Shown: positions 1 to 58,097 of the stretch, piece by piece
Position numbering within the stretch: position 1 is the stretch's first letter
How the letters are laid out: every line of letters starts with the position of its first letter
Source: an uncultured Clostridium sp.
Lineage (GTDB): Bacteria; Bacillota; Clostridia; TANB77; CAG-508
Reading direction: 5' to 3'
NCBI GenBank assembly: GCA_964456505.1
Contig: CAYWAH010000003.1
Span: 1-58,097 of the forward strand
DNA length: 58,097 nt
Notes under the pieces: generated by a model
Told to the model about the DNA's origin: nothing
What the model saw: the letters and a program-made list of their open reading frames with translations, nothing else
Database searches by the model: none
Program-made: the position numbers and the translations under genes

Positions 1-301
1 CATATTTAGAGATAATATTTTCAGATAATAAAGCTTTTATTATTACTTCAATTTCCAATGTATATTTTAAAAATATATATCTAATATTTTTATCGAAAGA
101 ATATAATGCAAATATTTCATCAAAAGTAACGTTTTTCTTATAATTACCATTTGCATCTTTAAAAACATCTTTATAAGTATTAACAATTGAATAGTAAGAA
201 TATTTCTTAATTTTTTCTAAGGCTTCTTCCTCGTTTGAAATAATTACGCCTTTATCTCTAAGTAGTGTTATCAATTCTTTTAATGTTTTTGGTTCTTTTA
301 A
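1..301 (-). CDS. Abi family (Abi_2/AbiD/AbiF-like) abortive-infection protein, N-terminal part; runs off the left edge
   Basis: Not in the ORF track. Manual minus-strand translation is open to base 1: LKEPKTLKELITLLRDKGVIISNEEEALEKIKKYSYYSIVNTYKDVFKDANGNYKKNVTFDEIFALYSFDKNIRYIFLKYTLEIEVIIKALLSENIISKY. This fits the Abi_2 N-terminal pattern (K.KT..E.I.LL..KG..I...E.A...L....YY...Y...F......F.EI..LY.FD..LR..L...LE.IE). GGAGG at 311-307 but no in-frame ATG/GTG/TTG; best-spaced codon is TTA at 301-299. Confidence 0.75.
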
Positions 302-325
302 TACAACCTCCCATATATTAAAACG

Positions 326-352
326 ACCTAGGGCTTCGAAAGTTTCCTAGGT
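326..352 (-). ncRNA. Hairpin in the Abi leader (candidate cis-encoded RNA element)
   Basis: Minus-strand ACCTAGG-AAACTTTCGAAGC-CCTAGGT: 7-bp outer stem plus inner pairing, between promoter and RBS. Confidence 0.4.
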
Positions 353-366
353 AGTAATCATTTATT

Positions 367-395
367 ATAATACAATATATACATGCTTTTGTCAA
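367..395 (-). promoter_or_regulatory. sigma70/sigmaA promoter for the Abi gene
   Basis: Minus strand TTGACA (395-390), 17 bp, TATTAT (372-367). Confidence 0.6.
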
Positions 396-422
396 GGTAG
401 ATATAGAAAATTTAATTAAAAT

Positions 423-469
423 ATTCTATTCCCAAAAAGCAAAAAAAACTTGACTTTTGGGAATAGAAT
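423..469. repeat. 15-bp perfect inverted repeat
   Basis: ATTCTATTCCCAAAA (423-437) and TTTTGGGAATAGAAT (455-469), 17-bp spacer. Confidence 0.7.
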
Positions 470-681
470 GTTATTTTTTAAATCTTTAAATGTATTGTAA
501 TACCAAATTATCAAGCTTAATAAAATGACTTAATTTTATAATATGCATGATATCACATGTATATTAATGGAATAATAATGTAAAAATTAAAAGTTCAAAA
601 CAATAATTGTAATATACCAAGAAAAATGTTATAATAGAACCATATAAATATAGAGTTATATTAAATATTGGGAGAAATTCT

Positions 682-1452
682 ATGGATGATAATACAGAAA
701 ATGTTCGAGAAGATGATAGTTACATTTTAGATGGAATAAACAATAATACTTATAATTTATTTTTTGGAGACGACGAAAATCTACCAGAAGAACGTTGGGG
801 AGACCTTCAAAAATATATGGCTTGGCGTACAATAAGTCATTTTACTATGTTCACTGATGATATATCAATGGAAGAAATTCAATCTATGAGTGATGAAAAA
901 TTATTACTTAATTATAAATTCATAACTAAGAAAGATGACATAACTTATAAGTATGATGATGGCACTCAAATGTATGAATTTATTAAGATGTCTGACTATT
1001 ATTTAAGCGATAATTTAAAGAAAGAACTTCAATCGGAAGAAAGATATGGGAAATGTGGAAAAGCGGTTGATATATGTGATGTCACTAAAAACAGCAATGT
1101 GATTTTTGGATATTATACTGCAGGGCCTCAAAAAATTTCACATTTTATTATAGAATATGCAGGTGGTAAAAATTTATATGTTGGTGACTATACTATGAAT
1201 GCAATTATGCCAAAGAAACAATATTATGAGTTGACTGCATTTGAAGAACAAGGAAAAGTTTCACATGATGATTTGATTAATGATTACAAAACTAGAACGC
1301 CTCCATATTTGAGCGACAAAGTTTATGTTGCTTTTAGAAATGAGATAATGAACGAAATTAAAAGCAAACCAAATATTTTTGGAAAAAGTGAAAGCGGCAC
1401 AAAACTTTATGAAAAATTAAAGAAACTATCAGAAGAAAAAGAGATAGAATAA
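682..1452 (+). CDS. Hypothetical protein, 256 aa
   Basis: Long ORF with GGGAGA RBS; no family recognised. Confidence 0.75.
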   Translation: MDDNTENVREDDSYILDGINNNTYNLFFGDDENLPEERWGDLQKYMAWRTISHFTMFTDDISMEEIQSMSDEKLLLNYKFITKKDDITYKYDDGTQMYEFIKMSDYYLSDNLKKELQSEERYGKCGKAVDICDVTKNSNVIFGYYTAGPQKISHFIIEYAGGKNLYVGDYTMNAIMPKKQYYELTAFEEQGKVSHDDLINDYKTRTPPYLSDKVYVAFRNEIMNEIKSKPNIFGKSESGTKLYEKLKKLSEEKEIE

Positions 1453-1484
1453 AAATAATTTTTTTTAAGAGAAGATATTAGATT

Positions 1485-1949
1485 ATGGAAATTTATAATA
1501 TAAAAGATAAAATGGAATATCTTAAAGAAGTTTGTGAGCTTACAGAAAGAGAATGGGGCAAATATAATAGCGAAGAAGAGTTCAATGAAAAAGTTAATAA
1601 AAAAATTGAAAAGGTTAAAAAACTAATTAATGCAAATGATTATTGCAAATTGATATTACTTGATAAAAACAAGTTGGTTGGATTTATTTCAATCTTTCCA
1701 AATGATTGTACAGAAAAAGAAAAATTAAAACCTTGGTACTCAACTATGTATGTAAAAAAAGAATATAGAGGAAAAGGATATTCAAAGTTACTTAATACAG
1801 CCATTCTAAAAAAGGCAAAAGAAATGCAATACTCAAAAATTTATTTAAAAACCAATCTTAATAATTATTATGAAAAGTTTGGCGCAATATATATGGAAAC
1901 ATTAAAAAGTGGAGAAAAGTTATACTATATCCCACTTAAAGAAAAATAA
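1485..1949 (+). CDS. GNAT family N-acetyltransferase
   Basis: Acetyl-CoA motif A 'MYVKKEYRGKGYSKLL', plus 'YYEKFG'. Confidence 0.9.
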   Translation: MEIYNIKDKMEYLKEVCELTEREWGKYNSEEEFNEKVNKKIEKVKKLINANDYCKLILLDKNKLVGFISIFPNDCTEKEKLKPWYSTMYVKKEYRGKGYSKLLNTAILKKAKEMQYSKIYLKTNLNNYYEKFGAIYMETLKSGEKLYYIPLKEK

Positions 1950-1966
1950 AAAAATTGGAGATAATT

Positions 1967-2545
1967 ATGATTTATATTGTTAGACATGGGCAAACTGATT
2001 GGAACGTAAAACATATTACTCAAGGACAAACAGACACAAAACTAAATTCAAATGGAATCAAACAAGCAAAGGAAGTTTCTGAAAAAATATCGAATTTGAA
2101 AATTGATAGAATTATTTCTTCAGATTTAGCAAGAACATATATGACTGCCCAAATTATAAATGAAAAATTTAACAAAGTAATCGAAAAAGATAAGAGATTA
2201 AGAGAATTTAATTATGGTAAATTGGAAGGAATTTCAAGAGATGAAATAACACAAGAAATGTGGGAAAAATTTAATGAAAATCCTAAAAAATTTAATGCAG
2301 AAACTCCTCACGAGATATTTGATAGAATAAAAAGTTTTATTGATGAATTAAAAGATGAAAATCTAAATACAAATTTTTTAATTGTTACACATGGTGGACC
2401 AATAAGAATGATTGATTACTATTTAAACAATGGAAATAATTTTGATAGCAAGCAGTTTTTAGAAATCTATGCAGATAAGAAAATAAATAATCTTGAACTT
2501 TTTACAATTAATGAAAAAATGAAATTTGAAAAGTATGCTTTGTAA
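1967..2545 (+). CDS. Histidine phosphatase (phosphoglycerate mutase family)
   Basis: 'IVRHGQTDWN', 'SSDLARTYMTA', 'LREFNYG', 'VTHGG'. Start placed at ATG 1967 after GGAG. Confidence 0.9.
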   Translation: MIYIVRHGQTDWNVKHITQGQTDTKLNSNGIKQAKEVSEKISNLKIDRIISSDLARTYMTAQIINEKFNKVIEKDKRLREFNYGKLEGISRDEITQEMWEKFNENPKKFNAETPHEIFDRIKSFIDELKDENLNTNFLIVTHGGPIRMIDYYLNNGNNFDSKQFLEIYADKKINNLELFTINEKMKFEKYAL

Positions 2546-2577
2546 AACCAAAAAATTGCAAAAAATGGAAAAAGTTA

Positions 2578-2606
2578 TTGACAAATGGTATAAAAAATAG
2601 TATTAT
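2578..2606 (+). promoter_or_regulatory. sigmaA promoter of the toxIN locus
   Basis: TTGACA (2578-2583), 17 bp, TATTAT (2601-2606). Confidence 0.7.
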
Positions 2607-2648
2607 AAATATAATAGAAATAGATATTTAATATCTATTTACAGCAAA

Positions 2649-2688
2649 AAATCAGGTGAACCCTACCAATAAGTGGGAGCTGTAAAAT
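2649..2688 (+). ncRNA. toxI: ToxI-like type III antitoxin RNA (pseudoknot monomer)
   Basis: AATCAGGTGAACCCTACCAATAAGTGGGAGCTGTAAAA resembles the ToxI monomer (CAGGTG..TACC..TAAGT..AGCT); stem 1 GGT/ACC, stem 2 CCC/GGG. Lies between promoter and terminator directly upstream of the toxN-like gene. Confidence 0.8.
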
Positions 2689-2690
2689 CT

Positions 2691-2730
2691 AAGAGGTAAA
2701 GATCTAGATCTTTACCTCTTTATATATTTT
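2691..2730 (+). terminator. Terminator between antitoxin RNA and toxin gene
   Basis: Perfect 30-bp palindrome AAGAGGTAAAGATCTAGATCTTTACCTCTT followed by a T-rich tract; standard type III TA layout. Confidence 0.75.
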
Positions 2731-2741
2731 AGGAGGAAATA

Positions 2742-3284
2742 TTGAAGCTTTATTCAGTAAATGACAATTACATAAATTATTTAAGAAAGTTTGATAATAA
2801 GGTATATGATAATAAAGAAAATAATAGAAAAGTTATGAGAAAGTATTTAGGAATAGTTTTGAAAATAAATAAACTAAATTATTATATCCCAATGTCATCT
2901 CCTAAAAAAAGTGATTATTATAGTGATAATACAATTAGAAAATCTATTATTCCTATAATAAGGGTTATATCATATGAAGAAGTTAGCAATATACCAGTAT
3001 TAAAAGGCACATTAAGAATTAGTAATATGATTCCTGTACCAGATAGTGAACTAATTTTATATGAACCTAAATATGAAAAGAACAAAAATTATAAAATATT
3101 GGTAGAAAAAGAACTTGAATTTATTGATAAAAATGAGCAATTGATAAAGAAATATGCAAATATAATATATAATCAAAAAATTAAAAAATATAATGTTACA
3201 TATATAAAAAATGTTGTTGACTTTAAACTTTTAGAAGAAAAATGCAGAGAATATAAACATTTTTATAAAAGAAATAATCTATAG
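2742..3284 (+). CDS. toxN: Type III toxin-antitoxin endoribonuclease toxin, ToxN/AbiQ family
   Basis: 'KLYSVNDNYINYLRKFDNKV', 'RKYLGIVL', 'YYIPMSSPK', 'LRISNMIPVP', 'DFKLLEEKC'; TTG start after AGGAGG; upstream ToxI-like RNA and terminator. Confidence 0.9.
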   Translation: MKLYSVNDNYINYLRKFDNKVYDNKENNRKVMRKYLGIVLKINKLNYYIPMSSPKKSDYYSDNTIRKSIIPIIRVISYEEVSNIPVLKGTLRISNMIPVPDSELILYEPKYEKNKNYKILVEKELEFIDKNEQLIKKYANIIYNQKIKKYNVTYIKNVVDFKLLEEKCREYKHFYKRNNL

Positions 3285-3294
3285 TAGGAGGATT

Positions 3295-4361
3295 TTGCTT
3301 ATGTCTTCTGTAACACAAAGAATTAAAGAAATTAAACAACCATATGGTGGATATTTAAAACCATCAGAATTTGAAAGAATAGAACTCACAGATGAAATTA
3401 AACTTAATGATAATGAAAATATTAATGCTGGATTGGTTGGCTTGGCTGTTGATTATTTAACAAGATATCAAATGGGTACTGATTTAGAAGAAGCATTTAA
3501 ATTTTCTTTGATGGGAGCAAAAATTATTAATGAGTTGCCATATGCAGAAAAGCTACTAAATAATATAAAAGGATTAGATAATAATTCAATTAGCAATGCA
3601 TGCAAACTAGTTGGTTATGATGTATGTTATAGAAGTAATCCACTAGCTTATAGACCTGTAAATGATATAAATCCTGATGAAGACACAATTAAAAATATTA
3701 AGATAATGGTCAATAGAGGAATAAGATTTTTAAAGAATATGGGCCGGTTATTAAGGATGGCTTTACATTTGAAGGTGGATACACCAATACAATAAATACT
3801 GGGGACGGAGACTTTTTAACAAATGATACACTATGGGATTTTAAGGTTAGTGTTAATAAGCCTACAGCATCAAATACTTTACAATTGTTAATTTATTACA
3901 TTATGGGGAAACATTCTATACATAATGAGTTTGATAATATTAAATATATTGCAATTTTTAATCCAAGATTAAATTGCATATATAGGAAGGCAATTAAAGA
4001 TATTCCAAATGAAACAATAAAAGAAGTTGAAAGAAATGTAATAGGATATTATAACTTTAAAAGTGATTATAATTATAATACCAGTAATTTAGGCAACCAA
4101 GGAATTTTATATATGCCAGAAATAATGAGATATTTAAATTGCTCAAGACATATGGTTATGAAATATTATACACAAGATGGGTTACCTTTATTTAAAGAAA
4201 AAAATAGATATTGCATTTGCATTCAAGACCTTTTTCAATGGAAAGAGAAAAAGAAAGAAAAAGATAGAAAAAATCAAATATTTGCATTTTCTATATCAAT
4301 AGCTTTTTGTGCTATCGCCATAATTCTTATTGCCTTTATCTTTGAGAAGACTAAAATATAA
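3295..4361 (+). pseudogene. Frameshifted PD-(D/E)XK-like nuclease with C-terminal HTH-like segment and TM helix (ORFs 3295-3795 and 3885-4361 are one gene)
   Basis: Switching to the -1 frame at the T-run near 3727-3731 continues the protein as FKEYGPVIKDGFTFEGGYTNTINTGDGDFLTNDTLWDFKVSVNKPTASNTLQLLIYY (nuclease-type 'DGDFL..WDFK..LQL..Y') into the 3885 ORF. The C-terminus has 'MPEIMRYLNCSRHMVMKYY..GLP' (HTH-like) and a hydrophobic helix. Confidence 0.65.
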
Positions 4362-4437
4362 AGTAATTAATTACAAATTGCTAATAAATTTTTTTATTAA
4401 TTATTTTTAGATAATCCTAAAAAATATTCAAAAAGGC

Positions 4438-4465
4438 TTGATTTATTTTACTTATGTGATATAAT
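4438..4465 (+). promoter_or_regulatory. sigmaA promoter of tig
   Basis: TTGATT (4438-4443), 16 bp, extended -10 TGATATAAT. Confidence 0.6.
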
Positions 4466-4505
4466 ATAAAGGCTTTTTAGCATATATATGAGGAGTGAAA
4501 GAAAA

Positions 4506-5792
4506 ATGAGTTTGAAAAAAGAAACAACAAAAAACAAGAATGAATTAAAATTAACAATTACTGTAGAAGCAGCTAAATTTGATGAAGCCATTATGAATGT
4601 ATTCAAAAAGAGTGCTAAATATTTTAATATTCCTGGATTCAGAAAAGGAAAAGCACCATTTAAAATAGTTGAAAAATATTATGGAGACAGCATTTTCTAT
4701 GAAGATGCATTCAATGATTTAGTTCCATCAGTTTATGATGAAGAAATAAAAAAGAACAATATTGAGGCAGTATCTAGACCACAAATAGATGTAGTTCAAA
4801 TGGAAAAAGGCAAGGACCTAATTTTTACAGCAATAGTAAATACAAAGCCAGAAGTTGAACTAGGAAAATATAAAGGTGTTAGCATAAAGAAAATTGAATA
4901 TCCTGTAACAGATAAAGATGTTGATGATGAAGTAAATCATGCCGCTGAACATAATGCTAGAATGGTTACAATTGAAGATCGTCCAGTTAAAAAAGATGAT
5001 TCTGTTAACATTGATTTCAAAGGATATGTTGATGGCAAAACTTTTGATGGTGGAGAAGCTGAGGGACAACAATTAGTAATTGGAAGTAATACATTTATTC
5101 CTGGATTTGAAGACCAAATAATTGGAATGAAATTAAATGAAGAAAAAGATATTAAAGTAACTTTCCCTAAAGACTATTTCACAAAAGAATTAGCAGGAAA
5201 AGATGCTACATTCCATGTAAAATTGAATTCAATTTCAGAAAAACAATTGCCTAAAATAGATGATGAATTTGCTAAAGATGTTAGTGAATTTGATACATTG
5301 GCTGATTATAAGAAAGACATAAAAGAAAAGAAAACTAAATATAACAATGATCAAGCCAAGAATGAAATGGAAGACGCTGCATTAGAGGCAGTTTGCAAAG
5401 ATATGAAGGTTGATATTCCAGCAGGAATGATTGAACTTGAAATAGACAATATGGAAGAAAACATTGCTCAAAGACTTGAAATGCAAGGACTTAAATATGA
5501 ACAATATTTGAAACTAACAGGCAAAACTCAAAAAGAAGTTAGAGATGAGTTCAAACCAGATGCTGAAAAGAATATAAAAACTAGATTAGCTTTGGAAGCA
5601 ATTGTTAAACAAGAAAAAATCAAACCAGATGAAAAATATGTAAATGATAAGATCAAAGAAATGTGCGAACAATATGGAAGAAAAGAAGAAGAATTGAAGA
5701 AGAACGAGAGTGTTATCAAATACTTGGAACAATCTTCTCAAAATGAACAAGCAGTTAAATTAATTATGGATAATGTTAAATATACTAAATAG
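4506..5792 (+). CDS. tig: Trigger factor
   Basis: 'IPGFRKGKAP' ribosome-binding motif; FKBP domain 'FIPGFEDQIIGMK'. Confidence 0.98.
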   Translation: MSLKKETTKNKNELKLTITVEAAKFDEAIMNVFKKSAKYFNIPGFRKGKAPFKIVEKYYGDSIFYEDAFNDLVPSVYDEEIKKNNIEAVSRPQIDVVQMEKGKDLIFTAIVNTKPEVELGKYKGVSIKKIEYPVTDKDVDDEVNHAAEHNARMVTIEDRPVKKDDSVNIDFKGYVDGKTFDGGEAEGQQLVIGSNTFIPGFEDQIIGMKLNEEKDIKVTFPKDYFTKELAGKDATFHVKLNSISEKQLPKIDDEFAKDVSEFDTLADYKKDIKEKKTKYNNDQAKNEMEDAALEAVCKDMKVDIPAGMIELEIDNMEENIAQRLEMQGLKYEQYLKLTGKTQKEVRDEFKPDAEKNIKTRLALEAIVKQEKIKPDEKYVNDKIKEMCEQYGRKEEELKKNESVIKYLEQSSQNEQAVKLIMDNVKYTK

Positions 5793-5798
5793 TTTTTG

Positions 5799-5829
5799 AA
5801 AAAAGTTTGGTTTTTACCAAACTTTTTTT
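5799..5829 (+). terminator. Intrinsic terminator
   Basis: AAAAAAGTTTGG-TTTTTA-CCAAACTTTTTTT. Confidence 0.75.
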
Positions 5830-5938
5830 GACTAATATATTTAATATGTTCTAAATGTGAAATTTAATTGAAAAGGTTGATAAAATTTTATAAAAACTAT
5901 ATAATAAGAAAAGTTAAAAAAGAAAGGACGTTATAAAC

Positions 5939-6553
5939 ATGAAAGATTTAAATGATAGTTTAGTACCTTATGTAATTGAACAAACATCAAGAGGAGAAAG
6001 ATCATATGATATTTTCTCAAGATTATTAAAAGATAGAATTATATTTTTAAGTGAGGATGTAAATGCTACAACAGCAAGTTTGACAATTGCTCAATTGTTA
6101 TTCCTTGAATCAGAAGATCCAGAAAAGGAAATTTCTTTTTACATAAATTCACCTGGAGGATCTGTTACAGATGGACTTGGTATAATTGATACTATGAATT
6201 ATATTAAATGCCCTGTTACAACAATCTGCGTTGGCATGGCTGCTAGTATGGGTGCATTACTTTTGACTTCTGGAACAAAGGGTAAGAGATTTGCTTTACC
6301 TAATTCTGAGATTTTGATTCATCAACCATTGATTGGTGGACAAGGTGGCGGAATCTCTGGTCAAACAACAGAAATTAAAATTCAAGCTGATCAAATGGTT
6401 AAAACAAGAGATAGAATCAACAAGATAATTAGTTCTACTACTGGAAAACCAATTGACCAAGTTGAAAGAGACACAGAAAGAGATCATTATATGACTGCTC
6501 AAGAGGCTCTTGAATATGGATTGATTGATGGAATTATGGATAAAAGAAAATAG
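5939..6553 (+). CDS. clpP: ATP-dependent Clp protease proteolytic subunit
   Basis: '[18 protein letters not shown]', 'YINSPGGSV', 'GMAASMG', 'IHQPL'. Confidence 0.98.
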
Positions 6554-6568
6554 TTTTAGGAGAGTTTG

Positions 6569-7882
6569 ATGGCAAAAAAAATTGATGAAATTGTTAAATG
6601 TTCTTTTTGTGGCAAGTCACAAAAGGATGTAAAAAAAATAATTGAAGGACCTAGAGGTGTATACATTTGTGATGAATGTATTCAAGCATGTGAAAGCATA
6701 TTGGCTACAGATGAATTAGAAAATTATGAGCCTAAATATACTTTGAATAATGAAATTAATTTACCTACTCCAGAAAAAATTAAGCAGGAGCTAGATGAGT
6801 ATGTAATTGGACAAGATGATGCAAAGAAAACTCTTTCTGTTGCAGTATATAACCATTACAAAAGAATTAACAACGAGGTTGAATTTGATAATGATGATGT
6901 TGAAATTCAAAAGAGTAATGTTTTACTTCTTGGACCAACTGGCTCAGGAAAAACATATTTAGCACAAACACTTGCTAAAATACTTGAGGTTCCTTTTGCA
7001 ATTGCTGATGCTACCACATTAACTGAAGCAGGATATGTTGGAGAGGATGTAGAAAACATTCTTTTAAAACTTATTCAAGCTGCAGATTATGATATAGAAA
7101 AGGCTGAAAGAGGAATAATTTATATTGATGAAATCGATAAGATTTCAAGAAAATCTGAAAATCCATCAATAACAAGAGATGTAAGTGGAGAGGGAGTTCA
7201 ACAAGCATTATTGAAAATTGTTGAAGGAACAGTTGCGTCTGTTCCACCACAGGGAGGTAGAAAACATCCTCGCCAAGAGCTAATTCAAATAGACACATCA
7301 AATATTTTGTTTATTTGTGGTGGTGCTTTTGAAGGAATCGAAAAAATAATTGAAGAGAGAATTGGCAAAAAAGTAATTGGCTTTGGTGCTGAAACACAAG
7401 ATGCTAAAACAATGAGCAAAGACAAAATAATGGAACATTTACAATCAGAAGATTTGCTTAAGTTTGGAATTATTCCTGAATTTGTTGGAAGACTTCCAAT
7501 CGTTACAACACTTCATCAATTAGATAGAAAAGCACTTATTGACATTATGACAAAACCAAGAAATGCCTTGACAAAACAATACAAAAAATTGCTTGCGATT
7601 GATGGCGTTGAACTTGAATTTGAAAATGATGCTTTGGAAGCAATTGTCGACAAAGCCATTAAGAGAAAAACAGGTGCGAGAGGGTTGCGTTCAATAATGG
7701 AAGAAACAATGAGAGATATTATGTATGAAATACCTTCAAATCCAAAGATTGTAAAATGCATAATAACTAAAGAAACTGTTGAAAACAAAGCAAATCCTAA
7801 ATTGGTATTAGATGAATCGAGAGAATCTAATAAAGTAAAAAAATCAGATAATATGAAAAAAGACGAAGAAGAAAGCGCATAG
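6569..7882 (+). CDS. clpX: ATP-dependent Clp protease ATP-binding subunit ClpX
   Basis: Zn finger 'CSFCGK..ICDEC', Walker A 'GPTGSGKT', 'IDEIDKI', 'TGARGLR'. Confidence 0.98.
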
Positions 7883-7908
7883 AATTTAAATAATTAAAGG
7901 AGTTTTAA

Positions 7909-10746
7909 ATGGCACTGGATAAGATAATAGTAAAAGGCGCAAAAGAACATAATCTAAAAAATATTGATATAGAAATTCCTAAAGATAAGCTGGTTGTTAT
8001 AACCGGCTTATCTGGCTCTGGAAAGTCTTCTTTGGCTTTTGATACATTGTATGCTGAAGGTCAAAGAAGGTATGTTGAAAGTTTATCTTCATATGCAAGA
8101 CAATTCCTTGGAATAATGGACAAACCAAAGGTTGATTCTATTGATGGGCTTTCTCCTGCTATTTCAATTGACCAAAAAACCACTTCAAGAAACCCACGTT
8201 CAACTGTTGGGACTGTAACAGAAATTTATAATTACATTCGTTTGCTATATGCTAGAGTTGGTGTTGCATATTGTCCAAATTGTGGCACTAAAATTGAAAA
8301 GCAATCTGTCGATCAAATTGTTGATGATATTTTAAAACTTGATGAAGGCACAAGAATTCAAGTGTTAGCACCAATTGTTAAAAATAAAAAAGGCGAATAT
8401 AAAAAATTGCTTGATACCTATGAAAGAGAAGGATATGTTAGAGCAATAATTGATGGCGAAAACATTGAACTTAGCGATGATTACACAATTGACAGAAAGA
8501 AAAAACACACTATAGATATTGTTATTGATAGATTAGTTGTGAAAGAAGGAATCAGAGCAAGATTGACTGAATCTGTTGAAATTGCAATGAAAGATGCAGA
8601 TAATCTTGTAAAAATTGATTGCCCTGGAACTGAAAAAGACAAATTATATAGTGGTAATTATTCATGCCCTAATTGTGGTTTTTGTTTTCCGGAATTGTCT
8701 TCAAGGCTTTTCTCATTTAATAATCCTGAAGGCGCTTGCCCTGATTGTACTGGTATTGGTTACTTGATGAAAATGGATGAGGATTTACTAATACCTGATA
8801 AAACCAAAACTCTTTACGATGGTGTAAAATGCTTTGGTGCTAGTACAATGAAAAAAGGCGAAACAATGGCTAAGATGTATTTCGAGTCAATTGGAAAACA
8901 TTATGGTGTAGATATTACAAAGCCAATTAAAGATTTGCCAAGATGGTTTATGGATAAAATAATGTATGGTACAGGCGACGAAATTATTGATTTCAAATAT
9001 GAGAGCCCATTTGGTATTAGAAAAAATAGTATTCCATTTGAAGGTGTTATTCCAACACTTGAAAGAAGACATAGAGAAACAAAATCTCAAGGAATGATTC
9101 AATTTTATGAATATTATATGAGCGAAAAGGAATGCCCAACATGCCATGGAGCTAGATTAAGACCAGAAGCACTATCTGTAAAAGTCGGCGAAAAAAATAT
9201 TAAAGAACTTACTGATATGCCAATAATTGCCATTAAAGATTATTTATCAAACTTAAAATTATCAGAGAAAAATGCAATGATTGCAGAGCAAATTTTGAAA
9301 GAAATTGATTCAAGATTGCAATTCTTAATTGATGTTGGACTTGATTATTTAACTCTTTCACGTAGTGCCTCAACACTTTCTGGTGGAGAGTCACAAAGAA
9401 TAAGACTTGCAACACAAATAGGTTCAGGTTTAACAGGTGTAATGTATATACTTGATGAGCCTAGTATCGGTTTGCATCAAAGAGATAATAATAAACTAAT
9501 TGCAACATTGAAGAAATTGAGAGATTTAGGAAATACTGTAATTGTCGTTGAACATGATACAGATACAATGTTTGCAGCTGACCAAGTAATTGATATTGGC
9601 CCAGGTGCTGGTGTACATGGCGGATATGTAATGGCACAAGGAACAGCTGAAGAAATATCAAAAGTAAAAGATTCTATTACAGGCCAATATTTGTCTGGAA
9701 GAAAGCAAATTGAAGTTCCAAAGAAGAGAAGAAAAAATACAGGAAAATACCTTGAAATTGTAAAAGCCACAGAACACAATTTGAAAAATGTAACAGTAAA
9801 AATTCCACTAGGTCAATTTGTATGCGTTACAGGTGTATCTGGTTCTGGAAAAAGTACATTAGTAAATGATGTTTTATATAATAACATTTACAAAATTTTC
9901 AATAAAACAAATCAAAAAGTTGGAAAATGCAAAGAAATTAAAGGCATTGAAAATATTGATAAGGTAATAAATATTGATCAATCTCCAATTGGTAGAAGTC
10001 CAAGGTCAAACCCTGCAACATATACAGGCGTGTTTGATCTTATTAGAGATGTTTTTGCTAATACAAATGAAGCAAAAATGAGAGGTTATTCAAAAGGTAG
10101 ATTTAGCTTTAATGTACCTGGCGGTAGATGTGAATCTTGCCAAGGCGATGGAATAATCAAAATCGAAATGAATTTTTTATCAGATGTGTATGTTCCTTGC
10201 GATGTATGTCATGGAAGCAGATATAATAGAGAAACTTTGGAAGTTAAATACAAGGGAAAATCTATTGCAGATGTACTTGATATGACAGTTGAGGAGGCTC
10301 TTACATTTTTTGAAAACATACCAAGTATAAAAAGAAAAATTCAAACCTTAAATGATGTAGGATTAGGCTATATTAAGTTAGGACAACCATCTACAACTTT
10401 ATCAGGTGGAGAGGCTCAAAGAGTAAAATTGGCAACAGAACTTTCACGTGCTTCAACAGGAAAAACTTTGTACATTCTTGATGAACCTACTACGGGCTTA
10501 CATTTGGATGATGTAAATAGACTTGTTGAAATTTTACAAAGATTGGTTGACAAAGGCAACACAGTACTTGTAATTGAGCATAATCTTGATTTAATAAAAA
10601 CAGCAGATTACATTATTGATTTAGGGCCAGAAGGAGGAGAACGTGGTGGCGAAATTATTGCCGTTGGTACACCAGAAAAAGTTGCACAAAATGAAAATAG
10701 TTATACAGGCGAATTTTTAAAACCATATTTGGAGAAAAATATATGA
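7909..10746 (+). CDS. uvrA: Excinuclease ABC subunit A
   Basis: Two ABC cassettes ('[10 protein letters not shown]', '[12 protein letters not shown]', '[10 protein letters not shown]', '[12 protein letters not shown]') and Zn fingers. Confidence 0.98.
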
Positions 10747-11492
10747 GCAAAGACAAACATATTGTAATTGGAATTGAAGGAGAAGTTTCATCAGGAAAAA
10801 CTTCGATTTGCAATGAATTGATAAATAAAATAAATAATGCAGTTTTCCTTGATGGGGGAGCAATTTACAGAGGACTAGTAATGGCTGTGAAGAAAAACAA
10901 GGCAAAACTAGTGTGGATATTTTTAAAAAACAAGATTCTAAAACTTTTTGGTAAAAAAGGACTTGATGCCTATGAACTTATGAAAGACCTTAAAGTTGAG
11001 TTCAAAATAGAAGATAAGAAAACTGCAATTTATATTGATAATAAAAAAATTGATGAAAAAGAAATACATACTTTAAAAAATGATATGGGTGTAAGCAAAA
11101 TGGCTGGAAAAGTAAACAATGAAGCCATATATAAATTTGCAAGAGAATTAGTAGATAAATACAGAGAAAAATACAATTTGATTTTATCAGCAAGAGATTT
11201 AATAAATATCTATCCAGATATGACTTGTTTTGTGTATGTAACATGTGATTTGAAAGAACGTGTTAACAGAAGATACAATCAATTTGAAGGAAAAGTTTCA
11301 AAAAAAGATTTAAAAGAATATATTACTAAAAGAGATGAGTTACACAAGCAATCATTTAAAACAGAAGGTTTTGAAAGAACTATAAATGTTGATGTAACAA
11401 AATGCAAAAATGCAGAAGAATCAACAGACTTAGTAATTAAAAAAATGTTAGAAAAAAATTACATAGACTCATCAATTCTAAAAGGGGAGTAA
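10743..11492 (+). CDS. cmk: Cytidylate kinase-like protein (divergent)
   Basis: P-loop '[11 protein letters not shown]', 'LDGGAIYRG', 'ERVNRRY', 'KRDE'; overlaps the uvrA stop (ATGA). Confidence 0.75.
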
Positions 11493-11495
11493 ATT

Positions 11496-12905
11496 ATGTC
11501 AGATTATGTGAATGAAAAATTAGAAAAATTTAACAAAGATGTGTTTGGCAAGAAAGTTGCCATCATTGGCCTAGGAACAAGCAATGTTCCATTAATAAAA
11601 TACTTTAGAGATTTAGGTGCTTTTGTAACAGTATTTGATAACAGAGAAGAAGACAAGATCGATCCAGATGTTATTGAAATCTTAAACAAATATAAAGCAA
11701 GTAGATTTTTAGGAAAAGATAATTTAGCACATTTAAAAGGCTTCGACTATATATTCCGTTCTCCATCTGCTTTACCTACAAAACCAGAATTTGTAGAAGA
11801 AGTAAAAAGAGGAGCCGTACTTACATCAGAAATTGAAATGGTATTAGAACTATCTCCATCAACAATTATAGGCGTAACAGGAAGCGACGGAAAAACAACA
11901 ACAACAAGTTTGATATATGAAATCGTAAAGAAAACAGGTCACAATGTATTTTTAGGAGGCAATATTGGAATACCACTATTTACCAAAATAAAAGACATGA
12001 GAAAAGAAGACTTTGTTGTACTTGAATTAAGTAGTTTTCAATTGATGGATGTAAAGGTAAGCCCTAAAATTGCAGTAGTTACAAATATTTCTCCAAATCA
12101 TTTAAACGTTCACAAAGATTATCAGGAATATATAGACAGCAAGAAAAATATTTTTATACATCAAAAAGAAGATGGTTTAGTAGTTTTAAACTATGATAAT
12201 GACATTACTAGAGAATTCAAAAAAGATGCCAAAGGAAAAGTTGTATATTTCAGCCATAAAGAATTATTAGACAATGGATTTTGCTTTGACGAATCAGATA
12301 GAATAATAAAGAAATGCGAAGATGGCGTCAGAAAGCATTTGATAAAACAAAGCGAAATGCATTTAAGAGGAGAACACAACTGCGAAAATGTAGCCGCTGC
12401 AATTGCTGCAACTTATGGGCTAGTAAAAGAAGATGATATTATAGATGCAGTCAAAAATTTCAAAGGAGTAGAACACAGACTTGAATTTGTAAGAGAGATT
12501 GATGGTGTAAAATGGTTTAATGATTCAATAGGAACCAGCCCAACAAGAACAATAGCAGGTTTAAATTCATTCGATAAAAAAATAGTTTTGATAGCAGGAG
12601 GATATGACAAAAATCTTGACTATACACCAATAGCAAAACCAATAGTAAACAATGTATCAAAACTAATTTTAATGGGTGCAACAGCAGACAAAATAGAAAA
12701 AGCAGTAACAGATGAATTAAAAGCAGAGAAAAAGAATTTGCCAATTTATAGATGCAAAACATTAGAAGAAGTAGTAAAAAAGGCGAGAGAAGTTGCAACA
12801 CCAAGCGAAATTGTACTATTCTCACCAGCGAGTGCCAGTTTTGATTTGTTCAAAAACTTCGAAGACAGAGGCAACCAATTCAAGAAAATTGTAAATGAAT
12901 TATAA
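11496..12905 (+). CDS. murD: UDP-N-acetylmuramoyl-L-alanine--D-glutamate ligase
   Basis: 'GVTGSDGKTTTT', 'GGNIG', 'LELSSFQL', 'HRLE', 'NDSIGT', 'SPASASFDLFKNFEDRG'. Confidence 0.97.
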   Translation: MSDYVNEKLEKFNKDVFGKKVAIIGLGTSNVPLIKYFRDLGAFVTVFDNREEDKIDPDVIEILNKYKASRFLGKDNLAHLKGFDYIFRSPSALPTKPEFVEEVKRGAVLTSEIEMVLELSPSTIIGVTGSDGKTTTTSLIYEIVKKTGHNVFLGGNIGIPLFTKIKDMRKEDFVVLELSSFQLMDVKVSPKIAVVTNISPNHLNVHKDYQEYIDSKKNIFIHQKEDGLVVLNYDNDITREFKKDAKGKVVYFSHKELLDNGFCFDESDRIIKKCEDGVRKHLIKQSEMHLRGEHNCENVAAAIAATYGLVKEDDIIDAVKNFKGVEHRLEFVREIDGVKWFNDSIGTSPTRTIAGLNSFDKKIVLIAGGYDKNLDYTPIAKPIVNNVSKLILMGATADKIEKAVTDELKAEKKNLPIYRCKTLEEVVKKAREVATPSEIVLFSPASASFDLFKNFEDRGNQFKKIVNEL

Positions 12906-12908
12906 ATA

Positions 12909-12937
12909 AAAAAGTGCTAACTATATTAGCACTTTTT
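12909..12937. terminator. Bidirectional terminator between murD and spoIVA
   Basis: AAAAAGTGCTAA-CTATA-TTAGCACTTTTT between convergent genes. Confidence 0.75.
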
Positions 12938-14414
12938 AAAGTATTATACAAATCAAGCCACTCGAGCCTTCATTTACGATTCTCTCCAAGGTTTGCTGAA
13001 GCTTATTTTGTGCATCCTCTGGCATGCAAGCCAATTTATTTTGTAACCCCTCATTCACAAGTTCATGCAAACTCTTCCCAAAAATATTTGATTTCCAAAT
13101 TTCCTTTGGATCACTCTCAAATTGTGAAAGCAAATATTGAACCAAATCCTTTGATTGCTTCTCACTTCCAACAACAGGCGAAATTTCTGTTTCCACATTC
13201 GTTTTTATCAAATGAATAGAAGGCGCTTTAGCCTTTAATTTCACACCAAATTTGCTACCTTGCTTAACCATTTCAGGTTCATCTAAAATCAAATCATCAA
13301 TTGAAGGACTTATTATACCATAGCCTTTAGCATTTACCTCATCAAGAGCTGGCTTAATTCTGTCATAATGCTTTTTTATTTTTGCAAATTCAGTAAAATT
13401 AGAAAACAAGTCATATTCATTTGAAATCGTATTTCCGCATAGTTCCGTAAGAACCTTGTAGAACAAATCTGGTTTTACTTGAAAACTTACATTTATATTT
13501 CCGCTTCCCAAATTTATTTCATCAACTTTGCTTGAAGTAATTATCTCGTTTGAAGACAAGTTATTTAACGAATTAGTAACCTGTCTAATGATTTTTACAT
13601 TTGAAAAAATTGCTTTAATTTCACTGAAAATATTTTGCTTTAACCAATGATTACTCTCTAATCCATCTATCCAATAAGGATATTTTATATTAACGCTCTG
13701 AATAGGGAATTCATAAAGCATTTTGCTAAACAGCAAATTTATGTCTTCAAGTGTAAGATTATTGCAGTCCATTGGAAGAACTGAAGAAGAGTATTTTTCT
13801 TCCAATGTTTGAGCTAACTCCTTACAATATGAACTTTCCTTGTCACTTGAATTTAGTACAATAACAAAAGGTTTATTTATGCTTTTCAATTCTTTTACAA
13901 TTTTTTCTTCAGCATCAACATAATCTTTTCTATCAATTCCAGAGAAACTTCCATCTGTGGTAACAAGTACACCTATTGTAGAATGTTCATTTATTACTTT
14001 TTTAGTACCGATTTCGGCAGCCTTTTCAAATGGAATTTCTTCTTTTGACCAAGGAGTTTTCACCATTCTTGGAATATTATCTTCCATATAGCCAATTGCA
14101 TTATTTACAAGGTACCCAACGCAATCAACTAGTCTTGCATTAAACTTTACATTATTATTTAATGTGATTGGAACCGCTTCGTTTGGAATAAATTTAGGCT
14201 CTGTTGTCATAATAGTTCTTCCTGAGCCACTTTGAGGAAGTTCATCAATTGTTCGTTCCTTTTTATACTTGTCATCTATGTTTGGCAAAACCAATAAGTT
14301 CATAAAATTCTTTATAAAAGTAGATTTGCCAGTTCTAACCGGGCCAACAACGCCTATGTAAATATCTCCATTTGTGCGTTTAGCAATGTTTTCATATAAT
14401 TTGATATCATCCAT
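12936..14414 (-). CDS. spoIVA: Stage IV sporulation protein A
   Basis: 'IYIGVVGPVRTGKSTFIK', 'DELPQSGSGRTIMTTEPKF', C-terminal 'NEGSSGLICIIL'. Confidence 0.98.
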   Translation of the reverse strand: MDDIKLYENIAKRTNGDIYIGVVGPVRTGKSTFIKNFMNLLVLPNIDDKYKKERTIDELPQSGSGRTIMTTEPKFIPNEAVPITLNNNVKFNARLVDCVGYLVNNAIGYMEDNIPRMVKTPWSKEEIPFEKAAEIGTKKVINEHSTIGVLVTTDGSFSGIDRKDYVDAEEKIVKELKSINKPFVIVLNSSDKESSYCKELAQTLEEKYSSSVLPMDCNNLTLEDINLLFSKMLYEFPIQSVNIKYPYWIDGLESNHWLKQNIFSEIKAIFSNVKIIRQVTNSLNNLSSNEIITSSKVDEINLGSGNINVSFQVKPDLFYKVLTELCGNTISNEYDLFSNFTEFAKIKKHYDRIKPALDEVNAKGYGIISPSIDDLILDEPEMVKQGSKFGVKLKAKAPSIHLIKTNVETEISPVVGSEKQSKDLVQYLLSQFESDPKEIWKSNIFGKSLHELVNEGLQNKLACMPEDAQNKLQQTLERIVNEGSSGLICIIL

Positions 14415-14452
14415 AATTAAAAATCTTTCCTTTCTGAAGGTTTGTTTTACTT

Positions 14453-14481
14453 AAATATATTTCATTGAAAATAAAATATGA
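14453..14481 (-). promoter_or_regulatory. Probable sigmaE-type sporulation promoter for spoIVA
   Basis: Minus strand TCATATT, 13 bp, AATATATT; resembles the sigmaE consensus, and spoIVA is sigmaE-controlled in model spore-formers. Confidence 0.45.
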
Positions 14482-14598
14482 CAAACTAATTGAAATGTTG
14501 GAAAAAATTCACTTGTATTTAAAATATATTTATGATAGAATGCAAAAGTGAAATTTGAATATAATTGTTAATGAGCATTAAAAAGGAACGAGGTTAAA

Positions 14599-15837
14599 AT
14601 GGAAGACTACATTGCAAAATTAAAAGAGTATAATCAAGAACATATTCTTGACTATATAAATATGGCAAGTGATGAGCAAAAGCAAAATTTAATTAACGAA
14701 ATAAATGAAATAGATTTTGAAGATTTAAAAAACATATACGAAACTTGTAATAAACTAAATGATGATAATATTAAAGAAAACAAGATAGAACATATATCTT
14801 ATGTAGATGAATATAAATTAGACAAAGATAGTTTTACAGAGTTAAGTAACAGTGGCAAAAAAATAATAAAGAATAACGAATATGCAGTTGTTACAATGGC
14901 AGGAGGTCAAGGTACTAGACTTGATTTTGATGGACCTAAAGGAACATTTTTACTTGATATAAAACCTAGTCCTAAATATTTATTTGAAATAATCTGTGAC
15001 AACCTAAAAAGAGTAAATTTCCAATATGGAATAATTCTCAATTGGTACATAATGACTAGCACAGAGAACAATGAGCAAACTGTAAAATTCTTTGATGAGC
15101 ATAATTATTTTGATTATCCAAAAGATCATATTAAATTCTTTACTCAAGGCAATATGCCTGTATTAAGTGAAGACGGAAAATTGATGGTTGACATAAACTA
15201 CAATATAAAAATTGCAGCAGATGGAAATGGTTGTATTTATAAATCAATGAAAAAAGATGGAATTCTTGATGAAATGAAGAGCAAAGGAATTAAATGGATT
15301 TTCATTGGCTCTGTTGATAACGTACTTTTAAATATGTGCGATCCTGTTTTACTTGGATTAGCAATAAAAGAGAATAATCAAATTGCTTCAAAGTCTATTG
15401 TAAAAAGAGATCCACACGAAAGAGTTGGAGTGTTTTGCAAGAAAAATTCAAAACCATCTGTTATTGAATATTCAGAACTTCCAGAAGATATGGCAGAACT
15501 TAAAGATGAAAACGGAGAACTTGTTTTCGGAGAGTCACATATTATGTGCAATTTATATAGCATAGAGGCTTTGGAGAAGATTAGCAATATCAAGTTACCA
15601 TATCATAAGGCTCACAAGAAAATAAAATATTTAGATCTTAATGGAACTTTTGTAAATCCTACAGAGCCTAATGCATATAAGTATGAAGCATTTATTTTTG
15701 ATGGATTTAATTATTTTGATGATATTTCTATTCTAAGAGGCAAACGTGAAAATGATTTTGCACCTGTAAAGAATAGGGAGGGGCAAGATAGCCCAGAGAC
15801 TGCCACAATTCTTTACAATAGTTACCATGGATTTTAA
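14599..15837 (+). CDS. UDPGP-family (UAP1-like) UDP-N-acetylhexosamine pyrophosphorylase
   Basis: 'MAGGQGTRL..GPKG', 'FFTQG', 'DGNG', 'VDN', 'VIEYSE', 'KYEAFIFD', 'FAPVKN'. Confidence 0.9.
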   Translation: MEDYIAKLKEYNQEHILDYINMASDEQKQNLINEINEIDFEDLKNIYETCNKLNDDNIKENKIEHISYVDEYKLDKDSFTELSNSGKKIIKNNEYAVVTMAGGQGTRLDFDGPKGTFLLDIKPSPKYLFEIICDNLKRVNFQYGIILNWYIMTSTENNEQTVKFFDEHNYFDYPKDHIKFFTQGNMPVLSEDGKLMVDINYNIKIAADGNGCIYKSMKKDGILDEMKSKGIKWIFIGSVDNVLLNMCDPVLLGLAIKENNQIASKSIVKRDPHERVGVFCKKNSKPSVIEYSELPEDMAELKDENGELVFGESHIMCNLYSIEALEKISNIKLPYHKAHKKIKYLDLNGTFVNPTEPNAYKYEAFIFDGFNYFDDISILRGKRENDFAPVKNREGQDSPETATILYNSYHGF

Positions 15838-15867
15838 AGTTTAAATTATTTTATTTTTGGAGGATAT

Positions 15868-16533
15868 ATGGAAGATTTAAAAATTGTTAATCTCTTTAAT
15901 TTAGATGATAGTATTGCAAAGCCTTTGCTTGAAAAATATGAATACCCTTGGGAAGTATTGCCTAATATTGAAAAGTTTATAATCGAATTGGGCAGTACTC
16001 TTAATGAAGAAGAGTATGAAAAAAGAGGAGAAAATGTTTGGATTCATAAAACTGCTAAAGTTTTTGATTCTGCTTATATAAATGGTCCTTGTATTATTTG
16101 CGAAAATGCAGAAGTAAGACAATGTGCTTTTATAAGAGGTAAAGCTATTGTTGGTAAGAATGCAGTTGTTGGTAATTCGGTTGAATTAAAAAATGCTATT
16201 TTATTTAATAATGTACAAGTTCCTCATTTTAATTACGTAGGAGATTCTATACTTGGATTTAAAGCACATATGGGTGCGGGCTCTATTACTTCTAATTTTA
16301 AATCGGATAAAAAGAATGTTGTTATTAAATGCAATGGCAAAAAATTTGAAACTGGTACGAAAAAGATTGGCGCTTTTTTGGGCGACAATGTTGAAATTGG
16401 ATGCAATAGCGTGTTGAATCCTGGCACCATTGTTGGAAGGAATTCTAATGTATATCCGTTGTCTTCTGTAAGGGGATATATACATGAAAATTCCATATAT
16501 AAAAGTAGTAAAAATATAGTTGACAAATTATGA
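15868..16533 (+). CDS. Hexapeptide-repeat acetyltransferase (GlmU C-terminal-like)
   Basis: 'GNSVELKNA', 'VPHFNYVGDSILG', 'GAGSITSN', 'GCNSVLNPGT'; left-handed beta-helix repeats. Confidence 0.85.
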   Translation: MEDLKIVNLFNLDDSIAKPLLEKYEYPWEVLPNIEKFIIELGSTLNEEEYEKRGENVWIHKTAKVFDSAYINGPCIICENAEVRQCAFIRGKAIVGKNAVVGNSVELKNAILFNNVQVPHFNYVGDSILGFKAHMGAGSITSNFKSDKKNVVIKCNGKKFETGTKKIGAFLGDNVEIGCNSVLNPGTIVGRNSNVYPLSSVRGYIHENSIYKSSKNIVDKL

Positions 16534-16561
16534 TTGTTGTGTTATTTTATAAGCTAGTATG

Positions 16562-16584
16562 AAGATTGACCAAAGGTCAATCTT
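16562..16584. promoter_or_regulatory. Perfect palindrome upstream of the radical SAM gene (candidate operator)
   Basis: AAGATTGACC-AAA-GGTCAATCTT between a TTGACA (16520) promoter-like element and the RBS. Confidence 0.5.
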
Positions 16585-16612
16585 AGATATTATGTAAAGA
16601 AGGAGTTTAATT

Positions 16613-18169
16613 ATGAGTAATAATGGAACATCAATGGCACATAAAATGGAAAGAGCTGCAGTTAGTGTAATAGTTGATAAAATATTAAAAGATATGGATA
16701 AAGATAGAACAGCAGAATATATGAAACTTATTGATTACGCTGAAAAATTCTATGGAAAGGATTATAAAAAAGAAGATTATGATAAATATCGTAAATTATT
16801 TTCTGATCCTAACAATAGTTTAGTTAAAATCATCAATAGTTTCTTAGATGAAGGAAACCCACATGTAGTAAAAGTAACTCTTATGAACTTACTATATGAA
16901 GCTTTCTTTGCTGGTACAAAACAAATCAGAAAAAATCGTGAAAAATATGATTGTAATATTCCTTGGTTAATCTTATTTGACCCAACAGATGCATGCAACA
17001 TGCATTGTGTAGGATGCTGGTCTGGAGAATATGGTCATAAGAATAATTTAAGTTATGAAGATATGGATAAAATAGTTACTGAAGGTAAAGCATTAGGTGT
17101 CCATTTATATATGATGACAGGTGGAGAGCCTTTAGTTCGTAAAGCTGATATTTTGAAATTAGCTGAAAAACATAATGATTGTGAATTTTCACTTTATACA
17201 AATTCAACTTTAATTGATGAAGATTTATGCAAAGAATGTGTTAGATTAGGGAACATTGCATTCCAATTATCAATTGAAGGCTCTGAAGAAACAAATGATG
17301 CTAGACGTGGAAAAGGCCATTATAAAGCAGTTATGAATGCTATGAAACTTCTTAAAAAATATGGTATTCTATTTGGTGGATCTATTTGCTATACTAGAGC
17401 AAATGTTGAAGCAGTTACAAGTGATGAATTTGTACATATGTTAGCTGATAATGGTATGAAATATGTATTCTATTTCCACTTTATGCCAGTTGGAAAAGGA
17501 TCTACAGTTGATTTAATGCCAACAGTTGAACAACGTAAATATATGATTAAGAGAATTCGTGAAATTAGAAAACCAAGTTATGGATTAGGATTGTTCCCAA
17601 TGGACTTCCAAAATGATGGTGAATATGTAGGTGGTTGTATTGCTGGTGGAAGAAACTACTTCCATATCAATGCATCAGGCGAAGCTGAACCATGTGTATT
17701 TATTCATTATTCTAATGCAAATATTCATGACAGCTCTATTCTTGAAATATTAAAGAGCCCATTATTCATGGCTTATCACTATGATCAACCATTTAATGAG
17801 AATCATTTACGTCCATGTCCAATGCTTGAAAACCCAGAAGTATTAGGAAAATTGGTTAAGGAAACAGGCGCTCATAATACAGATAAGCAAGCACCTGAAA
17901 CACCAGAAGAATTAGCAAAGAAGACAGTTCCTTATGCTGAAAAATGGAAGCCAGAGGCTGAAAAGATTTGGAAAGAAGAGAATAAGGGAGAAAGATATCA
18001 CAAGACAAAGGGTAGATATCTAAACTATTCTAAAGAATATATGGCTAAACTTGAAGCAAAAGAAGCCGAAGAAGAAGCCAAAGAGGAATCTAAAAAGACA
18101 GCGAAGAAAACAACTACAAAATCTACTAAAAAAGACACAAAGAAAAAAACTAAAGTTAGCTCAAAATAA
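16613..18169 (+). CDS. Radical SAM protein with C-terminal Fe-S (SPASM/twitch-like) domain and Lys/Thr-rich tail
   Basis: 'DPTDACNMHCVGC', 'TGGEPL', 'GCIAGGR..PCVF', 'RPCP'; tail KKTAKKTTTKSTKKDTKKKTK. Confidence 0.9.
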   Translation: MSNNGTSMAHKMERAAVSVIVDKILKDMDKDRTAEYMKLIDYAEKFYGKDYKKEDYDKYRKLFSDPNNSLVKIINSFLDEGNPHVVKVTLMNLLYEAFFAGTKQIRKNREKYDCNIPWLILFDPTDACNMHCVGCWSGEYGHKNNLSYEDMDKIVTEGKALGVHLYMMTGGEPLVRKADILKLAEKHNDCEFSLYTNSTLIDEDLCKECVRLGNIAFQLSIEGSEETNDARRGKGHYKAVMNAMKLLKKYGILFGGSICYTRANVEAVTSDEFVHMLADNGMKYVFYFHFMPVGKGSTVDLMPTVEQRKYMIKRIREIRKPSYGLGLFPMDFQNDGEYVGGCIAGGRNYFHINASGEAEPCVFIHYSNANIHDSSILEILKSPLFMAYHYDQPFNENHLRPCPMLENPEVLGKLVKETGAHNTDKQAPETPEELAKKTVPYAEKWKPEAEKIWKEENKGERYHKTKGRYLNYSKEYMAKLEAKEAEEEAKEESKKTAKKTTTKSTKKDTKKKTKVSSK

Positions 18170-18251
18170 TTAAACGAGAATATTTTTAAAGTAAATATAT
18201 GCAAAACAAATTACCAAATTTTTAAATATTAAAATTTTTCTAATTTTTTGC

Positions 18252-18283
18252 AAAAGAAAGCCGTAAAAGGCTTTCTTTTTTTT
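18252..18283 (+). terminator. Intrinsic terminator
   Basis: AAAAGAAAGCC-GTAAAA-GGCTTTCTTTTTTTT. Confidence 0.8.
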
Positions 18284-18313
18284 GCGTTTTATGATATGAT
18301 TACAATGTATTTT

Positions 18314-18387
18314 GCAGGTGTAGTTTAATGGTAGAACATGGCCTTCCCAAGGCTAGGGCGGGAGTCCGATTCTCCTCATCTGCTCCA
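18314..18387 (+). tRNA. tRNA-Gly (anticodon CCC)
   Basis: Cloverleaf: acceptor GCAGGTG/CATCTGC, anticodon arm TGGCC-TT CCC AA-GGCTA, T-arm GGGAG-TCCGATT-CTCCT, discriminator T, encoded CCA. Confidence 0.9.
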
Positions 18388-18408
18388 CGATAAAAGAAAG
18401 GTATTAAC

Positions 18409-19293
18409 ATGGGATTTTTTGACAAATTAAAACATGGTTTAGAAAAATCTAAAATAAATTTTGGATTTAAAAAAGTTGATGAAGAATTATTAGATAATCT
18501 TGAAGAAGAACTTATTATGGCTGATGTTGGAATGGAAACATCAGAAGAAATAATCAATAATTTAAGAAACAATATTAAGAAAAATAAAATAACAGAACCC
18601 GAAGAAGTTAAAGAAGAGTTAAAACGCGAACTTAAAACTATACTTGATAGTAATCCAAATGTTGAACTTGATTTACAAAACAAACCTGCTGTAATTTTAA
18701 TGGTTGGAGTTAATGGTGCAGGTAAAACTACATCAATAGGAAAGATTGCAAATAAGCTAAAATCTGAAGGCAAAAAAGTTTTAATTGTTGCAGGAGATAC
18801 TTTTAGAGCAGGTGCTGTTGAGCAACTTGATGAATGGGCAAAACGTTCTAATTGTGAAATTGTAAAAGGAAATGAAAATCAAGATCCCGCTTCTGTAATA
18901 TTTGAAGGAGTAAAAAAAGCCAAAGACGAAAATTATGATGTTGTAATTTGTGATACTGCCGGAAGATTACAGAACAAAAAATATTTGATGGACGAACTTG
19001 AAAAAATGAAAAAGGTAATTGATAGAGAGTTACCAAATTCATCAAAAGAAACAATTTTAGTATTAGATGGTTCAACCGGACAAAATGCAGTTTCACAAGT
19101 CAAATCATTTAAAGAGTGTACAGGAATAACTGGTCTTATTATTACAAAACTTGATGGAACATCAAAAGGTGGAATAGTTATTAGACTTGTAAAAGAAAAT
19201 AATTTACCAATTAAGTTTATAGGCATTGGCGAGAAAATAGATGATATGGAAAAATTCAATAGCACAGATTTTGTAAATGCTATAATTGAATAA
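18409..19293 (+). CDS. ftsY: Signal recognition particle receptor FtsY
   Basis: 'GVNGAGKTTSIGK', 'DTFRAGA', 'DTAGRL', 'TKLDGTSKGG'. Confidence 0.97.
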   Translation: MGFFDKLKHGLEKSKINFGFKKVDEELLDNLEEELIMADVGMETSEEIINNLRNNIKKNKITEPEEVKEELKRELKTILDSNPNVELDLQNKPAVILMVGVNGAGKTTSIGKIANKLKSEGKKVLIVAGDTFRAGAVEQLDEWAKRSNCEIVKGNENQDPASVIFEGVKKAKDENYDVVICDTAGRLQNKKYLMDELEKMKKVIDRELPNSSKETILVLDGSTGQNAVSQVKSFKECTGITGLIITKLDGTSKGGIVIRLVKENNLPIKFIGIGEKIDDMEKFNSTDFVNAIIE

Positions 19294-19384
19294 ACCGATT
19301 TTAATAGGTAATCACTATTCTAATTACAAATGAGTTATAAATTATAAAAAATATGATTTTAAAATAAAGCAAAAGGAGCGCTAA

Positions 19385-22192
19385 ATGGAAGAGGATAAGG
19401 AATTCAAAACAAAAGAAAATCATAAGGGTAGAAGAATTGTTGTTTCTATTATTTCAATTATTGCTCTATTAATAATAATTGTAAATCTTAGAGGCGACTA
19501 TTTGGAAATGAAAGAAATAGGCGAGAACTATTTAACAACATTTTGGAGAAATACAATTTTATATGGAATTAGTTTTCTAATAAACTTTTTATTTCTATTC
19601 TTTGCTTTCTTTTTAACAAATAAAGAAATAAAGAAAGAGATAAAAATATTCTTTGATGAAGAAAAGAAAGAAATACCAAAGTTTCCAAATAAATCAGTAT
19701 CTTTTGTAATTGCATTGATTGGTTCTGCTTTGTCAACAAAAATTTTACTTAACAAATTTATGCTTTGCTTTAGCAATTCAAAATTTGGAATAAAAGATCC
19801 AATATTTAATTTAGATTTGAGTGTATTTGTTTTGCAAAAACCATTTATTAAATTATTGCTTTTATATTTGCTAATTGTTATTGTTGCTACAATAGCTTAT
19901 GCTTTAATATATTCTATAATAATTTTGAATAAGAGTTTAGATGGTGTTTCAAGAGAAACCCTTTCTAAAGTAAACGTTTTAGGAAGATTAAAATCTAGAA
20001 TTTATCTTATTGCAATTTTACTTGGACTTTTCGTAATTGTATTTATGGTTTTGAATATTGGAAATGAAAAATTCATGGGAATTGAATTAAAAGATGGACT
20101 TTCTTATTCTCTTTATGGTGCAGGACATACTGATGCTACAATAAAACTTGTAGGATTTATTATACTTGCATTTTTGTTTATGTATTCAGTATTTAAGGCA
20201 TATAAAGCATTAGTTGAAAAAAGTGTTAGAAAATTTATAAGCACTATTTTAATTGTACCTGTCTACTTTATTGCATTAGCTTTGATTTTAGCGCTTTATT
20301 CAATGATATTTATGGGTTCTAATAAACTTTCATTCAATGAAAAATACATTAAAGACAATATTCAATACACTAAACAAGCCTATGGTATAAATATTAATGA
20401 AAATACAATTGATTACTCTGGTACAATTTCACAAGATGACATTAAAAATAATAGCAATTTAATAAATAATATAAATATTGTTGGAAGTGAAAATGTTTTA
20501 CAAGATTTAGAGAATTCTAAAGATTCTAAAGGTTTTTACTCATACAGAAATACTCAAATTGAACAATACAATATTGATGGAATTGATACTGCTGTGTACA
20601 TTACACCAAGGGAAATATCAAATACAAATACTTCATATTCTAGCAAGACTTATGAATATACACATGGTTATGGTATAGTAGCAACACTTGCAGGAAAAAC
20701 AGACGAAAACGGAAATTTGAAAGTTGTTCAAGATCAATTTGGTGATTTGTCAAATGCTAAAATAAAAATATCTCAACCTAGAATTTACTTTGGTCTTGAA
20801 AATAATAGTGCAGTTGTAATTAACAGTAATAAAAAGGAAATTGACTACGTAGAAAATGATTCTACAAATTCTGAAGCAATTACTTATAACTATGATGGTC
20901 CTGCTGGTTTATATTTGAATTTCTTTGATAGATTAATCTTAGGAATTAAAGAAAATGATATTAAACTTGCTACATCTACAAATATAAAGAATGACAGTAA
21001 AATTATAACAAATAGAAATGTTATCAATAGAGCAAAGGCCGTTATGCCATATTTGGAATATGATGAAAATCCATATTTAGTTGTTGATGATAATCAAAAT
21101 CAATATTGGGTTATTGATGCATATACCACATCAAATGAATATCCATTTTCACAGAAAACAACTTTAAATGGAATTAAGGAAATCAACTACTTACGTAATT
21201 CTGCAAAAGTTATTGTAAATGCTTATACAGGAGAATTGAAATTCTATATTACTGATAGACAAGATCCAATCATTATGGCATACAATAATATATTCAAAGA
21301 CTTATTTGCAAAAGAGGATGATACAATTCCAGAAGATATTAGTAAACATTTCATTTATCCAAAAGCACTTTATAATATTCAATCTAATATTGTTTCCGAA
21401 TACCATAATATCGAGCCAGAAGTATTTTACAGAGGAAACGATATATGGGAAGTTGCTAAAACCCAAACATCTGGAAAAGAAGATACAATTAAGTCATATT
21501 ATACAATGATTAAAAATAGTGATGGAACATATACAGTTGGATTAGTATTACCTTATAGTGATTATGGCAAACAAAATTTAAGATCATATTTGATTGGTAC
21601 TTATGTTAATGGAAAAGCACAATTGTCGCTTACAAGATTTTCTTCAGATAGTGCTGTATTAGGACCTATTCAACTTGAAACTCAAATAAATCAAGATGAA
21701 AAAATAGCAACAGAAATTGCAAGTCTAAATACAACAGGTACAAAGATTACAAAGAATTTAATTGCTGTTCCTGTTAACAAAACAATGCTTTATGTTGAAA
21801 CTATTTATCAACAATTGATAAATGAAACAACTCAAAAGCCTACATTGAAGAGAGTAGTTGTTGCATCTGGCTCAAAAGTCGCAATTGGTAATGACATAGA
21901 ATCAGCAATTGAAAATTTACTTTCTAAAAATGCTATTGATTTAAATGTTGCCGATGATGAAAACATTGATGATTTGGTTGAAGCAATAATTAAGGCAAAC
22001 GATAATGTAAAAAACTCAAGCAAAGCCGGAGATTGGAAACTTTACGGCGAAGATATGCAAACCCTAACAACATTAATTGATCAATTGAATACAGCAAAAC
22101 AATTGAAAGATAAGGAAGCGCTAGAGCAACAAACTAATGAAGTAAATAGTTCAAATGAAGTAGTTAATAGCAATACAGTAGCAAATAATTAA
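19385..22192 (+). CDS. UPF0182 family membrane protein
   Basis: N-terminal TM helices; 'YTHGYG', 'QPRIYFG', 'WVIDAYTTSNEYPFS', 'NYLRNSAK', 'YFRQDP'-like 'ITDRQDPII'. Confidence 0.9.
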   Translation: MEEDKEFKTKENHKGRRIVVSIISIIALLIIIVNLRGDYLEMKEIGENYLTTFWRNTILYGISFLINFLFLFFAFFLTNKEIKKEIKIFFDEEKKEIPKFPNKSVSFVIALIGSALSTKILLNKFMLCFSNSKFGIKDPIFNLDLSVFVLQKPFIKLLLLYLLIVIVATIAYALIYSIIILNKSLDGVSRETLSKVNVLGRLKSRIYLIAILLGLFVIVFMVLNIGNEKFMGIELKDGLSYSLYGAGHTDATIKLVGFIILAFLFMYSVFKAYKALVEKSVRKFISTILIVPVYFIALALILALYSMIFMGSNKLSFNEKYIKDNIQYTKQAYGININENTIDYSGTISQDDIKNNSNLINNINIVGSENVLQDLENSKDSKGFYSYRNTQIEQYNIDGIDTAVYITPREISNTNTSYSSKTYEYTHGYGIVATLAGKTDENGNLKVVQDQFGDLSNAKIKISQPRIYFGLENNSAVVINSNKKEIDYVENDSTNSEAITYNYDGPAGLYLNFFDRLILGIKENDIKLATSTNIKNDSKIITNRNVINRAKAVMPYLEYDENPYLVVDDNQNQYWVIDAYTTSNEYPFSQKTTLNGIKEINYLRNSAKVIVNAYTGELKFYITDRQDPIIMAYNNIFKDLFAKEDDTIPEDISKHFIYPKALYNIQSNIVSEYHNIEPEVFYRGNDIWEVAKTQTSGKEDTIKSYYTMIKNSDGTYTVGLVLPYSDYGKQNLRSYLIGTYVNGKAQLSLTRFSSDSAVLGPIQLETQINQDEKIATEIASLNTTGTKITKNLIAVPVNKTMLYVETIYQQLINETTQKPTLKRVVVASGSKVAIGNDIESAIENLLSKNAIDLNVADDENIDDLVEAIIKANDNVKNSSKAGDWKLYGEDMQTLTTLIDQLNTAKQLKDKEALEQQTNEVNSSNEVVNSNTVANN

Positions 22193-22227
22193 TTTTATAA
22201 TAATTTTTAAAACGGAGGAAAAAATAA

Positions 22228-22824
22228 ATGAATACACCTAACAAATTAACAGTGTTTAGAATATTATTAGTGCCTTTAATGATAATAGTTTCATTGATAA
22301 ATATTCCAGGGACTGTACTAGGAGATCCAACAAAGTTTTTTATAATTGATATTATTTTTATAATTGGATCAATTACAGATAAACTTGATGGATACCTTGC
22401 TAGAAAAAATAATCAAGTAACTAATTTTGGAAAATTTCTAGATCCAATTGCAGATAAAATACTTGTTATTTCAGCTATGTTAATTCTAGTTGAAGCGGGC
22501 AGACTTCCATCTTGGATTCCAATTATTATAATTATGCGAGAGTTTGCTGTATCTGGTTATAGATTAATTGCTGTTCAAGAAAAGGGAGAAGTTATTGCAG
22601 CAAGTATGTGGGGAAAAATAAAAACAGTCACTCAAATGATTGCAATAATTTTAGCATTATTAGATACTAATAAATTTGGTGCTATATTTGTTAGTGAATT
22701 AACAGGAATGAGTTTTGTATTAAATTTATTTTCAACAATCCTAATGATTGTTTGCACAATTGCAACAATATTCTCAGGCTGGGATTATTTAAAAAACGGA
22801 AAAGATTTGTTAAATACAAAATAA
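22228..22824 (+). CDS. pgsA: CDP-diacylglycerol--glycerol-3-phosphate 3-phosphatidyltransferase
   Basis: 'PNKLTVFRI', 'TDKLDGYLARK..TNFGKFLDPIADK', 'GKIKTVTQM'. Confidence 0.96.
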   Translation: MNTPNKLTVFRILLVPLMIIVSLINIPGTVLGDPTKFFIIDIIFIIGSITDKLDGYLARKNNQVTNFGKFLDPIADKILVISAMLILVEAGRLPSWIPIIIIMREFAVSGYRLIAVQEKGEVIAASMWGKIKTVTQMIAIILALLDTNKFGAIFVSELTGMSFVLNLFSTILMIVCTIATIFSGWDYLKNGKDLLNTK

Positions 22825-22840
22825 TTACAAAAGTTATTAG

Positions 22841-24832
<1,992 letters not shown>

Positions 24833-24949
24833 AGTTTAAATAAAACACTATAACTTGTTTGCTATTTTAAAAGGGTTTAGAATCCTAAAAATAATTTATT
24901 ATTTAAAATTACGAAAGGAGCAGTATGATAAAAATCATACGCATTAAAA

Positions 24950-25186
24950 ATGGAAATAAATGAATATCCTTTTAAACAATTAAATAAAGATTTAGACAAT
25001 GGATATAAAGTTTTATTTGATTATGTTAGAAATAGATATATGCTTTATAAGGTAAATGATAATTGCTATATGAGAGAACTTGTTGAGCAGAAAACTAGAA
25101 ATCCTGCACAAGAAAAGGCAATGATTACGTTTAAAGCGATTAAACAAATGTATCCGTACTTTTCCAACATAGAATATAAACAATAG
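24950..25186 (+). CDS. Small hypothetical protein
   Basis: 78-aa ORF; the RBS-preceded ATG at 24925 is out of frame by one base. Confidence 0.65.
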   Translation: MEINEYPFKQLNKDLDNGYKVLFDYVRNRYMLYKVNDNCYMRELVEQKTRNPAQEKAMITFKAIKQMYPYFSNIEYKQ

Positions 25187-25193
25187 CTTTAGC

Positions 25194-25319
25194 GTTTGGG
25201 GCATAATTGCCCTTTGACGTCGTTAAACTTCAATGATAATCTTTTCAACGTACAAATAGTACGCCTCAAAGATTTATCATTTCGTTTGCCTAGTCAAAAG
25301 AACAATTCTGCCTCCAAAC
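25194..25319. repeat. Long imperfect intergenic hairpin (REP/MITE-like or structured RNA)
   Basis: Nested pairings GTTTGG/CCAAAC, AATTG/CAATT, CTTTGAC/GTCAAAAG, AAAC/GTTT, AATGATAA/TTATCATT, TCTTT/AAAGA, apical CGTAC-AAATA-GTACG. Confidence 0.7.
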
Positions 25320-25387
25320 TTTATAATTAATTTATTTTTATTAAAAAAATTCAAATATTAAGTAAAAAATAAAGAGAGGGGAGATAG

Positions 25388-25807
25388 ATGGAAAACGAAG
25401 ACGAAGAAAAAGAATACATGATTGAAGATGCTGAAGCCAATTCCGATAATAAAGAATTTATGTTGCAAGCAATAAAAGACAAATCTCCTTGGGTTATAAG
25501 ATATGCAAGTGATAGATTACATGATGATAAAGATTTGATGATGACAGCAGTTAAGTGTGATGGACAAGAACTCTATTATGCAAGTAAAAGATTAAGAAAT
25601 GATAAAGAACTTGTAATGGAGGCAATTAAAAATAAGCCATTAATCGTTAAATATGCAAGCAAAAAACTTAGAGGAGATAAAGATATAGCCAAAACTGTTT
25701 TATTACAAAATAAGGATAAATTTAAAATTTATTTAACAGATGAAATTTTAAATGATCCAGAAATAAAAGAAATAATTGAAGGGGATAAGAAAGATGAAGA
25801 AAATTAG
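25388..25807 (+). CDS. DUF4116-repeat protein
   Basis: Repeats 'YASDRLHDDKDLMMTAVK', 'YASKRLRNDKELVMEAIK', 'YASKKLRGDKDIAKTVL'. Confidence 0.85.
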   Translation: MENEDEEKEYMIEDAEANSDNKEFMLQAIKDKSPWVIRYASDRLHDDKDLMMTAVKCDGQELYYASKRLRNDKELVMEAIKNKPLIVKYASKKLRGDKDIAKTVLLQNKDKFKIYLTDEILNDPEIKEIIEGDKKDEEN

Positions 25808-27842
25808 TTTGGTATTTGTAATAATAGCAACAATATTATTACTTCCTGTTGGAAATATTTTTGCAAGTGAAGAAAATGGTAAAACTAATAATGTGCAAAC
25901 TAATGAAATAATTACTAATTCTGAAAGCACAAAAGAAAACTATGATAAAAAGGATAACACTAATTCAAATGAAAATAATTTAATTAACAATATTGAAATA
26001 AAAGACAATGAAAAAAGTTCAAATACTATTACCTCTAACAAAGCTAAAAGAAATATCAGTATTAAAACAAATACATATACAGAAAATAATGTTAAAGAAG
26101 AAAACAAAAATAATAATTCAATTAAAAGCGGTGAAAATACAAATACTGTTGTTAACAATGTACCAAATAATTCTGGTAAAAAGCAGAATAATCAAACAAA
26201 AAGAAATGTACAAAGAAATGTAACTATACCAAATTCATTAAATTCTACAAATAGCACAAATAGTACAAATATGACTAATGGTATTAGTACAAAAACAACT
26301 ACTACTAATAAAAACAATACCACTACTGCAAAAAATACTACCACAACGAATACAACAAAAAGCACAAAAACAGAAGCGGTAGACAATACGCCAAATTCAA
26401 TTGGTTATATTGGTCACATCCAAAATATTGGTTGGCAATCACAAAAAAAGGATGGAGAAGTTGCTGGTACTTCCGGACGTGGATTAAGAATGGAGGCCAT
26501 TAAAATAACTCCAATTTCCAAAAGTGCTCAGTATAAAAAAGACAATATAAAAATATACTATCAAGCACATGTTCAAAATATAGGCTGGCAAAAATATGTT
26601 ACAGAAAATCAAATAGCAGGAACTACAGGCAGAGGATTAAGAATAGAAGCAATTAGAATAAAATTGTCTGATAACAATGATTATTCTATAAAATACAGAG
26701 TTCATGTACAAAATATTGGCTGGATGCCATGGAAATATGATGATGAAATTGCAGGAACAACAGGTCAAAGTTTAAGAATTGAAGCAATACAAATTCAAAT
26801 TGTAAAAAAAGTTCAAAAACAACCACATATTTATTATAAAGCACATGTACAAAACGTTGGATGGCAATACACTAGAACAGATGGAGGAACTGCTGGCACA
26901 ACAGGTAGATCACTTAGAGTTGAAGCATTAAATATTAATATCGAAAATATTGGAAATATAGGTATTAACTATCAGACTCATGTACAAAATATTGGTTGGA
27001 TGAAATGGGTTAGAGGCGGACAAAATTCTGGAACAACTGGTAGAGGACTAAGAGTAGAGGCAATTAGAATAAAACTAGATGATAATAACAAATATTCTGT
27101 ACAATACAGAGTCCATGTACAAAATGTTGGATGGATGCCTTGGAAAATTGATGGAGAGATGGCTGGCACAACAGGTCGTTCTTTAAGGATTGAAGCTATA
27201 CAAATTAGAATAATTTCAAAACAAAAAGCAAGACTAAATGGTGTTGATGTAAGTGAACATAATTCTAAACGTGGTAATAGTTTGAATTGGGATTCAATTA
27301 AAAACAGTACTGACTTTGCAATTCTAAGATTAGGCTGGGTTGGAAATGATGATACAGATTATACATATGTAGATTCAAAATTTAATGAATATTATAATGA
27401 ATGTAAAAAGAGAAATATTCCTATTGGTGTATATGTATTTAATTATTGCAGAGATGCAAATAAATCTATAAGAAATGCAAATTGGGTTGCATCGCAATTA
27501 AAAAATAAGTCAATAAATTATGGTGTTTACTTTGATATCGAAAATACCGTTTCAAATAATAAACAAATATATGATGGTGTATCAAATGAAACATTGACAG
27601 CTGTTGTTAAAAATTTCTGTGATACTTTAAAGAAACAAAATTACAATACTGGATTTTATACAAATAAAAAATTTGCGATAGAAAGATTAAATATGAATCA
27701 ATTAAGCAACCACGAATTTTGGATTGCACAATATAATGATACAGTTACATATACTGGAAAATATAAGATGTGGCAATATACTAGTCAAGGCACAATCCCT
27801 GGATGTGTAGGTAATTTGGATTTGAATTATAGATATAAATAA
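25794..27842 (+). CDS. Secreted cell-wall hydrolase: signal peptide, N/T-rich linker, six ChW repeats, GH25 lysozyme domain
   Basis: Signal 'MKKISLVFVIIATILLLPVGNIFA'; six 'H(V/I)QN(I/V)GW...GTTG..LR.EA' repeats; GH25 'GVDVSEHN', 'YFDIE', 'WIAQY', 'WQYTSQG..PG..GNLDLN'. Confidence 0.9.
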   Translation: MKKISLVFVIIATILLLPVGNIFASEENGKTNNVQTNEIITNSESTKENYDKKDNTNSNENNLINNIEIKDNEKSSNTITSNKAKRNISIKTNTYTENNVKEENKNNNSIKSGENTNTVVNNVPNNSGKKQNNQTKRNVQRNVTIPNSLNSTNSTNSTNMTNGISTKTTTTNKNNTTTAKNTTTTNTTKSTKTEAVDNTPNSIGYIGHIQNIGWQSQKKDGEVAGTSGRGLRMEAIKITPISKSAQYKKDNIKIYYQAHVQNIGWQKYVTENQIAGTTGRGLRIEAIRIKLSDNNDYSIKYRVHVQNIGWMPWKYDDEIAGTTGQSLRIEAIQIQIVKKVQKQPHIYYKAHVQNVGWQYTRTDGGTAGTTGRSLRVEALNINIENIGNIGINYQTHVQNIGWMKWVRGGQNSGTTGRGLRVEAIRIKLDDNNKYSVQYRVHVQNVGWMPWKIDGEMAGTTGRSLRIEAIQIRIISKQKARLNGVDVSEHNSKRGNSLNWDSIKNSTDFAILRLGWVGNDDTDYTYVDSKFNEYYNECKKRNIPIGVYVFNYCRDANKSIRNANWVASQLKNKSINYGVYFDIENTVSNNKQIYDGVSNETLTAVVKNFCDTLKKQNYNTGFYTNKKFAIERLNMNQLSNHEFWIAQYNDTVTYTGKYKMWQYTSQGTIPGCVGNLDLNYRYK

Positions 27843-27962
27843 CTACTAATGAAGTAACAAATCAAGAAAGTATTCACGAAACAAATGAGTATAAAAAATA
27901 CTAATGTTAGTACAAACTTGGAGATTTTATTTTTTAAACTATAATTTCATTCATATCAAATA

Positions 27963-27990
27963 AAAAAGGTTCCAATTGGAACCTTTTTTG
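27963..27990. terminator. Bidirectional terminator
   Basis: AAAAAAGGTTCCAATTGGAACCTTTTTT between convergent genes. Confidence 0.8.
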
Positions 27991-28023
27991 TTTGGGATTT
28001 TAGTTTTTAAAATTTCAATTTTT

Positions 28024-28533
28024 TTAGCCTACTTTGAAATTGTTGAGTTTTTCAAGGCTCTTGGCTAGCTCAACTTTTTCATTCAACTTTTTTTCGACTT
28101 CCTTAGCTTCAGACAAATATTTTTTCAATGAAGCCTTATGCTTTTGGGTAAGCAAATTTTTAGGCTTAAGTAATTTGTTACCAGCATAAATAAAATTTTG
28201 GTAATGATGTAGAATTTCCTCAGTATAAAATGAGAAAGACTCTGAATCTTTTACATTTAGCTGATTTAATTCAGATATTTGAAAGAACTCTAGCATGCCT
28301 TCAATATGTCTGTAATAATCAACCAAGTGTCTATATTCTCTATTATAAAATAGAGAAGTATAGTATAAAGCCAAATATAAAATCACTTCGCCCATTCCAA
28401 ATAATATGGAAATTAAAACTTGCCTAAAATAAAAAGACAAAAATATTGAAATAATCAAAAAAATTATTTCTACCATCAATAATGGCATCATTTGTACAAA
28501 AACTAAATCCCTGGTGTGCTTAATGCTTTCCAT
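28024..28533 (-). CDS. Hypothetical membrane protein (two N-terminal TM helices)
   Basis: 169-aa ORF, GAGG RBS, hydrophobic N-terminal half. Confidence 0.7.
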   Translation of the reverse strand: MESIKHTRDLVFVQMMPLLMVEIIFLIISIFLSFYFRQVLISILFGMGEVILYLALYYTSLFYNREYRHLVDYYRHIEGMLEFFQISELNQLNVKDSESFSFYTEEILHHYQNFIYAGNKLLKPKNLLTQKHKASLKKYLSEAKEVEKKLNEKVELAKSLEKLNNFKVG

Positions 28534-28758
28534 AATGGAAACCTCTTTTCTCTAACTGATGCTAATACCTTAAAAATGCATAAAGAGTACTTAGCAAAAT
28601 TATATGTACAATATTATTATACCACAATTGACATAATTCAGCAATATAATTATGAAAAAAATTTTATTTTTAAAATTAATGAAATTAATAATAAAAAGTG
28701 CTATAATGTACTAGATGTTTATTTAGCAAAGCCAAAAATAATATGAGGTGAATAAAAG

Positions 28759-29535
28759 ATGTTAAATCAATTTTCAAGAACAGAATTAATAATTGGTAAA
28801 GATAATATTGAAAAACTTCATAATTCTAAAGCTGCAATCTTTGGAATAGGGGGTGTAGGCTCTTACGTTGTTGAAGGTCTTGTTAGAGCAGGAGTTGGTA
28901 GTTTTATTTTAGTAGATGATGACAGAGTTTGCTTAACCAATTTAAATAGACAAATAATTGCAACGAGAAAAACAATTGGAAAATATAAAGTTGAAGTTGC
29001 AAGAGATAGAATACTTGAAATAAATCCAGATGCCAATGTTGAAATACATCAAGAATTCTTTATGCCTGATAGTAAGGAAATACTTGATGATAGTATTGAT
29101 TACATTGTAGATTGCGTTGATACTGTAACTGCTAAGATTGAAATAATTATTAGGGCAAAGAAACTTGGAATTCCAGTAATTTCATGTATGGGGACAGGAA
29201 ATAAAATTGATCCAACACAACTGGAAGTAACTGATATTTACAAAACCAGTGTATGTCCACTTGCTAAAGTAATGAGAAAAGAATTGAAAGCAAGGGGAGT
29301 TGATCATTTGAAAGTTGTTTATTCAAAAGAACAACCAATTATTCCAGATGAAAATTCTGAAAGTAGTTGTAAAAATGGATGTGTGTGCCCACCAGGAACA
29401 AAGAGAAAATGCACAGCAAGAAATCAAGTACCTGGAAGCATCTCATTTGTTCCATCAGTTGCTGGTCTAATCATATCAGGAGAAATTGTAAAAGATATTA
29501 TTAATTTAGACAAGGTTTATAGCAAAGAAAAATAA
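28759..29535 (+). CDS. tcdA: tRNA threonylcarbamoyladenosine dehydratase (ThiF family)
   Basis: 'GIGGVGS', 'TNLNRQI', 'SCMGTGNKIDP', 'CPLAKVMRKEL', 'PGSISFVPSVAG'. Confidence 0.92.
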   Translation: MLNQFSRTELIIGKDNIEKLHNSKAAIFGIGGVGSYVVEGLVRAGVGSFILVDDDRVCLTNLNRQIIATRKTIGKYKVEVARDRILEINPDANVEIHQEFFMPDSKEILDDSIDYIVDCVDTVTAKIEIIIRAKKLGIPVISCMGTGNKIDPTQLEVTDIYKTSVCPLAKVMRKELKARGVDHLKVVYSKEQPIIPDENSESSCKNGCVCPPGTKRKCTARNQVPGSISFVPSVAGLIISGEIVKDIINLDKVYSKEK

Positions 29536-29679
29536 GGCTTAAATTATAAAATAGAAAAATAATTATTTGAAAAAATTTTTATTAATCGTATTTACTTTTT
29601 TTAATAATTGAATTATAATGCAATTATAATTCAGATATAATCTAATTAAAAATATTTAGAAAAGAAAAGGAGATTAATT

Positions 29680-30369
29680 ATGGCTGAAGAAAAGAAAACA
29701 AAAAAAGAAGTTAGTGAAACTGATCAAATCAAATCAGAAGCAAAGGCTACTTTCAATGACACAAAGGAGTCTTTCAAAAATGTAAAATTTAAGGAAGATG
29801 CAAAGAAAACTACAGGTTATGTTTCAGGAATGTTAAAAAATCCTTTTGAAACATTAAAATCAATTGCAAATGATTCTAAGAACAAGAATTTTAAATATGC
29901 ATTACTTATGATTTGTGTTTGGCTAATTGCTATTTTGATAGTAGAAATCAAAGGGAGTTACTGGCACAAAGGATTTGTTGGAAGCAGTATAAAAACAATT
30001 ATCTGTAGTGTATTAGCACCTGTTATTGGAATATTAGCTTATTCTTTAATAGTATATTTTACACAAAAGGATGCCAAAAAGAATTTAACAACAAATATTA
30101 CAGTTACAACAACTGCATTAATGCCTAAAATTTTAGTTAGCATTATTAGTATTTTAGAATTAGTAAGTTCTAAATTTGATGAAATAGTTACACCATTATA
30201 TTTATTTGCAAATGCTGTTTCAATTGTTCTAATTTACTTTGGAACAAAAGCTCTTATTGGAGAAAGTGAAGAAAACGAATTCTTTAAGAAATATTGCTTA
30301 ATTCAATTCGTATATGTTTTAGTATACTTTATCTTTACTTTCTTAAAATTGGCTATACCAATGATATAA
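29680..30369 (+). CDS. Hypothetical multi-pass membrane protein (Yip1-like topology)
   Basis: Charged N-terminus followed by about five hydrophobic segments. Confidence 0.7.
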   Translation: MAEEKKTKKEVSETDQIKSEAKATFNDTKESFKNVKFKEDAKKTTGYVSGMLKNPFETLKSIANDSKNKNFKYALLMICVWLIAILIVEIKGSYWHKGFVGSSIKTIICSVLAPVIGILAYSLIVYFTQKDAKKNLTTNITVTTTALMPKILVSIISILELVSSKFDEIVTPLYLFANAVSIVLIYFGTKALIGESEENEFFKKYCLIQFVYVLVYFIFTFLKLAIPMI

Positions 30370-30494
30370 TTTATAATTGCTATTTATATATAGACATGAA
30401 TTTGGAAATGATGTATTTTTTATGTAATTATTATAAAAGTTAAATTTTAAAAGAATACTTGATTATATTTTATAATAATATAAAAACATGACTT

Positions 30495-30526
30495 AAAAAA
30501 GTTGGAAACTATTTTCCAACTTTTTT
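30495..30526. terminator. Bidirectional terminator
   Basis: AAAAAAGTTGGAAA-CTAT-TTTCCAACTTTTTT. Confidence 0.7.
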
Positions 30527-31398
30527 ATTTCTCATTCTTATGTTGCTTCAAAAGGCCAATCATAAGCCCAGTGTTTTCAAATATAAATGTTTGAATATAT
30601 GGACCACCTTGATTGTTGTAGACTGTATCCATTTCTGTTGTTGGAGAGCATGGATTACTTTTAATAAACTCTGTATAATCTTCATATTTTCTACCAGTGT
30701 AATCTGCTGGTTCAGCTCTCTTTTTTAACTTTTTCTTTTTGGTTATTTTTCTTGAAACTTTTCTTCTTAAGTCAATATTTGTAATTCCCCAATCTTTAAA
30801 AAGACCCATTTCAATGTATGTATAAATTGTTTTAGCACATTGTGTAATTTCCCTATGATTTTGTAAAATCGTGTAAATTGACTGTCCCTGTTTAATTAAA
30901 GGGCATATGATGTGTGCTAATTCATAAAGCTCAGTTGTGTTCAAATTTACACCAATTCTCGAATCTTTTAATGTGTATTCATATTTTTTCTGTGCAACCT
31001 TTGCATAATAAAAATATTTGGCTTTTTTACATGTTTTAATGCTTGGACAATTATTACATGCACCAACAAAACGATCTCTTCTAAAACATGGAATTTCTTC
31101 AAAGCTTTGACATTTACTAATACAAATTTTACATTCATTAAAATGTTTACACATCCATGGAGAGTCATCAATTTGTGAATATCTACGTTGCCTGTATTTT
31201 CTAATTTCTTTTCCAATTGCTGATTGACTTTTCTGTATTTCATTTGCTGTTTCATATTTTCTTTTTCCTTGGATAATATTGGTTTCAATATGCATTCTAT
31301 CTTCAAGTGAAAGATGTTTTCCATCATTTATACTCATAAAACCTTCTTTCCCAAGAAACACCTGTAATATAATTATACCACTTTCTTTTAATCTTACA
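30525..31398 (-). mobile_element. Truncated IS30-family element; transposase 31337-30525, C-terminal DDE region lost
   Basis: 'KHLSLEDRMHIE..G...A..I.KSQSAIGKEIRK' HTH, Cys-rich insert, 'LRRKV', 'EMDTV' (first catalytic D), then an abrupt end. Candidate left end TGTAAGATTAA at 31398 on the minus strand. Confidence 0.85.
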
Positions 31399-31560
31399 AT
31401 AAGCATATATGTAAGATTAAAATTTAATTGTTTTAAATCAAATAGAATTTACTTTTTCATTTGACTTTATCAAAAATTAACTACAATTTAACATTAAAAT
31501 ACTTTACTTTAGGGCAAAAACATGGTAAAATATAGGTGCTTGATAAAAAGGAGTGATTTT

Positions 31561-32322
31561 ATGGAAACAATTTTAAAAAAACCATCACTGTATAATTTAT
31601 TGTATAAAGATGTAACAGAAGATATTAATTTATACAAAGTATTATTAAAAAACTATAAAGAGATAGTTGAATATGGTGCAGGGACAGGTAGAATTACTAT
31701 TCCTATAGCTCAAGAAGAAAAAAAAGTCATTGCAATAGATAATGAATCTAATATGTTAGATGATTTAAAGTTTAAAGTAAAAGAAATGGGATTAGAAAAA
31801 AATATTATTCCAATAAAAGCTGATATGATAACTTATGTATGTGATAAAAAAGAAAAGTGTGTTATTATGCCACTCACAGTCTTTAATTATATATTGGATG
31901 ATAAAGAACAAGAAGAATGCTTGAAAAATATAGGTAAATACTTAGAGAGAGATGGCACTCTTATAATAGAATTATTAACTAAAAAAACCTTTTTGGACTT
32001 AACAGAAAACTCTGAAAGTAATTTAGAATATATAAAAAAAATAAAAACAAACGATGGGTATTATGAATACTGGAGAACAACAACATTTGATAAAAATACA
32101 AATCTTATTGAACAGAGAAGAGTTTTTAAACATTTTAACAAAGAAAATAAAAATGATAGTCAAGAAGAATTTATATGGAAAAACAAGTTTATAACATATA
32201 ATACTATTAAACAAGAACTTGAAAGAAATAACTTTGTAATTGAAACAGCTTATGGAAATTGCAAATTAGATCCATATAATGAAGATAGTGAAGATTTATT
32301 TATTAAGGCTAAAAAGGTCTAA
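31561..32322 (+). CDS. Class I SAM-dependent methyltransferase; first gene of the RiPP-like cluster
   Basis: Motif I 'IVEYGAGTGRITI', 'AIDNESNML', 'YLERDGTLIIEL'; RBS AAGGAG. Confidence 0.9.
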   Translation: METILKKPSLYNLLYKDVTEDINLYKVLLKNYKEIVEYGAGTGRITIPIAQEEKKVIAIDNESNMLDDLKFKVKEMGLEKNIIPIKADMITYVCDKKEKCVIMPLTVFNYILDDKEQEECLKNIGKYLERDGTLIIELLTKKTFLDLTENSESNLEYIKKIKTNDGYYEYWRTTTFDKNTNLIEQRRVFKHFNKENKNDSQEEFIWKNKFITYNTIKQELERNNFVIETAYGNCKLDPYNEDSEDLFIKAKKV

Positions 32323-32369
32323 TAAATAAATTTCATTATATAAAATTTTAAAATAGGAGGAAAAATATT

Positions 32370-32468
32370 ATGAAATCAATTAATGAAAAAGTTGTATCAG
32401 TAGAAAAAATTTCTTCTGTAAGTGCATCTTGCATGTATCATAGTGTTTCTTGCATGTACCATGCATAG
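32370..32468 (+). CDS. Putative RiPP precursor peptide, 32 aa: MKSINEKVVSVEKISSVSASCMYHSVSCMYHA
   Basis: Manual translation. Strong RBS AGGAGG 9 nt upstream; duplicated core SCMYH (TCTTGCATGTATCAT / TCTTGCATGTACCAT); immediately upstream of an rSAM/SPASM gene. Confidence 0.85.
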   Translation: MKSINEKVVSVEKISSVSASCMYHSVSCMYHA

Positions 32469-32475
32469 GTGAGAC

Positions 32476-32507
32476 AAAAGATGGGCAAGATAGTTTGTCC
32501 ATCTTTT
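32476..32507 (+). terminator. Stem-loop after the precursor gene (leaky terminator or mRNA stabiliser)
   Basis: AAAAGATGGGCAA-GATAGT-TTGTCCATCTTTT. Confidence 0.7.
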
Positions 32508-32537
32508 CATTATAATTTTAGAAAGAGGGAATTAGTT

Positions 32538-33884
32538 ATGAAATTAATAAATGAAATTCAATTTGTAAGAATAAATGATAATGAGATAGTAATGTTGAAT
32601 CTTATAAATGCTGCAGCAGATATTCTTGATAATGATACATATGAGAAATTGACTAATGATATAGATTCATTAGATGAGAGTATTATAAAAAAATTAAAAG
32701 AGAGAAAATATGTTTTTAATAGTGAAAATGAATACAATGAATATTTAAGTAAATTAAACACAGCAATTGACATTGCTCAAAAAAATAGTCCTCCTTGCTT
32801 TTTAGTCGTTCCAACATATAATTGTAATCTTCGATGTACTTATTGTTATGAGAGAACATATAGAATAGAGAATATAAAAGAAAACAATATGATACAAATA
32901 ATAGATAGACAATTTGAGGTAATAGATGATGTAGTTAATAAATACAGAAAAACAAATATTAAGGATTTTGATTCAAATTGTATCAGGATTACAATCATGG
33001 GAGGAGAACCTCTATTAAGGGTTAATAAAAAAATTATTGAATATATATTTAAAAAGGTTAAAGAAAGAAAATATACAATTGATATTGTAACTAATGGCGT
33101 AGATTTAGACTATTTTATTGACATATTAACTGATGATTGTGTAGATCATATTCAAATTACATTAGATGGATCAAAAAATATACATGATAAGAGAAGAATA
33201 TTTGCTGATGGAAGAGGTAGTTTTACTAAAATAATAAACAATATTGGATTAGCATTAAAAAATAATATTAAAATTTACTTGAGAGTAAATGTAGATAATG
33301 ATAATTTAAATGATTTACCAGAATTAGCAAAAATACTAGTACAAAGATTTAATAATGATGAAAATTTAAACCCATATATATATCTTTTGCAAGATGGAGG
33401 ATGTTCTGGAGATGCAAATGTTGTCAAAGAAGAAGTAGGAATTGATAAAGTATATAAATTAGAGCATGAATATCCACAGATGAAAATTTTTAGAAAAAAA
33501 TTTCATCCAGAAATGTATATTAATTCTATATTACAAAATACTGAATTTCAACCAGTACTAAGACATTGTGGAGCTGCAATTAATCAATATATTCTAGATT
33601 ATAAGGGCAATATATATAGATGCTGGCATGGAATAGGAAATGATGGTTACAGAACAGGAAGATATATTCCTACAATAGAAGAAGATAAAGATAAAAATGA
33701 AAAATGGGATAAGAGATCAGTATTAAATCTAAAAAAATGTAAAAATTGTAAATATAGGTATATATGTGGAACAGGATGTCCTGCAGCAACCCATAAAGGA
33801 GAAAAAGAATTTGACATTGAAAAAGAAAGCTGTGTTGATTATGAAGGATTGATTGATACTATAATCAAAGAAAAAATAAAATGA
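32538..33884 (+). CDS. Radical SAM/SPASM peptide maturase with probable N-terminal RRE-like domain
   Basis: 'PTYNCNLRCTYCYE' (CxxxCxxC), 'MGGEPLL', 'IQITLDG'; SPASM 'HCGA..YRCW', 'CKNCKYRYICGTGCP..SC'; ~85-aa N-terminal extension. Start at ATG 32538 after GAGGG. Confidence 0.93.
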   Translation: MKLINEIQFVRINDNEIVMLNLINAAADILDNDTYEKLTNDIDSLDESIIKKLKERKYVFNSENEYNEYLSKLNTAIDIAQKNSPPCFLVVPTYNCNLRCTYCYERTYRIENIKENNMIQIIDRQFEVIDDVVNKYRKTNIKDFDSNCIRITIMGGEPLLRVNKKIIEYIFKKVKERKYTIDIVTNGVDLDYFIDILTDDCVDHIQITLDGSKNIHDKRRIFADGRGSFTKIINNIGLALKNNIKIYLRVNVDNDNLNDLPELAKILVQRFNNDENLNPYIYLLQDGGCSGDANVVKEEVGIDKVYKLEHEYPQMKIFRKKFHPEMYINSILQNTEFQPVLRHCGAAINQYILDYKGNIYRCWHGIGNDGYRTGRYIPTIEEDKDKNEKWDKRSVLNLKKCKNCKYRYICGTGCPAATHKGEKEFDIEKESCVDYEGLIDTIIKEKIK

Positions 33885-33895
33885 GGTGATTGCAA

Positions 33896-35962
33896 TTGAA
33901 TGATAAAGAAATAATGACTTTAGGAGTATTTGCTCATGCAAATGCTGGCAAAACTACAATAACTGAAAATTTATTATATGACACACATGTAATTAATGAA
34001 ATAGGCAGAGTCGATTCTGGAAATACAGTAACTGATTCTATGAAAGTTGAAAAAGAGAGAGGAATTACAGTTAGATCTTCTTTAGTTTCTTTTGATGCTG
34101 AAGGAAAAAAAGTACAATTGATTGATACTCCTGGACATGTTGACTTTTCGGCAGAAGTTGAAAGAGCAATTAATGTGTTAGACGGTGCTGTACTTGCAAT
34201 TTCAGGTGTAGAGGGTGTTGAAGCACAGACATATACTATATGGAATGCGTTAAAAGAAAAAAAGGTTCCAACTATATTTTTTATAAATAAAATGGATAGA
34301 GTAGGTGCTGATTATGAAAGAACGATTAACGAGATAAAAGAAAAATTGCAAGTACCAATAGTATCATTGCAAAAGATAGAAACAAATGATGATAAAATAA
34401 TAATTAAGGATTTAACCAATGAACAAATTGTTGAGCAATTAACGTCAATAGATGATGATAATGTTGATGACTTAATAGAAAAATATTTAAATGATCCTAA
34501 TAGTTTATCTACTGAAGAAATAAACCAAAGAATAGAAGAATTATCAATAAGTGGAAAAATCAATATTGCTATTGGAGGAAGTGCCCTTAAAAGTATAGGT
34601 ACAAATGAATTAGTACATTATATCTCTAAATATTTACCAAGTACTCAGAGAAAAATAGAAGATGAATTCTCTGCATATGTTTATACTGTGAGAGTTGAAG
34701 ACAATGGACAAAAAAACTTATATGTAAAGGTGTTAACTGGTGAAATTTCACCAAGAGACACAATTAAAATGGATGATGAAGATAATGAAGCTAAAATAAA
34801 AAATACATTTATTTCAGATGGAAAAGAAATCGTAAACACAGATTACTTAAAAAGTGGCGATATCGGAATTATAACAGGAATAGATGCAAAATGTGGGCAG
34901 TTACTTGGTAGTCAAAAAGAAAAAAATAAATATGTAAGTTTCGTAAAGCCTTTAATAAATATGGAAATAGATGCTAAAGAAAAAAATCAAGTTATTAAGT
35001 TGGTTGAAGCATTAAAAGTTTTAAATGATGAAGATCCATATTTAAATGTTAGATATTCTAAGAATACTAGAAAAATATACATGAGTTTAATGGGAGAGGT
35101 TCAAGCACAAGTAATAGAAGAAATGTTAAAAGACAGATTTAGCATTGATGCTACCATTTCAAAACCAGTTATAATTCATAAAGAAAAGCCGATAAAAAAA
35201 GGAGTTGGTGAAGCTTACTATACAAGAGTTTCAGGATTAAAACTTGAAATAGAACCTTTACCAGAAGGCAGTGGATTCCACTATAAATCTGATTTATCTA
35301 CAGATTATTTGCATAAGAAATATCAAAGGCAAACAGAAAGATTAGTTAATAAATATTCTAAACAGGGGCTATATGGATGGGAAGTAACAGATGCAGAAGT
35401 AAGGCTAGTAGATGGAAGATTTGACTCAATGGGGTCTGAACCAAAACATTTTAATATTGCAGTACCGCTCGCATTTATGAGAGCATTAAAAGATTCTGGG
35501 GTGGAACTTCTTGAACCAATAAGCTCATACTCAATTATAGTTCCAAAAGAAAATTTGAATAATGTAATACAACTATTATCAAAAAAAGAGTCTAGCTTTG
35601 AAATAGATGAAACAATGGAACATAATGTGAAAATAACTGGAGAAGCACCATTGGATTTGATGTCTAATTTTCCAGTAGAATTAAACAAATTAACTTCAGG
35701 AAGAGGAATATATAGTCAAAATGTAGAAAAATATATGCATTCACGTGAACAAGATAAAGAGTGTCCATATATTGGACCAGATCCTAGGAATGAAGTTCCT
35801 TTCGTAATAAGTGATATGGGAGCAAGTTTGGATTATCTTGATCCAGTTAGAAGCAAGAAAAAGAAAGTAAGTAGAGCAAAATTTAAAAGAGAAAGAAAAG
35901 AAAAGCAAATCAGAGAAGAAAAAAAAAGAACAAGATTTGAAGGGATAGATAGAGATGATTAA
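33896..35962 (+). CDS. TetM/TetO-like (EF-G paralog) translational GTPase, putative ribosome-protection protein
   Basis: 'LGVFAHANAGKTTITENLLY', 'ERGITV', 'IDTPGHVDF', 'NKMDR', 'LNDEDP', 'ELLEP'; domain IV layout of the Tet RPP clade. TTG 33896 is best spaced from GAGGTG (ORF track starts at 33890). Confidence 0.85.
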   Translation: MNDKEIMTLGVFAHANAGKTTITENLLYDTHVINEIGRVDSGNTVTDSMKVEKERGITVRSSLVSFDAEGKKVQLIDTPGHVDFSAEVERAINVLDGAVLAISGVEGVEAQTYTIWNALKEKKVPTIFFINKMDRVGADYERTINEIKEKLQVPIVSLQKIETNDDKIIIKDLTNEQIVEQLTSIDDDNVDDLIEKYLNDPNSLSTEEINQRIEELSISGKINIAIGGSALKSIGTNELVHYISKYLPSTQRKIEDEFSAYVYTVRVEDNGQKNLYVKVLTGEISPRDTIKMDDEDNEAKIKNTFISDGKEIVNTDYLKSGDIGIITGIDAKCGQLLGSQKEKNKYVSFVKPLINMEIDAKEKNQVIKLVEALKVLNDEDPYLNVRYSKNTRKIYMSLMGEVQAQVIEEMLKDRFSIDATISKPVIIHKEKPIKKGVGEAYYTRVSGLKLEIEPLPEGSGFHYKSDLSTDYLHKKYQRQTERLVNKYSKQGLYGWEVTDAEVRLVDGRFDSMGSEPKHFNIAVPLAFMRALKDSGVELLEPISSYSIIVPKENLNNVIQLLSKKESSFEIDETMEHNVKITGEAPLDLMSNFPVELNKLTSGRGIYSQNVEKYMHSREQDKECPYIGPDPRNEVPFVISDMGASLDYLDPVRSKKKKVSRAKFKRERKEKQIREEKKRTRFEGIDRDD

Positions 35963-36962
35963 TTTTGAAAACACTAAACCATTAAGTTATGAAGAATTAT
36001 TAGAAATTGAAAATAAAATTTATGACAAAGAGTATATTGATGAAAAAACTCAAAAAACAGATATAAATTTGAATGAAGTATTATCCAGGAAAACGGAAAT
36101 ATTTAAAGATAAAACATATAATTTGCCACAAAATATTTTTTATATTGACAATTATAAAGGAAAAGTAGTAGTTGGAAGAAAAATTAGGTCAGTTTTAAGC
36201 TTTGAAAATAAAATAAATGCGATACACTGCAGTATGATAACGAGCTCAATGCTTTTAGGATTCTTAAAAAAAGGATTTCAAAGAGAAAAAGATGTAGAGG
36301 TAGAATATTATCCTCTAAAAAAATCTGAAAAAATAACAGCATTTGATGAAATAAAAAATAATAAAAATTCTGATATTTATTTTCCATTTAAATATTTAGA
36401 CTATTACACAAATGAAGAAGAAAAATCTCCAGATACTGGCTGGGATTTAAATCCTGCAAAAGTTATATATCTAGGATATGGAGAAGAACATATTAGAAAA
36501 TATACAATAAATTTTATAAAGCCATATATGAAAGATGGAACCATTATATTCGATCCAGCATGTTCTACAGGTCAATTTTTACATACTATAAAGAAATATT
36601 ATCCAAGTTGTAAAACGATAGGTCAAGATTTAAGTAAAGAAATGGTTGATTATGCTAAAGACTATGTCGATGAAATTTATTGTGGTGATTCAATAAATAC
36701 AAAAATAAAAGATGAAAGTGTAGATATTGAATTTTTTCGATTTTTGAATTCAGAAGTTGTTACAACTGAATATGCATATTTACTTTTTGAACATTTATAC
36801 AAAAAAGTAAAAAAAAATGGAATAATTGTAATATTTGGACATACCCCTGTTTTAATGAAGAAAGAATTTTTTATAAAACTTGGATTAAAAGTAGTACAAT
36901 CAATTGCATATGATAAAGATTATGATTGTATTTTTCAATATTATGTGTTAAGGAGAGTATAA
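35955..36962 (+). CDS. SAM-dependent transferase, methyltransferase fold; resembles 3-amino-3-carboxypropyl transferases of the isonocardicin synthase (Nat) type
   Basis: SAM motif 'FDPACSTGQFL', 'TIGQDLSKEMV', 'CGDSI', 'RFLNSEVVT', 'GHTPVL', 'FQYYVL'. The Nat resemblance is from recalled motifs, not a search. Confidence 0.7.
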   Translation: MINFENTKPLSYEELLEIENKIYDKEYIDEKTQKTDINLNEVLSRKTEIFKDKTYNLPQNIFYIDNYKGKVVVGRKIRSVLSFENKINAIHCSMITSSMLLGFLKKGFQREKDVEVEYYPLKKSEKITAFDEIKNNKNSDIYFPFKYLDYYTNEEEKSPDTGWDLNPAKVIYLGYGEEHIRKYTINFIKPYMKDGTIIFDPACSTGQFLHTIKKYYPSCKTIGQDLSKEMVDYAKDYVDEIYCGDSINTKIKDESVDIEFFRFLNSEVVTTEYAYLLFEHLYKKVKKNGIIVIFGHTPVLMKKEFFIKLGLKVVQSIAYDKDYDCIFQYYVLRRV

Positions 36963-36964
36963 TA

Positions 36965-38065
36965 ATGGAAGAAACATATAACCCTAATAAACTCATAATT
37001 GATAGAAGTGCAATTGAATTCAACATAGATAATATTAGAAAGCATCTTGGAAAAAATGTTGAATTGATGCCTATAGTTAAGGCTAATGCATATGGAGTAG
37101 GGATTAATAATATTTTGCCAATTTTAGTAAAAAAGAATATAAAAAGCATAGGTGTTGCAAATGTAAATGAAGGAATAATTGCAAGAAAAGAGTTCAAAGG
37201 ACAAATATTAGTTTTATTGCAACCACTAGTACAACAAATTCCGGAAATAATAAAAAATAAGCTAACAATAAATGCATGTGATTATAACTTTTTATATGTG
37301 TTAAATAAGAAATCTGAAACTAACAATATAGTTTCAGAGGTTCATATAGAAATTGATACAGGAATGGGACGAACAGGTATTAAAATTGAGGATATAGATG
37401 AGTTTTTAAACAAAATTAAGAATTTACAAAATATAAAAGTAGTTGGCATATCCTCTCATTTATCATCAAGTGGAAATAATGAAGAATATTCGTATTTTCA
37501 AATTGAAAGATTCAAGCAAGCAATAAGTATCTTTAAATTGAAAAAAATTCAATTAAAATATATTCATATTTATGCAAGTGGAGGAATATTAAAATATCCA
37601 ATTAAATTTTCAAATATGGCGAGAACTGGAATTATGATTTATGGATATTATCCAGGAAAAAATAAAAATATAAAGTTATTCCCTGCTCTAAAACTTATGA
37701 CAAAAATAAGCTATATCCATACTGTAAAACATGGCGAGTATATAGGATATAATTGCATTTATAAAGCAAAAGAAAACAGGAGAGTTGCAGTCATACCTAT
37801 TGGATTTGCGGATGCACTTATGGGATTAGAAAGCAATATTGGTTCTGTTATGGTAAAGAATAAAAAAGCAAAAATAATTGCAATTTGCATGGATACTATG
37901 ATAATAGATATTACAAATATAGATAATGCTAAAATAGATGATGATGTTGTTTTATGGGATAATGATGATATAACATTAGAACAATGGGGAGAGTGGACTA
38001 ATACAAGTAATTATGAAGTGTTATCAATATTATCTAATAGAATAGAAAGAAAAATGATAAATTAG
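36965..38065 (+). CDS. Alanine-racemase-family PLP enzyme (divergent; possible tailoring epimerase)
   Basis: 'VKANAYG' PLP lysine, 'HIEIDTGMGRTG', 'RTGIMIYG', 'GEYIGY' (catalytic Tyr position), 'ICMD', 'NYEVL..RIER'. Confidence 0.9.
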   Translation: MEETYNPNKLIIDRSAIEFNIDNIRKHLGKNVELMPIVKANAYGVGINNILPILVKKNIKSIGVANVNEGIIARKEFKGQILVLLQPLVQQIPEIIKNKLTINACDYNFLYVLNKKSETNNIVSEVHIEIDTGMGRTGIKIEDIDEFLNKIKNLQNIKVVGISSHLSSSGNNEEYSYFQIERFKQAISIFKLKKIQLKYIHIYASGGILKYPIKFSNMARTGIMIYGYYPGKNKNIKLFPALKLMTKISYIHTVKHGEYIGYNCIYKAKENRRVAVIPIGFADALMGLESNIGSVMVKNKKAKIIAICMDTMIIDITNIDNAKIDDDVVLWDNDDITLEQWGEWTNTSNYEVLSILSNRIERKMIN

Positions 38066-38134
38066 AGTAAATGAAAAAACTGTCCTTCTTTTATTTAAGT
38101 GTTTTTTTATAAAGCTAATGAAAATGGAGTAAAA

Positions 38135-39796
38135 ATGTTAAGGGTTGAAAATATTTCAAAATCTTATAATGGAAAAGATATCTTAAATAATATAAGTTTC
38201 TCTTTGGATGAAGGAGAAAAAGCAGGAATTATTGGATTAAATGGAATTGGAAAAACAACATTATTAAGAATAATTGCAGACGAGGAGAAACCTGATTCAG
38301 GAAAAATAATTAAAGATAAAAATAGTCTTATAGGATACTTTAAACAAGAATTTAAAATATCTGAAGAAGATAGGAATATTGTGAGTTTTATAAAAAAATT
38401 TATAGGAATAGATGTTATTGAAATACATATGAACGAAGCTGAAAAAGCAATGGAAACGGATGAAAGTAAGATTCAAGAGTTTTGTGATTTACAGGAAGAA
38501 TATATGAGACTAGATGGCTATAATATTGATTATAAACTAGATCAAATATTATCTGGACTTGGATTAGATAATACAATTAAAGAAAAGAAAATATCTGAAC
38601 TTTCAGGAGGACAAAAAGAAAAAGTAATGCTTGCAGCTGTTCTTTTAAAAGGAACAGATTTACTTTTGTTGGATGAGCCAACAAATAATTTAGATATAAA
38701 ATCAATAAATTGGTTGGAAAAATATCTAAAAAACAATAATTCACCAATGCTTATTGTATCACATGATAGAAGATTTTTAGATGATGTAATTACCAAAGTT
38801 ATGGAAATAGATTTTTATACTAGAAATATGAAAGAATATCCTGGAAATTATAGTGAGTACAAAAAATTTAAGGAAGATGAACAAAATGCTCAACTTAGAA
38901 AATACAATGAACAACAAGAGAAGATTGGAGAACTAAGAAAAAGCATTACTCAAAAGAAGGAATGGGCACAAAAAGGAAATAAGCAAGGAGTATCTGATAA
39001 CGATAAGTATACGAGAGGATATATTAGGGATAGATCACAAGGGTTAGCAAGTAATGCAAAAAAAATTGAATCTCAAATTAGCCAAATGAATAAAATAGAA
39101 AGACCTAAAATAAAGAACAAATTACATATTGATATAAATGGAGATAAAACAAAAGGAAATAAAAATATTGACACAAAAGACCTTGTATCTGGATATGAGG
39201 ACGGATTTAAAAATGAGCCAGTTACTACACATATAAAATATGGTGATAGATTAGTTATCATAGGTGATAATGGTTCAGGAAAATCAACTTTTTTAAGAAC
39301 TTTGATTGGAAAACAAAAACCAATTTCTGGTGAACAAAGCATAGGCAGTGGAGTAAAAATAGGTTATTTAGCACAAGATACAAAAGAAAATACAAATGAA
39401 ACGATAGAAGATTACTTCAAGAAATCAATTAACTATGCTAATTTAGAAGATAAATCTTTAATTTATACGGTACTTAAACAATTCAATTTTGATTACGAAG
39501 AAAGAACAAAAAAATATTCTATGTTAAGTCCAGGAGAAAGGGCTAGATTAAAATTAGCAATTTTCTCGATGCAAGATATAAATACTCTTGTTTGCGATGA
39601 ACCAACGAATCATTTGGATATAGAAGCATTAGAAGCTATTGAAGAAGTACTTAAGGATTTCGACGGAACAGTTATAGCAATAAGTCATGATAGAGAATTT
39701 ATAAAAAATATAGACCCAACTAAAGTTTTAAAATTTTCAGATGGAAAAGTAGAAGTAATTTATCACAAAGATCAAGATGATAAAACAATACTATAA
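38135..39796 (+). CDS. ABC-F family ribosome-associated ATPase (ribosome-protection-like)
   Basis: Tandem NBDs ('GLNGIGKTT', 'LSGGQK', 'LLDEPTNNLD'; 'GDNGSGKST', 'LSPGER', 'CDEPTNHLD'), no TM segments, long inter-domain linker. Confidence 0.92.
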   Translation: MLRVENISKSYNGKDILNNISFSLDEGEKAGIIGLNGIGKTTLLRIIADEEKPDSGKIIKDKNSLIGYFKQEFKISEEDRNIVSFIKKFIGIDVIEIHMNEAEKAMETDESKIQEFCDLQEEYMRLDGYNIDYKLDQILSGLGLDNTIKEKKISELSGGQKEKVMLAAVLLKGTDLLLLDEPTNNLDIKSINWLEKYLKNNNSPMLIVSHDRRFLDDVITKVMEIDFYTRNMKEYPGNYSEYKKFKEDEQNAQLRKYNEQQEKIGELRKSITQKKEWAQKGNKQGVSDNDKYTRGYIRDRSQGLASNAKKIESQISQMNKIERPKIKNKLHIDINGDKTKGNKNIDTKDLVSGYEDGFKNEPVTTHIKYGDRLVIIGDNGSGKSTFLRTLIGKQKPISGEQSIGSGVKIGYLAQDTKENTNETIEDYFKKSINYANLEDKSLIYTVLKQFNFDYEERTKKYSMLSPGERARLKLAIFSMQDINTLVCDEPTNHLDIEALEAIEEVLKDFDGTVIAISHDREFIKNIDPTKVLKFSDGKVEVIYHKDQDDKTIL

Positions 39797-39840
39797 ACTT
39801 TGAGAAACAATAAAAATATTAAAAAGAAGGTAAATATATT

Positions 39841-40482
39841 ATGGATAAGAAAAATTTAGAAAACATGAATGTTATTTTTGCAACCAGTAATCAAGGTAAA
39901 ATTAATCAGGTAAAAGAGATTTTTAAATTAAATAATGTGTTACTAAATATAAAATCAGAGAAGGAAATTAATTTTAATGAAGAGGTAGTAGAGGATGGTC
40001 AAACATTTGAAGAAAATTCTAAAATAAAAGCACTAACATTAAAACAATTTTGTGATAAAAATAAAATAAAGTATGATATGATTTTAGCAGATGATTCTGG
40101 AATATGCGTAGATGCTTTAAATGGTGAACCTGGAGTGTATTCAGCAAGATATGCTGGTAAAACTAAAACCAGTCAAGAAAAACTTGATTTTATTTTAAAT
40201 AAAATGAAAAAATACAAAACATCAGATGAAAGAAAAGCTCATTTTGTTTCTGTTATTACTGCGATATTTAAAGATGGTAAACTAATTCAAACTCGCGGAG
40301 AATGCAATGGACATTTGGCTGATCATTACAATGTTATTTGTAGATTAACATATAATCCTATATTTATTCCAGAAGGTTTTGACAAACCAATAGGAGAAAT
40401 GAGTGAAGAAGAATTTAAGAACGTTCACAATCATAGAGAAATTGCATTAAGAAAACTATTTGATTTACTATATAAAATGTAA
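39841..40482 (+). CDS. Non-canonical purine NTP pyrophosphatase family (RdgB/HAM1/ITPase), divergent
   Basis: 'FATSNQGK', 'EDGQTFEENSKIKA', 'ADDSG..VDALNGEPGVYSARYAG'; the usual FGYDP and SHR motifs read LTYNP and NHR. Confidence 0.88.
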   Translation: MDKKNLENMNVIFATSNQGKINQVKEIFKLNNVLLNIKSEKEINFNEEVVEDGQTFEENSKIKALTLKQFCDKNKIKYDMILADDSGICVDALNGEPGVYSARYAGKTKTSQEKLDFILNKMKKYKTSDERKAHFVSVITAIFKDGKLIQTRGECNGHLADHYNVICRLTYNPIFIPEGFDKPIGEMSEEEFKNVHNHREIALRKLFDLLYKM

Positions 40483-40752
40483 AAGATTGCAATAAAAAAG
40501 TAGATATAGATAAGTGTATATATAATAAAACTGATGAAATCTAAAAGAGAGGTAGAGAAGTAGGCAACTAGACAGCGATAGGTTTATAAAAAATAAAATG
40601 TATAATTGCGTGAAACCAAAGTATTCTCCGCGAATAAAGTTGCGTGAAATTAAACTTTTGCGCAACTTGAAGTAGGAGTTAATATAACTGACTGAAATGC
40701 TTGTAAAATCTATATTTTAAGGAATAAACCTATATTGTTTTTTTCTAAAAAC

Positions 40753-41172
40753 GCCTTAAAATCGATTCTCGTGCGTCGCTTTTTTGGCGTTATTACTGCA
40801 TTTTCAGCATTTAAGCTAAATCCAGTATTTTTAGAAAAATTTCATATACATACATATTAAATTAAATTATTTTAAATCAAATTTAGATTCCAATAAATAT
40901 TCTAACGATTAACTTTATAACTTTAATAATTAAATGGCTTAAAAACGATTCTGGTGCGTTCAAATTATAAAATTATTTTAGAACTCATTATATTAATTTG
41001 ATCATTATAATATTTATAAATCATCAATTATAAATTTCTAATTTAAAATTAGTTTTCTAAAATCTTAAGCTTATTAGTAAAAATCTTATAAATCCAATAA
41101 ATACGCAATTTACAGACAACAAGTTATATGTCTAATTTTTTAAAATGGCTTAAATGCGATTCTCGAAAGCCG
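40753..41172. repeat. Three dispersed ~22-bp direct repeats in a 1.2-kb non-coding tract
   Basis: GCCTTAAAATCGATTCTCGTGCG (40753), GGCTTAAAAACGATTCTGGTGCG (40936), GGCTTAAATGCGATTCTCG (41147). Confidence 0.6.
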
Positions 41173-41735
41173 TTTTTTAGGCATACTTATTGAATTTGTA
41201 GGTTTTCAAAAATTATATAACAAATGTTCGTCTTTGACATTTTCTTGTTTGGAAATTAAAAATTTTCTTTGCTGAACAAATTTTAATATATTTATAAATT
41301 ATTTTAGAAAAGAAAATTTTTTTAATCATATCATTTTATATTTAACTTCACTTTATATTTAGCTTAATTTAGTTTAATTTCATTTTATTTCACTTCATTT
41401 TATTCTACTTTTAATATATTTACAAATGATTTCTGCTGTTTCATTGTTTCCAATTTCTGAATCTATGCATAAATCATAATTCTCCTTACTTCCCTACTCC
41501 TGTTTTTCATATGAAAAATTATTTGTTAACCTAAAAACTATATTGTTTTCGCTAATACTCCTGCTTTTAGATAAAACATCATTTGTTAACACTTTAATTT
41601 TTTCGTTATATGATTTTCTAAGCATAAAGGCGCTTCTGCCATTTTGTTTTTTTCTTTCATTTTAAACCTCCTAAACGCAAAAAAATAGTATGTAAATATT
41701 TAAAATTTACAATCGCATTTTAGTTGCTATGTAAT

Positions 41736-42935
41736 TTAAAATCTAATAATTTTATTATATGTAGAAATTGCATAATTATCTGTCATTCCTGAAATGTAGT
41801 AAATAATTGCTTTTGAATAAGATTTTAGATCATTCACATCAAACAAAATCTCATTTTCATTATTAGAATTTCGTTCAAGGTTCCAATAATTTTTAAGCCA
41901 AATCTCAAAATCATTTATTACATCAGGATACAAAAATCTTACCTTTTCTCTTTCATTTGTTTTGTCTTTATCGTAAAACGAATTTTTCAAAACCTCATAA
42001 ATCTTATTAATGATAATTTTAAAATAATCTGTAGAATTTTCCAACTTTTCAGACAAATAAATATTTTGATAGTTAAACATCTTTAACTTGTTAACGACAT
42101 TAAACATATCATCTGAAAAACATAAACCATTTTCAATAGATGAATTACTGCAAAGATCATATATCAAATCATGAATAATTGTAGTATTATTTATCTTTTT
42201 ATCTCTACTCACATTTAATAAATTATAAAGTTCATCCAATTGTTCATCTAGAATTCCAAGAGTAACACCATCAATAATATCTCTACCTAAATAAGAAATT
42301 TTGTCTGCAATTTTTACAACGCATGCTTCCCAAGTATATGGAGCAAACTGATTAGGTGTTTTATAATCACTCAAATCAATACATTCATTTCTAGGCTTTA
42401 ATTTGTTTTCATCAATCTCGCCACAATGTGAAATGATTCCATCTCTGACAGCATAGGTCAAGTCAAGATTTTGTAAATTTCCATTTGGATTTTCTAATAT
42501 TTCTATTTTGTCCACTAAGTCTAATCCATTTTTCTCATGCCAAAAAGTTTCTCCTATATCCCTCTGAGAAATTTCAGATAATATCTTTTCTCCTTGATGC
42601 CCAAACGGACTATGTCCTAAATCATGTGCTGTTGCAATTGCTTTGGTTAACTCTGTATTTAGTCCTAAATTTTTTGCAATAGTATATGAAATAGATTCAA
42701 CTAAAACAACATGCTCAATTCTTGTACATATGTGGTCATTCTCTGGAGCAAAGAATACTTGAGTTTTGTGCTTTAATCTCCTATATGCTTGGCTATGTAT
42801 TATTCTAGTATAATCTCTTTCAAACTCTGAACGAATATCGTTGTTTCTTGAGTATAATGTTTTTTCTCTTTTTATAGCATTGTTCCATTTTTCATTGTTT
42901 TCAAATGTTGCAACATCTCTGAAATTCTCTTTCAT
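41736..42935 (-). CDS. dgt: Deoxyguanosinetriphosphate triphosphohydrolase-like HD protein
   Basis: 'RSEFERDYTRIIHSQAYRRLKHKTQVF', 'TRIEH', 'HDLGHSPFGHQGE', 'ADKISY', 'YISGMTDNYA'. Confidence 0.9.
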   Translation of the reverse strand: MKENFRDVATFENNEKWNNAIKREKTLYSRNNDIRSEFERDYTRIIHSQAYRRLKHKTQVFFAPENDHICTRIEHVVLVESISYTIAKNLGLNTELTKAIATAHDLGHSPFGHQGEKILSEISQRDIGETFWHEKNGLDLVDKIEILENPNGNLQNLDLTYAVRDGIISHCGEIDENKLKPRNECIDLSDYKTPNQFAPYTWEACVVKIADKISYLGRDIIDGVTLGILDEQLDELYNLLNVSRDKKINNTTIIHDLIYDLCSNSSIENGLCFSDDMFNVVNKLKMFNYQNIYLSEKLENSTDYFKIIINKIYEVLKNSFYDKDKTNEREKVRFLYPDVINDFEIWLKNYWNLERNSNNENEILFDVNDLKSYSKAIIYYISGMTDNYAISTYNKIIRF

Positions 42936-43097
42936 ATTAACACCTCTATGATTAATTTACTATTTAAAATTATATTTTTAACTAAAATAACACCAATTTT
43001 TTCAGATTATAAATATTAAATATTTTTTATTCTAATATCATTAAACTATCAAAGGTTAATTTATTGATAACAATACCATTTTTACTTCAAATAAATT

Positions 43098-43610
43098 TTA
43101 ATTTAATATTTGTTTTAAAATTTCTTCTATTGATTTTCTAACATATTGCGAAGCTTGTTCATCTTTAATATATTGATTATTTGTTTTTCTTACTACATCT
43201 CCCAACTGAATATCATCAGGTAAATCATTTTTGGAAACAACATATTTGTATTCGGCATTATTTTTGTATTGAGCAAGTTTGTATCTATTTAATTCAGTAT
43301 CATTTTTATATTTGTTTGTAACTAGAAATAGATTGCCATCAGGATTAACTTCTGAATTGCTAAAATAGTTTTGTAAAAATTCGTCTTTCTTTCTGTTAAA
43401 TTCAAAATATTGCTCTTGTGTAAAATTAAAATTCTTGTCAATAAATTCATCAATACTATAATAATTTTGAATTCCTTCAAAAAGATTATTATTTTCATTA
43501 CTTAATTTCTTATCATAATTTTCCAAAGCGTTGCTTAACTCCTTTAAAAAACTTTCTATAAGATTATTGTTTTGTAGGTTTTGCACAAAATTGTTTATTT
43601 CTAAATTCAA
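43098..43610 (-). CDS. Hypothetical protein
   Basis: 170-aa ORF with GGAG RBS. Confidence 0.7.
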   Translation of the reverse strand: MNLEINNFVQNLQNNNLIESFLKELSNALENYDKKLSNENNNLFEGIQNYYSIDEFIDKNFNFTQEQYFEFNRKKDEFLQNYFSNSEVNPDGNLFLVTNKYKNDTELNRYKLAQYKNNAEYKYVVSKNDLPDDIQLGDVVRKTNNQYIKDEQASQYVRKSIEEILKQILN

Positions 43611-43920
43611 TTTTTCTCCTTATATATTACATTTAATCACGTACTATAATATCAAAAAAGTGTCTAAAAATCAAGGCTTTATCTAACAAACCATTTTGCA
43701 AATCTTGACATAATAGAATTCTTTTTTACAAAAAATTACATAAAAACTTATATAATTATTTTACTATAAATCAAACATTATTTAATATTCGATTTTTGTT
43801 AGATAATTTAAGCTTTTATAATAAAAACGAAGAAAGAATAACCTCTTCCTTCGTTCATAAAATTTAAAATTGCAAATTAAAATTTTTAGATTATAAAATT
43901 TAGTTGCAAAAAATTTTTTA

Positions 43921-46011
43921 TTATTTACTTATTACCGTAAATTTTTTACTTAAGCTGTGCATGTTCCCTGCTTTATCAGTCAATAAAATATTTAAATAAT
44001 AATCTCCTTCTTTATCTCCTGTATTAAATTTAAATTCATTTAAATTATCCATTGGATTAGCATTAGAATACTCTTCATCCATTTCTTCATTAGGATTATG
44101 ACTAAAGCCACCTTGGTTTGCATAGTTTTTAAAATAATAATAAGTATTAGACGATAGGTAAATAGGATAATTTTGAATAAACCATTTGCAATTTGCTTTG
44201 TCAATGCCAGATTCATTTTCAATAACATTTAATTTTACATTAACATCTGTATTAGTATTTAATTCAACATTGCTATCAGATGAATCATTCAGTGTAATAG
44301 AGGCATCTGGTACAACATCATCAACAACTGTAAATGTTGAATATCCTGAGTCTTCAACTTTATCATTTGCAAATCTTGCATAAATACAACTTCCTATATC
44401 AACATTTGTTAAGGTTATATCCACTCCTGGCTTATTTGCTCTTATCCATTTGTCATTTTTAATTTCTTCAGCTGACTTATTTTCATCTGCTTTAACAATT
44501 TGATATTCAATATAATATTGTGGGAAATTTTTACTTGAGTTAATTACAACATTTGCTTTCCCATCTGACCAGCTTTTTGTATTAAATGTTACTTTAGGAA
44601 CATAATCTTTATCATAACTTAAAATATATTTATCGTTTCCTTTTCCAGTATGTTTATATACATCAACATACGTTCCTTCTTTCAATTCAATAACAGGTCT
44701 AATGCCGTTACATCCAGAAATTATATTAGTAGATGTTAATTTAGGATTAATCTCATAACTATATCCATACAATTTTCCTTGATAATTATCATTATTAACT
44801 GCAGATGATAAATAGCATGAAATTCCATTATAATTTGGTGCTATTATATCATTATTTTTTTCTGAATTATAATAGCCTGATGAGTAAGGACTAAATCTTA
44901 CATTATCCTCCATATTTTGAATATGGACCCCTGTAATTAAATTCTTTTGTTTTTCATCTATATACATGCTCATATCTCTTGGTTGATACTTATTATAATC
45001 TTTTTTTCTTGTACCATTAGATAAAATATACTCTGCATTGAATGCATCAGAATAACTGCTTCCATTGTATACAAAGTTTTCTGGTATACCAGCATGTATT
45101 AAACTTTTTACATATCGTTTATTGCCAATTTTTTCTCCCCATTCATATACTTGCCAGCCATCAGGAAAAGTAGATTTATCGTTATATGATTCATTGATAC
45201 TTTTATTTCTGTCAACAATTATTTGATTATTATCCATATAATCTTTATAGCTTTCATCACCTTTATATGTAAATCCACCAAATGTATAAGAATAATCTAA
45301 ATCAGTAAATGAATCTGTAGATTCATCATAATAAGAATCTTGACTTAGATGTTTTGGATTAGCATTATATAGTGATTTTAAATTATCAATTTCATCTTTT
45401 ATCCATACACCTGCATTATATTCTACCATATCTTCAGATATATAATTATAGGAAGTATTTGTTAAAATAAGTGAAGTATAGTTTCCAACTTTATCATTGT
45501 TAACTAATCTAGCAAAAATTTTATCGTTATCATTTAAGTCCTTAATAGAAACATTCTCACCTTTATTTTTTTCTCTAATCCATTTACTATTTTCAATTTC
45601 TTCTTCATTTTTTATTTCTTCATTATATGGTGAAATTAAATATTCAATGTAACAATTTTTATCGTTTGTTGAAATATCTACGCTTGCCTTATTTGAATCC
45701 CATTTTATATTATTAAATGAAATATTACTTCTAGCATCAGGCACATAATCATTATCACTTTTTAACACATATTTATCATCTTCATATCCTGTATTTTCTG
45801 AAGTATCAATATAAACACCATCTTTTAGATTAATTACTATTCTAATTCCATCTGCATAATCTGATGAACCATTGGTGTCATGATTATTATATTCCATTTC
45901 ATATAAGTAATTATTTTTTTGTCCATAACAATCTTCTTGAATTGACTCACATGCTGTTGATGTAAGATATAATCCACTATTTTTTTTCAAGAACATTATC
46001 AAGAAGTTCAA
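43921..46011 (-). pseudogene. 5'-truncated large surface-protein-like gene with an internal duplication
   Basis: No RBS or signal peptide at the TTG start and stops or frameshifts just upstream; two ~130-aa repeats starting 'GIRIVINLKDGVYID' and 'GIRPVIELKEGTYVD'. Confidence 0.55.
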
Positions 46012-46190
46012 TCTTTTGCACTCTCATTACTTGTCTATAATGCAAAAGAAAAAGAACCTTTGTTAGTTTCATCTTAACATAAAAGTGAGCCACATGCAAG
46101 TGGCCCACTATGACATAATTAAAAAATAATTTTAATATTTTTTATGACATTTTTAAAAGTTATTGACAGCTTTTCAGAAGGTATAAAAAT

Positions 46191-46224
46191 AGCCAAGTGT
46201 TCTAAATGCTTAAAACACTTGGCT
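46191..46224 (-). terminator. Terminator downstream of the 1894-aa gene
   Basis: AGCCAAGTGTT-12 nt-AACACTTGGCT with A/T tracts on both sides. Confidence 0.65.
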
Positions 46225-46304
46225 TTAAAAGAATATTAAATTTTTATTACAATTTTGTAATTTAATCAAAAATATAATATTTTTTTAAATATCTAAAAAG
46301 CAAA

Positions 46305-49300
46305 TTATAAATTATCTTTAATTCTTTGCGTTTTTGTAAAATAAATAATAATAAAAGTAAGTAATATTATCATTATTAAAATTACAATATAAAGCTTGCT
46401 ACCAGTTTTTGGTATTGGCTTATTGGCTTTATTTTCTTCTTGTTGATCTTTTTCAATATCATTGATTTCGATGTTTAAATTTATAGAATTTGTATTGACT
46501 TTCTTATCACTTTCAGAAGTATTTGAAATAGAATTAGTAGTTAAATTATCATTTACTTGATTGTTATTATTTTTTTGATAAATTGTAGATTGAGTATTGG
46601 TTTTAGATTCTGTATTTGCAGAATTTTCTTTTTTTGTGTTATTATTTAAAGCCGAACTATTACTATCTACTTTGTTTTTATCTGTACTTGAATCATTCTT
46701 AATATTAGAATTATTTTTTTCATTGTTACTTGATTGTATATCTTGATGATTTTTATTTTCATTTGAACTAGAATTTGTATTAGTATTTGGCTCCTTTTCT
46801 GTTGTTGCATTCGATTTTTTGTCGTTACTTTCAGAACTAGTTGTATTAGAAATTGTATTTGACTTGGTGTTAGACTTTGTTTCTTCATTTGATATATTTG
46901 TATTATTTGAATCAACATTAGTATTTGATTCTGTATTAGAATTACTCTTGGTATCTGAACCTGTATCAGATTTGTTAGTAGAGTTAGTATTATTTGATGT
47001 CAAATTGTATCTTACTTTGCTTAAATCTCCCCATCCATCATTTGAATAAGTTTCTTTACCGATAGTATCTCCTTCTTCATTAAATGAAGTAATTTTTACA
47101 TAATCTACGTCAAATTCTGTAGTATCAAAATTTGCATCTCCTGCCCATCCATTAGGAAACCAAATTCCAACCCAAAAACGCCCTCTATTTGTTGGAACAT
47201 GAGTTGTATTAGTAGCAATTAATTTGTTATCAACATAGAAATCAACTCTTTTACTTTCAGTACTTGAGCCTGTGTGCCAATCAAATCTATATGTATGATA
47301 TTTTCCATCATTAACTGCACTTTCTAATTTTGCATGAGTAGATGTGTACTCGTTTCCCCTTTCTCCTACAAACGTATTACATAAAGCATAATTATAATCT
47401 GTTGCTGACTTTGCGCCATCAGGTCTTCCAGGTAACTCAATATCAATTTCATGATTTACTACATAATAACTAGCATTCTTGTTAGGAGCAAGTTTTTCAA
47501 ATTCTTCACTTCCAGGATAATATTCTTCATATTCAAAAGTCCACATTGCAGAACATGCACCAAGTTCTTGTGGCAATTTTGCTTTAATTTCATAGCTACC
47601 TGATCCATAATAATCTTTAGTTACAAGGCATGCGCCTGTTCTAGTACCTTCATCAGATTTATATCCTTTTACATTTCCTGTATAATTGTTTCCATTGCCA
47701 AATAACCTTAAAATTCCATTGTCTACAAGTACATTTTCTGGAACAACGCCATGATTGTTTCCACCCCATGCTTTGTTTGCAACAAGCCACTTTGAAGAAT
47801 CAAGTTTATTATTAAAATCTTCAAATAAAACACTAGAGCTGTTCAAACTTGAAGAAGCATTATTATCTTCATTATTTGAAGATTTATTAGAATCATCTTT
47901 TGATGAACTTGAATTATTTGATTGTGTATTATCTTTAAATTCACTCGAACTATTTGATGTATTGTCTTTCGAATCAGTTGAGCTATTAGTTTCACCAGCT
48001 TTGCTATAAACAAAGTATCCTAAATAATTTGCTTTTAAGTCATCATTCCAATCATAATAATTTGCAAATTGAATTGGCAAATATGGAGTACCATCATCTA
48101 GATAACCACTCGAAAGTTGCAAATAAACTTTATATTTACCATCTTTCAAATCAGAAGGAATGTCTAATTCAGAATCTTCATCATAAGTTTCACTATTTAA
48201 AATATTTCTAACATCAAAATTATCAAGTGTTTTTGAATAAACTTTATTTCCATTCTCATCAACAAAAATTATAGTACCATCTGTCTTTTTGATTACAGGT
48301 GAAAAGCCTTTATTTTCAATGCTAAATTGTAACTTTATTTTATCGTTTTTACTAACTTTTTCACTAACTAAACTTTTTCTTAAAATCAATCTATATCCCA
48401 AATGAGATTCAACATAATCATAATCTGAATAACCATCTTTTACTCTAAAATTATAATCATAACTATTATACTTGTTTTTCTTCCATTCGTTTAATAATTT
48501 TTGATCCCATTCATAATTTAAATATGTTGTATGAGTTTTTCTTGCCTCGTTTTCAAAGTTGGTCATCAAACTATATTTATTTATATAATCATATCCATCA
48601 ACCTTTGCACTGTCATCATAATTAGGTAATGCTTCTCCTCCAAATGGTGTATGCAAAGTTTGATTTTTAAGCCAATTTATTTCTTCATATCTATTGCTGT
48701 AAGTACCTAAATCAGATTCATCCCCAAGGTATCCATCATCATACATTCCAACTCTATAAATGTCCTGGCCTTTTGTTGTTGTAACTTTTGAAATATTTGA
48801 AATTGTAATATCTTTTAAAGAATCGTCTTTAGTTTTTGCCCATCCCAACCATTGAGCAGGTATTCTTACAGAAATGGTAATATCATCAGGAGTATTCGCA
48901 ATATAAGCGTCTAATGCTTTATTGAAATTTTCTTGAGTACACATTGATGTAGAATGAAGTTCTCCATAGGCGCCAAACATACCCATTTGAATATTTAAAA
49001 TTGTGCTTTCATATTTATTAAAGATGCCTTTCATCTGTGAAATATGTTTGCAAATCATATCAATTGATGGCTCAACATATCTTTGTCCATTTTCATCAAG
49101 TTTGCCTTCACTATTCTTTATTCCATCATTGTTTTTATCATATACAAATCTTAAAATAACACTTTGATTATTATTCTTTATATTTGCTAATGTTTCATCA
49201 AGTGCATTTAAAGCATCATCTGTTAATTCAACATCTTTACCAGATTTATTCTGTGCACCAGAAAAATCACTTAATTCAACACATAGCCAATTCAAATTAC

Positions 49301-51989
49301 TCGTTTCAGATTTAGGGCTTATTGCTTTATTTCCAGATTGTTTCAAGTATAGAGTGTCAGTTCTATAAAATCCTTTATTTGGATTATTTGTCAAAGAGTC
49401 AAAACTTTCAGTATATTCATTTACTGAATCACCCATATTATCATTAACAACTACATAATCGCCTTGGAAATTATCGCAAGGTTTTTCTGTTAATTTGAAA
49501 GTATCATTTCCTTCACAATTTATTATTTTCAAATCTTCAACTCTAATTTTGTCTGGCCAATATTCTTTTGGTGCTTTTGTATATTGGTTCCAATCATTGC
49601 ATGCAAACATGTGAACACCGAATTTGTATTGGTCATCAATATTTGCACTATTATCAATAGTCAAATTTTTAATGTTAATATTTGGCATTTTGCAAGTATA
49701 ACCAAATTCATGCAAACTACCATCATCATCTGTTTTTATTGTATATTCAATTATTTGAGGAATACCTTTTTCAGTAACAAATTTGCAGTCAGTAATATTA
49801 CAATCGCCATTCCAAGTACTACCATAATCGCCTCTAAGGCTAATAATTTTGTTTGAATTAAATGTAGAATTTTTAATATTTAAATTTCCTTGACCTGTCA
49901 AAGTTAAGCTATGATGTCCAAGTGTACAATTGTCAACTTCAAGATTATAGTAACCCATGTGACCATCAATTCTATTTAATGTACAATTTTTGAAAACAAT
50001 ATCTTTGCAGTAATTGTTTCCCATTACGCCCCATCTATCAGAATCTTGAATATTATCTTGTGTTAAATTGTCTCCTACAAAGTTAACTACATTATTCATT
50101 ACAAAATCGTAAGTACTTGAATATGTAAATTTTCTTGCAAACAATTTTGAATCTTTAAATTCAGCATCTGCAACTTTATTCAATGTAGCAAAGCCATAAT
50201 ATGATCCACTCTTTACATCTTTAGATATTGTATGATTAATGTTTGATATTTCAAAATTTCCAGATTCTTTAAAAGATAAAGTTCTATAAATATAATTGTG
50301 TTTGCCACTATTAGGTCTAGTAATTGTTTCATTTTCTGTGTCTAAAGAATTAGTTGTAAAATTACCATTTTGAATAGTTTGCTTTGTATTTGAAATTGGG
50401 TAAATGTATAATGATGTAATTTTATCAAAATCCCATTGAACATCATTTAATAAATTACAATCACTATCGATTGTAAATGCATCTTCTTGATCAAATCCAC
50501 TTGTATCTCCGGCAACTCCATAACGAATATATTGTTTTTTAGTATTGTTGTATGCAATACATAAATACTTTTTATAACCTTTACTATTCAATTCAGAAAT
50601 TGTATCTTTTATTTCATTAATTTTTTTAGTTGATTTATTTATTGTAAATGAAGGATTTTCAATTTCTTTAATATCTTTATTATCAGTTAAATTTTGAATA
50701 TAAAATAAAGGTTTCTTTCTTCCAACATATTTATAAATTTGCTCATCATGTATTACGAAATTTGCATTATTCCAATTAGTATTTGTATTTATTACAATTG
50801 GCTCTTCATAATATTTATAAATGTGATATGTTTTTCCTTCAGTTGCACGCACTTCGCATCCAACTTTATTTGCAAAATTATGTGCATTTAACATTGCAAT
50901 TGAATCATCATAACTACCATCGCATTTGGCACCAAAGTCATCATAAGTAACATATTTTATTCCATTAGAATCTGTATGTGGCAAATCTTTTACATCATCT
51001 GGCACGTAATCATAAGCTACTTGATAAACATTATTTTTTAATATATGTAATTCTTCAGTTCTAAGTCCATCTGAAGAAGCATAACTTTTACTATTATTTT
51101 CAACTATATCGAATTTTTTTAGATTTGGTAATGCAACTTTTCCATCTTTAACAAATGGTGTAATATCTCCATTCCATTGGTTATAAGAAAGGTTCAATTC
51201 TTCCAAATTAGATAATTTTGAAAGACTAGAAAAATCTCTTAAAGTATTAAAAGACAAATTCAATGTTTTTAAATTTGTCAAATTGTCAATACCATCTAAA
51301 CAATTTTTAGAATCATCTTGTACCATTGAGCATGACATTAAATTCAAGTTTTCTAGATTGGTTAATTTATAAACATACTTGTAAACATTGGATAAATATG
51401 TTTCAGATAAATCTAATGTTTTTAAGTTTACTAATTTGCTTAAAATTTCTTCATTTGTAATATTGTTATTTTCTCCAAGATTTAAACTCTCCAAGTTTGT
51501 CATTTTTGACAAAGACTTAATATCTTTTACATTATTATCATATAAATTTAGTTCTTTTAAATTTTTGAATTTATCAATTCCATCAAGATATGTAATCATG
51601 TTTGAAGACAAATCAAGTTTCTCAATAGATTCAATTTTAGGCATATTATCTATGAATTTATTTTTTTCATTTTCTGTTATATTGTTATTTGAAAGATTAA
51701 GTTCTTTCAAATTTGAAAATTTTTCAATCCCGTCAACATTAGAAATAACGCTACCACAAAAATCAAGTTTGGTAACTTTATCTATATCACTTTTTTCAAT
51801 AGTGATTGTTTGATTATCATCATTTGTATTTATACTAATGCCTTGTTCTTTTAATTGAGTAACCGTGTAATTGTAGGCATTTTTATCTTTAATAGTAATA
51901 TCTTCTGTATCATTGGATGCAAAATTAACATTTGTAAATATTAAATTTACAAGTACAAATATTGCAATGACTTTTGAAAATTTTTTCAT
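46305..51989 (-). CDS. 1894-aa cell-surface multidomain glycan-active protein: signal peptide, LRR, pectin-lyase-like beta-helix, DUF4874/DUF4832-like, GH16, S/N/T-rich stalk, sortase-type anchor
   Basis: LRR 'LKELNLSNNNI' repeats; 'VTYDDFGAKCDG..DDSIAM'; 'QMGMFGAYGELH', 'DDGYLG', 'PFGGE', 'HLGYRL'; GH16 'HEIDIE', 'YHTYRFDW'; 'IPKTG' followed by TM helix and basic tail. Confidence 0.85.
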   Translation of the reverse strand: MKKFSKVIAIFVLVNLIFTNVNFASNDTEDITIKDKNAYNYTVTQLKEQGISINTNDDNQTITIEKSDIDKVTKLDFCGSVISNVDGIEKFSNLKELNLSNNNITENEKNKFIDNMPKIESIEKLDLSSNMITYLDGIDKFKNLKELNLYDNNVKDIKSLSKMTNLESLNLGENNNITNEEILSKLVNLKTLDLSETYLSNVYKYVYKLTNLENLNLMSCSMVQDDSKNCLDGIDNLTNLKTLNLSFNTLRDFSSLSKLSNLEELNLSYNQWNGDITPFVKDGKVALPNLKKFDIVENNSKSYASSDGLRTEELHILKNNVYQVAYDYVPDDVKDLPHTDSNGIKYVTYDDFGAKCDGSYDDSIAMLNAHNFANKVGCEVRATEGKTYHIYKYYEEPIVINTNTNWNNANFVIHDEQIYKYVGRKKPLFYIQNLTDNKDIKEIENPSFTINKSTKKINEIKDTISELNSKGYKKYLCIAYNNTKKQYIRYGVAGDTSGFDQEDAFTIDSDCNLLNDVQWDFDKITSLYIYPISNTKQTIQNGNFTTNSLDTENETITRPNSGKHNYIYRTLSFKESGNFEISNINHTISKDVKSGSYYGFATLNKVADAEFKDSKLFARKFTYSSTYDFVMNNVVNFVGDNLTQDNIQDSDRWGVMGNNYCKDIVFKNCTLNRIDGHMGYYNLEVDNCTLGHHSLTLTGQGNLNIKNSTFNSNKIISLRGDYGSTWNGDCNITDCKFVTEKGIPQIIEYTIKTDDDGSLHEFGYTCKMPNINIKNLTIDNSANIDDQYKFGVHMFACNDWNQYTKAPKEYWPDKIRVEDLKIINCEGNDTFKLTEKPCDNFQGDYVVVNDNMGDSVNEYTESFDSLTNNPNKGFYRTDTLYLKQSGNKAISPKSETSNLNWLCVELSDFSGAQNKSGKDVELTDDALNALDETLANIKNNNQSVILRFVYDKNNDGIKNSEGKLDENGQRYVEPSIDMICKHISQMKGIFNKYESTILNIQMGMFGAYGELHSTSMCTQENFNKALDAYIANTPDDITISVRIPAQWLGWAKTKDDSLKDITISNISKVTTTKGQDIYRVGMYDDGYLGDESDLGTYSNRYEEINWLKNQTLHTPFGGEALPNYDDSAKVDGYDYINKYSLMTNFENEARKTHTTYLNYEWDQKLLNEWKKNKYNSYDYNFRVKDGYSDYDYVESHLGYRLILRKSLVSEKVSKNDKIKLQFSIENKGFSPVIKKTDGTIIFVDENGNKVYSKTLDNFDVRNILNSETYDEDSELDIPSDLKDGKYKVYLQLSSGYLDDGTPYLPIQFANYYDWNDDLKANYLGYFVYSKAGETNSSTDSKDNTSNSSSEFKDNTQSNNSSSSKDDSNKSSNNEDNNASSSLNSSSVLFEDFNNKLDSSKWLVANKAWGGNNHGVVPENVLVDNGILRLFGNGNNYTGNVKGYKSDEGTRTGACLVTKDYYGSGSYEIKAKLPQELGACSAMWTFEYEEYYPGSEEFEKLAPNKNASYYVVNHEIDIELPGRPDGAKSATDYNYALCNTFVGERGNEYTSTHAKLESAVNDGKYHTYRFDWHTGSSTESKRVDFYVDNKLIATNTTHVPTNRGRFWVGIWFPNGWAGDANFDTTEFDVDYVKITSFNEEGDTIGKETYSNDGWGDLSKVRYNLTSNNTNSTNKSDTGSDTKSNSNTESNTNVDSNNTNISNEETKSNTKSNTISNTTSSESNDKKSNATTEKEPNTNTNSSSNENKNHQDIQSSNNEKNNSNIKNDSSTDKNKVDSNSSALNNNTKKENSANTESKTNTQSTIYQKNNNNQVNDNLTTNSISNTSESDKKVNTNSINLNIEINDIEKDQQEENKANKPIPKTGSKLYIVILIMIILLTFIIIYFTKTQRIKDNL

Positions 51990-52111
51990 TACTATTTACA
52001 ACCTTTCTTATAAAATTTTAATAAAAAAATTTTATATAAATCAAAGTATTTATTTTACAATTTTAGTCAATAAATTACACTTATATAATACCATATTTTT
52101 CCTAAAAAATC

Positions 52112-52147
52112 AATAAGGAAGTACTATTTTTATGGCACTTCCTTATT
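52112..52147 (-). terminator. Terminator downstream of tex
   Basis: AATAAGGAAGT-14 nt-ACTTCCTTATT. Confidence 0.6.
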
Positions 52148-52244
52148 TTAACTTTAAATGAATATATCAATTTAAAATAATGTAAATATTTTAATTTATA
52201 AATTAACAATATTAGAAGCATTCTTTTAATTTGCAAATAAATAA

Positions 52245-54377
52245 TTAATGCTTCATTGTTAATGAAACTTTACCTTTTTCTTTATTAATATCTTTTACAT
52301 ATACATCAATAATATCTCCAACATGAAGAACATCAGAAGGATGCTTAATATATTTATCACTTATTTCAGAGATGTGAACTAAACCATCATTGTGCAATCC
52401 AATATCAACAAATGCACCAAAATCAACAACATTTCTAACTGTTCCTTGAAGTTTCATTCCAATTGTTAAATCATCAATTGATAGAACATCACTCTTTAAA
52501 ATTGGAGCATCAATTTCTTCTCTTGGATCTCTATTAGGTTGCTTCAAGTTTGCAATAATATCTTCCAAAGTATATGAATCAACGCCTAATTCTTTACTAT
52601 ATTTTGTAACATCAATATTATCGAGTTTAGCAATTAATTCTTCACTTCCTAAATTATCAATTGACAAATTTAATTTAGTCAAAAGTTTTGTTGTAATTTC
52701 ATAACTTTCAGGGTGTATACTTGTTTTATCCAACGGATTTGTGCCGTCAATTATCCTTAAAAATCCAATAGCCTGTTCATAAGTTTTGCCTGTCAAAATC
52801 TTTTTGTTTTTCAACTCTTCTCTTGAATTTATTTTTCCGTTTGAATCTCTATACTCAATTATTTTATCAATGTTTCTTTTTGAAATGCCAGACACATATT
52901 TTAAAATTGAAGGAGATGCTGTATTAATGTTTACGCCAACCTCATTTACTACTTTTTCAGTAACAAAATCTAAGCTTTCTTTTAATTCTTTTTGTTTTAC
53001 ATCATGTTGATAAAGTCCTACGCCTATTCCTTCTGGTGGAATTTTTACAAGTTCACTTAAAGAATCTTGCAATCTTCTTGCGATGCTTACAGCACTTCTT
53101 TCATTTGGAGAAAGATTTGGAAATTCGTCAATAGCAACTTGTTCTACAGAATATATTGATGCACCAGCCTCTGAAACAATTACAAATTTTATTTTTAGAT
53201 TATTATCTTTAATTAAATCAGAAATTAGCTTTTCACTTTCTCTTGAAGCCGTTCCATTTCCAATGGCGACAATATCAACATTATACTTTTTAATTATTTC
53301 CAATAAAGTTTTTTTGCTTATTTCTTCGCTTCTCTTACCATTAAAAGGATTAATAACAGTTGAGTATAAATACTTTCCAGTCTTATCAACTACTGCTAAC
53401 TTACAACCATTTGTAAAACCAGGGTCAAAACCAAGTACAATTTTTTCTTTAATTGGTGGAGTTAAAAGTAGACTCTCCAAATTTTTGCTAAAGTTTTTAA
53501 TTGCATCTTCATCACTTCTGTCAGTTAGTTCGCTTCTAATTTCTCTTTCGACACTTGGATAGATAAGTCTTTTTAAAGAATCTTGTAAAGCATCTGCAAC
53601 ATAATCTGCACATTTATTTTTATGGTCTTTTACAATTTTCTTTAAGATGTTTTCAAATATATAATCTTCATCATATTCAAGTGAAACCTTTAATACGTTT
53701 TCCTTTTCAGCACGATTTATCGCAAGTACTCTATGTGATTTTATTGTTCTAATGCTTTCAGAAAAATCATAATAAATTTCATAAGTTTTATTTTTATCTT
53801 CAGCGTCTTTCTTTATTTTTGAAACCATTGTGCCATGATTAAAAATATTGTTTCTAATCCATTTTCTGTAATATGCATTATCGCTTATGTATTCTGCAAT
53901 AATATATTTTGCACCTTGAATTGCATCTTCTTCAGTTTTAACATTTTCATTTATGAATTTGTCAGTGTACAATTTATCTGGAAAAGAAAGTATAATTTTA
54001 GCCAATGGTTCAAGGCCAAATTTGATTGGCTCAGTTGCCTTTGTTTTCTTCTTTTCCTTGAAAGGTCTATACAAATCTTCAACTTCAACTAATTTTTCTG
54101 CAGACAAAATTTGATTTTTTAAATCATCTGAAAGCATACCTTTTTCATCAATTAGTCTAATTACATCTTCTTTTCTTTGCAACAAATTATTTTGATAATC
54201 ATATACTTCCTTTATTTTTCTGATTTGATCTTCATTAAGACCTTCTGTCATTTCTTTTCTATATCTTGCAATGAAAGGTATTGTATTCCCTTCTTCAAGT
54301 AATGATAATGTTTTTGAAATTTGACTTTCTTTAATGCTATTTTCTAAAGCAATTTGTTTAATTATTTCTTCGTTCAC
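52245..54377 (-). CDS. tex: Tex/YhgF RNA-binding transcriptional accessory protein
   Basis: 'LLEEGNTIPFIARYRKEMT', YqgF-like 'GFDPG..NGCK', 'VSEAGASIYS', 'IGVGLYQHDV', S1 'VRNVVDFGAFVDIG'. Confidence 0.96.
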   Translation of the reverse strand: MNEEIIKQIALENSIKESQISKTLSLLEEGNTIPFIARYRKEMTEGLNEDQIRKIKEVYDYQNNLLQRKEDVIRLIDEKGMLSDDLKNQILSAEKLVEVEDLYRPFKEKKKTKATEPIKFGLEPLAKIILSFPDKLYTDKFINENVKTEEDAIQGAKYIIAEYISDNAYYRKWIRNNIFNHGTMVSKIKKDAEDKNKTYEIYYDFSESIRTIKSHRVLAINRAEKENVLKVSLEYDEDYIFENILKKIVKDHKNKCADYVADALQDSLKRLIYPSVEREIRSELTDRSDEDAIKNFSKNLESLLLTPPIKEKIVLGFDPGFTNGCKLAVVDKTGKYLYSTVINPFNGKRSEEISKKTLLEIIKKYNVDIVAIGNGTASRESEKLISDLIKDNNLKIKFVIVSEAGASIYSVEQVAIDEFPNLSPNERSAVSIARRLQDSLSELVKIPPEGIGVGLYQHDVKQKELKESLDFVTEKVVNEVGVNINTASPSILKYVSGISKRNIDKIIEYRDSNGKINSREELKNKKILTGKTYEQAIGFLRIIDGTNPLDKTSIHPESYEITTKLLTKLNLSIDNLGSEELIAKLDNIDVTKYSKELGVDSYTLEDIIANLKQPNRDPREEIDAPILKSDVLSIDDLTIGMKLQGTVRNVVDFGAFVDIGLHNDGLVHISEISDKYIKHPSDVLHVGDIIDVYVKDINKEKGKVSLTMKH

Positions 54378-54413
54378 TTTTTTCCTCTTTCTGATGTTTT
54401 AATCATAGTTTTT

Positions 54414-54457
54414 AAAACAATGAAAATAGAATTATATATTCTATTTTCATTGCTTTT
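54414..54457. terminator. Long hairpin, probable terminator of the DUF2207 gene
   Basis: CAATGAAAATAGAAT-TATAT-ATTCTATTTTCATTG. Confidence 0.65.
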
Positions 54458-54565
54458 GAATTTATTATTGATTTAAAACTTTATTCTATTTGAAATATTA
54501 TTATAAAATAGTCTAAAATATTTTATTAAATGCTATCAAATATGTTAAAAAATTGTAAGTCAATC

Positions 54566-56770
54566 CTACCAAGAGCTGCCTCCGCCACCGCCAGAGCCAC
54601 CTCCGGAAAAGCCTCCTCCTCCAGAAAAGCCACTACTTCCACCACCTGAAGAACTTGATGGTTGCGAAGTCATTGCATTTACTGATGAAGTCATCATTTT
54701 ATCAAATGAATTTGTAAATGCATAATAATCAAATCCATCTGGTCCATATCCATAATACCAAGTTGGAGGTTCCATTGCAATTGACTCAAATTTTTCCATC
54801 CATACTTTTGATACGCCTAGTACATAAGCATAAGGTAAAATTTTATAAAAATATTCAGGATCTTGGTTTACCAATGTTTCTAATCTATCTTTTTCTGCTG
54901 TTTCCAAAAATTCCTTAAAGCCTCTAATTTTACCAAGTATTTGAGTTCCATAATTGTTTCTCTTTCTCATTAATATCATAAAAACTATCATGGTAATCAT
55001 ACAAGATACCTGAATAATAAGTTCCACTAAGCCAAGTTCATCAATGTTCAAGAAAAAGTTATAATATTGAGAAATTATTTGTATAAATGCTGAAGCCAAA
55101 AAGTAAAAAGTAAAAAAGAGTAGGCTAATTAATGTTGTTATTATCTTCTTAGCATTTCCATAAAAAAATTGAAATGTTGTAATAATATAAAAAATAGATA
55201 TAATAAATATAGAAAACAAAGATGCTGAAAATGCTTCTGAAATTGTTGCGCCTAGTTGTATTGGCCTAAATGTAATTAAAATTATTGTAATAATCATCAT
55301 TATAAAAATTGGAAAAGCATTTTTCATCAAGCCAGATTCATAAATTGTCTTACTTTTTTTGTTTTCTTTTAAACTAATGTCATCAACAACTCTGTAAAAT
55401 TTGTCTTCTAAATCTTTCTTTGTAACACATGTTTTATTTGTATTAGTTGTTAAGTTTTCAGTATCATTAGTATTATTAGTATTATTATCATTATTTGTTT
55501 GGTTAATTAATCCCTCTAAGTTGTTCTTAAAAATTTTAGAATATGATTCATCGGAAAATAATCCTTCAAAAAATTCTCTTTCAATTGGATTGTTTCCATC
55601 ATATTCTTTTAGTTTATAAATTTTATATGATTTAGTTTTTAAAAATCCAGATTCATATTCTTCAATTTTTACATATCCTTTATTAGCTAAATATATTAAA
55701 AGAGAAATAACATCTTTACTATCGCAATGTCCTTTGTAAAAATATCCAACATCTAGGCTATTTAAATTATCTGGCGGAGCTACTTCAATTACATCTATTA
55801 CCTCATCATCTTTTCCTTTGTTATACCATACTTTATAAGATAATAACACGAAAAATATTGGTAAAAATATAGCTGCCCAATCTAAAATTGAAATATTAAT
55901 AGTTTGCTTAGTAAAATATCCCTCTGGTAATGTAACCCTAATTGTAAAGCTATTGTTTGGAGATAATGTTTTCTTGTACTCTCCAGAAATCACATTATTT
56001 TTTACTGTATAGTTAAAGTTTCCATCATCTGCTACACCAGAACTTCCATATTTTCCAACAGAAAATCCTATTTTACTTGTATCAAAATCCTTTGGCATTC
56101 TAACATTAAAAGTTACTTTGCCAATATATGTATCCCATTGATTTCCAATTATATTTAAATAAAATTCATCTGCATTTTGCAATTTATCATTTCCAATATT
56201 GTATGTATAATTTATTACATAAGTATGTTCACCAATAATTGTATAATTAGGATTACCTATTGTTAATGTTATACTATTAGAATTTTGTTTTTTAGAATAT
56301 TCGTCACTTACACTTATATTAGTAATTTTAGCCTTGTTTGTAGAAGAAGTACCATCAGTTCTTTCAACTGTATTTCTAGTTGGAATTACTCTTTTAATTC
56401 CATGTTTAGCAGTCTTAAAATTAGTAACAATCGTTTCTTTTATATTGTAAATATTATCTTCTGATACAGTTATGTCAACGTTGTATGATTTTATGTAATA
56501 GCCTTGAGCAGAAGACATTGAATCAATAGAGTAAATACTGTTAGAATAATAATTTCTTGTGCTCATAGCATTATATTCTGGATTATATCTATTTGAAAAA
56601 GATGAATTATAAATAGCAGATTCATTATCATTCAAATTACTTGTTGAAATATTGCTTGCTGTAATATTACTTGTATTTGAATAATAACTTGAAGCATTAG
56701 ATATTTGAAATACTCCCCAAAATAAAATAAGTACAATAGATATTATAATAATTTTGCTTATTTTCTTCAC
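54566..56770 (-). CDS. DUF2207 family membrane protein
   Basis: 'IKSYNVDITV', 'HGIKR.IP', 'IIGNQWD', 'PPDNL', 'LPYAYVLG', Gly/Ser-rich C-terminus 'GGGFSGGGSGGGGGSSW'. Confidence 0.92.
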   Translation of the reverse strand: MKKISKIIIISIVLILFWGVFQISNASSYYSNTSNITASNISTSNLNDNESAIYNSSFSNRYNPEYNAMSTRNYYSNSIYSIDSMSSAQGYYIKSYNVDITVSEDNIYNIKETIVTNFKTAKHGIKRVIPTRNTVERTDGTSSTNKAKITNISVSDEYSKKQNSNSITLTIGNPNYTIIGEHTYVINYTYNIGNDKLQNADEFYLNIIGNQWDTYIGKVTFNVRMPKDFDTSKIGFSVGKYGSSGVADDGNFNYTVKNNVISGEYKKTLSPNNSFTIRVTLPEGYFTKQTINISILDWAAIFLPIFFVLLSYKVWYNKGKDDEVIDVIEVAPPDNLNSLDVGYFYKGHCDSKDVISLLIYLANKGYVKIEEYESGFLKTKSYKIYKLKEYDGNNPIEREFFEGLFSDESYSKIFKNNLEGLINQTNNDNNTNNTNDTENLTTNTNKTCVTKKDLEDKFYRVVDDISLKENKKSKTIYESGLMKNAFPIFIMMIITIILITFRPIQLGATISEAFSASLFSIFIISIFYIITTFQFFYGNAKKIITTLISLLFFTFYFLASAFIQIISQYYNFFLNIDELGLVELIIQVSCMITMIVFMILMRKRNNYGTQILGKIRGFKEFLETAEKDRLETLVNQDPEYFYKILPYAYVLGVSKVWMEKFESIAMEPPTWYYGYGPDGFDYYAFTNSFDKMMTSSVNAMTSQPSSSSGGGSSGFSGGGGFSGGGSGGGGGSSW

Positions 56771-57029
56771 GCTTTATTCCCCTTTCATTTGTTATATATT
56801 TTATAAATTATATTACAATATTTTCAGACACTTACATTTTAATAATATTACACATTTGGTATTATATCATAAAGTAATATATATTTGTAAAGAGTTTTAA
56901 ATTTATTTTGAATATATTTTTATACACAATTTTGAATCTTTTTGTTTTCCTAATATTACCCATTTTTATTCTAATAATTTTTATTGTTTAAATTATTAAA
57001 TATACAAAGAATTAGAATTTTTTAAGTCA

Positions 57030-57059
57030 TTGACTTTTATTTATTTGTAGATATATAAT
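57030..57059 (+). promoter_or_regulatory. sigmaA promoter of the xer gene
   Basis: TTGACT (57030-57035), 18 bp, TATAAT (57054-57059). Confidence 0.55.
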
Positions 57060-57093
57060 TGAGTCAAAATAAAAGTAAGGAGTTGAATTTTCA

Positions 57094-58083
57094 ATGATTA
57101 ATGCAGAAAATAATCCAAGTTATTTAAATGAATTTCTTGAATATTCATTAACCTATAAAAATAAATCAAGAAATTCTGTTAATCAATACAATAGTGATTT
57201 GAACATGTTTTTACGTTATATGATGTATCACTTTCATTTAACAAACAAAAAAAATTTTAATGAAATAAATATTAAAAATTTTACGGTTGATGATTTAAAA
57301 AAGATTACTTCGAATGATATTCATGCATTTATATCATATTTATCAATAAATAGAAATTGTGGTCCTGCAACATGTGCCAGAAAAATATCGACAATTAGAA
57401 TTTTCTTTAAATATCTTACAGTAACAAATCCTATTTTGAAAGAAAATCCAGCGCAAAATTTGGAAACTCCAAAATTAAATAAAAGGTTGCCACGTTATTT
57501 AAGTTTGGAAGACAGTGAAAAACTTTTGCATGTTGCTAAAGAAGATTCTGATGATAAAAATAAAGAACGTGATTATGCTATAATAACAATATTTTTAAAT
57601 TGTGGTTTGCGTTTATCAGAATTGGTTGGTATCAACATTTCTGATATACATTTTGATGACAAAAGATTAACCGTTATTGGAAAAGGCAATAAAGAAAGAA
57701 CTATTTATTTAAATGATTCGTGTATTAATGTAATTAATGAATATTTAGCAGTTCGCCCTAGAGATGCAAAACACGATTCAAAAAATTCTGACAAAGCACT
57801 TTTTTTAAGCAACTATAAGCAAAGAATAAGTAATAGAACGGTTGAAAATATTGTAAAAAAAGAATTGCAAAAAGCAGGATTAGATCCTACAAAATATTCA
57901 ACTCACAAATTAAGACATACTGCAGCTACTTTAATGTATAAATATGGTCAGGTTGATATAAGAGCACTTCAAGAACTTTTAGGTCACCAAAGTATATCAA
58001 CCACAGAAATTTATACCCATGTAGATAATGACCAAGTTAGAAATGCAATTCAAGCAAATCCACTAGCAGACTTTGAAAAATAA
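57094..58083 (+). CDS. xerC: Tyrosine recombinase XerC/XerD family
   Basis: Catalytic R 'CGLRLSEL', K 'GKGNKER', 'HKLRHTAAT', 'QELLGH..ISTTEIYTH'. Confidence 0.9.
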   Translation: MINAENNPSYLNEFLEYSLTYKNKSRNSVNQYNSDLNMFLRYMMYHFHLTNKKNFNEINIKNFTVDDLKKITSNDIHAFISYLSINRNCGPATCARKISTIRIFFKYLTVTNPILKENPAQNLETPKLNKRLPRYLSLEDSEKLLHVAKEDSDDKNKERDYAIITIFLNCGLRLSELVGINISDIHFDDKRLTVIGKGNKERTIYLNDSCINVINEYLAVRPRDAKHDSKNSDKALFLSNYKQRISNRTVENIVKKELQKAGLDPTKYSTHKLRHTAATLMYKYGQVDIRALQELLGHQSISTTEIYTHVDNDQVRNAIQANPLADFEK

Positions 58084-58097
58084 AAAGGCCCCGGCTA

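Follow-up and report, generated by a model that had tools for sequence, protein, structure and literature searches.

A 32-codon gene beside a radical-SAM/SPASM maturase and a TetM-like GTPase as the precursor gene of a proposed RiPP family

The window analysed here, a stretch of 58,097 nucleotides from an uncultured Clostridium sp., contains a six-gene module composed of an N-methyltransferase-like gene (MT1), a precursor gene, and genes for a radical-SAM (rSAM) maturase, a translational GTPase, a 3-amino-3-carboxypropyl (ACP) transferase, and a racemase-family enzyme (Table 1). By blastn, the module is 99.1-99.8% identical to loci L001-L010 over exactly the listed span, while the flanks are unrelated; it occupies at least two genomic contexts. 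The promoter-like site lies just within the left module border and is kept in L001, L003, and L006. MT1 has 253 residues as called in L001, with an alternative ORF start at 31522. The ACP transferase gene shares its first 8 nt with the end of the GTPase gene, and the racemase gene begins 2 nt past the transferase stop. An ABC-F gene was considered as a further member and rejected, as it is outside the shared segment. Pfam and NCBIfam scans detected no protease and no exporter gene in the module, and the minimal four-gene cassettes of CPR and Bdellovibrionota loci likewise have neither. Larger cluster versions add genes for LysR, S66, M29, amidohydrolase, ATP-grasp-like, and MORN proteins, none of which has a homologue anywhere in the window. 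The ATP-grasp-like protein has no match in Pfam, NCBIfam, or PDB, and is so labelled by a reading of its sequence alone. An earlier sequence-only reading of this DNA overlooked the ACP transferase, the TetM-like GTPase, and the mobility of the module.

Table 1. Features of the module, with positions counted from the first nucleotide of the window
Feature	Position	Strand	Remarks
Six-gene module, 6.65 kb	31472..38121	.	Delimited by blastn
Promoter-like site (TTTACT, 17 nt, TG-n-TAAAAT)	31503..31531	+	Consensus scan only, 9/12, extended -10
MT1, class I SAM methyltransferase, amine N-methyltransferase-like	31561..32322	+	Pfam Methyltransf_25/31
Shine-Dalgarno AGGAGG	32355..32360	+	9 nt 5' of precursor ATG; read from sequence
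Precursor peptide gene, 32 codons	32370..32468	+	Leader residues 1-19, then two S-C-M-Y-H cassettes
Core cassette 1 (S20 C21 M22 Y23 H24)	32427..32441	+	TCTTGCATGTATCAT
Core cassette 2 (S27 C28 M29 Y30 H31), then A32 and stop	32448..32462	+	TCTTGCATGTACCAT
Intercistronic hairpin, 14-bp stem, 4-nt loop, then A/T-rich tail	32476..32507	+	Terminator- or stabiliser-like
Radical-SAM/SPASM peptide maturase, 448 aa, N-terminal RRE-like domain (predicted)	32538..33884	+	Pfam Radical_SAM; SPASM model TIGR04085
TetM/TetO-like translational GTPase, 690 aa	33890..35962	+	Own domain-IV loop FDSMGS, basic C-terminal extension
Isonocardicin-synthase (Nat)-like SAM-dependent 3-amino-3-carboxypropyl transferase, 335 aa	35955..36962	+	PDB 8zhu homology
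Alanine-racemase-family PLP enzyme, 366 aa	36965..38065	+	TIGR00492, 297 bits; PDB Alr, serine racemase, lysine racemase

The precursor gene translates into MKSINEKVVSVEKISSVSA-SCMYH-SV-SCMYH-A (in full, MKSINEKVVSVEKISSVSASCMYHSVSCMYHA followed by the stop). Several traits that the sequence-only reading had claimed for it are borne out. Specifically, the gene has a strong AGGAGG ribosome-binding site, its leader is free of Cys and aromatic residues, and its two 15-nt repeats are identical but for a silent third-position change in the Tyr codon (TAT/TAC). Homologous precursors are also preceded by GAGGAGG-type sites. The cassette pattern occurs twice in the window versus 0.01 times expected from shuffles. 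Relative to cluster L011, which is 73% identical, the ten codons of the core have two synonymous and no non-synonymous changes, against seven non-synonymous and two synonymous ones in the remaining 22 codons. Across phyla, the Cys, Tyr, and His codons vary (TGT/TGC, TAT/TAC, and CAT/CAC) while the residues stay constant. This codon-level purifying selection supports the proposal that selection acts on the cassettes at the peptide level. The gene had also been called unannotated. It has no name or family anywhere, and Pfam and NCBIfam scans gave no family match for the peptide; the ORF itself, however, is called as a gene in public assemblies, where the identical 32-residue peptide is found on at least 23 metagenome contigs with invariably the same gene order. 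Since the contigs, the codon pattern against L011, the codon turnover across phyla, and a hairpin at a conserved position all indicate more than chance, a chance ORF was rejected. On sequence grounds, the 32-codon gene is a genuine RiPP precursor, of which the gene, the leader/core split, the conservation, and the strict linkage to the enzymes are established; its translation, modification, product, and target we infer.

At least 28 distinct C-x-Y-H precursor homologues adjoin orthologous rSAM/SPASM genes in about 10 phylum-level lineages. Their hosts are Clostridia, RF39 Bacilli, Bacteroidota, Melainabacteria-like Cyanobacteriota, two CPR lineages, Bdellovibrionota, and one proteobacterial MAG. 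An alignment of the homologues reveals a shared leader, MKS[IL]N.K[VI]V, and a C-terminal core, [S/G/A/T]-C-x-Y-H-Z-stop. Most loci encode one C-x-Y-H unit, three independent lineages encode two, and L057 encodes three; the multi-copy precursors are those of L025, L035, L057, and the clade of the window. The residue Z after His varies widely (I, V, A, S, M, N, or D), is often Ala, and in L025 and L057 serves as the single spacer between cassettes. Across the wider family, invariance within the core is confined to Cys and Tyr; more distant members have Cys, Asn, or Ser at the His position. A search of a protein database with the precursor alignment, whose first row has 49 residues, returned only 16 matches because most homologues (26 residues) are too short for gene calling; they were mostly found by DNA-level six-frame scans of fetched loci. 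Conservation beside rSAM homologues with a variable repeat number, which the sequence-only reading had set as a test, was thus observed, and it supports the idea that the precursor is read by the adjacent rSAM enzyme with each SCMYH as a substrate unit. No description of C-x-Y-H precursors was found in curated libraries or the literature; the literature search gave only background on Nat-type enzymes. They are apparently a widespread and undescribed family of rSAM-modified peptides.

The hairpin 3' of the precursor stop has a folding energy of -18.9 kcal/mol (z = -4.1), and 16 of 18 distant loci have a hairpin, unrelated in sequence, at the same position. Such a hairpin would increase the amount of precursor relative to enzyme. 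A short ORF with a strong Shine-Dalgarno site and a terminator-like hairpin immediately after it, upstream of a ribosomal-protection-type gene, is also the layout expected if the ORF were a cis-acting leader peptide that controls a resistance-type operon through ribosome stalling and termination, as do the leaders of tet(M), erm, and ABC-F genes. However, the gene after the ORF encodes a peptide maturase with a predicted RRE rather than the GTPase, and the position required of an attenuator is not fixed. In L026, the homologous ORF is divergently oriented; in L037, it comes after the final gene of the cassette, roughly 6 kb beyond the rSAM gene; and L024/L054 and L033/L034 have tandem copies of it. 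Moreover, the same leader family precedes rSAM genes in clusters that have no GTPase, and the cassette copies vary from one to three. An attenuator peptide is hardly credible under these observations and was rejected.

The maturase matches the SPASM model TIGR04085 with 53 bits against a cutoff of 27. Its C96, C100, and C103 (CxxxCxxC) and the SPASM residues C344, C362, C401, C404, C410, C414, and C432 are invariant in 60 sequences. The AF2 model has a pLDDT of 89.5, with a beta3-alpha3 arrangement at residues 7-82 where the pLDDT is about 95; this N-terminal part is predicted to be an RRE/PqqD-like peptide-recognition domain. The top Foldseek matches are CteB, TigE, anSME, and SuiB, and the alignment to CteB is full-length. 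The maturase scores below the cutoffs of the thioether families, namely CefB (142.7 bits, cutoff 600), PapB (111.2, 340), SCIFF maturase (82.9, 425), and CcpM (79.2, 500). It hence lies outside the characterised thioether-forming families, which are its nearest relatives. As no curated family cutoff is reached (at best 143 of 600), its chemistry is not transferable from a relative. A phage search returned only distant matches of at most 31% identity.

Each cassette probably receives a Cys-Tyr (i, i+2) cross-link in the form of a thioether. This link fits best because no core residues other than Cys and Tyr are invariant across the wider family, and because the closest enzymes of known chemistry (CefB, PapB, SCIFF, and CteB) make thioethers. 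It was one of three chemical options in the sequence-only reading. The second, a Cys-His link, was rejected as the class-defining one in view of the replacement of His in distant members. Thioether, S-aryl, and C-C links each give -2 Da. The third option was a triceptide-type cyclophane, in which the Tyr ring would be joined to C-beta of Z (Y-H-Z). A C-C bond of the Arg-Tyr kind may be considered alongside it; in either case, Cys would be employed elsewhere, for instance in metal binding or a second modification. The Y-H-Z segment does match the aromatic-X-X pattern, and matches to rSAM/SPASM enzymes that make such bonds are detectable, namely HxsB (82.6 bits, cutoff 370), YhhB (79.9, 445), FxsB (59.5, 370), and the ryptide model (58 bits). 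These scores, however, are far under cutoff and weaker than those of the thioether-forming families. The variability of Z, together with its use as the spacer in L025 and L057, also speaks against it as a partner, and the invariant partner in the core is Cys. We regard such a ring as an unlikely alternative to the Cys-Tyr thioether.

The protein encoded after the GTPase, nominally a methyltransferase, is a full-length homologue of isonocardicin synthase. It matches PDB 8zhu with E = 2.6e-38 (135 bits; query residues 56-334 to residues 47-325 of 326), and the match spans both the N-terminal substrate-cap domain of Nat and the SAM-binding fold; Pfam gives a generic methyltransferase domain only. 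To our knowledge, very few Nat-type 3-amino-3-carboxypropyl transferases have been characterised. Isonocardicin synthase moves the 3-amino-3-carboxypropyl group onto a phenol, and both characterised members of the family O-alkylate a 4-hydroxyphenyl group (PMC11869996; PMC10491745). Among 19 informative metagenome loci with an ACP transferase of at least 45% identity, 18 have the rSAM gene and/or the GTPase gene directly upstream. Nat-like genes recur beside other RiPP enzymes in clusters that have no GTPase, as in L072 and in a YcaO fusion. A plasmid search gave matches of at most 33% identity only. The transferase of the window probably alkylates the Tyr oxygen with an aminocarboxypropyl group, as its homology suggests; alternatively, it could be a methyltransferase, or act on His, rRNA, or the GTPase. 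Of 14 related loci whose sequence continues past the ACP transferase, 10 have the racemase position filled. The CPR, Bdellovibrionota, and L023 versions lack the Alr gene, which could simply be a linked housekeeping gene. MT1 is found in only a subset of related loci. It scores 72.6 bits, under cutoff, with the NCBIfam daptide methyltransferase model, and its PDB matches include YunM (1.7e-10) and CcbJ (1.7e-6).

The GTPase reaches 539.3 bits with the NCBIfam model tet_protect (NF012153), below its cutoff of 775, and EF-G models score lower. In the PDB, it matches TetM with 352 bits versus 241 bits for EF-G. The FDSMGS segment aligns opposite YYSPVS in loop III of TetM domain IV, and YSP is absent; Y506-Y507-S508-P509 are the loop III residues with which TetM contacts the tetracycline site. 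In 16 cassette GTPases, the FDSMGS loop is invariant and the basic tail is conserved. The GTPase gene directly follows the rSAM gene in every genome-derived C-x-Y-H locus except L035, whose precursor has two C-K-Y-H units and which has neither the ACP transferase nor the GTPase. Relatives with C-x-Y-C or C-x-Y-N cores have an MFS exporter in place of these two genes. L045 has an intact GTPase gene, but all that is left of its decayed biosynthetic genes is a 55-codon stub of the rSAM gene. As far as we know, ribosomal-protection proteins of the TetM type act only on tetracyclines. The sequence and context of the GTPase hint at self-protection against a ribosome-directed product.

Relative to the rSAM and precursor genes, the ACP transferase and the GTPase come and go as a pair, both being missing in L035 and in the C-x-Y-C/N relatives. 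The two could hence be the resistance half of the cassette, with the rSAM enzyme alone maturing the peptide and the transferase placing an aminocarboxypropyl or methyl group on, for example, rRNA or a ribosomal protein near the place where the GTPase acts. ACP modifications do occur on rRNA and tRNA (PMC10491745), and MT1 has weak Erm/KsgA-type matches. The known substrates of the Nat family, however, are peptidyl or tyrosyl phenols (PMC11869996), and the homology extends to the substrate-cap domain. Furthermore, Nat-like genes occur in other RiPP-type clusters that lack the GTPase, and the decayed L045 retains the GTPase but not the transferase. A resistance role of the transferase is therefore improbable. 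The combination of rSAM, ACP chemistry, a methyltransferase, and a translocase-like GTPase also recalls the diphthamide pathway. The modified peptide could be an intracellular effector or cofactor that acts with the GTPase on the cell's own ribosome as a translation regulator, and the GTPase could even accept the ACP group, as EF-2 bears diphthamide. Consistent with this, the minimal four-gene cassettes and the module of the window have no exporter and no protease, and the GTPase is as conserved as the enzymes (47-56% identity). On the other hand, L045 has the GTPase without any biosynthetic gene, related clusters use MFS pumps for product export, the rSAM enzyme bears an RRE-like domain and its substrate a leader, and the M29 and S66 peptidases and the LysR regulator of larger clusters are typical of small-molecule product pathways. 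We consider an effector role quite unlikely.

Our preferred reading, to which we give a probability of roughly 0.6, is that the precursor founds a new rSAM RiPP family with a C-terminal Cys-x-Tyr-His-Z, whose members undergo cross-linking and ACP transfer to yield a ribosome-directed product, with the GTPase conferring self-protection. The leader MKS[IL]N.K[VI]V would dock on the RRE-like N-terminal domain of the maturase, which would form one Cys-Tyr cross-link per cassette, twice here, most likely from Cys-S to a Tyr carbon with -2 Da each. The Nat-like transferase would then add a SAM-derived 3-amino-3-carboxypropyl group (+101 Da) to each cassette. Its likeliest site is the Tyr phenol oxygen, giving a homoserine ether as in nocardicin A. 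The Alr-type PLP enzyme may epimerise the new alpha-amino-acid centre, as NocJ does, and MT1 may N-methylate an amine. Peptidases would trim the leader and the last residue, M29 and S66 being candidates in larger clusters and unlinked ones in the window. The product would target the ribosome, and the TetM-like GTPase with its invariant domain-IV loop would dislodge it.

This proposed pathway resembles several known systems. Like CteA/CteB (thermocellin/SCIFF), PapA/PapB (freyrasin), and CefA/CefB, it combines a short leader and a Cys-containing C-terminal core with a maturase having RRE, rSAM, and SPASM parts, and PapA and CefA also have repeated acceptor/donor units within one precursor. The thioether systems of rSAM/SPASM type (sactipeptides and ranthipeptides) are the best sequence and fold matches of the maturase. 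Unlike theirs, the core has only four to five residues with an invariant Tyr two residues past Cys, and no sactipeptide or ranthipeptide cluster with an ACP transferase or a TetM-like GTPase is known to us or came up in a literature search. The triceptides (XyeB/YhhB/FxsB/HxsB) and ryptides (Arg-x-Tyr) share a minimal i to i+2 ring with an aromatic residue and a repeatable motif, but the maturase lies outside those families and the invariant partner here is Cys. The late steps of nocardicin A are another parallel. In the module, the gene of the Nat homologue stands directly before a PLP racemase-family gene, and the acceptor would again be a 4-hydroxyphenyl group in a peptide (PMC11869996; PMC10491745). 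NocJ is a PLP-dependent epimerase acting after Nat. The analogy differs in that the substrate here would be ribosomal rather than NRPS-made, the racemase has an Alr fold and is at best a candidate relative of NocJ, and ACP transfer is predicted. As with Tet(M), Tet(O), and Otr(A), the GTPase is a five-domain EF-G-like protein nearer TetM/TetO than EF-G and lies inside a biosynthetic cluster, Otr(A) being the producer self-resistance factor of the oxytetracycline cluster. It differs from them in its sub-cutoff score (539 versus 775), in having FDSMGS in place of the YYSPVS of TetM, and in a longer conserved basic tail; its cognate compound would be a peptide instead of a tetracycline.

We tentatively extend the preferred reading, with more doubt than confidence, to the proposal that C-x-Y-H peptides are new, very small ribosome-targeting RiPP antibiotics, cross-linked Cys-x-Tyr(O-homoseryl)-His, with immunity conferred by a distinct clade of TetM-like GTPases. 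Their makers, on the same tentative footing, would be gut RF39 Bacilli, Clostridia, Bacteroidota, CPR bacteria, and predatory Bdellovibrionota. The cassette is present at about 50% identity in gut commensals with reduced genomes, CPR epibionts, and predatory bacteria, which, under the preferred reading, points to horizontal spread and an ecological role in microbe-microbe competition. If the preferred reading is right, the peptides would be a new rSAM RiPP class whose conserved core of four residues, present one to three times per precursor, is among the smallest known, and their pathway would be the first in ribosomal peptide biosynthesis with a Nat-type 3-amino-3-carboxypropyl transferase. 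A whole TetM-like clade would be tied to a peptide natural product, there would be a testable answer to the question of what ribosomal-protection proteins guard against in anaerobes without contact with tetracycline producers, and the protection genes travelling on the 6.65-kb module would form a reservoir. The extended proposal would further imply that ribosomal-protection GTPases have natural non-tetracycline ligands and that ribosomal peptide chemistry employs the nocardicin-type aminocarboxypropyl ether. The system is small, comprising a 32-residue peptide and two to four enzymes, and is directly reconstitutable.

The precursor ORF lies within a tightly packed, co-directional row of six genes. 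The sequence-only reading had proposed it as a 32-aa substrate of the neighboring radical-SAM (rSAM)/SPASM enzyme with two SCMYH cores, and its ORF, ribosome-binding site and cassettes were all located in the ORF listing, the translation and the sequence. In the window, two copies of the 15-nt cassette pattern are present, where 0.01 would be expected.

Coordinates of the precursor gene, its signals and the other genes of the row
Feature	Position	Strand	Remarks
MT1, class I methyltransferase	31561-32322	+	first in row, before peptide gene
Shine-Dalgarno AGGAGG	32355-32360	+	9 nt ahead of precursor ATG
Precursor peptide gene	32370..32468	+	ATG ORF, 32 codons, in ORF listing; product MKSINEKVVSVEKISSVSASCMYHSVSCMYHA
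Core cassettes 1 and 2, 15 nt each	32427-32441 and 32448-32462	+	differ at TAT/TAC alone
Hairpin, 14-bp/4-nt	32476-32507		directly 3' of precursor stop; -18.9 kcal/mol, z = -4.1 vs shuffles
Radical-SAM/SPASM enzyme	32538-33884	+	next after peptide gene
TetM-like GTPase	33890-35962	+	start 5 nt past rSAM stop
Second "methyltransferase" (Nat homologue), 335 aa	35955-36962	+	8-nt overlap with GTPase stop
Alanine-racemase-family gene	36965-38065	+	start 2 nt past stop of Nat homologue (ACP transferase)

On at least 23 metagenome contigs, the identical peptide has been called as a gene, and the six-gene order is the same on all of them. As the segment 31472-38121 shares 99.1-99.8% identity with these contigs while the flanks are unrelated, the six genes constitute a self-contained module that has changed its location. 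An IS30-like ORF (30525-31406, -; weak match, possibly truncated) lies 66 nt left of the module, and a clear ABC-F gene of the ribosomal-protection type (38099-39796, +; 436 bits, cutoff 380) starts immediately beyond its right border. Further left, 25776-27842 (+) encodes a 688-aa secreted-looking protein; judged by its translation, it comprises an extended region rich in Asn and Thr, several 'HVQNIGW...AGTTG...LR[IV]EAI' units and a lysozyme-like C-terminal part.

We inspected in six frames the loci from the rSAM scan and 66 further loci anchored on the second "methyltransferase", and found at least 28 different small ORFs belonging to one precursor family. The leader reads MKS[IL]N.K[VI]V followed by about ten variable residues. 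The core has the form [S/G/A/T]-C-x-Y-H-Z-stop; x stands for H, M, D, K, R, C, V, L or A, and Z for I, V, A, S, M, N or D. Most homologues are 26 aa, below gene-calling length, and are hence missing from protein databases. That repeat number should vary beside rSAM homologues was borne out, with one, two or three units seen. Most lineages have a single unit; it is doubled in the window clade (SCMYH-[SV/SA/NV]-SCMYH), a Muribaculaceae MAG (CHYH-S-CHYH-N) and a proteobacterial MAG (NGQGCKYHV x2), and tripled at about 3396 of the metagenome locus L057 (Ga0082212_10003317; MKSLNKKVVVSAETLAASNAS-CHYH-A-CHYH-S-CHYH-N). The single-residue spacers in L057 and L025 equal the C-terminal follower residue, which suggests that C-x-Y-H-Z is the repeated processing unit; the product of tandem cassettes may be either one bicyclic peptide or separate units. 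Between the window and the homologous locus L011, the ten cassette codons carry synonymous changes only, and all seven replacements fall in the leader, the linker and the last residue. In 16 of 18 loci, the precursor stop has a hairpin behind it whose sequence is unrelated. The precursor gene is small, conserved, under selection and well signalled, and encodes a leader with one to three C-x-Y-H units. In L026 (Absconditicoccaceae, code 25), it lies upstream of the rSAM gene in divergent orientation, and in L037 (Lachnospiraceae) it comes after the last cassette gene, ca. 6 kb past the rSAM gene, so it need not be cis-adjacent. A cis-acting attenuator peptide was rejected in view of divergent, distal and duplicated precursor-gene arrangements.

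The rSAM enzyme of the window reaches no curated NCBIfam family cutoff in the profile scan; its best score is to CefB (143 bits against 600), followed by TIGR04463, PapB, Clo7bot and the SCIFF maturase. The enzyme carries the CxxxCxxC motif as well as the full invariant SPASM cysteine set, and its AlphaFold model (pLDDT 89.5) predicts an N-terminal β3-α3 domain of RRE type. CteB, TigE, anSME, SuiB and ChlB are the closest solved structures by sequence or structure. Orthologues fill at least 120 database clusters, every listed one at 47% identity or more. When one genome was scanned for each GTDB species, family members turned up in Clostridia, Erysipelotrichaceae, RF39-type Bacilli (such as Ca. 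Pelethosoma, and with MAGs that carry the label Tenericutes), Muribaculaceae, Flavobacteriales, Peregrinibacteria, Absconditicoccaceae, Bdellovibrionota, one Cyanobacteriota MAG and one proteobacterial MAG. Distant relatives (34-42% identity) have the same leader with cores CVYCMK, CQYCMK, CGYNAG, CMYSLCK and CTYNAH; once they are included, Cys and Tyr are the only invariant core residues. The enzyme would bind the leader and cross-link Cys to Tyr once per unit. We favor a thioether, because the nearest characterized enzymes (CteB, PapB, SCIFF and CefB types) make thioethers and because Cys and Tyr are the invariant pair; an S-aryl or C-C link would give the same mass change of -2 Da. The variable Z, the invariant Cys and low model scores make a triceptide-type Y-H-Z cyclophane less likely.

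The 335-aa "methyltransferase" matches the isonocardicin synthase Nat (PDB 8zhu) with E = 2.6e-38 over essentially the whole length (56-334 against 47-325 of 326), including the N-terminal cap domain. Nat takes the 3-amino-3-carboxypropyl (ACP) group from SAM and places it on the hydroxyphenylglycine phenol in nocardicins, and the sole other characterized family member makes the same transfer onto a tyrosyl phenol (PMC11869996; PMC10491745). After cross-linking, the Nat homologue would add the ACP group (+101 Da), most likely onto the Tyr oxygen. A PLP racemase-family gene follows it in 10 of the 14 related loci reaching beyond it, and may invert the new amino-acid center; in nocardicin A, the next step is the PLP-dependent epimerization of this center by NocJ. 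MT1, present in some lineages only, resembles amine N-methyltransferases (YunM, CcbJ and the daptide methyltransferase) and may N-methylate. Exopeptidases would trim the leader and residue Z. Nat-like genes also recur beside other peptide-modifying enzymes (L072, L069, L115). In L072 (2622-7838), an rSAM gene is followed by a small ORF whose product ends in ...TCCQNQY, then by a Nat-like gene and another rSAM gene, and L115 (5783-7996; B. cereus 03BB108 plasmid pBFI_2) encodes a YcaO::Nat-like fusion annotated merely 'YcaO-like'.

The order rSAM, GTPase, ACP transferase occurs in all genome-derived C-x-Y-H loci with enough sequence except L035, and, among the informative metagenome loci that had the ACP transferase as anchor, in 18 of 19. 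The exception there, L066 (4056-10436), has a Nat-like gene of 46% identity in a seemingly unrelated cluster, and is the only one at this identity level. Linkage of the precursor to the RRE-bearing rSAM/SPASM enzyme, the Nat homologue and the TetM-like GTPase is strict. The larger RF39/Bacteroidota versions (L012, L016, L018-L020, L025, L028, L050-L068) additionally encode a divergently oriented LysR regulator, a peptidase of family S66 (LD-carboxypeptidase/MccF-type), an M29 aminopeptidase, an amidohydrolase (Amidohydro_2), a small protein with MORN repeats and an ATP-grasp-like protein that matched nothing in the databases; homologues of these are absent from the window.

The GTPase is nearer to TetM/TetO than to EF-G (352 vs 241 bits; tet_protect 539 vs EF-G 344), though below the tet_protect cutoff of 775. 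Its domain-IV loop reads FDSMGS where TetM has YYSPVS, and FDSMGS is invariant in 16 cassette GTPases, which share a conserved basic C-terminal tail. At L045 (8001-10233; Ca. Ventrenecus avicola MAG), the rSAM gene is reduced to its last ca. 55 codons before an intact FDSMGS GTPase, with no precursor or ACP transferase found at the locus; this looks like an orphan protection gene in a decayed cluster. The ribosomal-protection clade, the invariant tip loop and this survival after pathway decay make protection of the producer's ribosome the most plausible role. The ACP transferase, gained and lost along with the GTPase, could itself be a resistance factor modifying the target; its absence from L045, the phenol substrates of the Nat family and the Nat-like genes in other RiPP-type clusters (L072; the B. 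cereus YcaO fusion) speak rather for tailoring. An intracellular regulatory or diphthamide-like role of peptide and GTPase would account for the missing exporter, but explains the data only in part, leaving aside L045 and the relatives with non-His cores, which lack GTPase and ACP transferase and have an MFS exporter instead, sometimes with a second rSAM.

The pathway would work like those of sacti- and ranthipeptides, but its maturase misses their family cutoffs. It would be joined to late nocardicin steps, where Nat homology provides the only family membership, and to a counterpart of OtrA-type self-resistance genes; the GTPase misses both the tet_protect cutoff and the TetM loop. Pfam, NCBIfam release 20 and full-text literature searches yielded no description of the precursor, enzyme clade or gene combination. 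We rate the system as a putative new class of rSAM-RiPP in which the tailoring and the type of linked protection gene are new as well, its chemistry and target being predicted. Sister clusters with the same leader (L030-L034, L040-L042; no precursor found at L030) occur in cultured Firmicutes, i.e. Pseudolactococcus chungangensis, Clostridium pascui, Lacrimispora sinapis and Sedimentibacter hydroxybenzoicus. Their cores are C-x-Y-C-M-K or C-G-Y-N-A-G, and they have an MFS exporter, with a second rSAM in L031, L033 and L034. They make the Cys-x-Tyr chemistry that defines the class accessible in culture.

Follow-up and report, generated by a model that had tools for sequence, protein, structure and literature searches.

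A Nat-family transferase and a racemase relative with a remodelled substrate entryway are paired in a conserved RiPP cassette of gut Firmicutes

Introduction

Why would a relative of the nocardicin aminocarboxypropyl transferase be encoded directly upstream of an alanine racemase relative, in a locus that also holds a radical SAM maturase? The question arose from a 58,097-nt stretch of DNA from an uncultured Clostridium sp. (GCA_964456505.1, contig CAYWAH010000003.1, positions 1 to 58,097), hereafter the window. The original prediction, made from the sequence alone, was that a SAM enzyme of the isonocardicin synthase (Nat) family transfers the 3-amino-3-carboxypropyl (ACP) group to a core Tyr or His of a RiPP, and that the following Alr-fold enzyme, said to have altered pocket motifs, then epimerizes or decarboxylates it. 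The observation of the two genes and their family resemblance was confirmed. The interpretation was supported only in part, as the Nat family membership and the RiPP context held, whereas the motifs invoked for an altered pocket had to be replaced by others and decarboxylation is disfavoured.

Results

The Nat-like transferase

The open reading frame 35955–36962 (+ strand, 335 residues, ATG start) overlaps the upstream GTPase gene by 8 nt (ATGATTAA). Its motifs DPACSTGQFL, GQDL, CGDS, RFLNSEVVT, GHTPVL and FQYYVL align one-to-one with DAACSTGAFL, GQDL, CGDG, RHLNAFVVGT, GHTPVL and FQCYVL of Nat. A phmmer search of the PDB returned isonocardicin synthase (8zhu) with an E-value of 2.6e-38 over residues 56–334 of the query and 47–325 of the target, the next hit being CouO at 0.002. 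This is homology, not chance, with an identity of 31% over 281 residues. An AF2 model (pLDDT 87.9) was compared with known structures using Foldseek. The Nat structures 8zhv and 8zhu came first with E-values of about 1e-29 and TM-scores of 0.76/0.87, followed by hits at about 8e-9 with TM-scores of about 0.4. Grouping with rRNA or tRNA methyltransferases, which had been named beforehand as an outcome that would count against the prediction, was not observed, as these enzymes appear only as generic Rossmann matches with TM-scores of about 0.4. Motif I (DPACSTG) is invariant in 20 homologues. The family is rare, with 232 hits among 1.84e9 representative sequences.

Both characterized homologues, Nat and McalACT, O-aminocarboxypropylate phenols (PMC11869996). 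Other family members are fused to tyrosine-type biosynthetic modules, an A-T-R module in one retrieved locus (L024) and a CmlA-like hydroxylase in another (L025). It remains possible, although unlikely, that the 335-residue enzyme is an ordinary methyltransferase forming O-methyl-Tyr, N-methyl-His or S-methyl-Cys, which would leave no amino-acid head group for a PLP enzyme. Pfam detects only generic methyltransferase domains, NCBI names the homologues class I SAM-dependent methyltransferases, the identity to Nat is modest, only two family members have been characterized, and no sequence signature is known that separates ACP from methyl transfer. However, the match to Nat is full-length and includes the non-Rossmann N-terminal domain and the unusual motif I D[AP]ACSTG, the cassette already has a separate conventional methyltransferase, and methylation would leave the conserved coupling to a remodelled amino-acid racemase unexplained.

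The cassette and its precursor peptide

The two genes belong to a conserved cassette consisting of a precursor peptide, a radical SAM/SPASM maturase, a Tet(M)-like GTPase, the Nat-like enzyme and the Alr-like enzyme, with an S66 peptidase and/or a methyltransferase in other loci. The precursor gene (32370–32468, +) encodes MKSINEKVVSVEKISSVSASCMYHSVSCMYHA, 32 residues with two tandem core units SCMYH, and is preceded by AGGAGG 8 nt upstream. Twelve distinct homologous small open reading frames were found in cassette loci, with a leader MKS[ILV]N..VV.. and a core C-x-Y-H plus one residue, in which Cys, Tyr and His are invariant. No NCBIfam model exists for this peptide. A scan for terminator-like structures found a hairpin with a 14-bp stem and a 4-nt loop directly after the precursor stop codon (32476–32507, +), which could be an attenuating terminator that sets the precursor-to-enzyme ratio, a function that is only inferred.

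The maturase (32538–33884, +) has a Radical_SAM domain (Pfam, E-value 1.5e-16) and a SPASM domain (TIGR04085, 52.9 against a cutoff of 27). The nearest curated families are Cys-rich-peptide thioether maturases (CefB, TIGR04463, PapB), all below their cutoffs, and the best score, for CefB, is 142 bits against 600, far below. The gene is present in every cassette locus that extends far enough upstream.

The GTPase (33890–35962, +; the start codon, TTG 33890, is uncertain) is an EF-G/Tet(M)-like translational GTPase and an invariant cassette member. It matches TetM (3j9y, 352 bits) and TetO over the full length but scores 539 with the NCBIfam model tet_protect, below the cutoff of 775. It has the same five-domain organization and DTPGH is intact. 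The domain-IV loop is GRFDSMGSEPKHF where TetM has GLYYSPVSTPADF; the loop that displaces tetracycline (YSPVS) is replaced by a different, cassette-invariant loop (FDSMGS[DE]P). This loop and a basic C-terminal tail are conserved in 14 cassettes.

A class I SAM methyltransferase gene (31561–32322, +) is considered an accessory member. Its likely start is ATG 31561 (METILKK) after an AGGAG site, although the longest reading frame starts at 31522. It matches Pfam Methyltransf_25/31/11, and its best NCBIfam match is daptide_MTase with 72.6 bits, far below the cutoff of 175. Homologues lie upstream in L001, the cassette locus closest to that of the window, and downstream of the S66 gene in the cassette loci L006, L008, L010, L014, L057 and L063. 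An ABC-F ribosomal-protection-like ATPase (38135–39796, +; ribo_prot_ABC_F 436, cutoff 380) follows the Alr-like gene after a 69-nt spacer. Its membership is uncertain, as it is absent from all other cassette loci, including L001. No exporter is encoded in the window.

Coupling of the two genes

The Alr-like gene (36965–38065, +, 366 residues) starts 2 nt after the Nat-like gene, at an ATG preceded by AAGGAG within the 3' end of the latter. A longer frame from TTG 36926 is also open, but homologues start at the ATG. In 16 of 18 cassette loci retrieved through the Nat-like protein, the Alr gene directly follows, with a spacing mostly between a 4-nt overlap and a 2-nt gap, L006 being the exception with 180 nt. 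Two cassettes (L004 and L015) lack Alr. None of about 36 loci of remote Nat homologues has an Alr within 10 kb. The pairing is conserved and translationally coupled.

The remodelled entryway

The 366-residue protein contains both Pfam Alr domains (E-values 4e-52 and 6e-32) and passes TIGR00492 with 297 bits (cutoff 168). The PLP Lys (K39) and the catalytic Tyr (Y262, equivalent to Tyr265') are kept, and the equivalents of K39, Y43, R136, H166, S204, R219, Y265', M312' and D313' are invariant. The sequences AYGVG, SHLSSS and YASGG, initially taken as evidence of an altered pocket, are present but do not discriminate, since AYG[V/T], SHLSS and xSGG, as well as Lys129→Glu, are shared with stand-alone Alrs of the same clade lying next to MurI, DAP dehydrogenase or YkuD.

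The discriminating changes are in the entryway residues Asp171, Tyr284', Arg290', Arg309' and Tyr354. The protein of the window has Asp171→Gly, Tyr284'→Phe, Arg290'→Gly, a deletion of Arg309', and Lys129→Glu. In its clade (A), Asp171 is lost, Tyr284' is Phe, Arg290' is Gly or Thr, and Arg309' is deleted. Of the 120 nearest relatives, 70 carry the remodelled entryway. All 21 of these with an assigned context (17 by contig-length matching to Nat hits, 4 by look-up) are in a cassette, and all 5 canonical-entryway relatives with known context are outside. These include two correct blind predictions. The counts are phylogenetically non-independent, the NJ tree has no support values, and one stand-alone Alr (P0145) has an intermediate entryway. 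A second, independent Alr lineage (clade B, 28–30% identity, Lys129 and AYGHG kept) occupies the same position in other cassettes, with Arg290'→Ser/Thr and Tyr354→Cys/Thr in 9 of 9 members, whereas its next 112 relatives have R290 in 106 and Y354 in 109. All catalytic residues are retained in both clades.

The entryway residues are highly conserved in alanine racemases, where the Tyr265'/Tyr354 gate sets alanine specificity (PMC3245724). Tyr354 is Thr or Ala in lysine and broad-spectrum racemases (PMC3485190). These enzymes (Lyr, Bsr/Bar) are Alr-fold proteins that accept long side chains after changes at the entryway, which clade B matches at Tyr354. They keep, however, the Arg290'/Arg(Lys)309' and Asp/Glu charge array (PMC3485190) that the cassette enzymes lose, and they are periplasmic and act on free amino acids.

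The Alr-like gene could instead encode a working racemase of alanine or another small amino acid that merely travels with the cassette, supplying D-Ala or serving cell-wall metabolism together with the S66 LD-carboxypeptidase-like gene. This is judged unlikely. It is favoured by the TIGR00492 score, by the intact catalytic and carboxylate-binding residues, by the cell-wall context of the closest non-cassette relatives (MurI, DAPDH, YkuD, BacA), by the S66 peptidase that often follows and the PBP5-type carboxypeptidase that follows in the locus L058. Clade A also keeps Tyr354 and the Tyr284'→Phe change is conservative, so that the gate is not obviously open. On the other hand, near-universal residues (Asp171, Arg290', Arg309') are lost specifically in cassette copies, a second lineage has independently lost entryway residues including the Tyr354 gate, the gene is tightly coupled to the Nat-like gene in both lineages, and the cassettes of the window and L001 have no S66 gene.

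K39, Y265', H166 and R219 are invariant in 120 of 120 relatives, which fits racemization rather than other PLP chemistry. Microcin C offers a precedent for ACP transfer followed by PLP-dependent decarboxylation (MccD and the N-terminal domain of MccE), fold-type III includes decarboxylases, and a faint PF02784 hit was obtained (E-value 0.003). This hit scores 17 bits against a cutoff of 23.4, and the protein has the racemase-specific C-terminal domain, both racemase bases and Arg219. Decarboxylation of the head group to an aminopropyl group, its elimination, or its transfer to an acceptor other than Tyr, is considered unlikely. His is as invariant as Tyr in the core, and the acceptor could also be Cys, an amine or a cross-linked intermediate, but both characterized Nat-family enzymes use a phenol oxygen.

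Discussion

It is proposed, tentatively, that the two genes encode consecutive tailoring enzymes of a radical SAM RiPP pathway of "CxYH peptides". The analysis establishes the Nat family membership and supports the conserved and coupled gene pair, the precursor family and the cassette-specific entryway; that the transferred group is ACP rather than methyl, that Tyr is the acceptor and that the PLP enzyme epimerizes it are all inferred. The precursor would be bound through its leader by the maturase, which, from family resemblance, would cross-link the core, probably through the invariant Cys. The Nat-family enzyme would use SAM as an alkyl donor, not a methyl donor, and transfer the ACP group to a core nucleophile, most likely the Tyr phenol, yielding an O-homoseryl-Tyr ether (+101.05 Da per Tyr) and MTA. 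This would create the only free α-amino-acid unit on the peptide. The Alr-derived enzyme, with its complete two-base machinery but without the conserved, narrow, charged entry funnel of true alanine racemases, would take in this tethered amino acid and invert Cα from L to D, as a non-homologous analogue of NocJ. The methyltransferase and, in other loci, the S66 peptidase may finish the product.

The proposed logic is the same as that of nocardicin A biosynthesis, in which Nat forms an ACP ether on a phenol and NocJ inverts the homoseryl Cα. The transferases are homologous, with the same two-domain fold, but the substrate here would be a ribosomal, radical SAM-modified peptide instead of an NRPS tripeptide β-lactam, and the PLP partner derives from alanine racemase, a family to which NocJ is not known to belong. 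McalACT of the molluscan bursatellin/oxazinin pathway acts on a tyrosine-derived phenol (PMC11869996), a pathway mirrored by the bacterial A-T-R and Nat-like fusion of L024, but its substrate is a free N-acyl tyrosinol, with no PLP partner and no RiPP context. Microcin C is likewise a RiPP tailored by SAM-derived ACP transfer and a PLP enzyme, and an S66 (MccF-family) peptidase is found in most cassettes. No homology of the transferase to MccD was established, MccE decarboxylates, and the acceptor in microcin C is a phosphoramidate rather than a side chain. Ranthipeptides and sactipeptides (PapB, CefB, SCIFF maturases) share the maturase domain make-up, a short Cys-containing core and a precursor gene directly upstream. 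No member is known to carry an ACP transferase, an Alr homologue or a Tet-like GTPase, and the C-x-Y-H core is not known to have been described. No description of the cassette was found.

The GTPase and the Nat-like enzyme might alternatively act on the translation apparatus itself and not on the peptide, as a resistance or regulatory module that modifies the ribosome or a factor. ACP modifications exist on rRNA and tRNA near the decoding site, diphthamide is an ACP-derived modification of EF-2, and the GTPase gene is next to that of the transferase. This is very unlikely, as TYW2, Tsr3 and the Dph enzymes were absent from the PDB hits of the Nat-like protein at E ≤ 1, family members elsewhere are fused to small-molecule biosynthetic domains, and a precursor and a maturase are conserved in the cassette. 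The GTPase is rather a candidate self-protection factor, for which Otr(A) is a precedent in producers. In this view it protects the ribosome of the producing Firmicutes, which would imply that the peptide product of the cassette targets translation.

The Nat-like protein

The original prediction that the gene of a Nat-like protein is followed after 2 bp by the gene of an alanine racemase (Alr)-fold enzyme is correct. The open reading frames at 35955-36962 (+, 335 aa) and 36965-38065 (+, 366 aa) are separated by 2 nt, and an AAGGAG ribosome-binding site for the second lies inside the end of the first. The upstream gene, which encodes a GTPase, overlaps the first by 8 nt, so that the three genes are arranged as if translationally coupled. 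All the motifs that had suggested kinship with isonocardicin synthase (Nat) are present in the 335-aa protein and align with those of Nat: DPACSTGQFL with DAACSTGAFL, GQDL with GQDL, CGDS with CGDG, RFLNSEVVT with RHLNAFVVGT, GHTPVL with GHTPVL, and FQYYVL with FQCYVL.

Generic domain libraries recognize only a class I methyltransferase domain in this protein. In contrast, a phmmer search of the PDB sequences retrieved isonocardicin synthase (8zhu, 8zhv, 9upq) with an E-value of 2.6e-38 over residues 56-334 of the query and 47-325 of the chain, that is nearly the whole length and including the N-terminal non-Rossmann domain. The next hit has an E-value of 0.002. Identity to Nat is 31% over 281 aa. 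An AlphaFold2 model built on 20 homologues (pLDDT 87.9) was compared to solved structures with Foldseek. The four Nat chains (8zhv/8zhu) occupy ranks 1 to 4 with E-values of about 1e-29 and TM-scores of 0.76/0.87, whereas the other methyltransferases, including RNA methyltransferases, appear from rank 5 onward with E-values of 8e-9 or greater and TM-scores of 0.41 at most. The family motifs D[AP]ACSTG (in place of GxGxG), GQDLS, R[FH]LN, GHTPVL, and FQxYVL are all found, and residues D200-G206, G223, D225-S227, and R262-N265 are invariant in 20 homologues. Other families of 3-amino-3-carboxypropyl (ACP) transferases were also considered, but neither TYW2, Tsr3, nor CntL/NAS was found among the PDB sequence hits with E ≤ 1 or in the top 50 fold matches.

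The Nat family is small, with 232 proteins at E ≤ 1e-3 among 1.84 billion representative proteins. Only two members have been characterized, Nat and the molluscan McalACT, and both transfer the ACP group of SAM to a phenolic oxygen (PMC11869996). Other members found here are fused to tyrosine-type biosynthetic modules. In the retrieved locus L024 (7367-10981), from an uncultured bacterium, a Nat-like domain is fused to an adenylation-thiolation (PCP)-reductase module, which is the bacterial counterpart of the molluscan bursatellin logic. In locus L025 (4789-7389), from Xenorhabdus khoisanae, it is fused to a CmlA-like diiron β-hydroxylase. Membership of the Nat family is therefore established, but the transfer of ACP rather than methyl is inferred, as is the phenolic acceptor. 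With 31% identity to Nat, it is still possible, although unlikely, that the enzyme methylates its substrate.

A conserved cassette

Upstream of these genes and on the same strand are found a methyltransferase gene (31561-32322), a small open reading frame (32370-32468) encoding the peptide MKSINEKVVSVEKISSVSASCMYHSVSCMYHA, a radical SAM (rSAM)/SPASM maturase gene (32538-33884), and a Tet(M)-like GTPase gene (33890-35962). They are followed by the Nat-like (35955-36962) and Alr-like (36965-38065) genes, an ABC-F gene (38135-39796), and RdgB (39841-40482). The small open reading frame has a strong ribosome-binding site and is followed at once by a hairpin with a 14-bp stem, the two together spanning 32370-32507. 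A promoter scan was uninformative, with 74 hits found against 81 expected. A scan for Rfam families and tRNAs revealed only a tRNA-Gly(CCC) (18314-18387, +).

To examine the conservation of this arrangement, 52 genome loci were fetched through the Nat-like protein, together with loci reached through exact-protein look-ups, and searched with the proteins of the window. The best locus from the scan of GTDB species-representative genome contigs has a Nat-like protein 58% identical to that of the window, and the closest locus overall (L001, 73%) came from a protein look-up. All the loci with a Nat-like protein at least 49% identical to that of the window share the order precursor, rSAM, GTPase, Nat-like, wherever the contig reaches. 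They belong to gut and other MAGs of Bacilli, Erysipelotrichaceae, 'Tenericutes', and Lachnospiraceae, among others. In 16 of these 18 loci, an Alr gene directly follows the Nat-like gene, mostly with a spacing from a 4-nt overlap to a 2-nt gap, locus L006 being the exception with 180 nt. A gene for an S66 peptidase usually comes next, and often the methyltransferase gene. The two loci without Alr are L004, which has instead the S66 gene followed by an MFS transporter and an ATP-grasp ligase, and L015, which has only the four core genes. None of about 36 loci with remote Nat homologues (Streptomyces, Pseudomonas, Rickettsiella, and others) has any of these partners.

The precursor is real. Twelve distinct versions share the leader MKS[ILV]N..VV.. 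and a core C-x-Y-H followed by exactly one residue, with invariant Cys, Tyr, and His. The core is tandemly duplicated in three of them. That of the window has two tandem SCMYH units and that of L006 is also tandem (CHYHSCHYHN), whereas most other loci have a single CHYH unit plus one C-terminal residue. The invariance of Tyr in all 12 cores is consistent with a phenolic acceptor. No model of the precursor was found in NCBIfam.

The maturase contains a radical SAM core (PF04055, E 1.5e-16) and a SPASM domain (TIGR04085, 52.9 against a cutoff of 27). Its nearest families are thioether-forming maturases, although the cutoff of no named subfamily is reached.

A cassette variant is found in loci L016, L019, and L065, with the order M29 peptidase, rSAM, amidohydrolase, GTPase, Nat, Alr. 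In L019 (4700-13146) and L065 (1518-9095), an M29 aminopeptidase gene lies upstream and an Amidohydro_2 gene is inserted between those of the rSAM enzyme and the GTPase. In L019, the precursor (MKSINTNVVATVVATNMACHYHM) is encoded downstream of the enzymes. A different cluster with a rSAM enzyme and a Nat-like protein (44% identity) occurs in a 'Mycoplasma sp.' MAG (L020, 8461-13317). It has a small open reading frame ending in SVCCQNQY between the two genes, a second rSAM/SPASM protein, a PqqD-like protein, a GNAT, and an ABC exporter, but neither GTPase nor Alr. It may be a second type of RiPP that uses a Nat-family enzyme.

The flanking genes differ between loci and transposase fragments abut the cassette. 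In the window, an IS30-like transposase remnant (30525-31406, -; HTH_38 and a weak IS30 match) lies directly upstream, and an rve integrase fragment lies upstream of the cassette in locus L057. This suggests that the cassette is mobile. The ABC-F and RdgB genes were considered as cassette members, but both are absent from the cassette in every other locus and are treated as neighbours. In L001, the cassette is followed by GlyRS. The ABC-F protein exceeds the NCBIfam cutoff for ribosomal protection-like ABC-F proteins (436 against 380). No S66 peptidase, second Alr, or second EF-G-like gene was found elsewhere in the window. Beyond RdgB, gene orientation switches from + to - and the GC skew changes sign across a 1.25-kb stretch without a long open reading frame (about 40500-41700), the cumulative skew peaking near 40 kb, in a convergent, terminus-like arrangement. 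The window also encodes a 1894-aa protein with LRR, DUF4874, and DUF4832 domains (46305-51989, -) and a ChW-repeat GH25 muramidase (25776-27842, +). With the tRNA-Gly(CCC) and a GC content of about 27%, these features fit a cell-walled, low-GC Firmicute chromosome.

The Alr-like protein

The 366-aa protein is a bona fide member of the Alr family. It consists of the N-terminal barrel (PF01168, E 4e-52) and the C-terminal β domain (PF00842, E 6e-32), and scores 297 with TIGR00492, above the cutoff of 168. The best PDB match is Alr 4y2w (E 5e-51). Residues are numbered here after the Geobacillus stearothermophilus enzyme (PDB 1l6f), and counts are based on alignments. The equivalents of the catalytic and cofactor-binding residues Lys39, Tyr43, Arg136, His166, Ser204, Arg219, Tyr265', Met312', and Asp313' are present. 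All are invariant in the 120 nearest relatives, except Tyr43, which is present in 119. In contrast, the match to PF02784, one of the families (PF02784/PF00278) of MccE-type and Orn-DAP-Arg PLP decarboxylases, reaches only 17.4 bits over 63 residues, below the cutoff of 23.4.

The motifs AYGVG, SHLSSS, and YASGG, originally taken as signs of an altered pocket, are traits of a wider clade. The carbamylatable Lys129 is replaced by Glu, but this is also the case in 117 of the 120 relatives, stand-alone proteins included. Lys129→Glu, AYG[V/T], GYN, and CMD[T/N] were at first considered specific to the cassette. This was rejected, as the same residues were found in stand-alone Alrs in cell-wall contexts, next to MurI, RimK, and BacA (L059) or DAP dehydrogenase and YkuD (L060), and in other housekeeping contexts (L056, L061). 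These features therefore say nothing about the pathway.

The groups are separated by the substrate entryway. In alanine racemases, this funnel is highly conserved, with an inner layer consisting of Ala172, Tyr265', Tyr284', and Tyr354, and a middle layer consisting of Asp171, Arg290', Arg309', and Ile352. The gate between Tyr265' and Tyr354 is about 2.7 Å wide and enforces the specificity for alanine (PMC3245724, PMC3485190). The window protein lacks this constricted entryway, as it has Gly171, Phe284, Gly290, and Ser352, with residue 309 deleted, and keeps only Tyr354 of the six residues Tyr284', Tyr354, Asp171, Arg290', Arg309', and Ile352. Among the 120 nearest relatives, 70 have lost Asp171 and Arg309' and display Tyr284'→Phe and Arg290'→Gly/Thr (clade A), 46 have the canonical set, and 4 are intermediate. 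All 21 remodelled proteins with an assigned context, 17 by contig-length matching to the Nat hits and 4 by look-up, lie in a cassette, whereas all 5 canonical proteins with a known context lie outside, although these counts are not phylogenetically independent. They include two predictions made from the signature prior to the look-up, with the relative P0193 in a cassette and the relative P0203 outside. One intermediate protein is also outside.

A second Alr lineage (clade B) occupies the same position after Nat in the cassette variant of L016, L019, and L065. It is 28-30% identical to the window protein and keeps Lys129 and AYGHG. All nine members have Arg290'→Ser/Thr, Ile352→Tyr, and Tyr354→Cys/Thr, whereas their next 112 relatives keep Arg290 in 106 cases and Tyr354 in 109. 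The substitution of Tyr354 by Thr or Ala allows lysine and broad-spectrum racemases to accept long side chains (PMC3485190). A neighbour-joining tree of the Alrs suggests several cassette clades but has no support values, and only the split between clades A and B is relied upon, given their low identity and different signatures. Two lineages in the same operon position thus both dismantle the funnel while keeping the catalytic machinery. This is the strongest evidence that the enzyme has a new and bulkier substrate, although clade A retains Tyr354. That the protein is an ordinary racemase hitch-hiking with an S66 cell-wall enzyme is considered unlikely. As it lacks one defining feature of alanine racemases, the conserved entryway, it should not be filed as one without an assay.

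The Tet(M)-like GTPase

The GTPase (33890-35962) is an invariant member of the cassette. It aligns end to end with Tet(M) (352 bits) and shares the overall architecture of tetracycline ribosomal protection proteins, but scores 539 with the curated model NF012153 (tet_protect), below the cutoff of 775. The domain-IV loop that dislodges tetracycline, YYSPVSTP in Tet(M), is FDSMGSEP in the window protein. This loop is invariant across cassettes with the consensus [DG]G.FDSMGS[DE]P.HFNI, compared to YYSPVSTPADF in Tet(M), and a basic C-terminal tail (KKKK.SR.KF.R) is also conserved. It is presumed that the GTPase protects the producer against a ribosome-binding product. The adjacent ABC-F gene in the window fits this reading but is not conserved.

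Proposed pathway

The analysis establishes the set of genes with its conservation and coupling, the affiliation of the transferase to the Nat family, the intact racemase core with a remodelled entrance, and the invariant Cys, Tyr, and His of the precursor core. The reactions themselves are inferred from sequence alone. The rSAM/SPASM enzyme would cross-link the core through Cys, by resemblance to its nearest families. The Nat-like enzyme would alkylate the Tyr phenol with the ACP group of SAM (+101.05 Da) and release MTA. This would create the only free α-amino-acid unit on a ribosomal peptide, which is exactly what an Alr-type PLP enzyme needs for aldimine formation, and the remodelled racemase would then invert that centre. 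Racemization is favoured over decarboxylation, as both catalytic bases and Arg219 are invariant, the racemase C-terminal domain is present, and the match to the decarboxylase family is below threshold. The original interpretation, that a core Tyr or His is modified with ACP and then epimerized or decarboxylated, is partly supported. The methyltransferase remotely resembles daptide methyltransferases and is possibly an amine N-methylase. It is unlikely that ACP is transferred to another atom or processed differently, and very unlikely that the module acts on the translation apparatus. The absence of Alr from two cassettes is a weakness of the proposed pathway.

Transfer followed by epimerization would work like the pair Nat/NocJ in nocardicin biosynthesis, here on a RiPP and with an Alr-type PLP scaffold. 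NocJ is not known to be an Alr-family protein. The resemblance to microcin C tailoring, which involves ACP transfer, then a PLP enzyme, with an S66 peptidase, is only in outline. Literature searches on isonocardicin synthase, ACP in RiPPs, rSAM enzymes with ribosomal protection and alanine racemase, and NocJ found no description of this cassette, and no curated model was found for it. It is regarded as a rSAM RiPP pathway, a type already known, with an unprecedented set of tailoring and immunity proteins.

A further reading is not excluded but remains doubtful. The cassette would define a previously undescribed class of RiPPs of gut Firmicutes, in which a radical SAM cross-linked C-x-Y-H core carries an O-(3-amino-3-carboxypropyl)tyrosine with a stereocentre inverted by an alanine racemase repurposed to act on a peptide-tethered amino acid, a reaction type not known for this enzyme family. 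The product would act on the ribosome near the site guarded by Tet(M)-type factors. The GTPase would then represent a natural, non-tetracycline role of ribosomal protection proteins and a possible evolutionary source of them.

ACP transferases are rare and no member of the Nat family is known in a radical SAM RiPP. If the proposed pathway holds, an O-homoseryl-Tyr ether, giving a peptide a second free amino-acid head, would be a new post-translational modification in the RiPP repertoire. The racemase would be the first enzyme of the Alr family acting on a macromolecule-tethered substrate, with a readable signature (loss of Asp171, Arg290', and Arg309', or of the Tyr354 gate) that could be used for genome mining. 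There would also be a testable link between the Tet(M)-like 'resistance' genes common in gut metagenomes and self-protection against an endogenous peptide. This last point also matters for annotation, as these GTPases and racemases are currently named tetracycline-resistance-like proteins and 'alanine racemase', and such GTPase genes in gut metagenomes could be mistaken for tetracycline-resistance determinants.

Follow-up and report, generated by a model that had tools for sequence, protein, structure and literature searches.

We consider it likely that the product of the gene studied here is a working ABC-F ATPase belonging to a distinct, as yet unnamed subfamily, that the gene is not part of the C-x-Y-H peptide cassette beside it, that the partner of its clade is a module made up of a GCC peptide and a radical-SAM enzyme, and that the present copy has been orphaned from that module. 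The gene lies in a window of 58,097 nucleotides, the whole stretch of DNA analysed, from an uncultured Clostridium sp. (Table 1).

Table 1. Coordinates of the ABC-F gene, its parts and its neighbors in the window
Feature	Positions	Strand	Basis and remarks
C-x-Y-H peptide cassette (context, outside the ABC-F unit)	31561..38059	+	Gene content: MTase, 32-aa precursor, rSAM/SPASM, TetM-like GTPase, second SAM enzyme, Alr-like enzyme
Junction of two separately conserved DNA blocks	38060..38107	.	Homology limits, terminator scan, fold
Shine-Dalgarno GGAG	38126..38129	+	5 nt upstream of the ABC-F ATG; read from sequence
ABC-F gene, 553 aa	38135..39796	+	ATG 38135, stop at 39796; ORF and translation
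ABC-F parts, in order			NBD1 with arm subdomain, long alpha-helical interdomain linker, NBD2, C-terminal tail of ~37 aa
Linker hairpin (ARD/PtIM equivalent)	38849..39085	+	Secondary structure of the AF2 model
RdgB/HAM1-type NTP pyrophosphatase	39841..40482	+	PF01725 match; TIGR00042 134 bits versus a cut-off of 145

The sequence-only reading had described the product as a soluble tandem-NBD ABC-F, which is borne out by the intact ORF, by two ABC_tran domains and an ABC_tran_Xtn domain (residues 229 to 327) in Pfam, and by the absence of any Pfam membrane domain. Soluble tandem NBDs, an alpha-helical linker and the lack of a transmembrane domain, which together define the ABC-F class, are thus all found in the product of the window gene. 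Both NBDs contain an intact Walker A, signature, Walker B with catalytic Glu, and H-loop, and the sequence ggagt directly before the ATG is common to this gene and its relatives L042, L223 and L033. In a Foldseek search, the AF2 model (mean pLDDT, 85) best matched the ribosome-bound structures of PoxtA, VmlR2, EttA and YbiT. The top 25 matches are all ABC-F factors (EF3 included), mostly ribosome bound, and the Foldseek search against PDB did not tell resistance from housekeeping ABC-Fs.

Classification with ABC-F subfamily HMMs, which the sequence-only reading had proposed, placed the protein outside the housekeeping clades, with no specific ARE or housekeeping cut-off reached. The NCBIfam model NF000355 (ribosomal protection-like ABC-F) was passed with 437.3 bits (cut-off, 380), but this broad model also passes in 8 of 14 control genomes. 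The housekeeping models remained far under their cut-offs (score/cut-off: EttA, 313/599; Uup, 288/900; YbiT type, 327/762), as did the named ARE models (Vga, 307/725; CplR, 307/780; Sal, 271/725; Msr, 263/680; producers [NF000171], 301/800; OptrA, 241/1450; Lsa, 238/750). In the ARE numbering, we take Vga, Msr and CplR to be ARE1, VmlR/VmlR2 ARE2, Lsa ARE3, Sal ARE6 and OptrA ARE7. Phylogenetic analyses revealed that the protein sits in its own 20-row clade (support, 99/95), separate from EttA, Uup, YbiT, YheS, Vga/Msr, Lsa, OptrA, PoxtA and VmlR2. A sister grouping with Vga/Msr was weakly supported (60) in the first tree and was lost in the fuller tree, and the gene was therefore left out of ARE1. 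The source genome has its own YbiT orthologue (G000:C24), and the housekeeping role falls to that YbiT-like paralogue. By these sequence comparisons, the protein is a member of an ABC-F clade that is undescribed and caught by no named model, and its linker is of the resistance type.

The distance from the H-loop of NBD1 to the Walker A of NBD2 is 168 residues, versus 140 in EttA, 143 in YbiT, 142 in Uup and 142 in YheS. Among resistance ABC-Fs, the same distance is 142 in OptrA, 151 in PoxtA, 172 in Lsa(E), 175 to 176 in Msr(A/D/E) and 175 in VmlR2. The extended linker claimed from the sequence, the quoted text of which (QQEKIGELRKSITQKKEWAQKG...LASNAKKIESQI) corresponds to residues 259 to 316, is therefore real, and by length it is of the kind (ARD) with which ARE-ABCFs are able to reach the peptidyl-transferase centre. 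In the AF2 model, the linker hairpin consists of helix a1 (residues 239 to 283; 45 residues), a loop (residues 284 to 290; QGVSDND) and helix a2 (residues 291 to 317). The family signature DNDKYTRGYIRDR occupies residues 288 to 300, a stretch absent from EttA, YbiT and Uup in the alignment. Across 35 clade members with identities down to 42%, nine residues never vary: K275, W277, A278, Q284, D288, D290, K291, G295 and R298.

Association with the GCC-peptide module

The module with which this clade is associated consists of a 50- to 63-aa peptide with the core E-x-GCC[LF][RT]SCGG[SKV]P, an RRE-radical-SAM/SPASM enzyme of ~411 aa (rSAM411) and an ABC-F. A full-length ABC-F is adjacent to the enzyme in all eight rSAM411 lineages, drawn from three sequence searches only and ranging from Clostridia to Candidatus Falkowbacteria, versus none of 75 unrelated rSAM loci (Fisher p=2.5e-11). 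The three genes occur in four orders (peptide-rSAM-ABCF, rSAM-ABCF-peptide, ABCF-peptide-rSAM, and divergent), and the identities of enzyme and ABC-F drop in step (60/60, 49/46, 47/47 and 43/38). Seven of the eight partner ABC-Fs fall inside the clade of the window gene, the exception being that of L147, which has a long branch. The partner linkers are all 167 to 172 residues long, and the signature DNDKYxRG[YF]x[RK]DR is common to the ABC-Fs adjoining the module, including the Candidatus Falkowbacteria copy. The window protein has the clade position, linker length and signature of these module-linked ABC-Fs. By sequence, the clade thus appears to be the regular genomic partner of the GCC peptide and rSAM411, whatever the gene order.

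The idea that an ABC-F may land beside any radical-SAM cluster was also considered and is ruled out by the 75 unrelated rSAM loci together with ~24 C-x-Y-H cassettes, none of which has one. Among the NCBIfam models, none fits the GCC peptides, and rSAM411 comes closest to the mycofactocin maturase (92 bits versus a cut-off of 265). Neither an exporter nor a leader protease is evident in the module, a lack that would be unusual for a secreted antibiotic and that speaks against an immunity reading. When 399 genomes of the class were searched with an rSAM411 profile, no further member was returned; four candidates per genome were scored, with low sensitivity, and the result therefore shows rarity at most. 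A literature search found no paper tying an ABCF to a RiPP.

The window gene is closest to a copy in L223, with 96.6% DNA identity (99 to 100% across the central 1 kb). That copy lies immediately behind the 3' end of an rSAM411 gene, on a contig that is otherwise unrelated to the window and carries a serine recombinase gene. Genome-wide, both rSAM411 and the GCC peptide are absent from the source genome (G000). The window gene therefore appears to be a recently orphaned copy, both partners having been lost from the source genome. It is under strong purifying selection (dN/dS, 0.09). Such solitary copies are common in the clade: every rSAM411 observed had its ABC-F, whereas the ABC-F often occurs by itself (L038 to L042, L034, L064 and L067), and L064 is the L135 locus with the peptide and enzyme deleted. 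Orthologues with 70 to 96% identity were found in four other genomic contexts, and close relatives have the gene in operons that also contain housekeeping genes such as Ham1/MazG and efp.

An antibiotic-responsive leader is usual, not obligatory, for ARE-ABCF genes. No such leader (uORF with terminator or attenuator) was found in the 69-nt gap before the window gene, an observation that also speaks against immunity; the corresponding gaps in its close relatives are 40 to 85 nt. The search was extended to relatives with 60 to 62% identity and upstream gaps of 600 to 725 nt. The gap of L064, which is long because the peptide-rSAM pair was deleted there, contains no terminator, and in that of L067 there is a terminator-like hairpin, which may serve only to terminate the preceding gene. 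Rfam families were not detected upstream of the ABC-F in the relatives. Most characterized ARE-ABCF genes are controlled by a leader uORF or attenuator (PMC10201436).

Possible functions of the ABC-F clade

The asymmetry between an enzyme that always has an ABC-F and an ABC-F that is often alone fits the behavior of an immunity gene. We tentatively propose that the most likely role of the clade would be target protection against the radical-SAM-modified GCC peptide. The mechanism would be that of established ABC-F biology, as known from the structures of EttA, VmlR, VgaA, LsaA, MsrE and PoxtA. In the ATP state, the protein would bind the ribosomal E site, and its helical hairpin would extend along the P-site tRNA up to the peptidyl-transferase centre, where it would reset the centre or displace a bound inhibitor; ATP hydrolysis would then free the factor from the ribosome. 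Given such a role, the source genome would have the ABC-F as an orphan immunity gene, transcribed by read-through from the promoter of the neighboring cassette. A more specific version, possible though doubtful in our estimation, is that the clade is a dedicated ribosome shield for a radical-SAM-crosslinked GCC[LF][RT]SCGG.P peptide acting at the peptidyl-transferase centre or exit tunnel, with the window copy providing orphan immunity in a non-producer against the peptide of its neighbors.

If the GCC peptide targets the ribosome, it would represent a new class of translation-targeting RiPP, and the ABC-F would be a ready-made self-resistance marker for genome mining, as well as a mobile rumen and gut gene that annotation pipelines will name merely "ribosomal protection-like." If the shield proposal is true, this would be the first RiPP with ABC-F target protection as producer immunity, ranging from gut and rumen Clostridia to CPR bacteria. 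The source genome also has another peptide module, equipped with a TetM-like GTPase of its own; the two together would then point to a wider, unrecognized pairing of small modified peptides with private translation-factor paralogues.

Alternatively, the protein may be a generic intrinsic ARE-type ABC-F against drugs of the peptidyl-transferase centre and exit tunnel (PLSA, macrolides and phenicols), with its linkage to the GCC module being regulatory or incidental. The ARE-length linker, the score with NF000355, the match to VmlR2 in sequence and to PoxtA and VmlR2 in fold, and the mobility of the gene among rumen and gut Clostridia, as seen from its near-identical copy on the serine-recombinase contig, are consistent with this explanation. 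However, we regard it as unlikely, since the specific ARE models and the Vga/Msr grouping fail as described above, an antibiotic-sensing leader is missing, an Lsa-like ABC-F is already present in the source genome, and chance poorly explains an order-independent linkage to the peptide-rSAM pair.

It seems rather unlikely that the protein is a translation helper relieving stalling on nascent sequences, such as the acidic/Gly-Cys-Pro-rich GCC precursor, or an LmrC-like signal transducer switching the module on. Remodeling of the peptidyl-transferase centre when templates are difficult is an activity of housekeeping ABC-Fs (bioRxiv 10.1101/2023.06.15.543498; PMC12421871), and LmrC, a regulatory ABCF for lincomycin, provides a precedent for signaling (PMC8546547). 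The exporterless module, the purifying selection on orphan copies and the operons shared with Ham1/MazG and efp would suit either function. However, a dedicated 550-aa factor for a single 57-aa peptide seems costly, the linker is 25 to 28 residues longer than those of all characterized housekeeping ABC-Fs measured, and the orphan copies would be left without a client.

The junction with the C-x-Y-H cassette

The sequence-only reading had placed the ABC-F in the same operon as the C-x-Y-H cassette, and physically this is accurate. The gene follows the Alr-like gene on the same strand, and the 69-nt gap contains no terminator-like site and folds no better than shuffled sequence. A promoter scan gave 74 sites versus 80.7 expected and is therefore uninformative as to whether the ABC-F has its own promoter. 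However, the DNA homology shows that two blocks meet here. Homology of the cassette to L043, L044 and L069 extends from 31556/31561 to 38050/38059, and homology of the ABC-F block extends over 38108 to 40488 with L042 and over 38123 to 39784 with L223. The junction retains no trace of the hairpin present in relatives. The RdgB gene accompanies the ABC-F block, its protein being 88% identical to that encoded 3' of the ABC-F in L042, and it was found in no cassette locus elsewhere.

Cassettes and the ABC-F are also distributed independently. Within the available flank, none of ~24 cassettes elsewhere, in other genomes and other phyla, has a full-length ABC-F; the loci without it comprise L043, L044, L045 and ~20 further contig loci. 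These contigs gave no match when scanned with a single cassette rSAM query, but a profile search of them did work. Of 15 genomes with the cassette, a single one has a member of the ABC-F clade, with 43% identity and on another contig. Among 61 related genomes, the source genome alone has the cassette rSAM, and two other genomes of the genus have the ABC-F and lack the cassette. A dedicated GTPase is present in every cassette copy.

These results do not agree with the earlier view of the ABC-F as a second protection gene of the cluster, one that could point to the target of the cassette product. Of the two findings named beforehand as counting against that view, placement in a housekeeping clade was not obtained, whereas a lack of synteny elsewhere was. 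The supposed link to a radical-SAM peptide holds for the family and not for this cluster, as it concerns a different peptide system that is absent here. The comparison of sequences indicates that the ABC-F adjoins the cassette by chance, where two independently mobile blocks abut. That the ABC-F functions in the C-x-Y-H/rSAM/TetM-like cluster as a second gene for self-resistance, guarding the 50S subunit as the GTPase guards the 30S, is very unlikely and appears largely refuted by the block limits, the missing co-occurrence, the four other contexts of its orthologues and the cassette's own GTPase, even though read-through is likely, the linker is of ARE length, and both proteins are kin of ribosome-binding factors. 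Because co-transcription is possible, the cassette may make some functional use of the ABC-F in this strain. Both the ABC-F and RdgB genes lie outside the cluster boundaries, and the ABC-F is no guide to the target of the cassette product, which removes a misleading clue.

Comparison with known systems

Like VmlR and VmlR2 of Bacillus and Neobacillus (PDB 6HA8 and 8BUU), the window protein would be a soluble tandem-NBD E-site factor. VmlR2 is its second-best match in both PDB sequence (246 bits) and fold, their linkers are nearly equal in length (175 versus 168 residues), and a W-x-x-K motif aligns at the end of linker helix a1; the VmlR linker is 8 residues shorter than that of VmlR2 (PMC10201436). 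However, the window protein and VmlR2 share only 28% identity over the Foldseek alignment and are not joined in the tree, and the window protein has a full-size arm (175 residues from Walker A1 to H-loop1 versus 134 in VmlR2). It differs from VmlR and VmlR2 in lacking the long C-terminal extension and the attenuator leader and in the signature of its loop and helix a2 (DNDKYTRGY.RDR).

Actinomycete producer ARE-ABCFs (LmrC, VarM, OleB, CarA, SrmB, TlrC and Ard1) likewise accompany genes for bioactive products and are thought to protect, or signal from, the ribosome of the producer (PMC8546547, PMC10201436). Their clusters make small molecules (lincosamides, macrolides, streptogramins and nucleosides), whereas the present clade is partnered with a Cys-rich peptide that is made on the ribosome and has a radical-SAM maturase, and the producer model NF000171 is not reached.

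The protein shares its fold, and an arm subdomain of the same size, with Escherichia coli YbiT, EttA, Uup and YheS, and YbiT is its best PDB sequence match (253 bits) with the best TM-score (0.72). It is set apart from these housekeeping factors by its longer linker, at which the HMMER alignment to YbiT is broken, with residues 281 to 302 outside both aligned stretches. In bacteriocin systems, classical immunity is provided by small membrane proteins or ABC exporters and not by factors that act on the ribosome. The likeness of the clade to orphan bacteriocin immunity genes would be one of distribution only, with producer genes never without the protector and the protector often alone, in varied contexts and under purifying selection.

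The ABC-F gene and its family

The ABC-F gene of the window is an intact ORF with a GGAG 5 nt before its ATG. A longer start at GTG 38099 is unnecessary; relatives have an MLRVEN/MLKIEN start and "ggagt" directly before the ATG. According to Pfam, the protein contains ABC_tran twice and ABC_tran_Xtn once (229-327) but no membrane-like domain, and its catalytic motifs are all intact. It scores 437 bits on NF000355 (ribosomal protection-like ABC-F), a broad NCBIfam model with a cut-off of 380. The feature named in the sequence-only reading is real. The specific NCBIfam models all fell far under their cut-offs, both those for resistance (bits/cut-off: Vga 307/725, CplR 307/780, producers 301/800, Sal 271/725, Msr 263/680, OptrA 241/1450, Lsa 238/750) and those for housekeeping proteins (EttA 313/599, Uup 288/900, YbiT-type 327/762). 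Sequence scores in the PDB were 253 bits for YbiT, 246 for VmlR2, 238 for EttA, 232 for YheS, 230 for PoxtA and 212 for Uup, about equal distances from each of them.

The host genome (G000; 1.17 Mb in 75 contigs, of which the window is C3; 28% G+C, completeness estimate of 99.5%) encodes three ABC-Fs: the window's, a YbiT-like copy at contig C24 and an Lsa-like copy at contig C1. The C24 protein groups with E. coli YbiT (support 100/100; PRK15064, 664/762), and this type is found in nearly all 60 relatives. The housekeeping slot is thus filled by that gene; the window's gene falls outside the housekeeping clades, in a clade with support 99/95. The Lsa-like protein groups with Lsa(E) (support 100/100; NF000167, 708 bits, cut-off 750), which makes it a candidate determinant of intrinsic resistance to lincosamides, streptogramin A and pleuromutilins. 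Close orthologues of the window's ABC-F occur in 2 of 36 other species-level genomes of the genus (G028, 86%; G016, 70%), in which the gene is therefore accessory.

Coordinates of the features, with protein identities of the module lineages to the queries
Feature	Position	Enzyme identity	ABC-F identity
ABC-F ORF, 553 aa, ATG to stop	window 38135-39796 (+)
C-x-Y-H cassette: MTase, 32-aa precursor, rSAM/SPASM, TetM-like GTPase, second SAM enzyme, Alr-like enzyme	window 31561-38059
IS30-like remnant	window 30525-31406
Non-coding tract, ~1.25 kb	window 40483-41735
Radical-SAM protein, 518 aa	window 16613-18169
Module	L061:4427-7677
Module (L135-137, L143)	L135:4735-7930	60%	60%
Module (L138-139)	L138:5001-8124	47%	47%
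Module (L140-142, Candidatus Falkowbacteria)	L140:3165-6248	43%	38%
Module	L144:1612-4989	49%	46%
Module	L145:2188-5230	42%	34%
Module	L146:3798-6890	39%	32%
Module	L147:1993-5200	37%	29%
Serine recombinase/resolvase gene	L223:2421-3701
Serine recombinase/resolvase gene	L138:4211-4822
Lsa-like ABC-F, 497 aa (L001)	G000:C1:43717-45174
ABC-F, 614 aa, Bacillus cereus plasmid NZ_CP135061.1	L050:401-2245

A module of GCC peptide, radical-SAM enzyme and ABC-F

The ABC-F gene recurs at 91% protein identity in L038-L042 (a bovine metagenome included), following cmk-acyltransferase, MazG-like and Ham1 genes and sometimes followed by the same RdgB gene, and at 70% in G016, after efp and a terminator. 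At 86% identity, in G028 and 23 metagenome contigs, it follows a 57-aa ORF and a gene for a 411-aa PqqD/RRE-radical-SAM/SPASM enzyme (rSAM411). The closest relative, in contig L223 (96.6% DNA identity; 99-100% over the central 1 kb), lies directly after the last 28 codons of an rSAM411-type gene and has a serine recombinase gene on its 3' side. Recombinase neighbours, and the fact that L223 and G000 have nothing in common besides the ABC-F gene, suggest transfer between strains, either of the ABC-F or of the module as a whole. Serine recombinase/resolvase genes adjoin two copies of the module. Another locus, L064, equals the L135 locus minus peptide and enzyme, with the ABC-F retained. In G028 the module occupies the position corresponding to the window's 518-aa radical-SAM gene, which therefore looks like a variable spot. 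This gene comes after UDP-sugar pyrophosphorylase and hexapeptide-repeat genes, and its product, which matches no NCBIfam model at E<=1e-40, has a C-terminal tail rich in Lys.

In total, 75 homologues were found with the 411-aa enzyme as the query. Several lay on contigs equal in length to contigs with ABC-F homologues, and the gene neighbourhoods of the rSAM411 lineages confirmed the link with ABC-F. The module consists of three genes: one for a 50-63-aa peptide whose core, E-x-GCC[LF][RT]SCGG[SKV]P, was found in every module locus, one for the enzyme of ~411 aa and one for an ABC-F whose linker has 167-172 residues, including in proteins that have lost the arm. The genes are arranged in four ways (peptide-rSAM-ABCF, rSAM-ABCF-peptide, ABCF-peptide-rSAM and ABCF divergent from peptide-rSAM), and the hosts range from Clostridia of the rumen and gut to Candidatus Falkowbacteria. 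An adjacent ABC-F was present in 8/8 rSAM411 lineages, versus none full-length within 4 kb of 75 other rSAM/SPASM loci from the same metagenome scan (Fisher p=2.5e-11). At least four lineages (L223, L033, L135 and L144) have a stem-loop between the enzyme and ABC-F genes.

In a maximum-likelihood tree of 48 rows, seven of the eight partner ABC-Fs fell into the 99/95 clade with the window's gene, and partner-less copies were nested inside it; the eighth (L147) formed a long branch near Uup/EttA. The dN/dS of the window's gene was 0.09 against both the partner-less 91% copies and the partnered G028 copy. Neither the rSAM411 gene nor the GCC peptide is present in G000. The window's gene is thus a copy orphaned recently, and the peptide-linked ABC-F subfamily to which it belongs is undescribed.

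It is well established that antibiotic clusters of actinomycetes can contain ABC-F genes. Neither the GCC peptide nor its enzyme has a model in NCBIfam or Pfam, the best NCBIfam match of rSAM411 being mycofactocin maturase (92 bits, cut-off 265), and no ABCF-RiPP link was found in the literature searched, including a review of translation-targeting RiPPs; in these sources the module is undescribed. The Bacillus cereus plasmid ABC-F, also with a 168-residue linker and outside the window's clade, lies directly 3' of a non-ribosomal peptide synthetase gene and may be a self-resistance gene of that cluster.

The neighbouring C-x-Y-H cassette

The cassette genes, upstream of the ABC-F, make up a unit that is widely conserved. 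Homologues of the cassette rSAM, accompanied by that GTPase and the second SAM enzyme and often by the Alr-like enzyme, were found at ~24 loci (L043, L044, L045, L069-L087, L095-L097). These represent eight or more phylum-level groups, CPR bacteria among them, with hosts among Clostridia, Bacilli, Erysipelotrichaceae, Muribaculaceae, Flavobacteriales, Bdellovibrionota, Cyanobacteriota, Peregrinibacteria and Absconditicoccaceae. Each has a small precursor with a C-x-Y-H-x end, sometimes duplicated (CHYHI, CMYHA, CDYHV, CCYHV or CKYHV); the window's precursor ends in SCMYHSVSCMYHA. More distant relatives of the rSAM (36-42%) are without the GTPase, and their precursors end in CVYCMK, CQYCMK or CGYNAG.

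The ABC-F had been read as a candidate second ribosome-protection gene of this cluster, but the proposed membership is wrong. No full-length ABC-F was found in the flanks (up to 10 kb, as available) of the ~24 loci, a whole-genome search found a clade member in 1 of 15 cassette-bearing genomes (43% identity, on another contig), and among 61 relatives only G000 has the cassette rSAM. The cassette, flanked by the IS30-like remnant, aligns at the DNA level with three other cassettes from 31556/31561 to 38050/38059, and the ABC-F alignment starts at 38108 against L042, where it includes the RdgB gene (to 40488), and at 38123 against L223. Two separately conserved blocks thus meet at a junction of ~50 nt, and the RdgB gene is part of the ABC-F block, not of the cassette. 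No terminator is predicted in the junction, so read-through transcription is likely, and it is only in this sense that the two share an operon. The non-coding tract after the RdgB gene has 23% G+C; relatives (L042) carry there a 245-aa ORF with no match in G000.

Putative role and linker structure

Alongside the observed family, architecture, conservation and linkage of the ABC-F, the favoured role, by analogy, is to protect the ribosome, the putative target, from the GCC peptide in its matured form. As in solved ABC-F-ribosome complexes, the protein in its ATP state would occupy the E site, its hairpin would follow a displaced P-site tRNA as far as the peptidyl-transferase centre, and ATP hydrolysis would release it. 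Alternatively, the ABC-F may be an ARE that confers drug resistance, may assist translation of the GCC precursor or may transduce a signal as LmrC does (PMC8546547). Target protection is favoured because the enzyme was never seen without ABC-F and the ABC-F is often alone but still under selection, the pattern of protector genes of toxic products. Against it, the module lacks both an exporter and a protease, and no antibiotic-sensing leader precedes the gene. The functional class first proposed is plausible.

Reference sequences were taken from plasmid records (Vga(A), Msr(A/D/E), Lsa(E), OptrA, PoxtA and Uup), E. coli K-12 (EttA, YbiT and YheS) and a PDB alignment (VmlR2). Counted between the H-loop of NBD1 and the Walker A of NBD2, the linker has 168 residues, versus 140 in EttA, 142 in Uup and YheS and 143 in YbiT, which bears out the extended linker reported earlier; OptrA has 142, PoxtA 151, Lsa(E) 172, VmlR2 175 and Msr(A), Msr(D) and Msr(E) 175-176. 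A length of 167-169 is held in relatives down to 43% identity. VmlR has 8 fewer ARD residues than VmlR2 (PMC10201436), so the window's linker is about as long as that of VmlR. The NBD1 arm is full, with 175 residues from Walker A1 to H-loop1 as in EttA and YbiT, against 116-134 in Lsa, Msr and VmlR2. An AlphaFold2 model from 35 clade members (mean pLDDT 85) predicts that the linker forms two helices (239-283 and 291-317) with a loop (284-290) between them; its Foldseek matches are ribosome-bound ABC-Fs of both resistance and housekeeping types, between which the search does not discriminate.

Besides the ATPase motifs, the linker tip is the best-conserved part, with K275, W277, A278, Q284, D288, D290, K291, G295 and R298 invariant in the clade set (42-95% identity). 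The signature DNDKYxRG[YF]x[RK]DR, common to the partner ABC-Fs, lies where the loop passes into helix a2, and in VmlR2 the resistance-critical contacts to U2585 and A2450/A2451 are at the start of linker helix a2 (PMC10201436).
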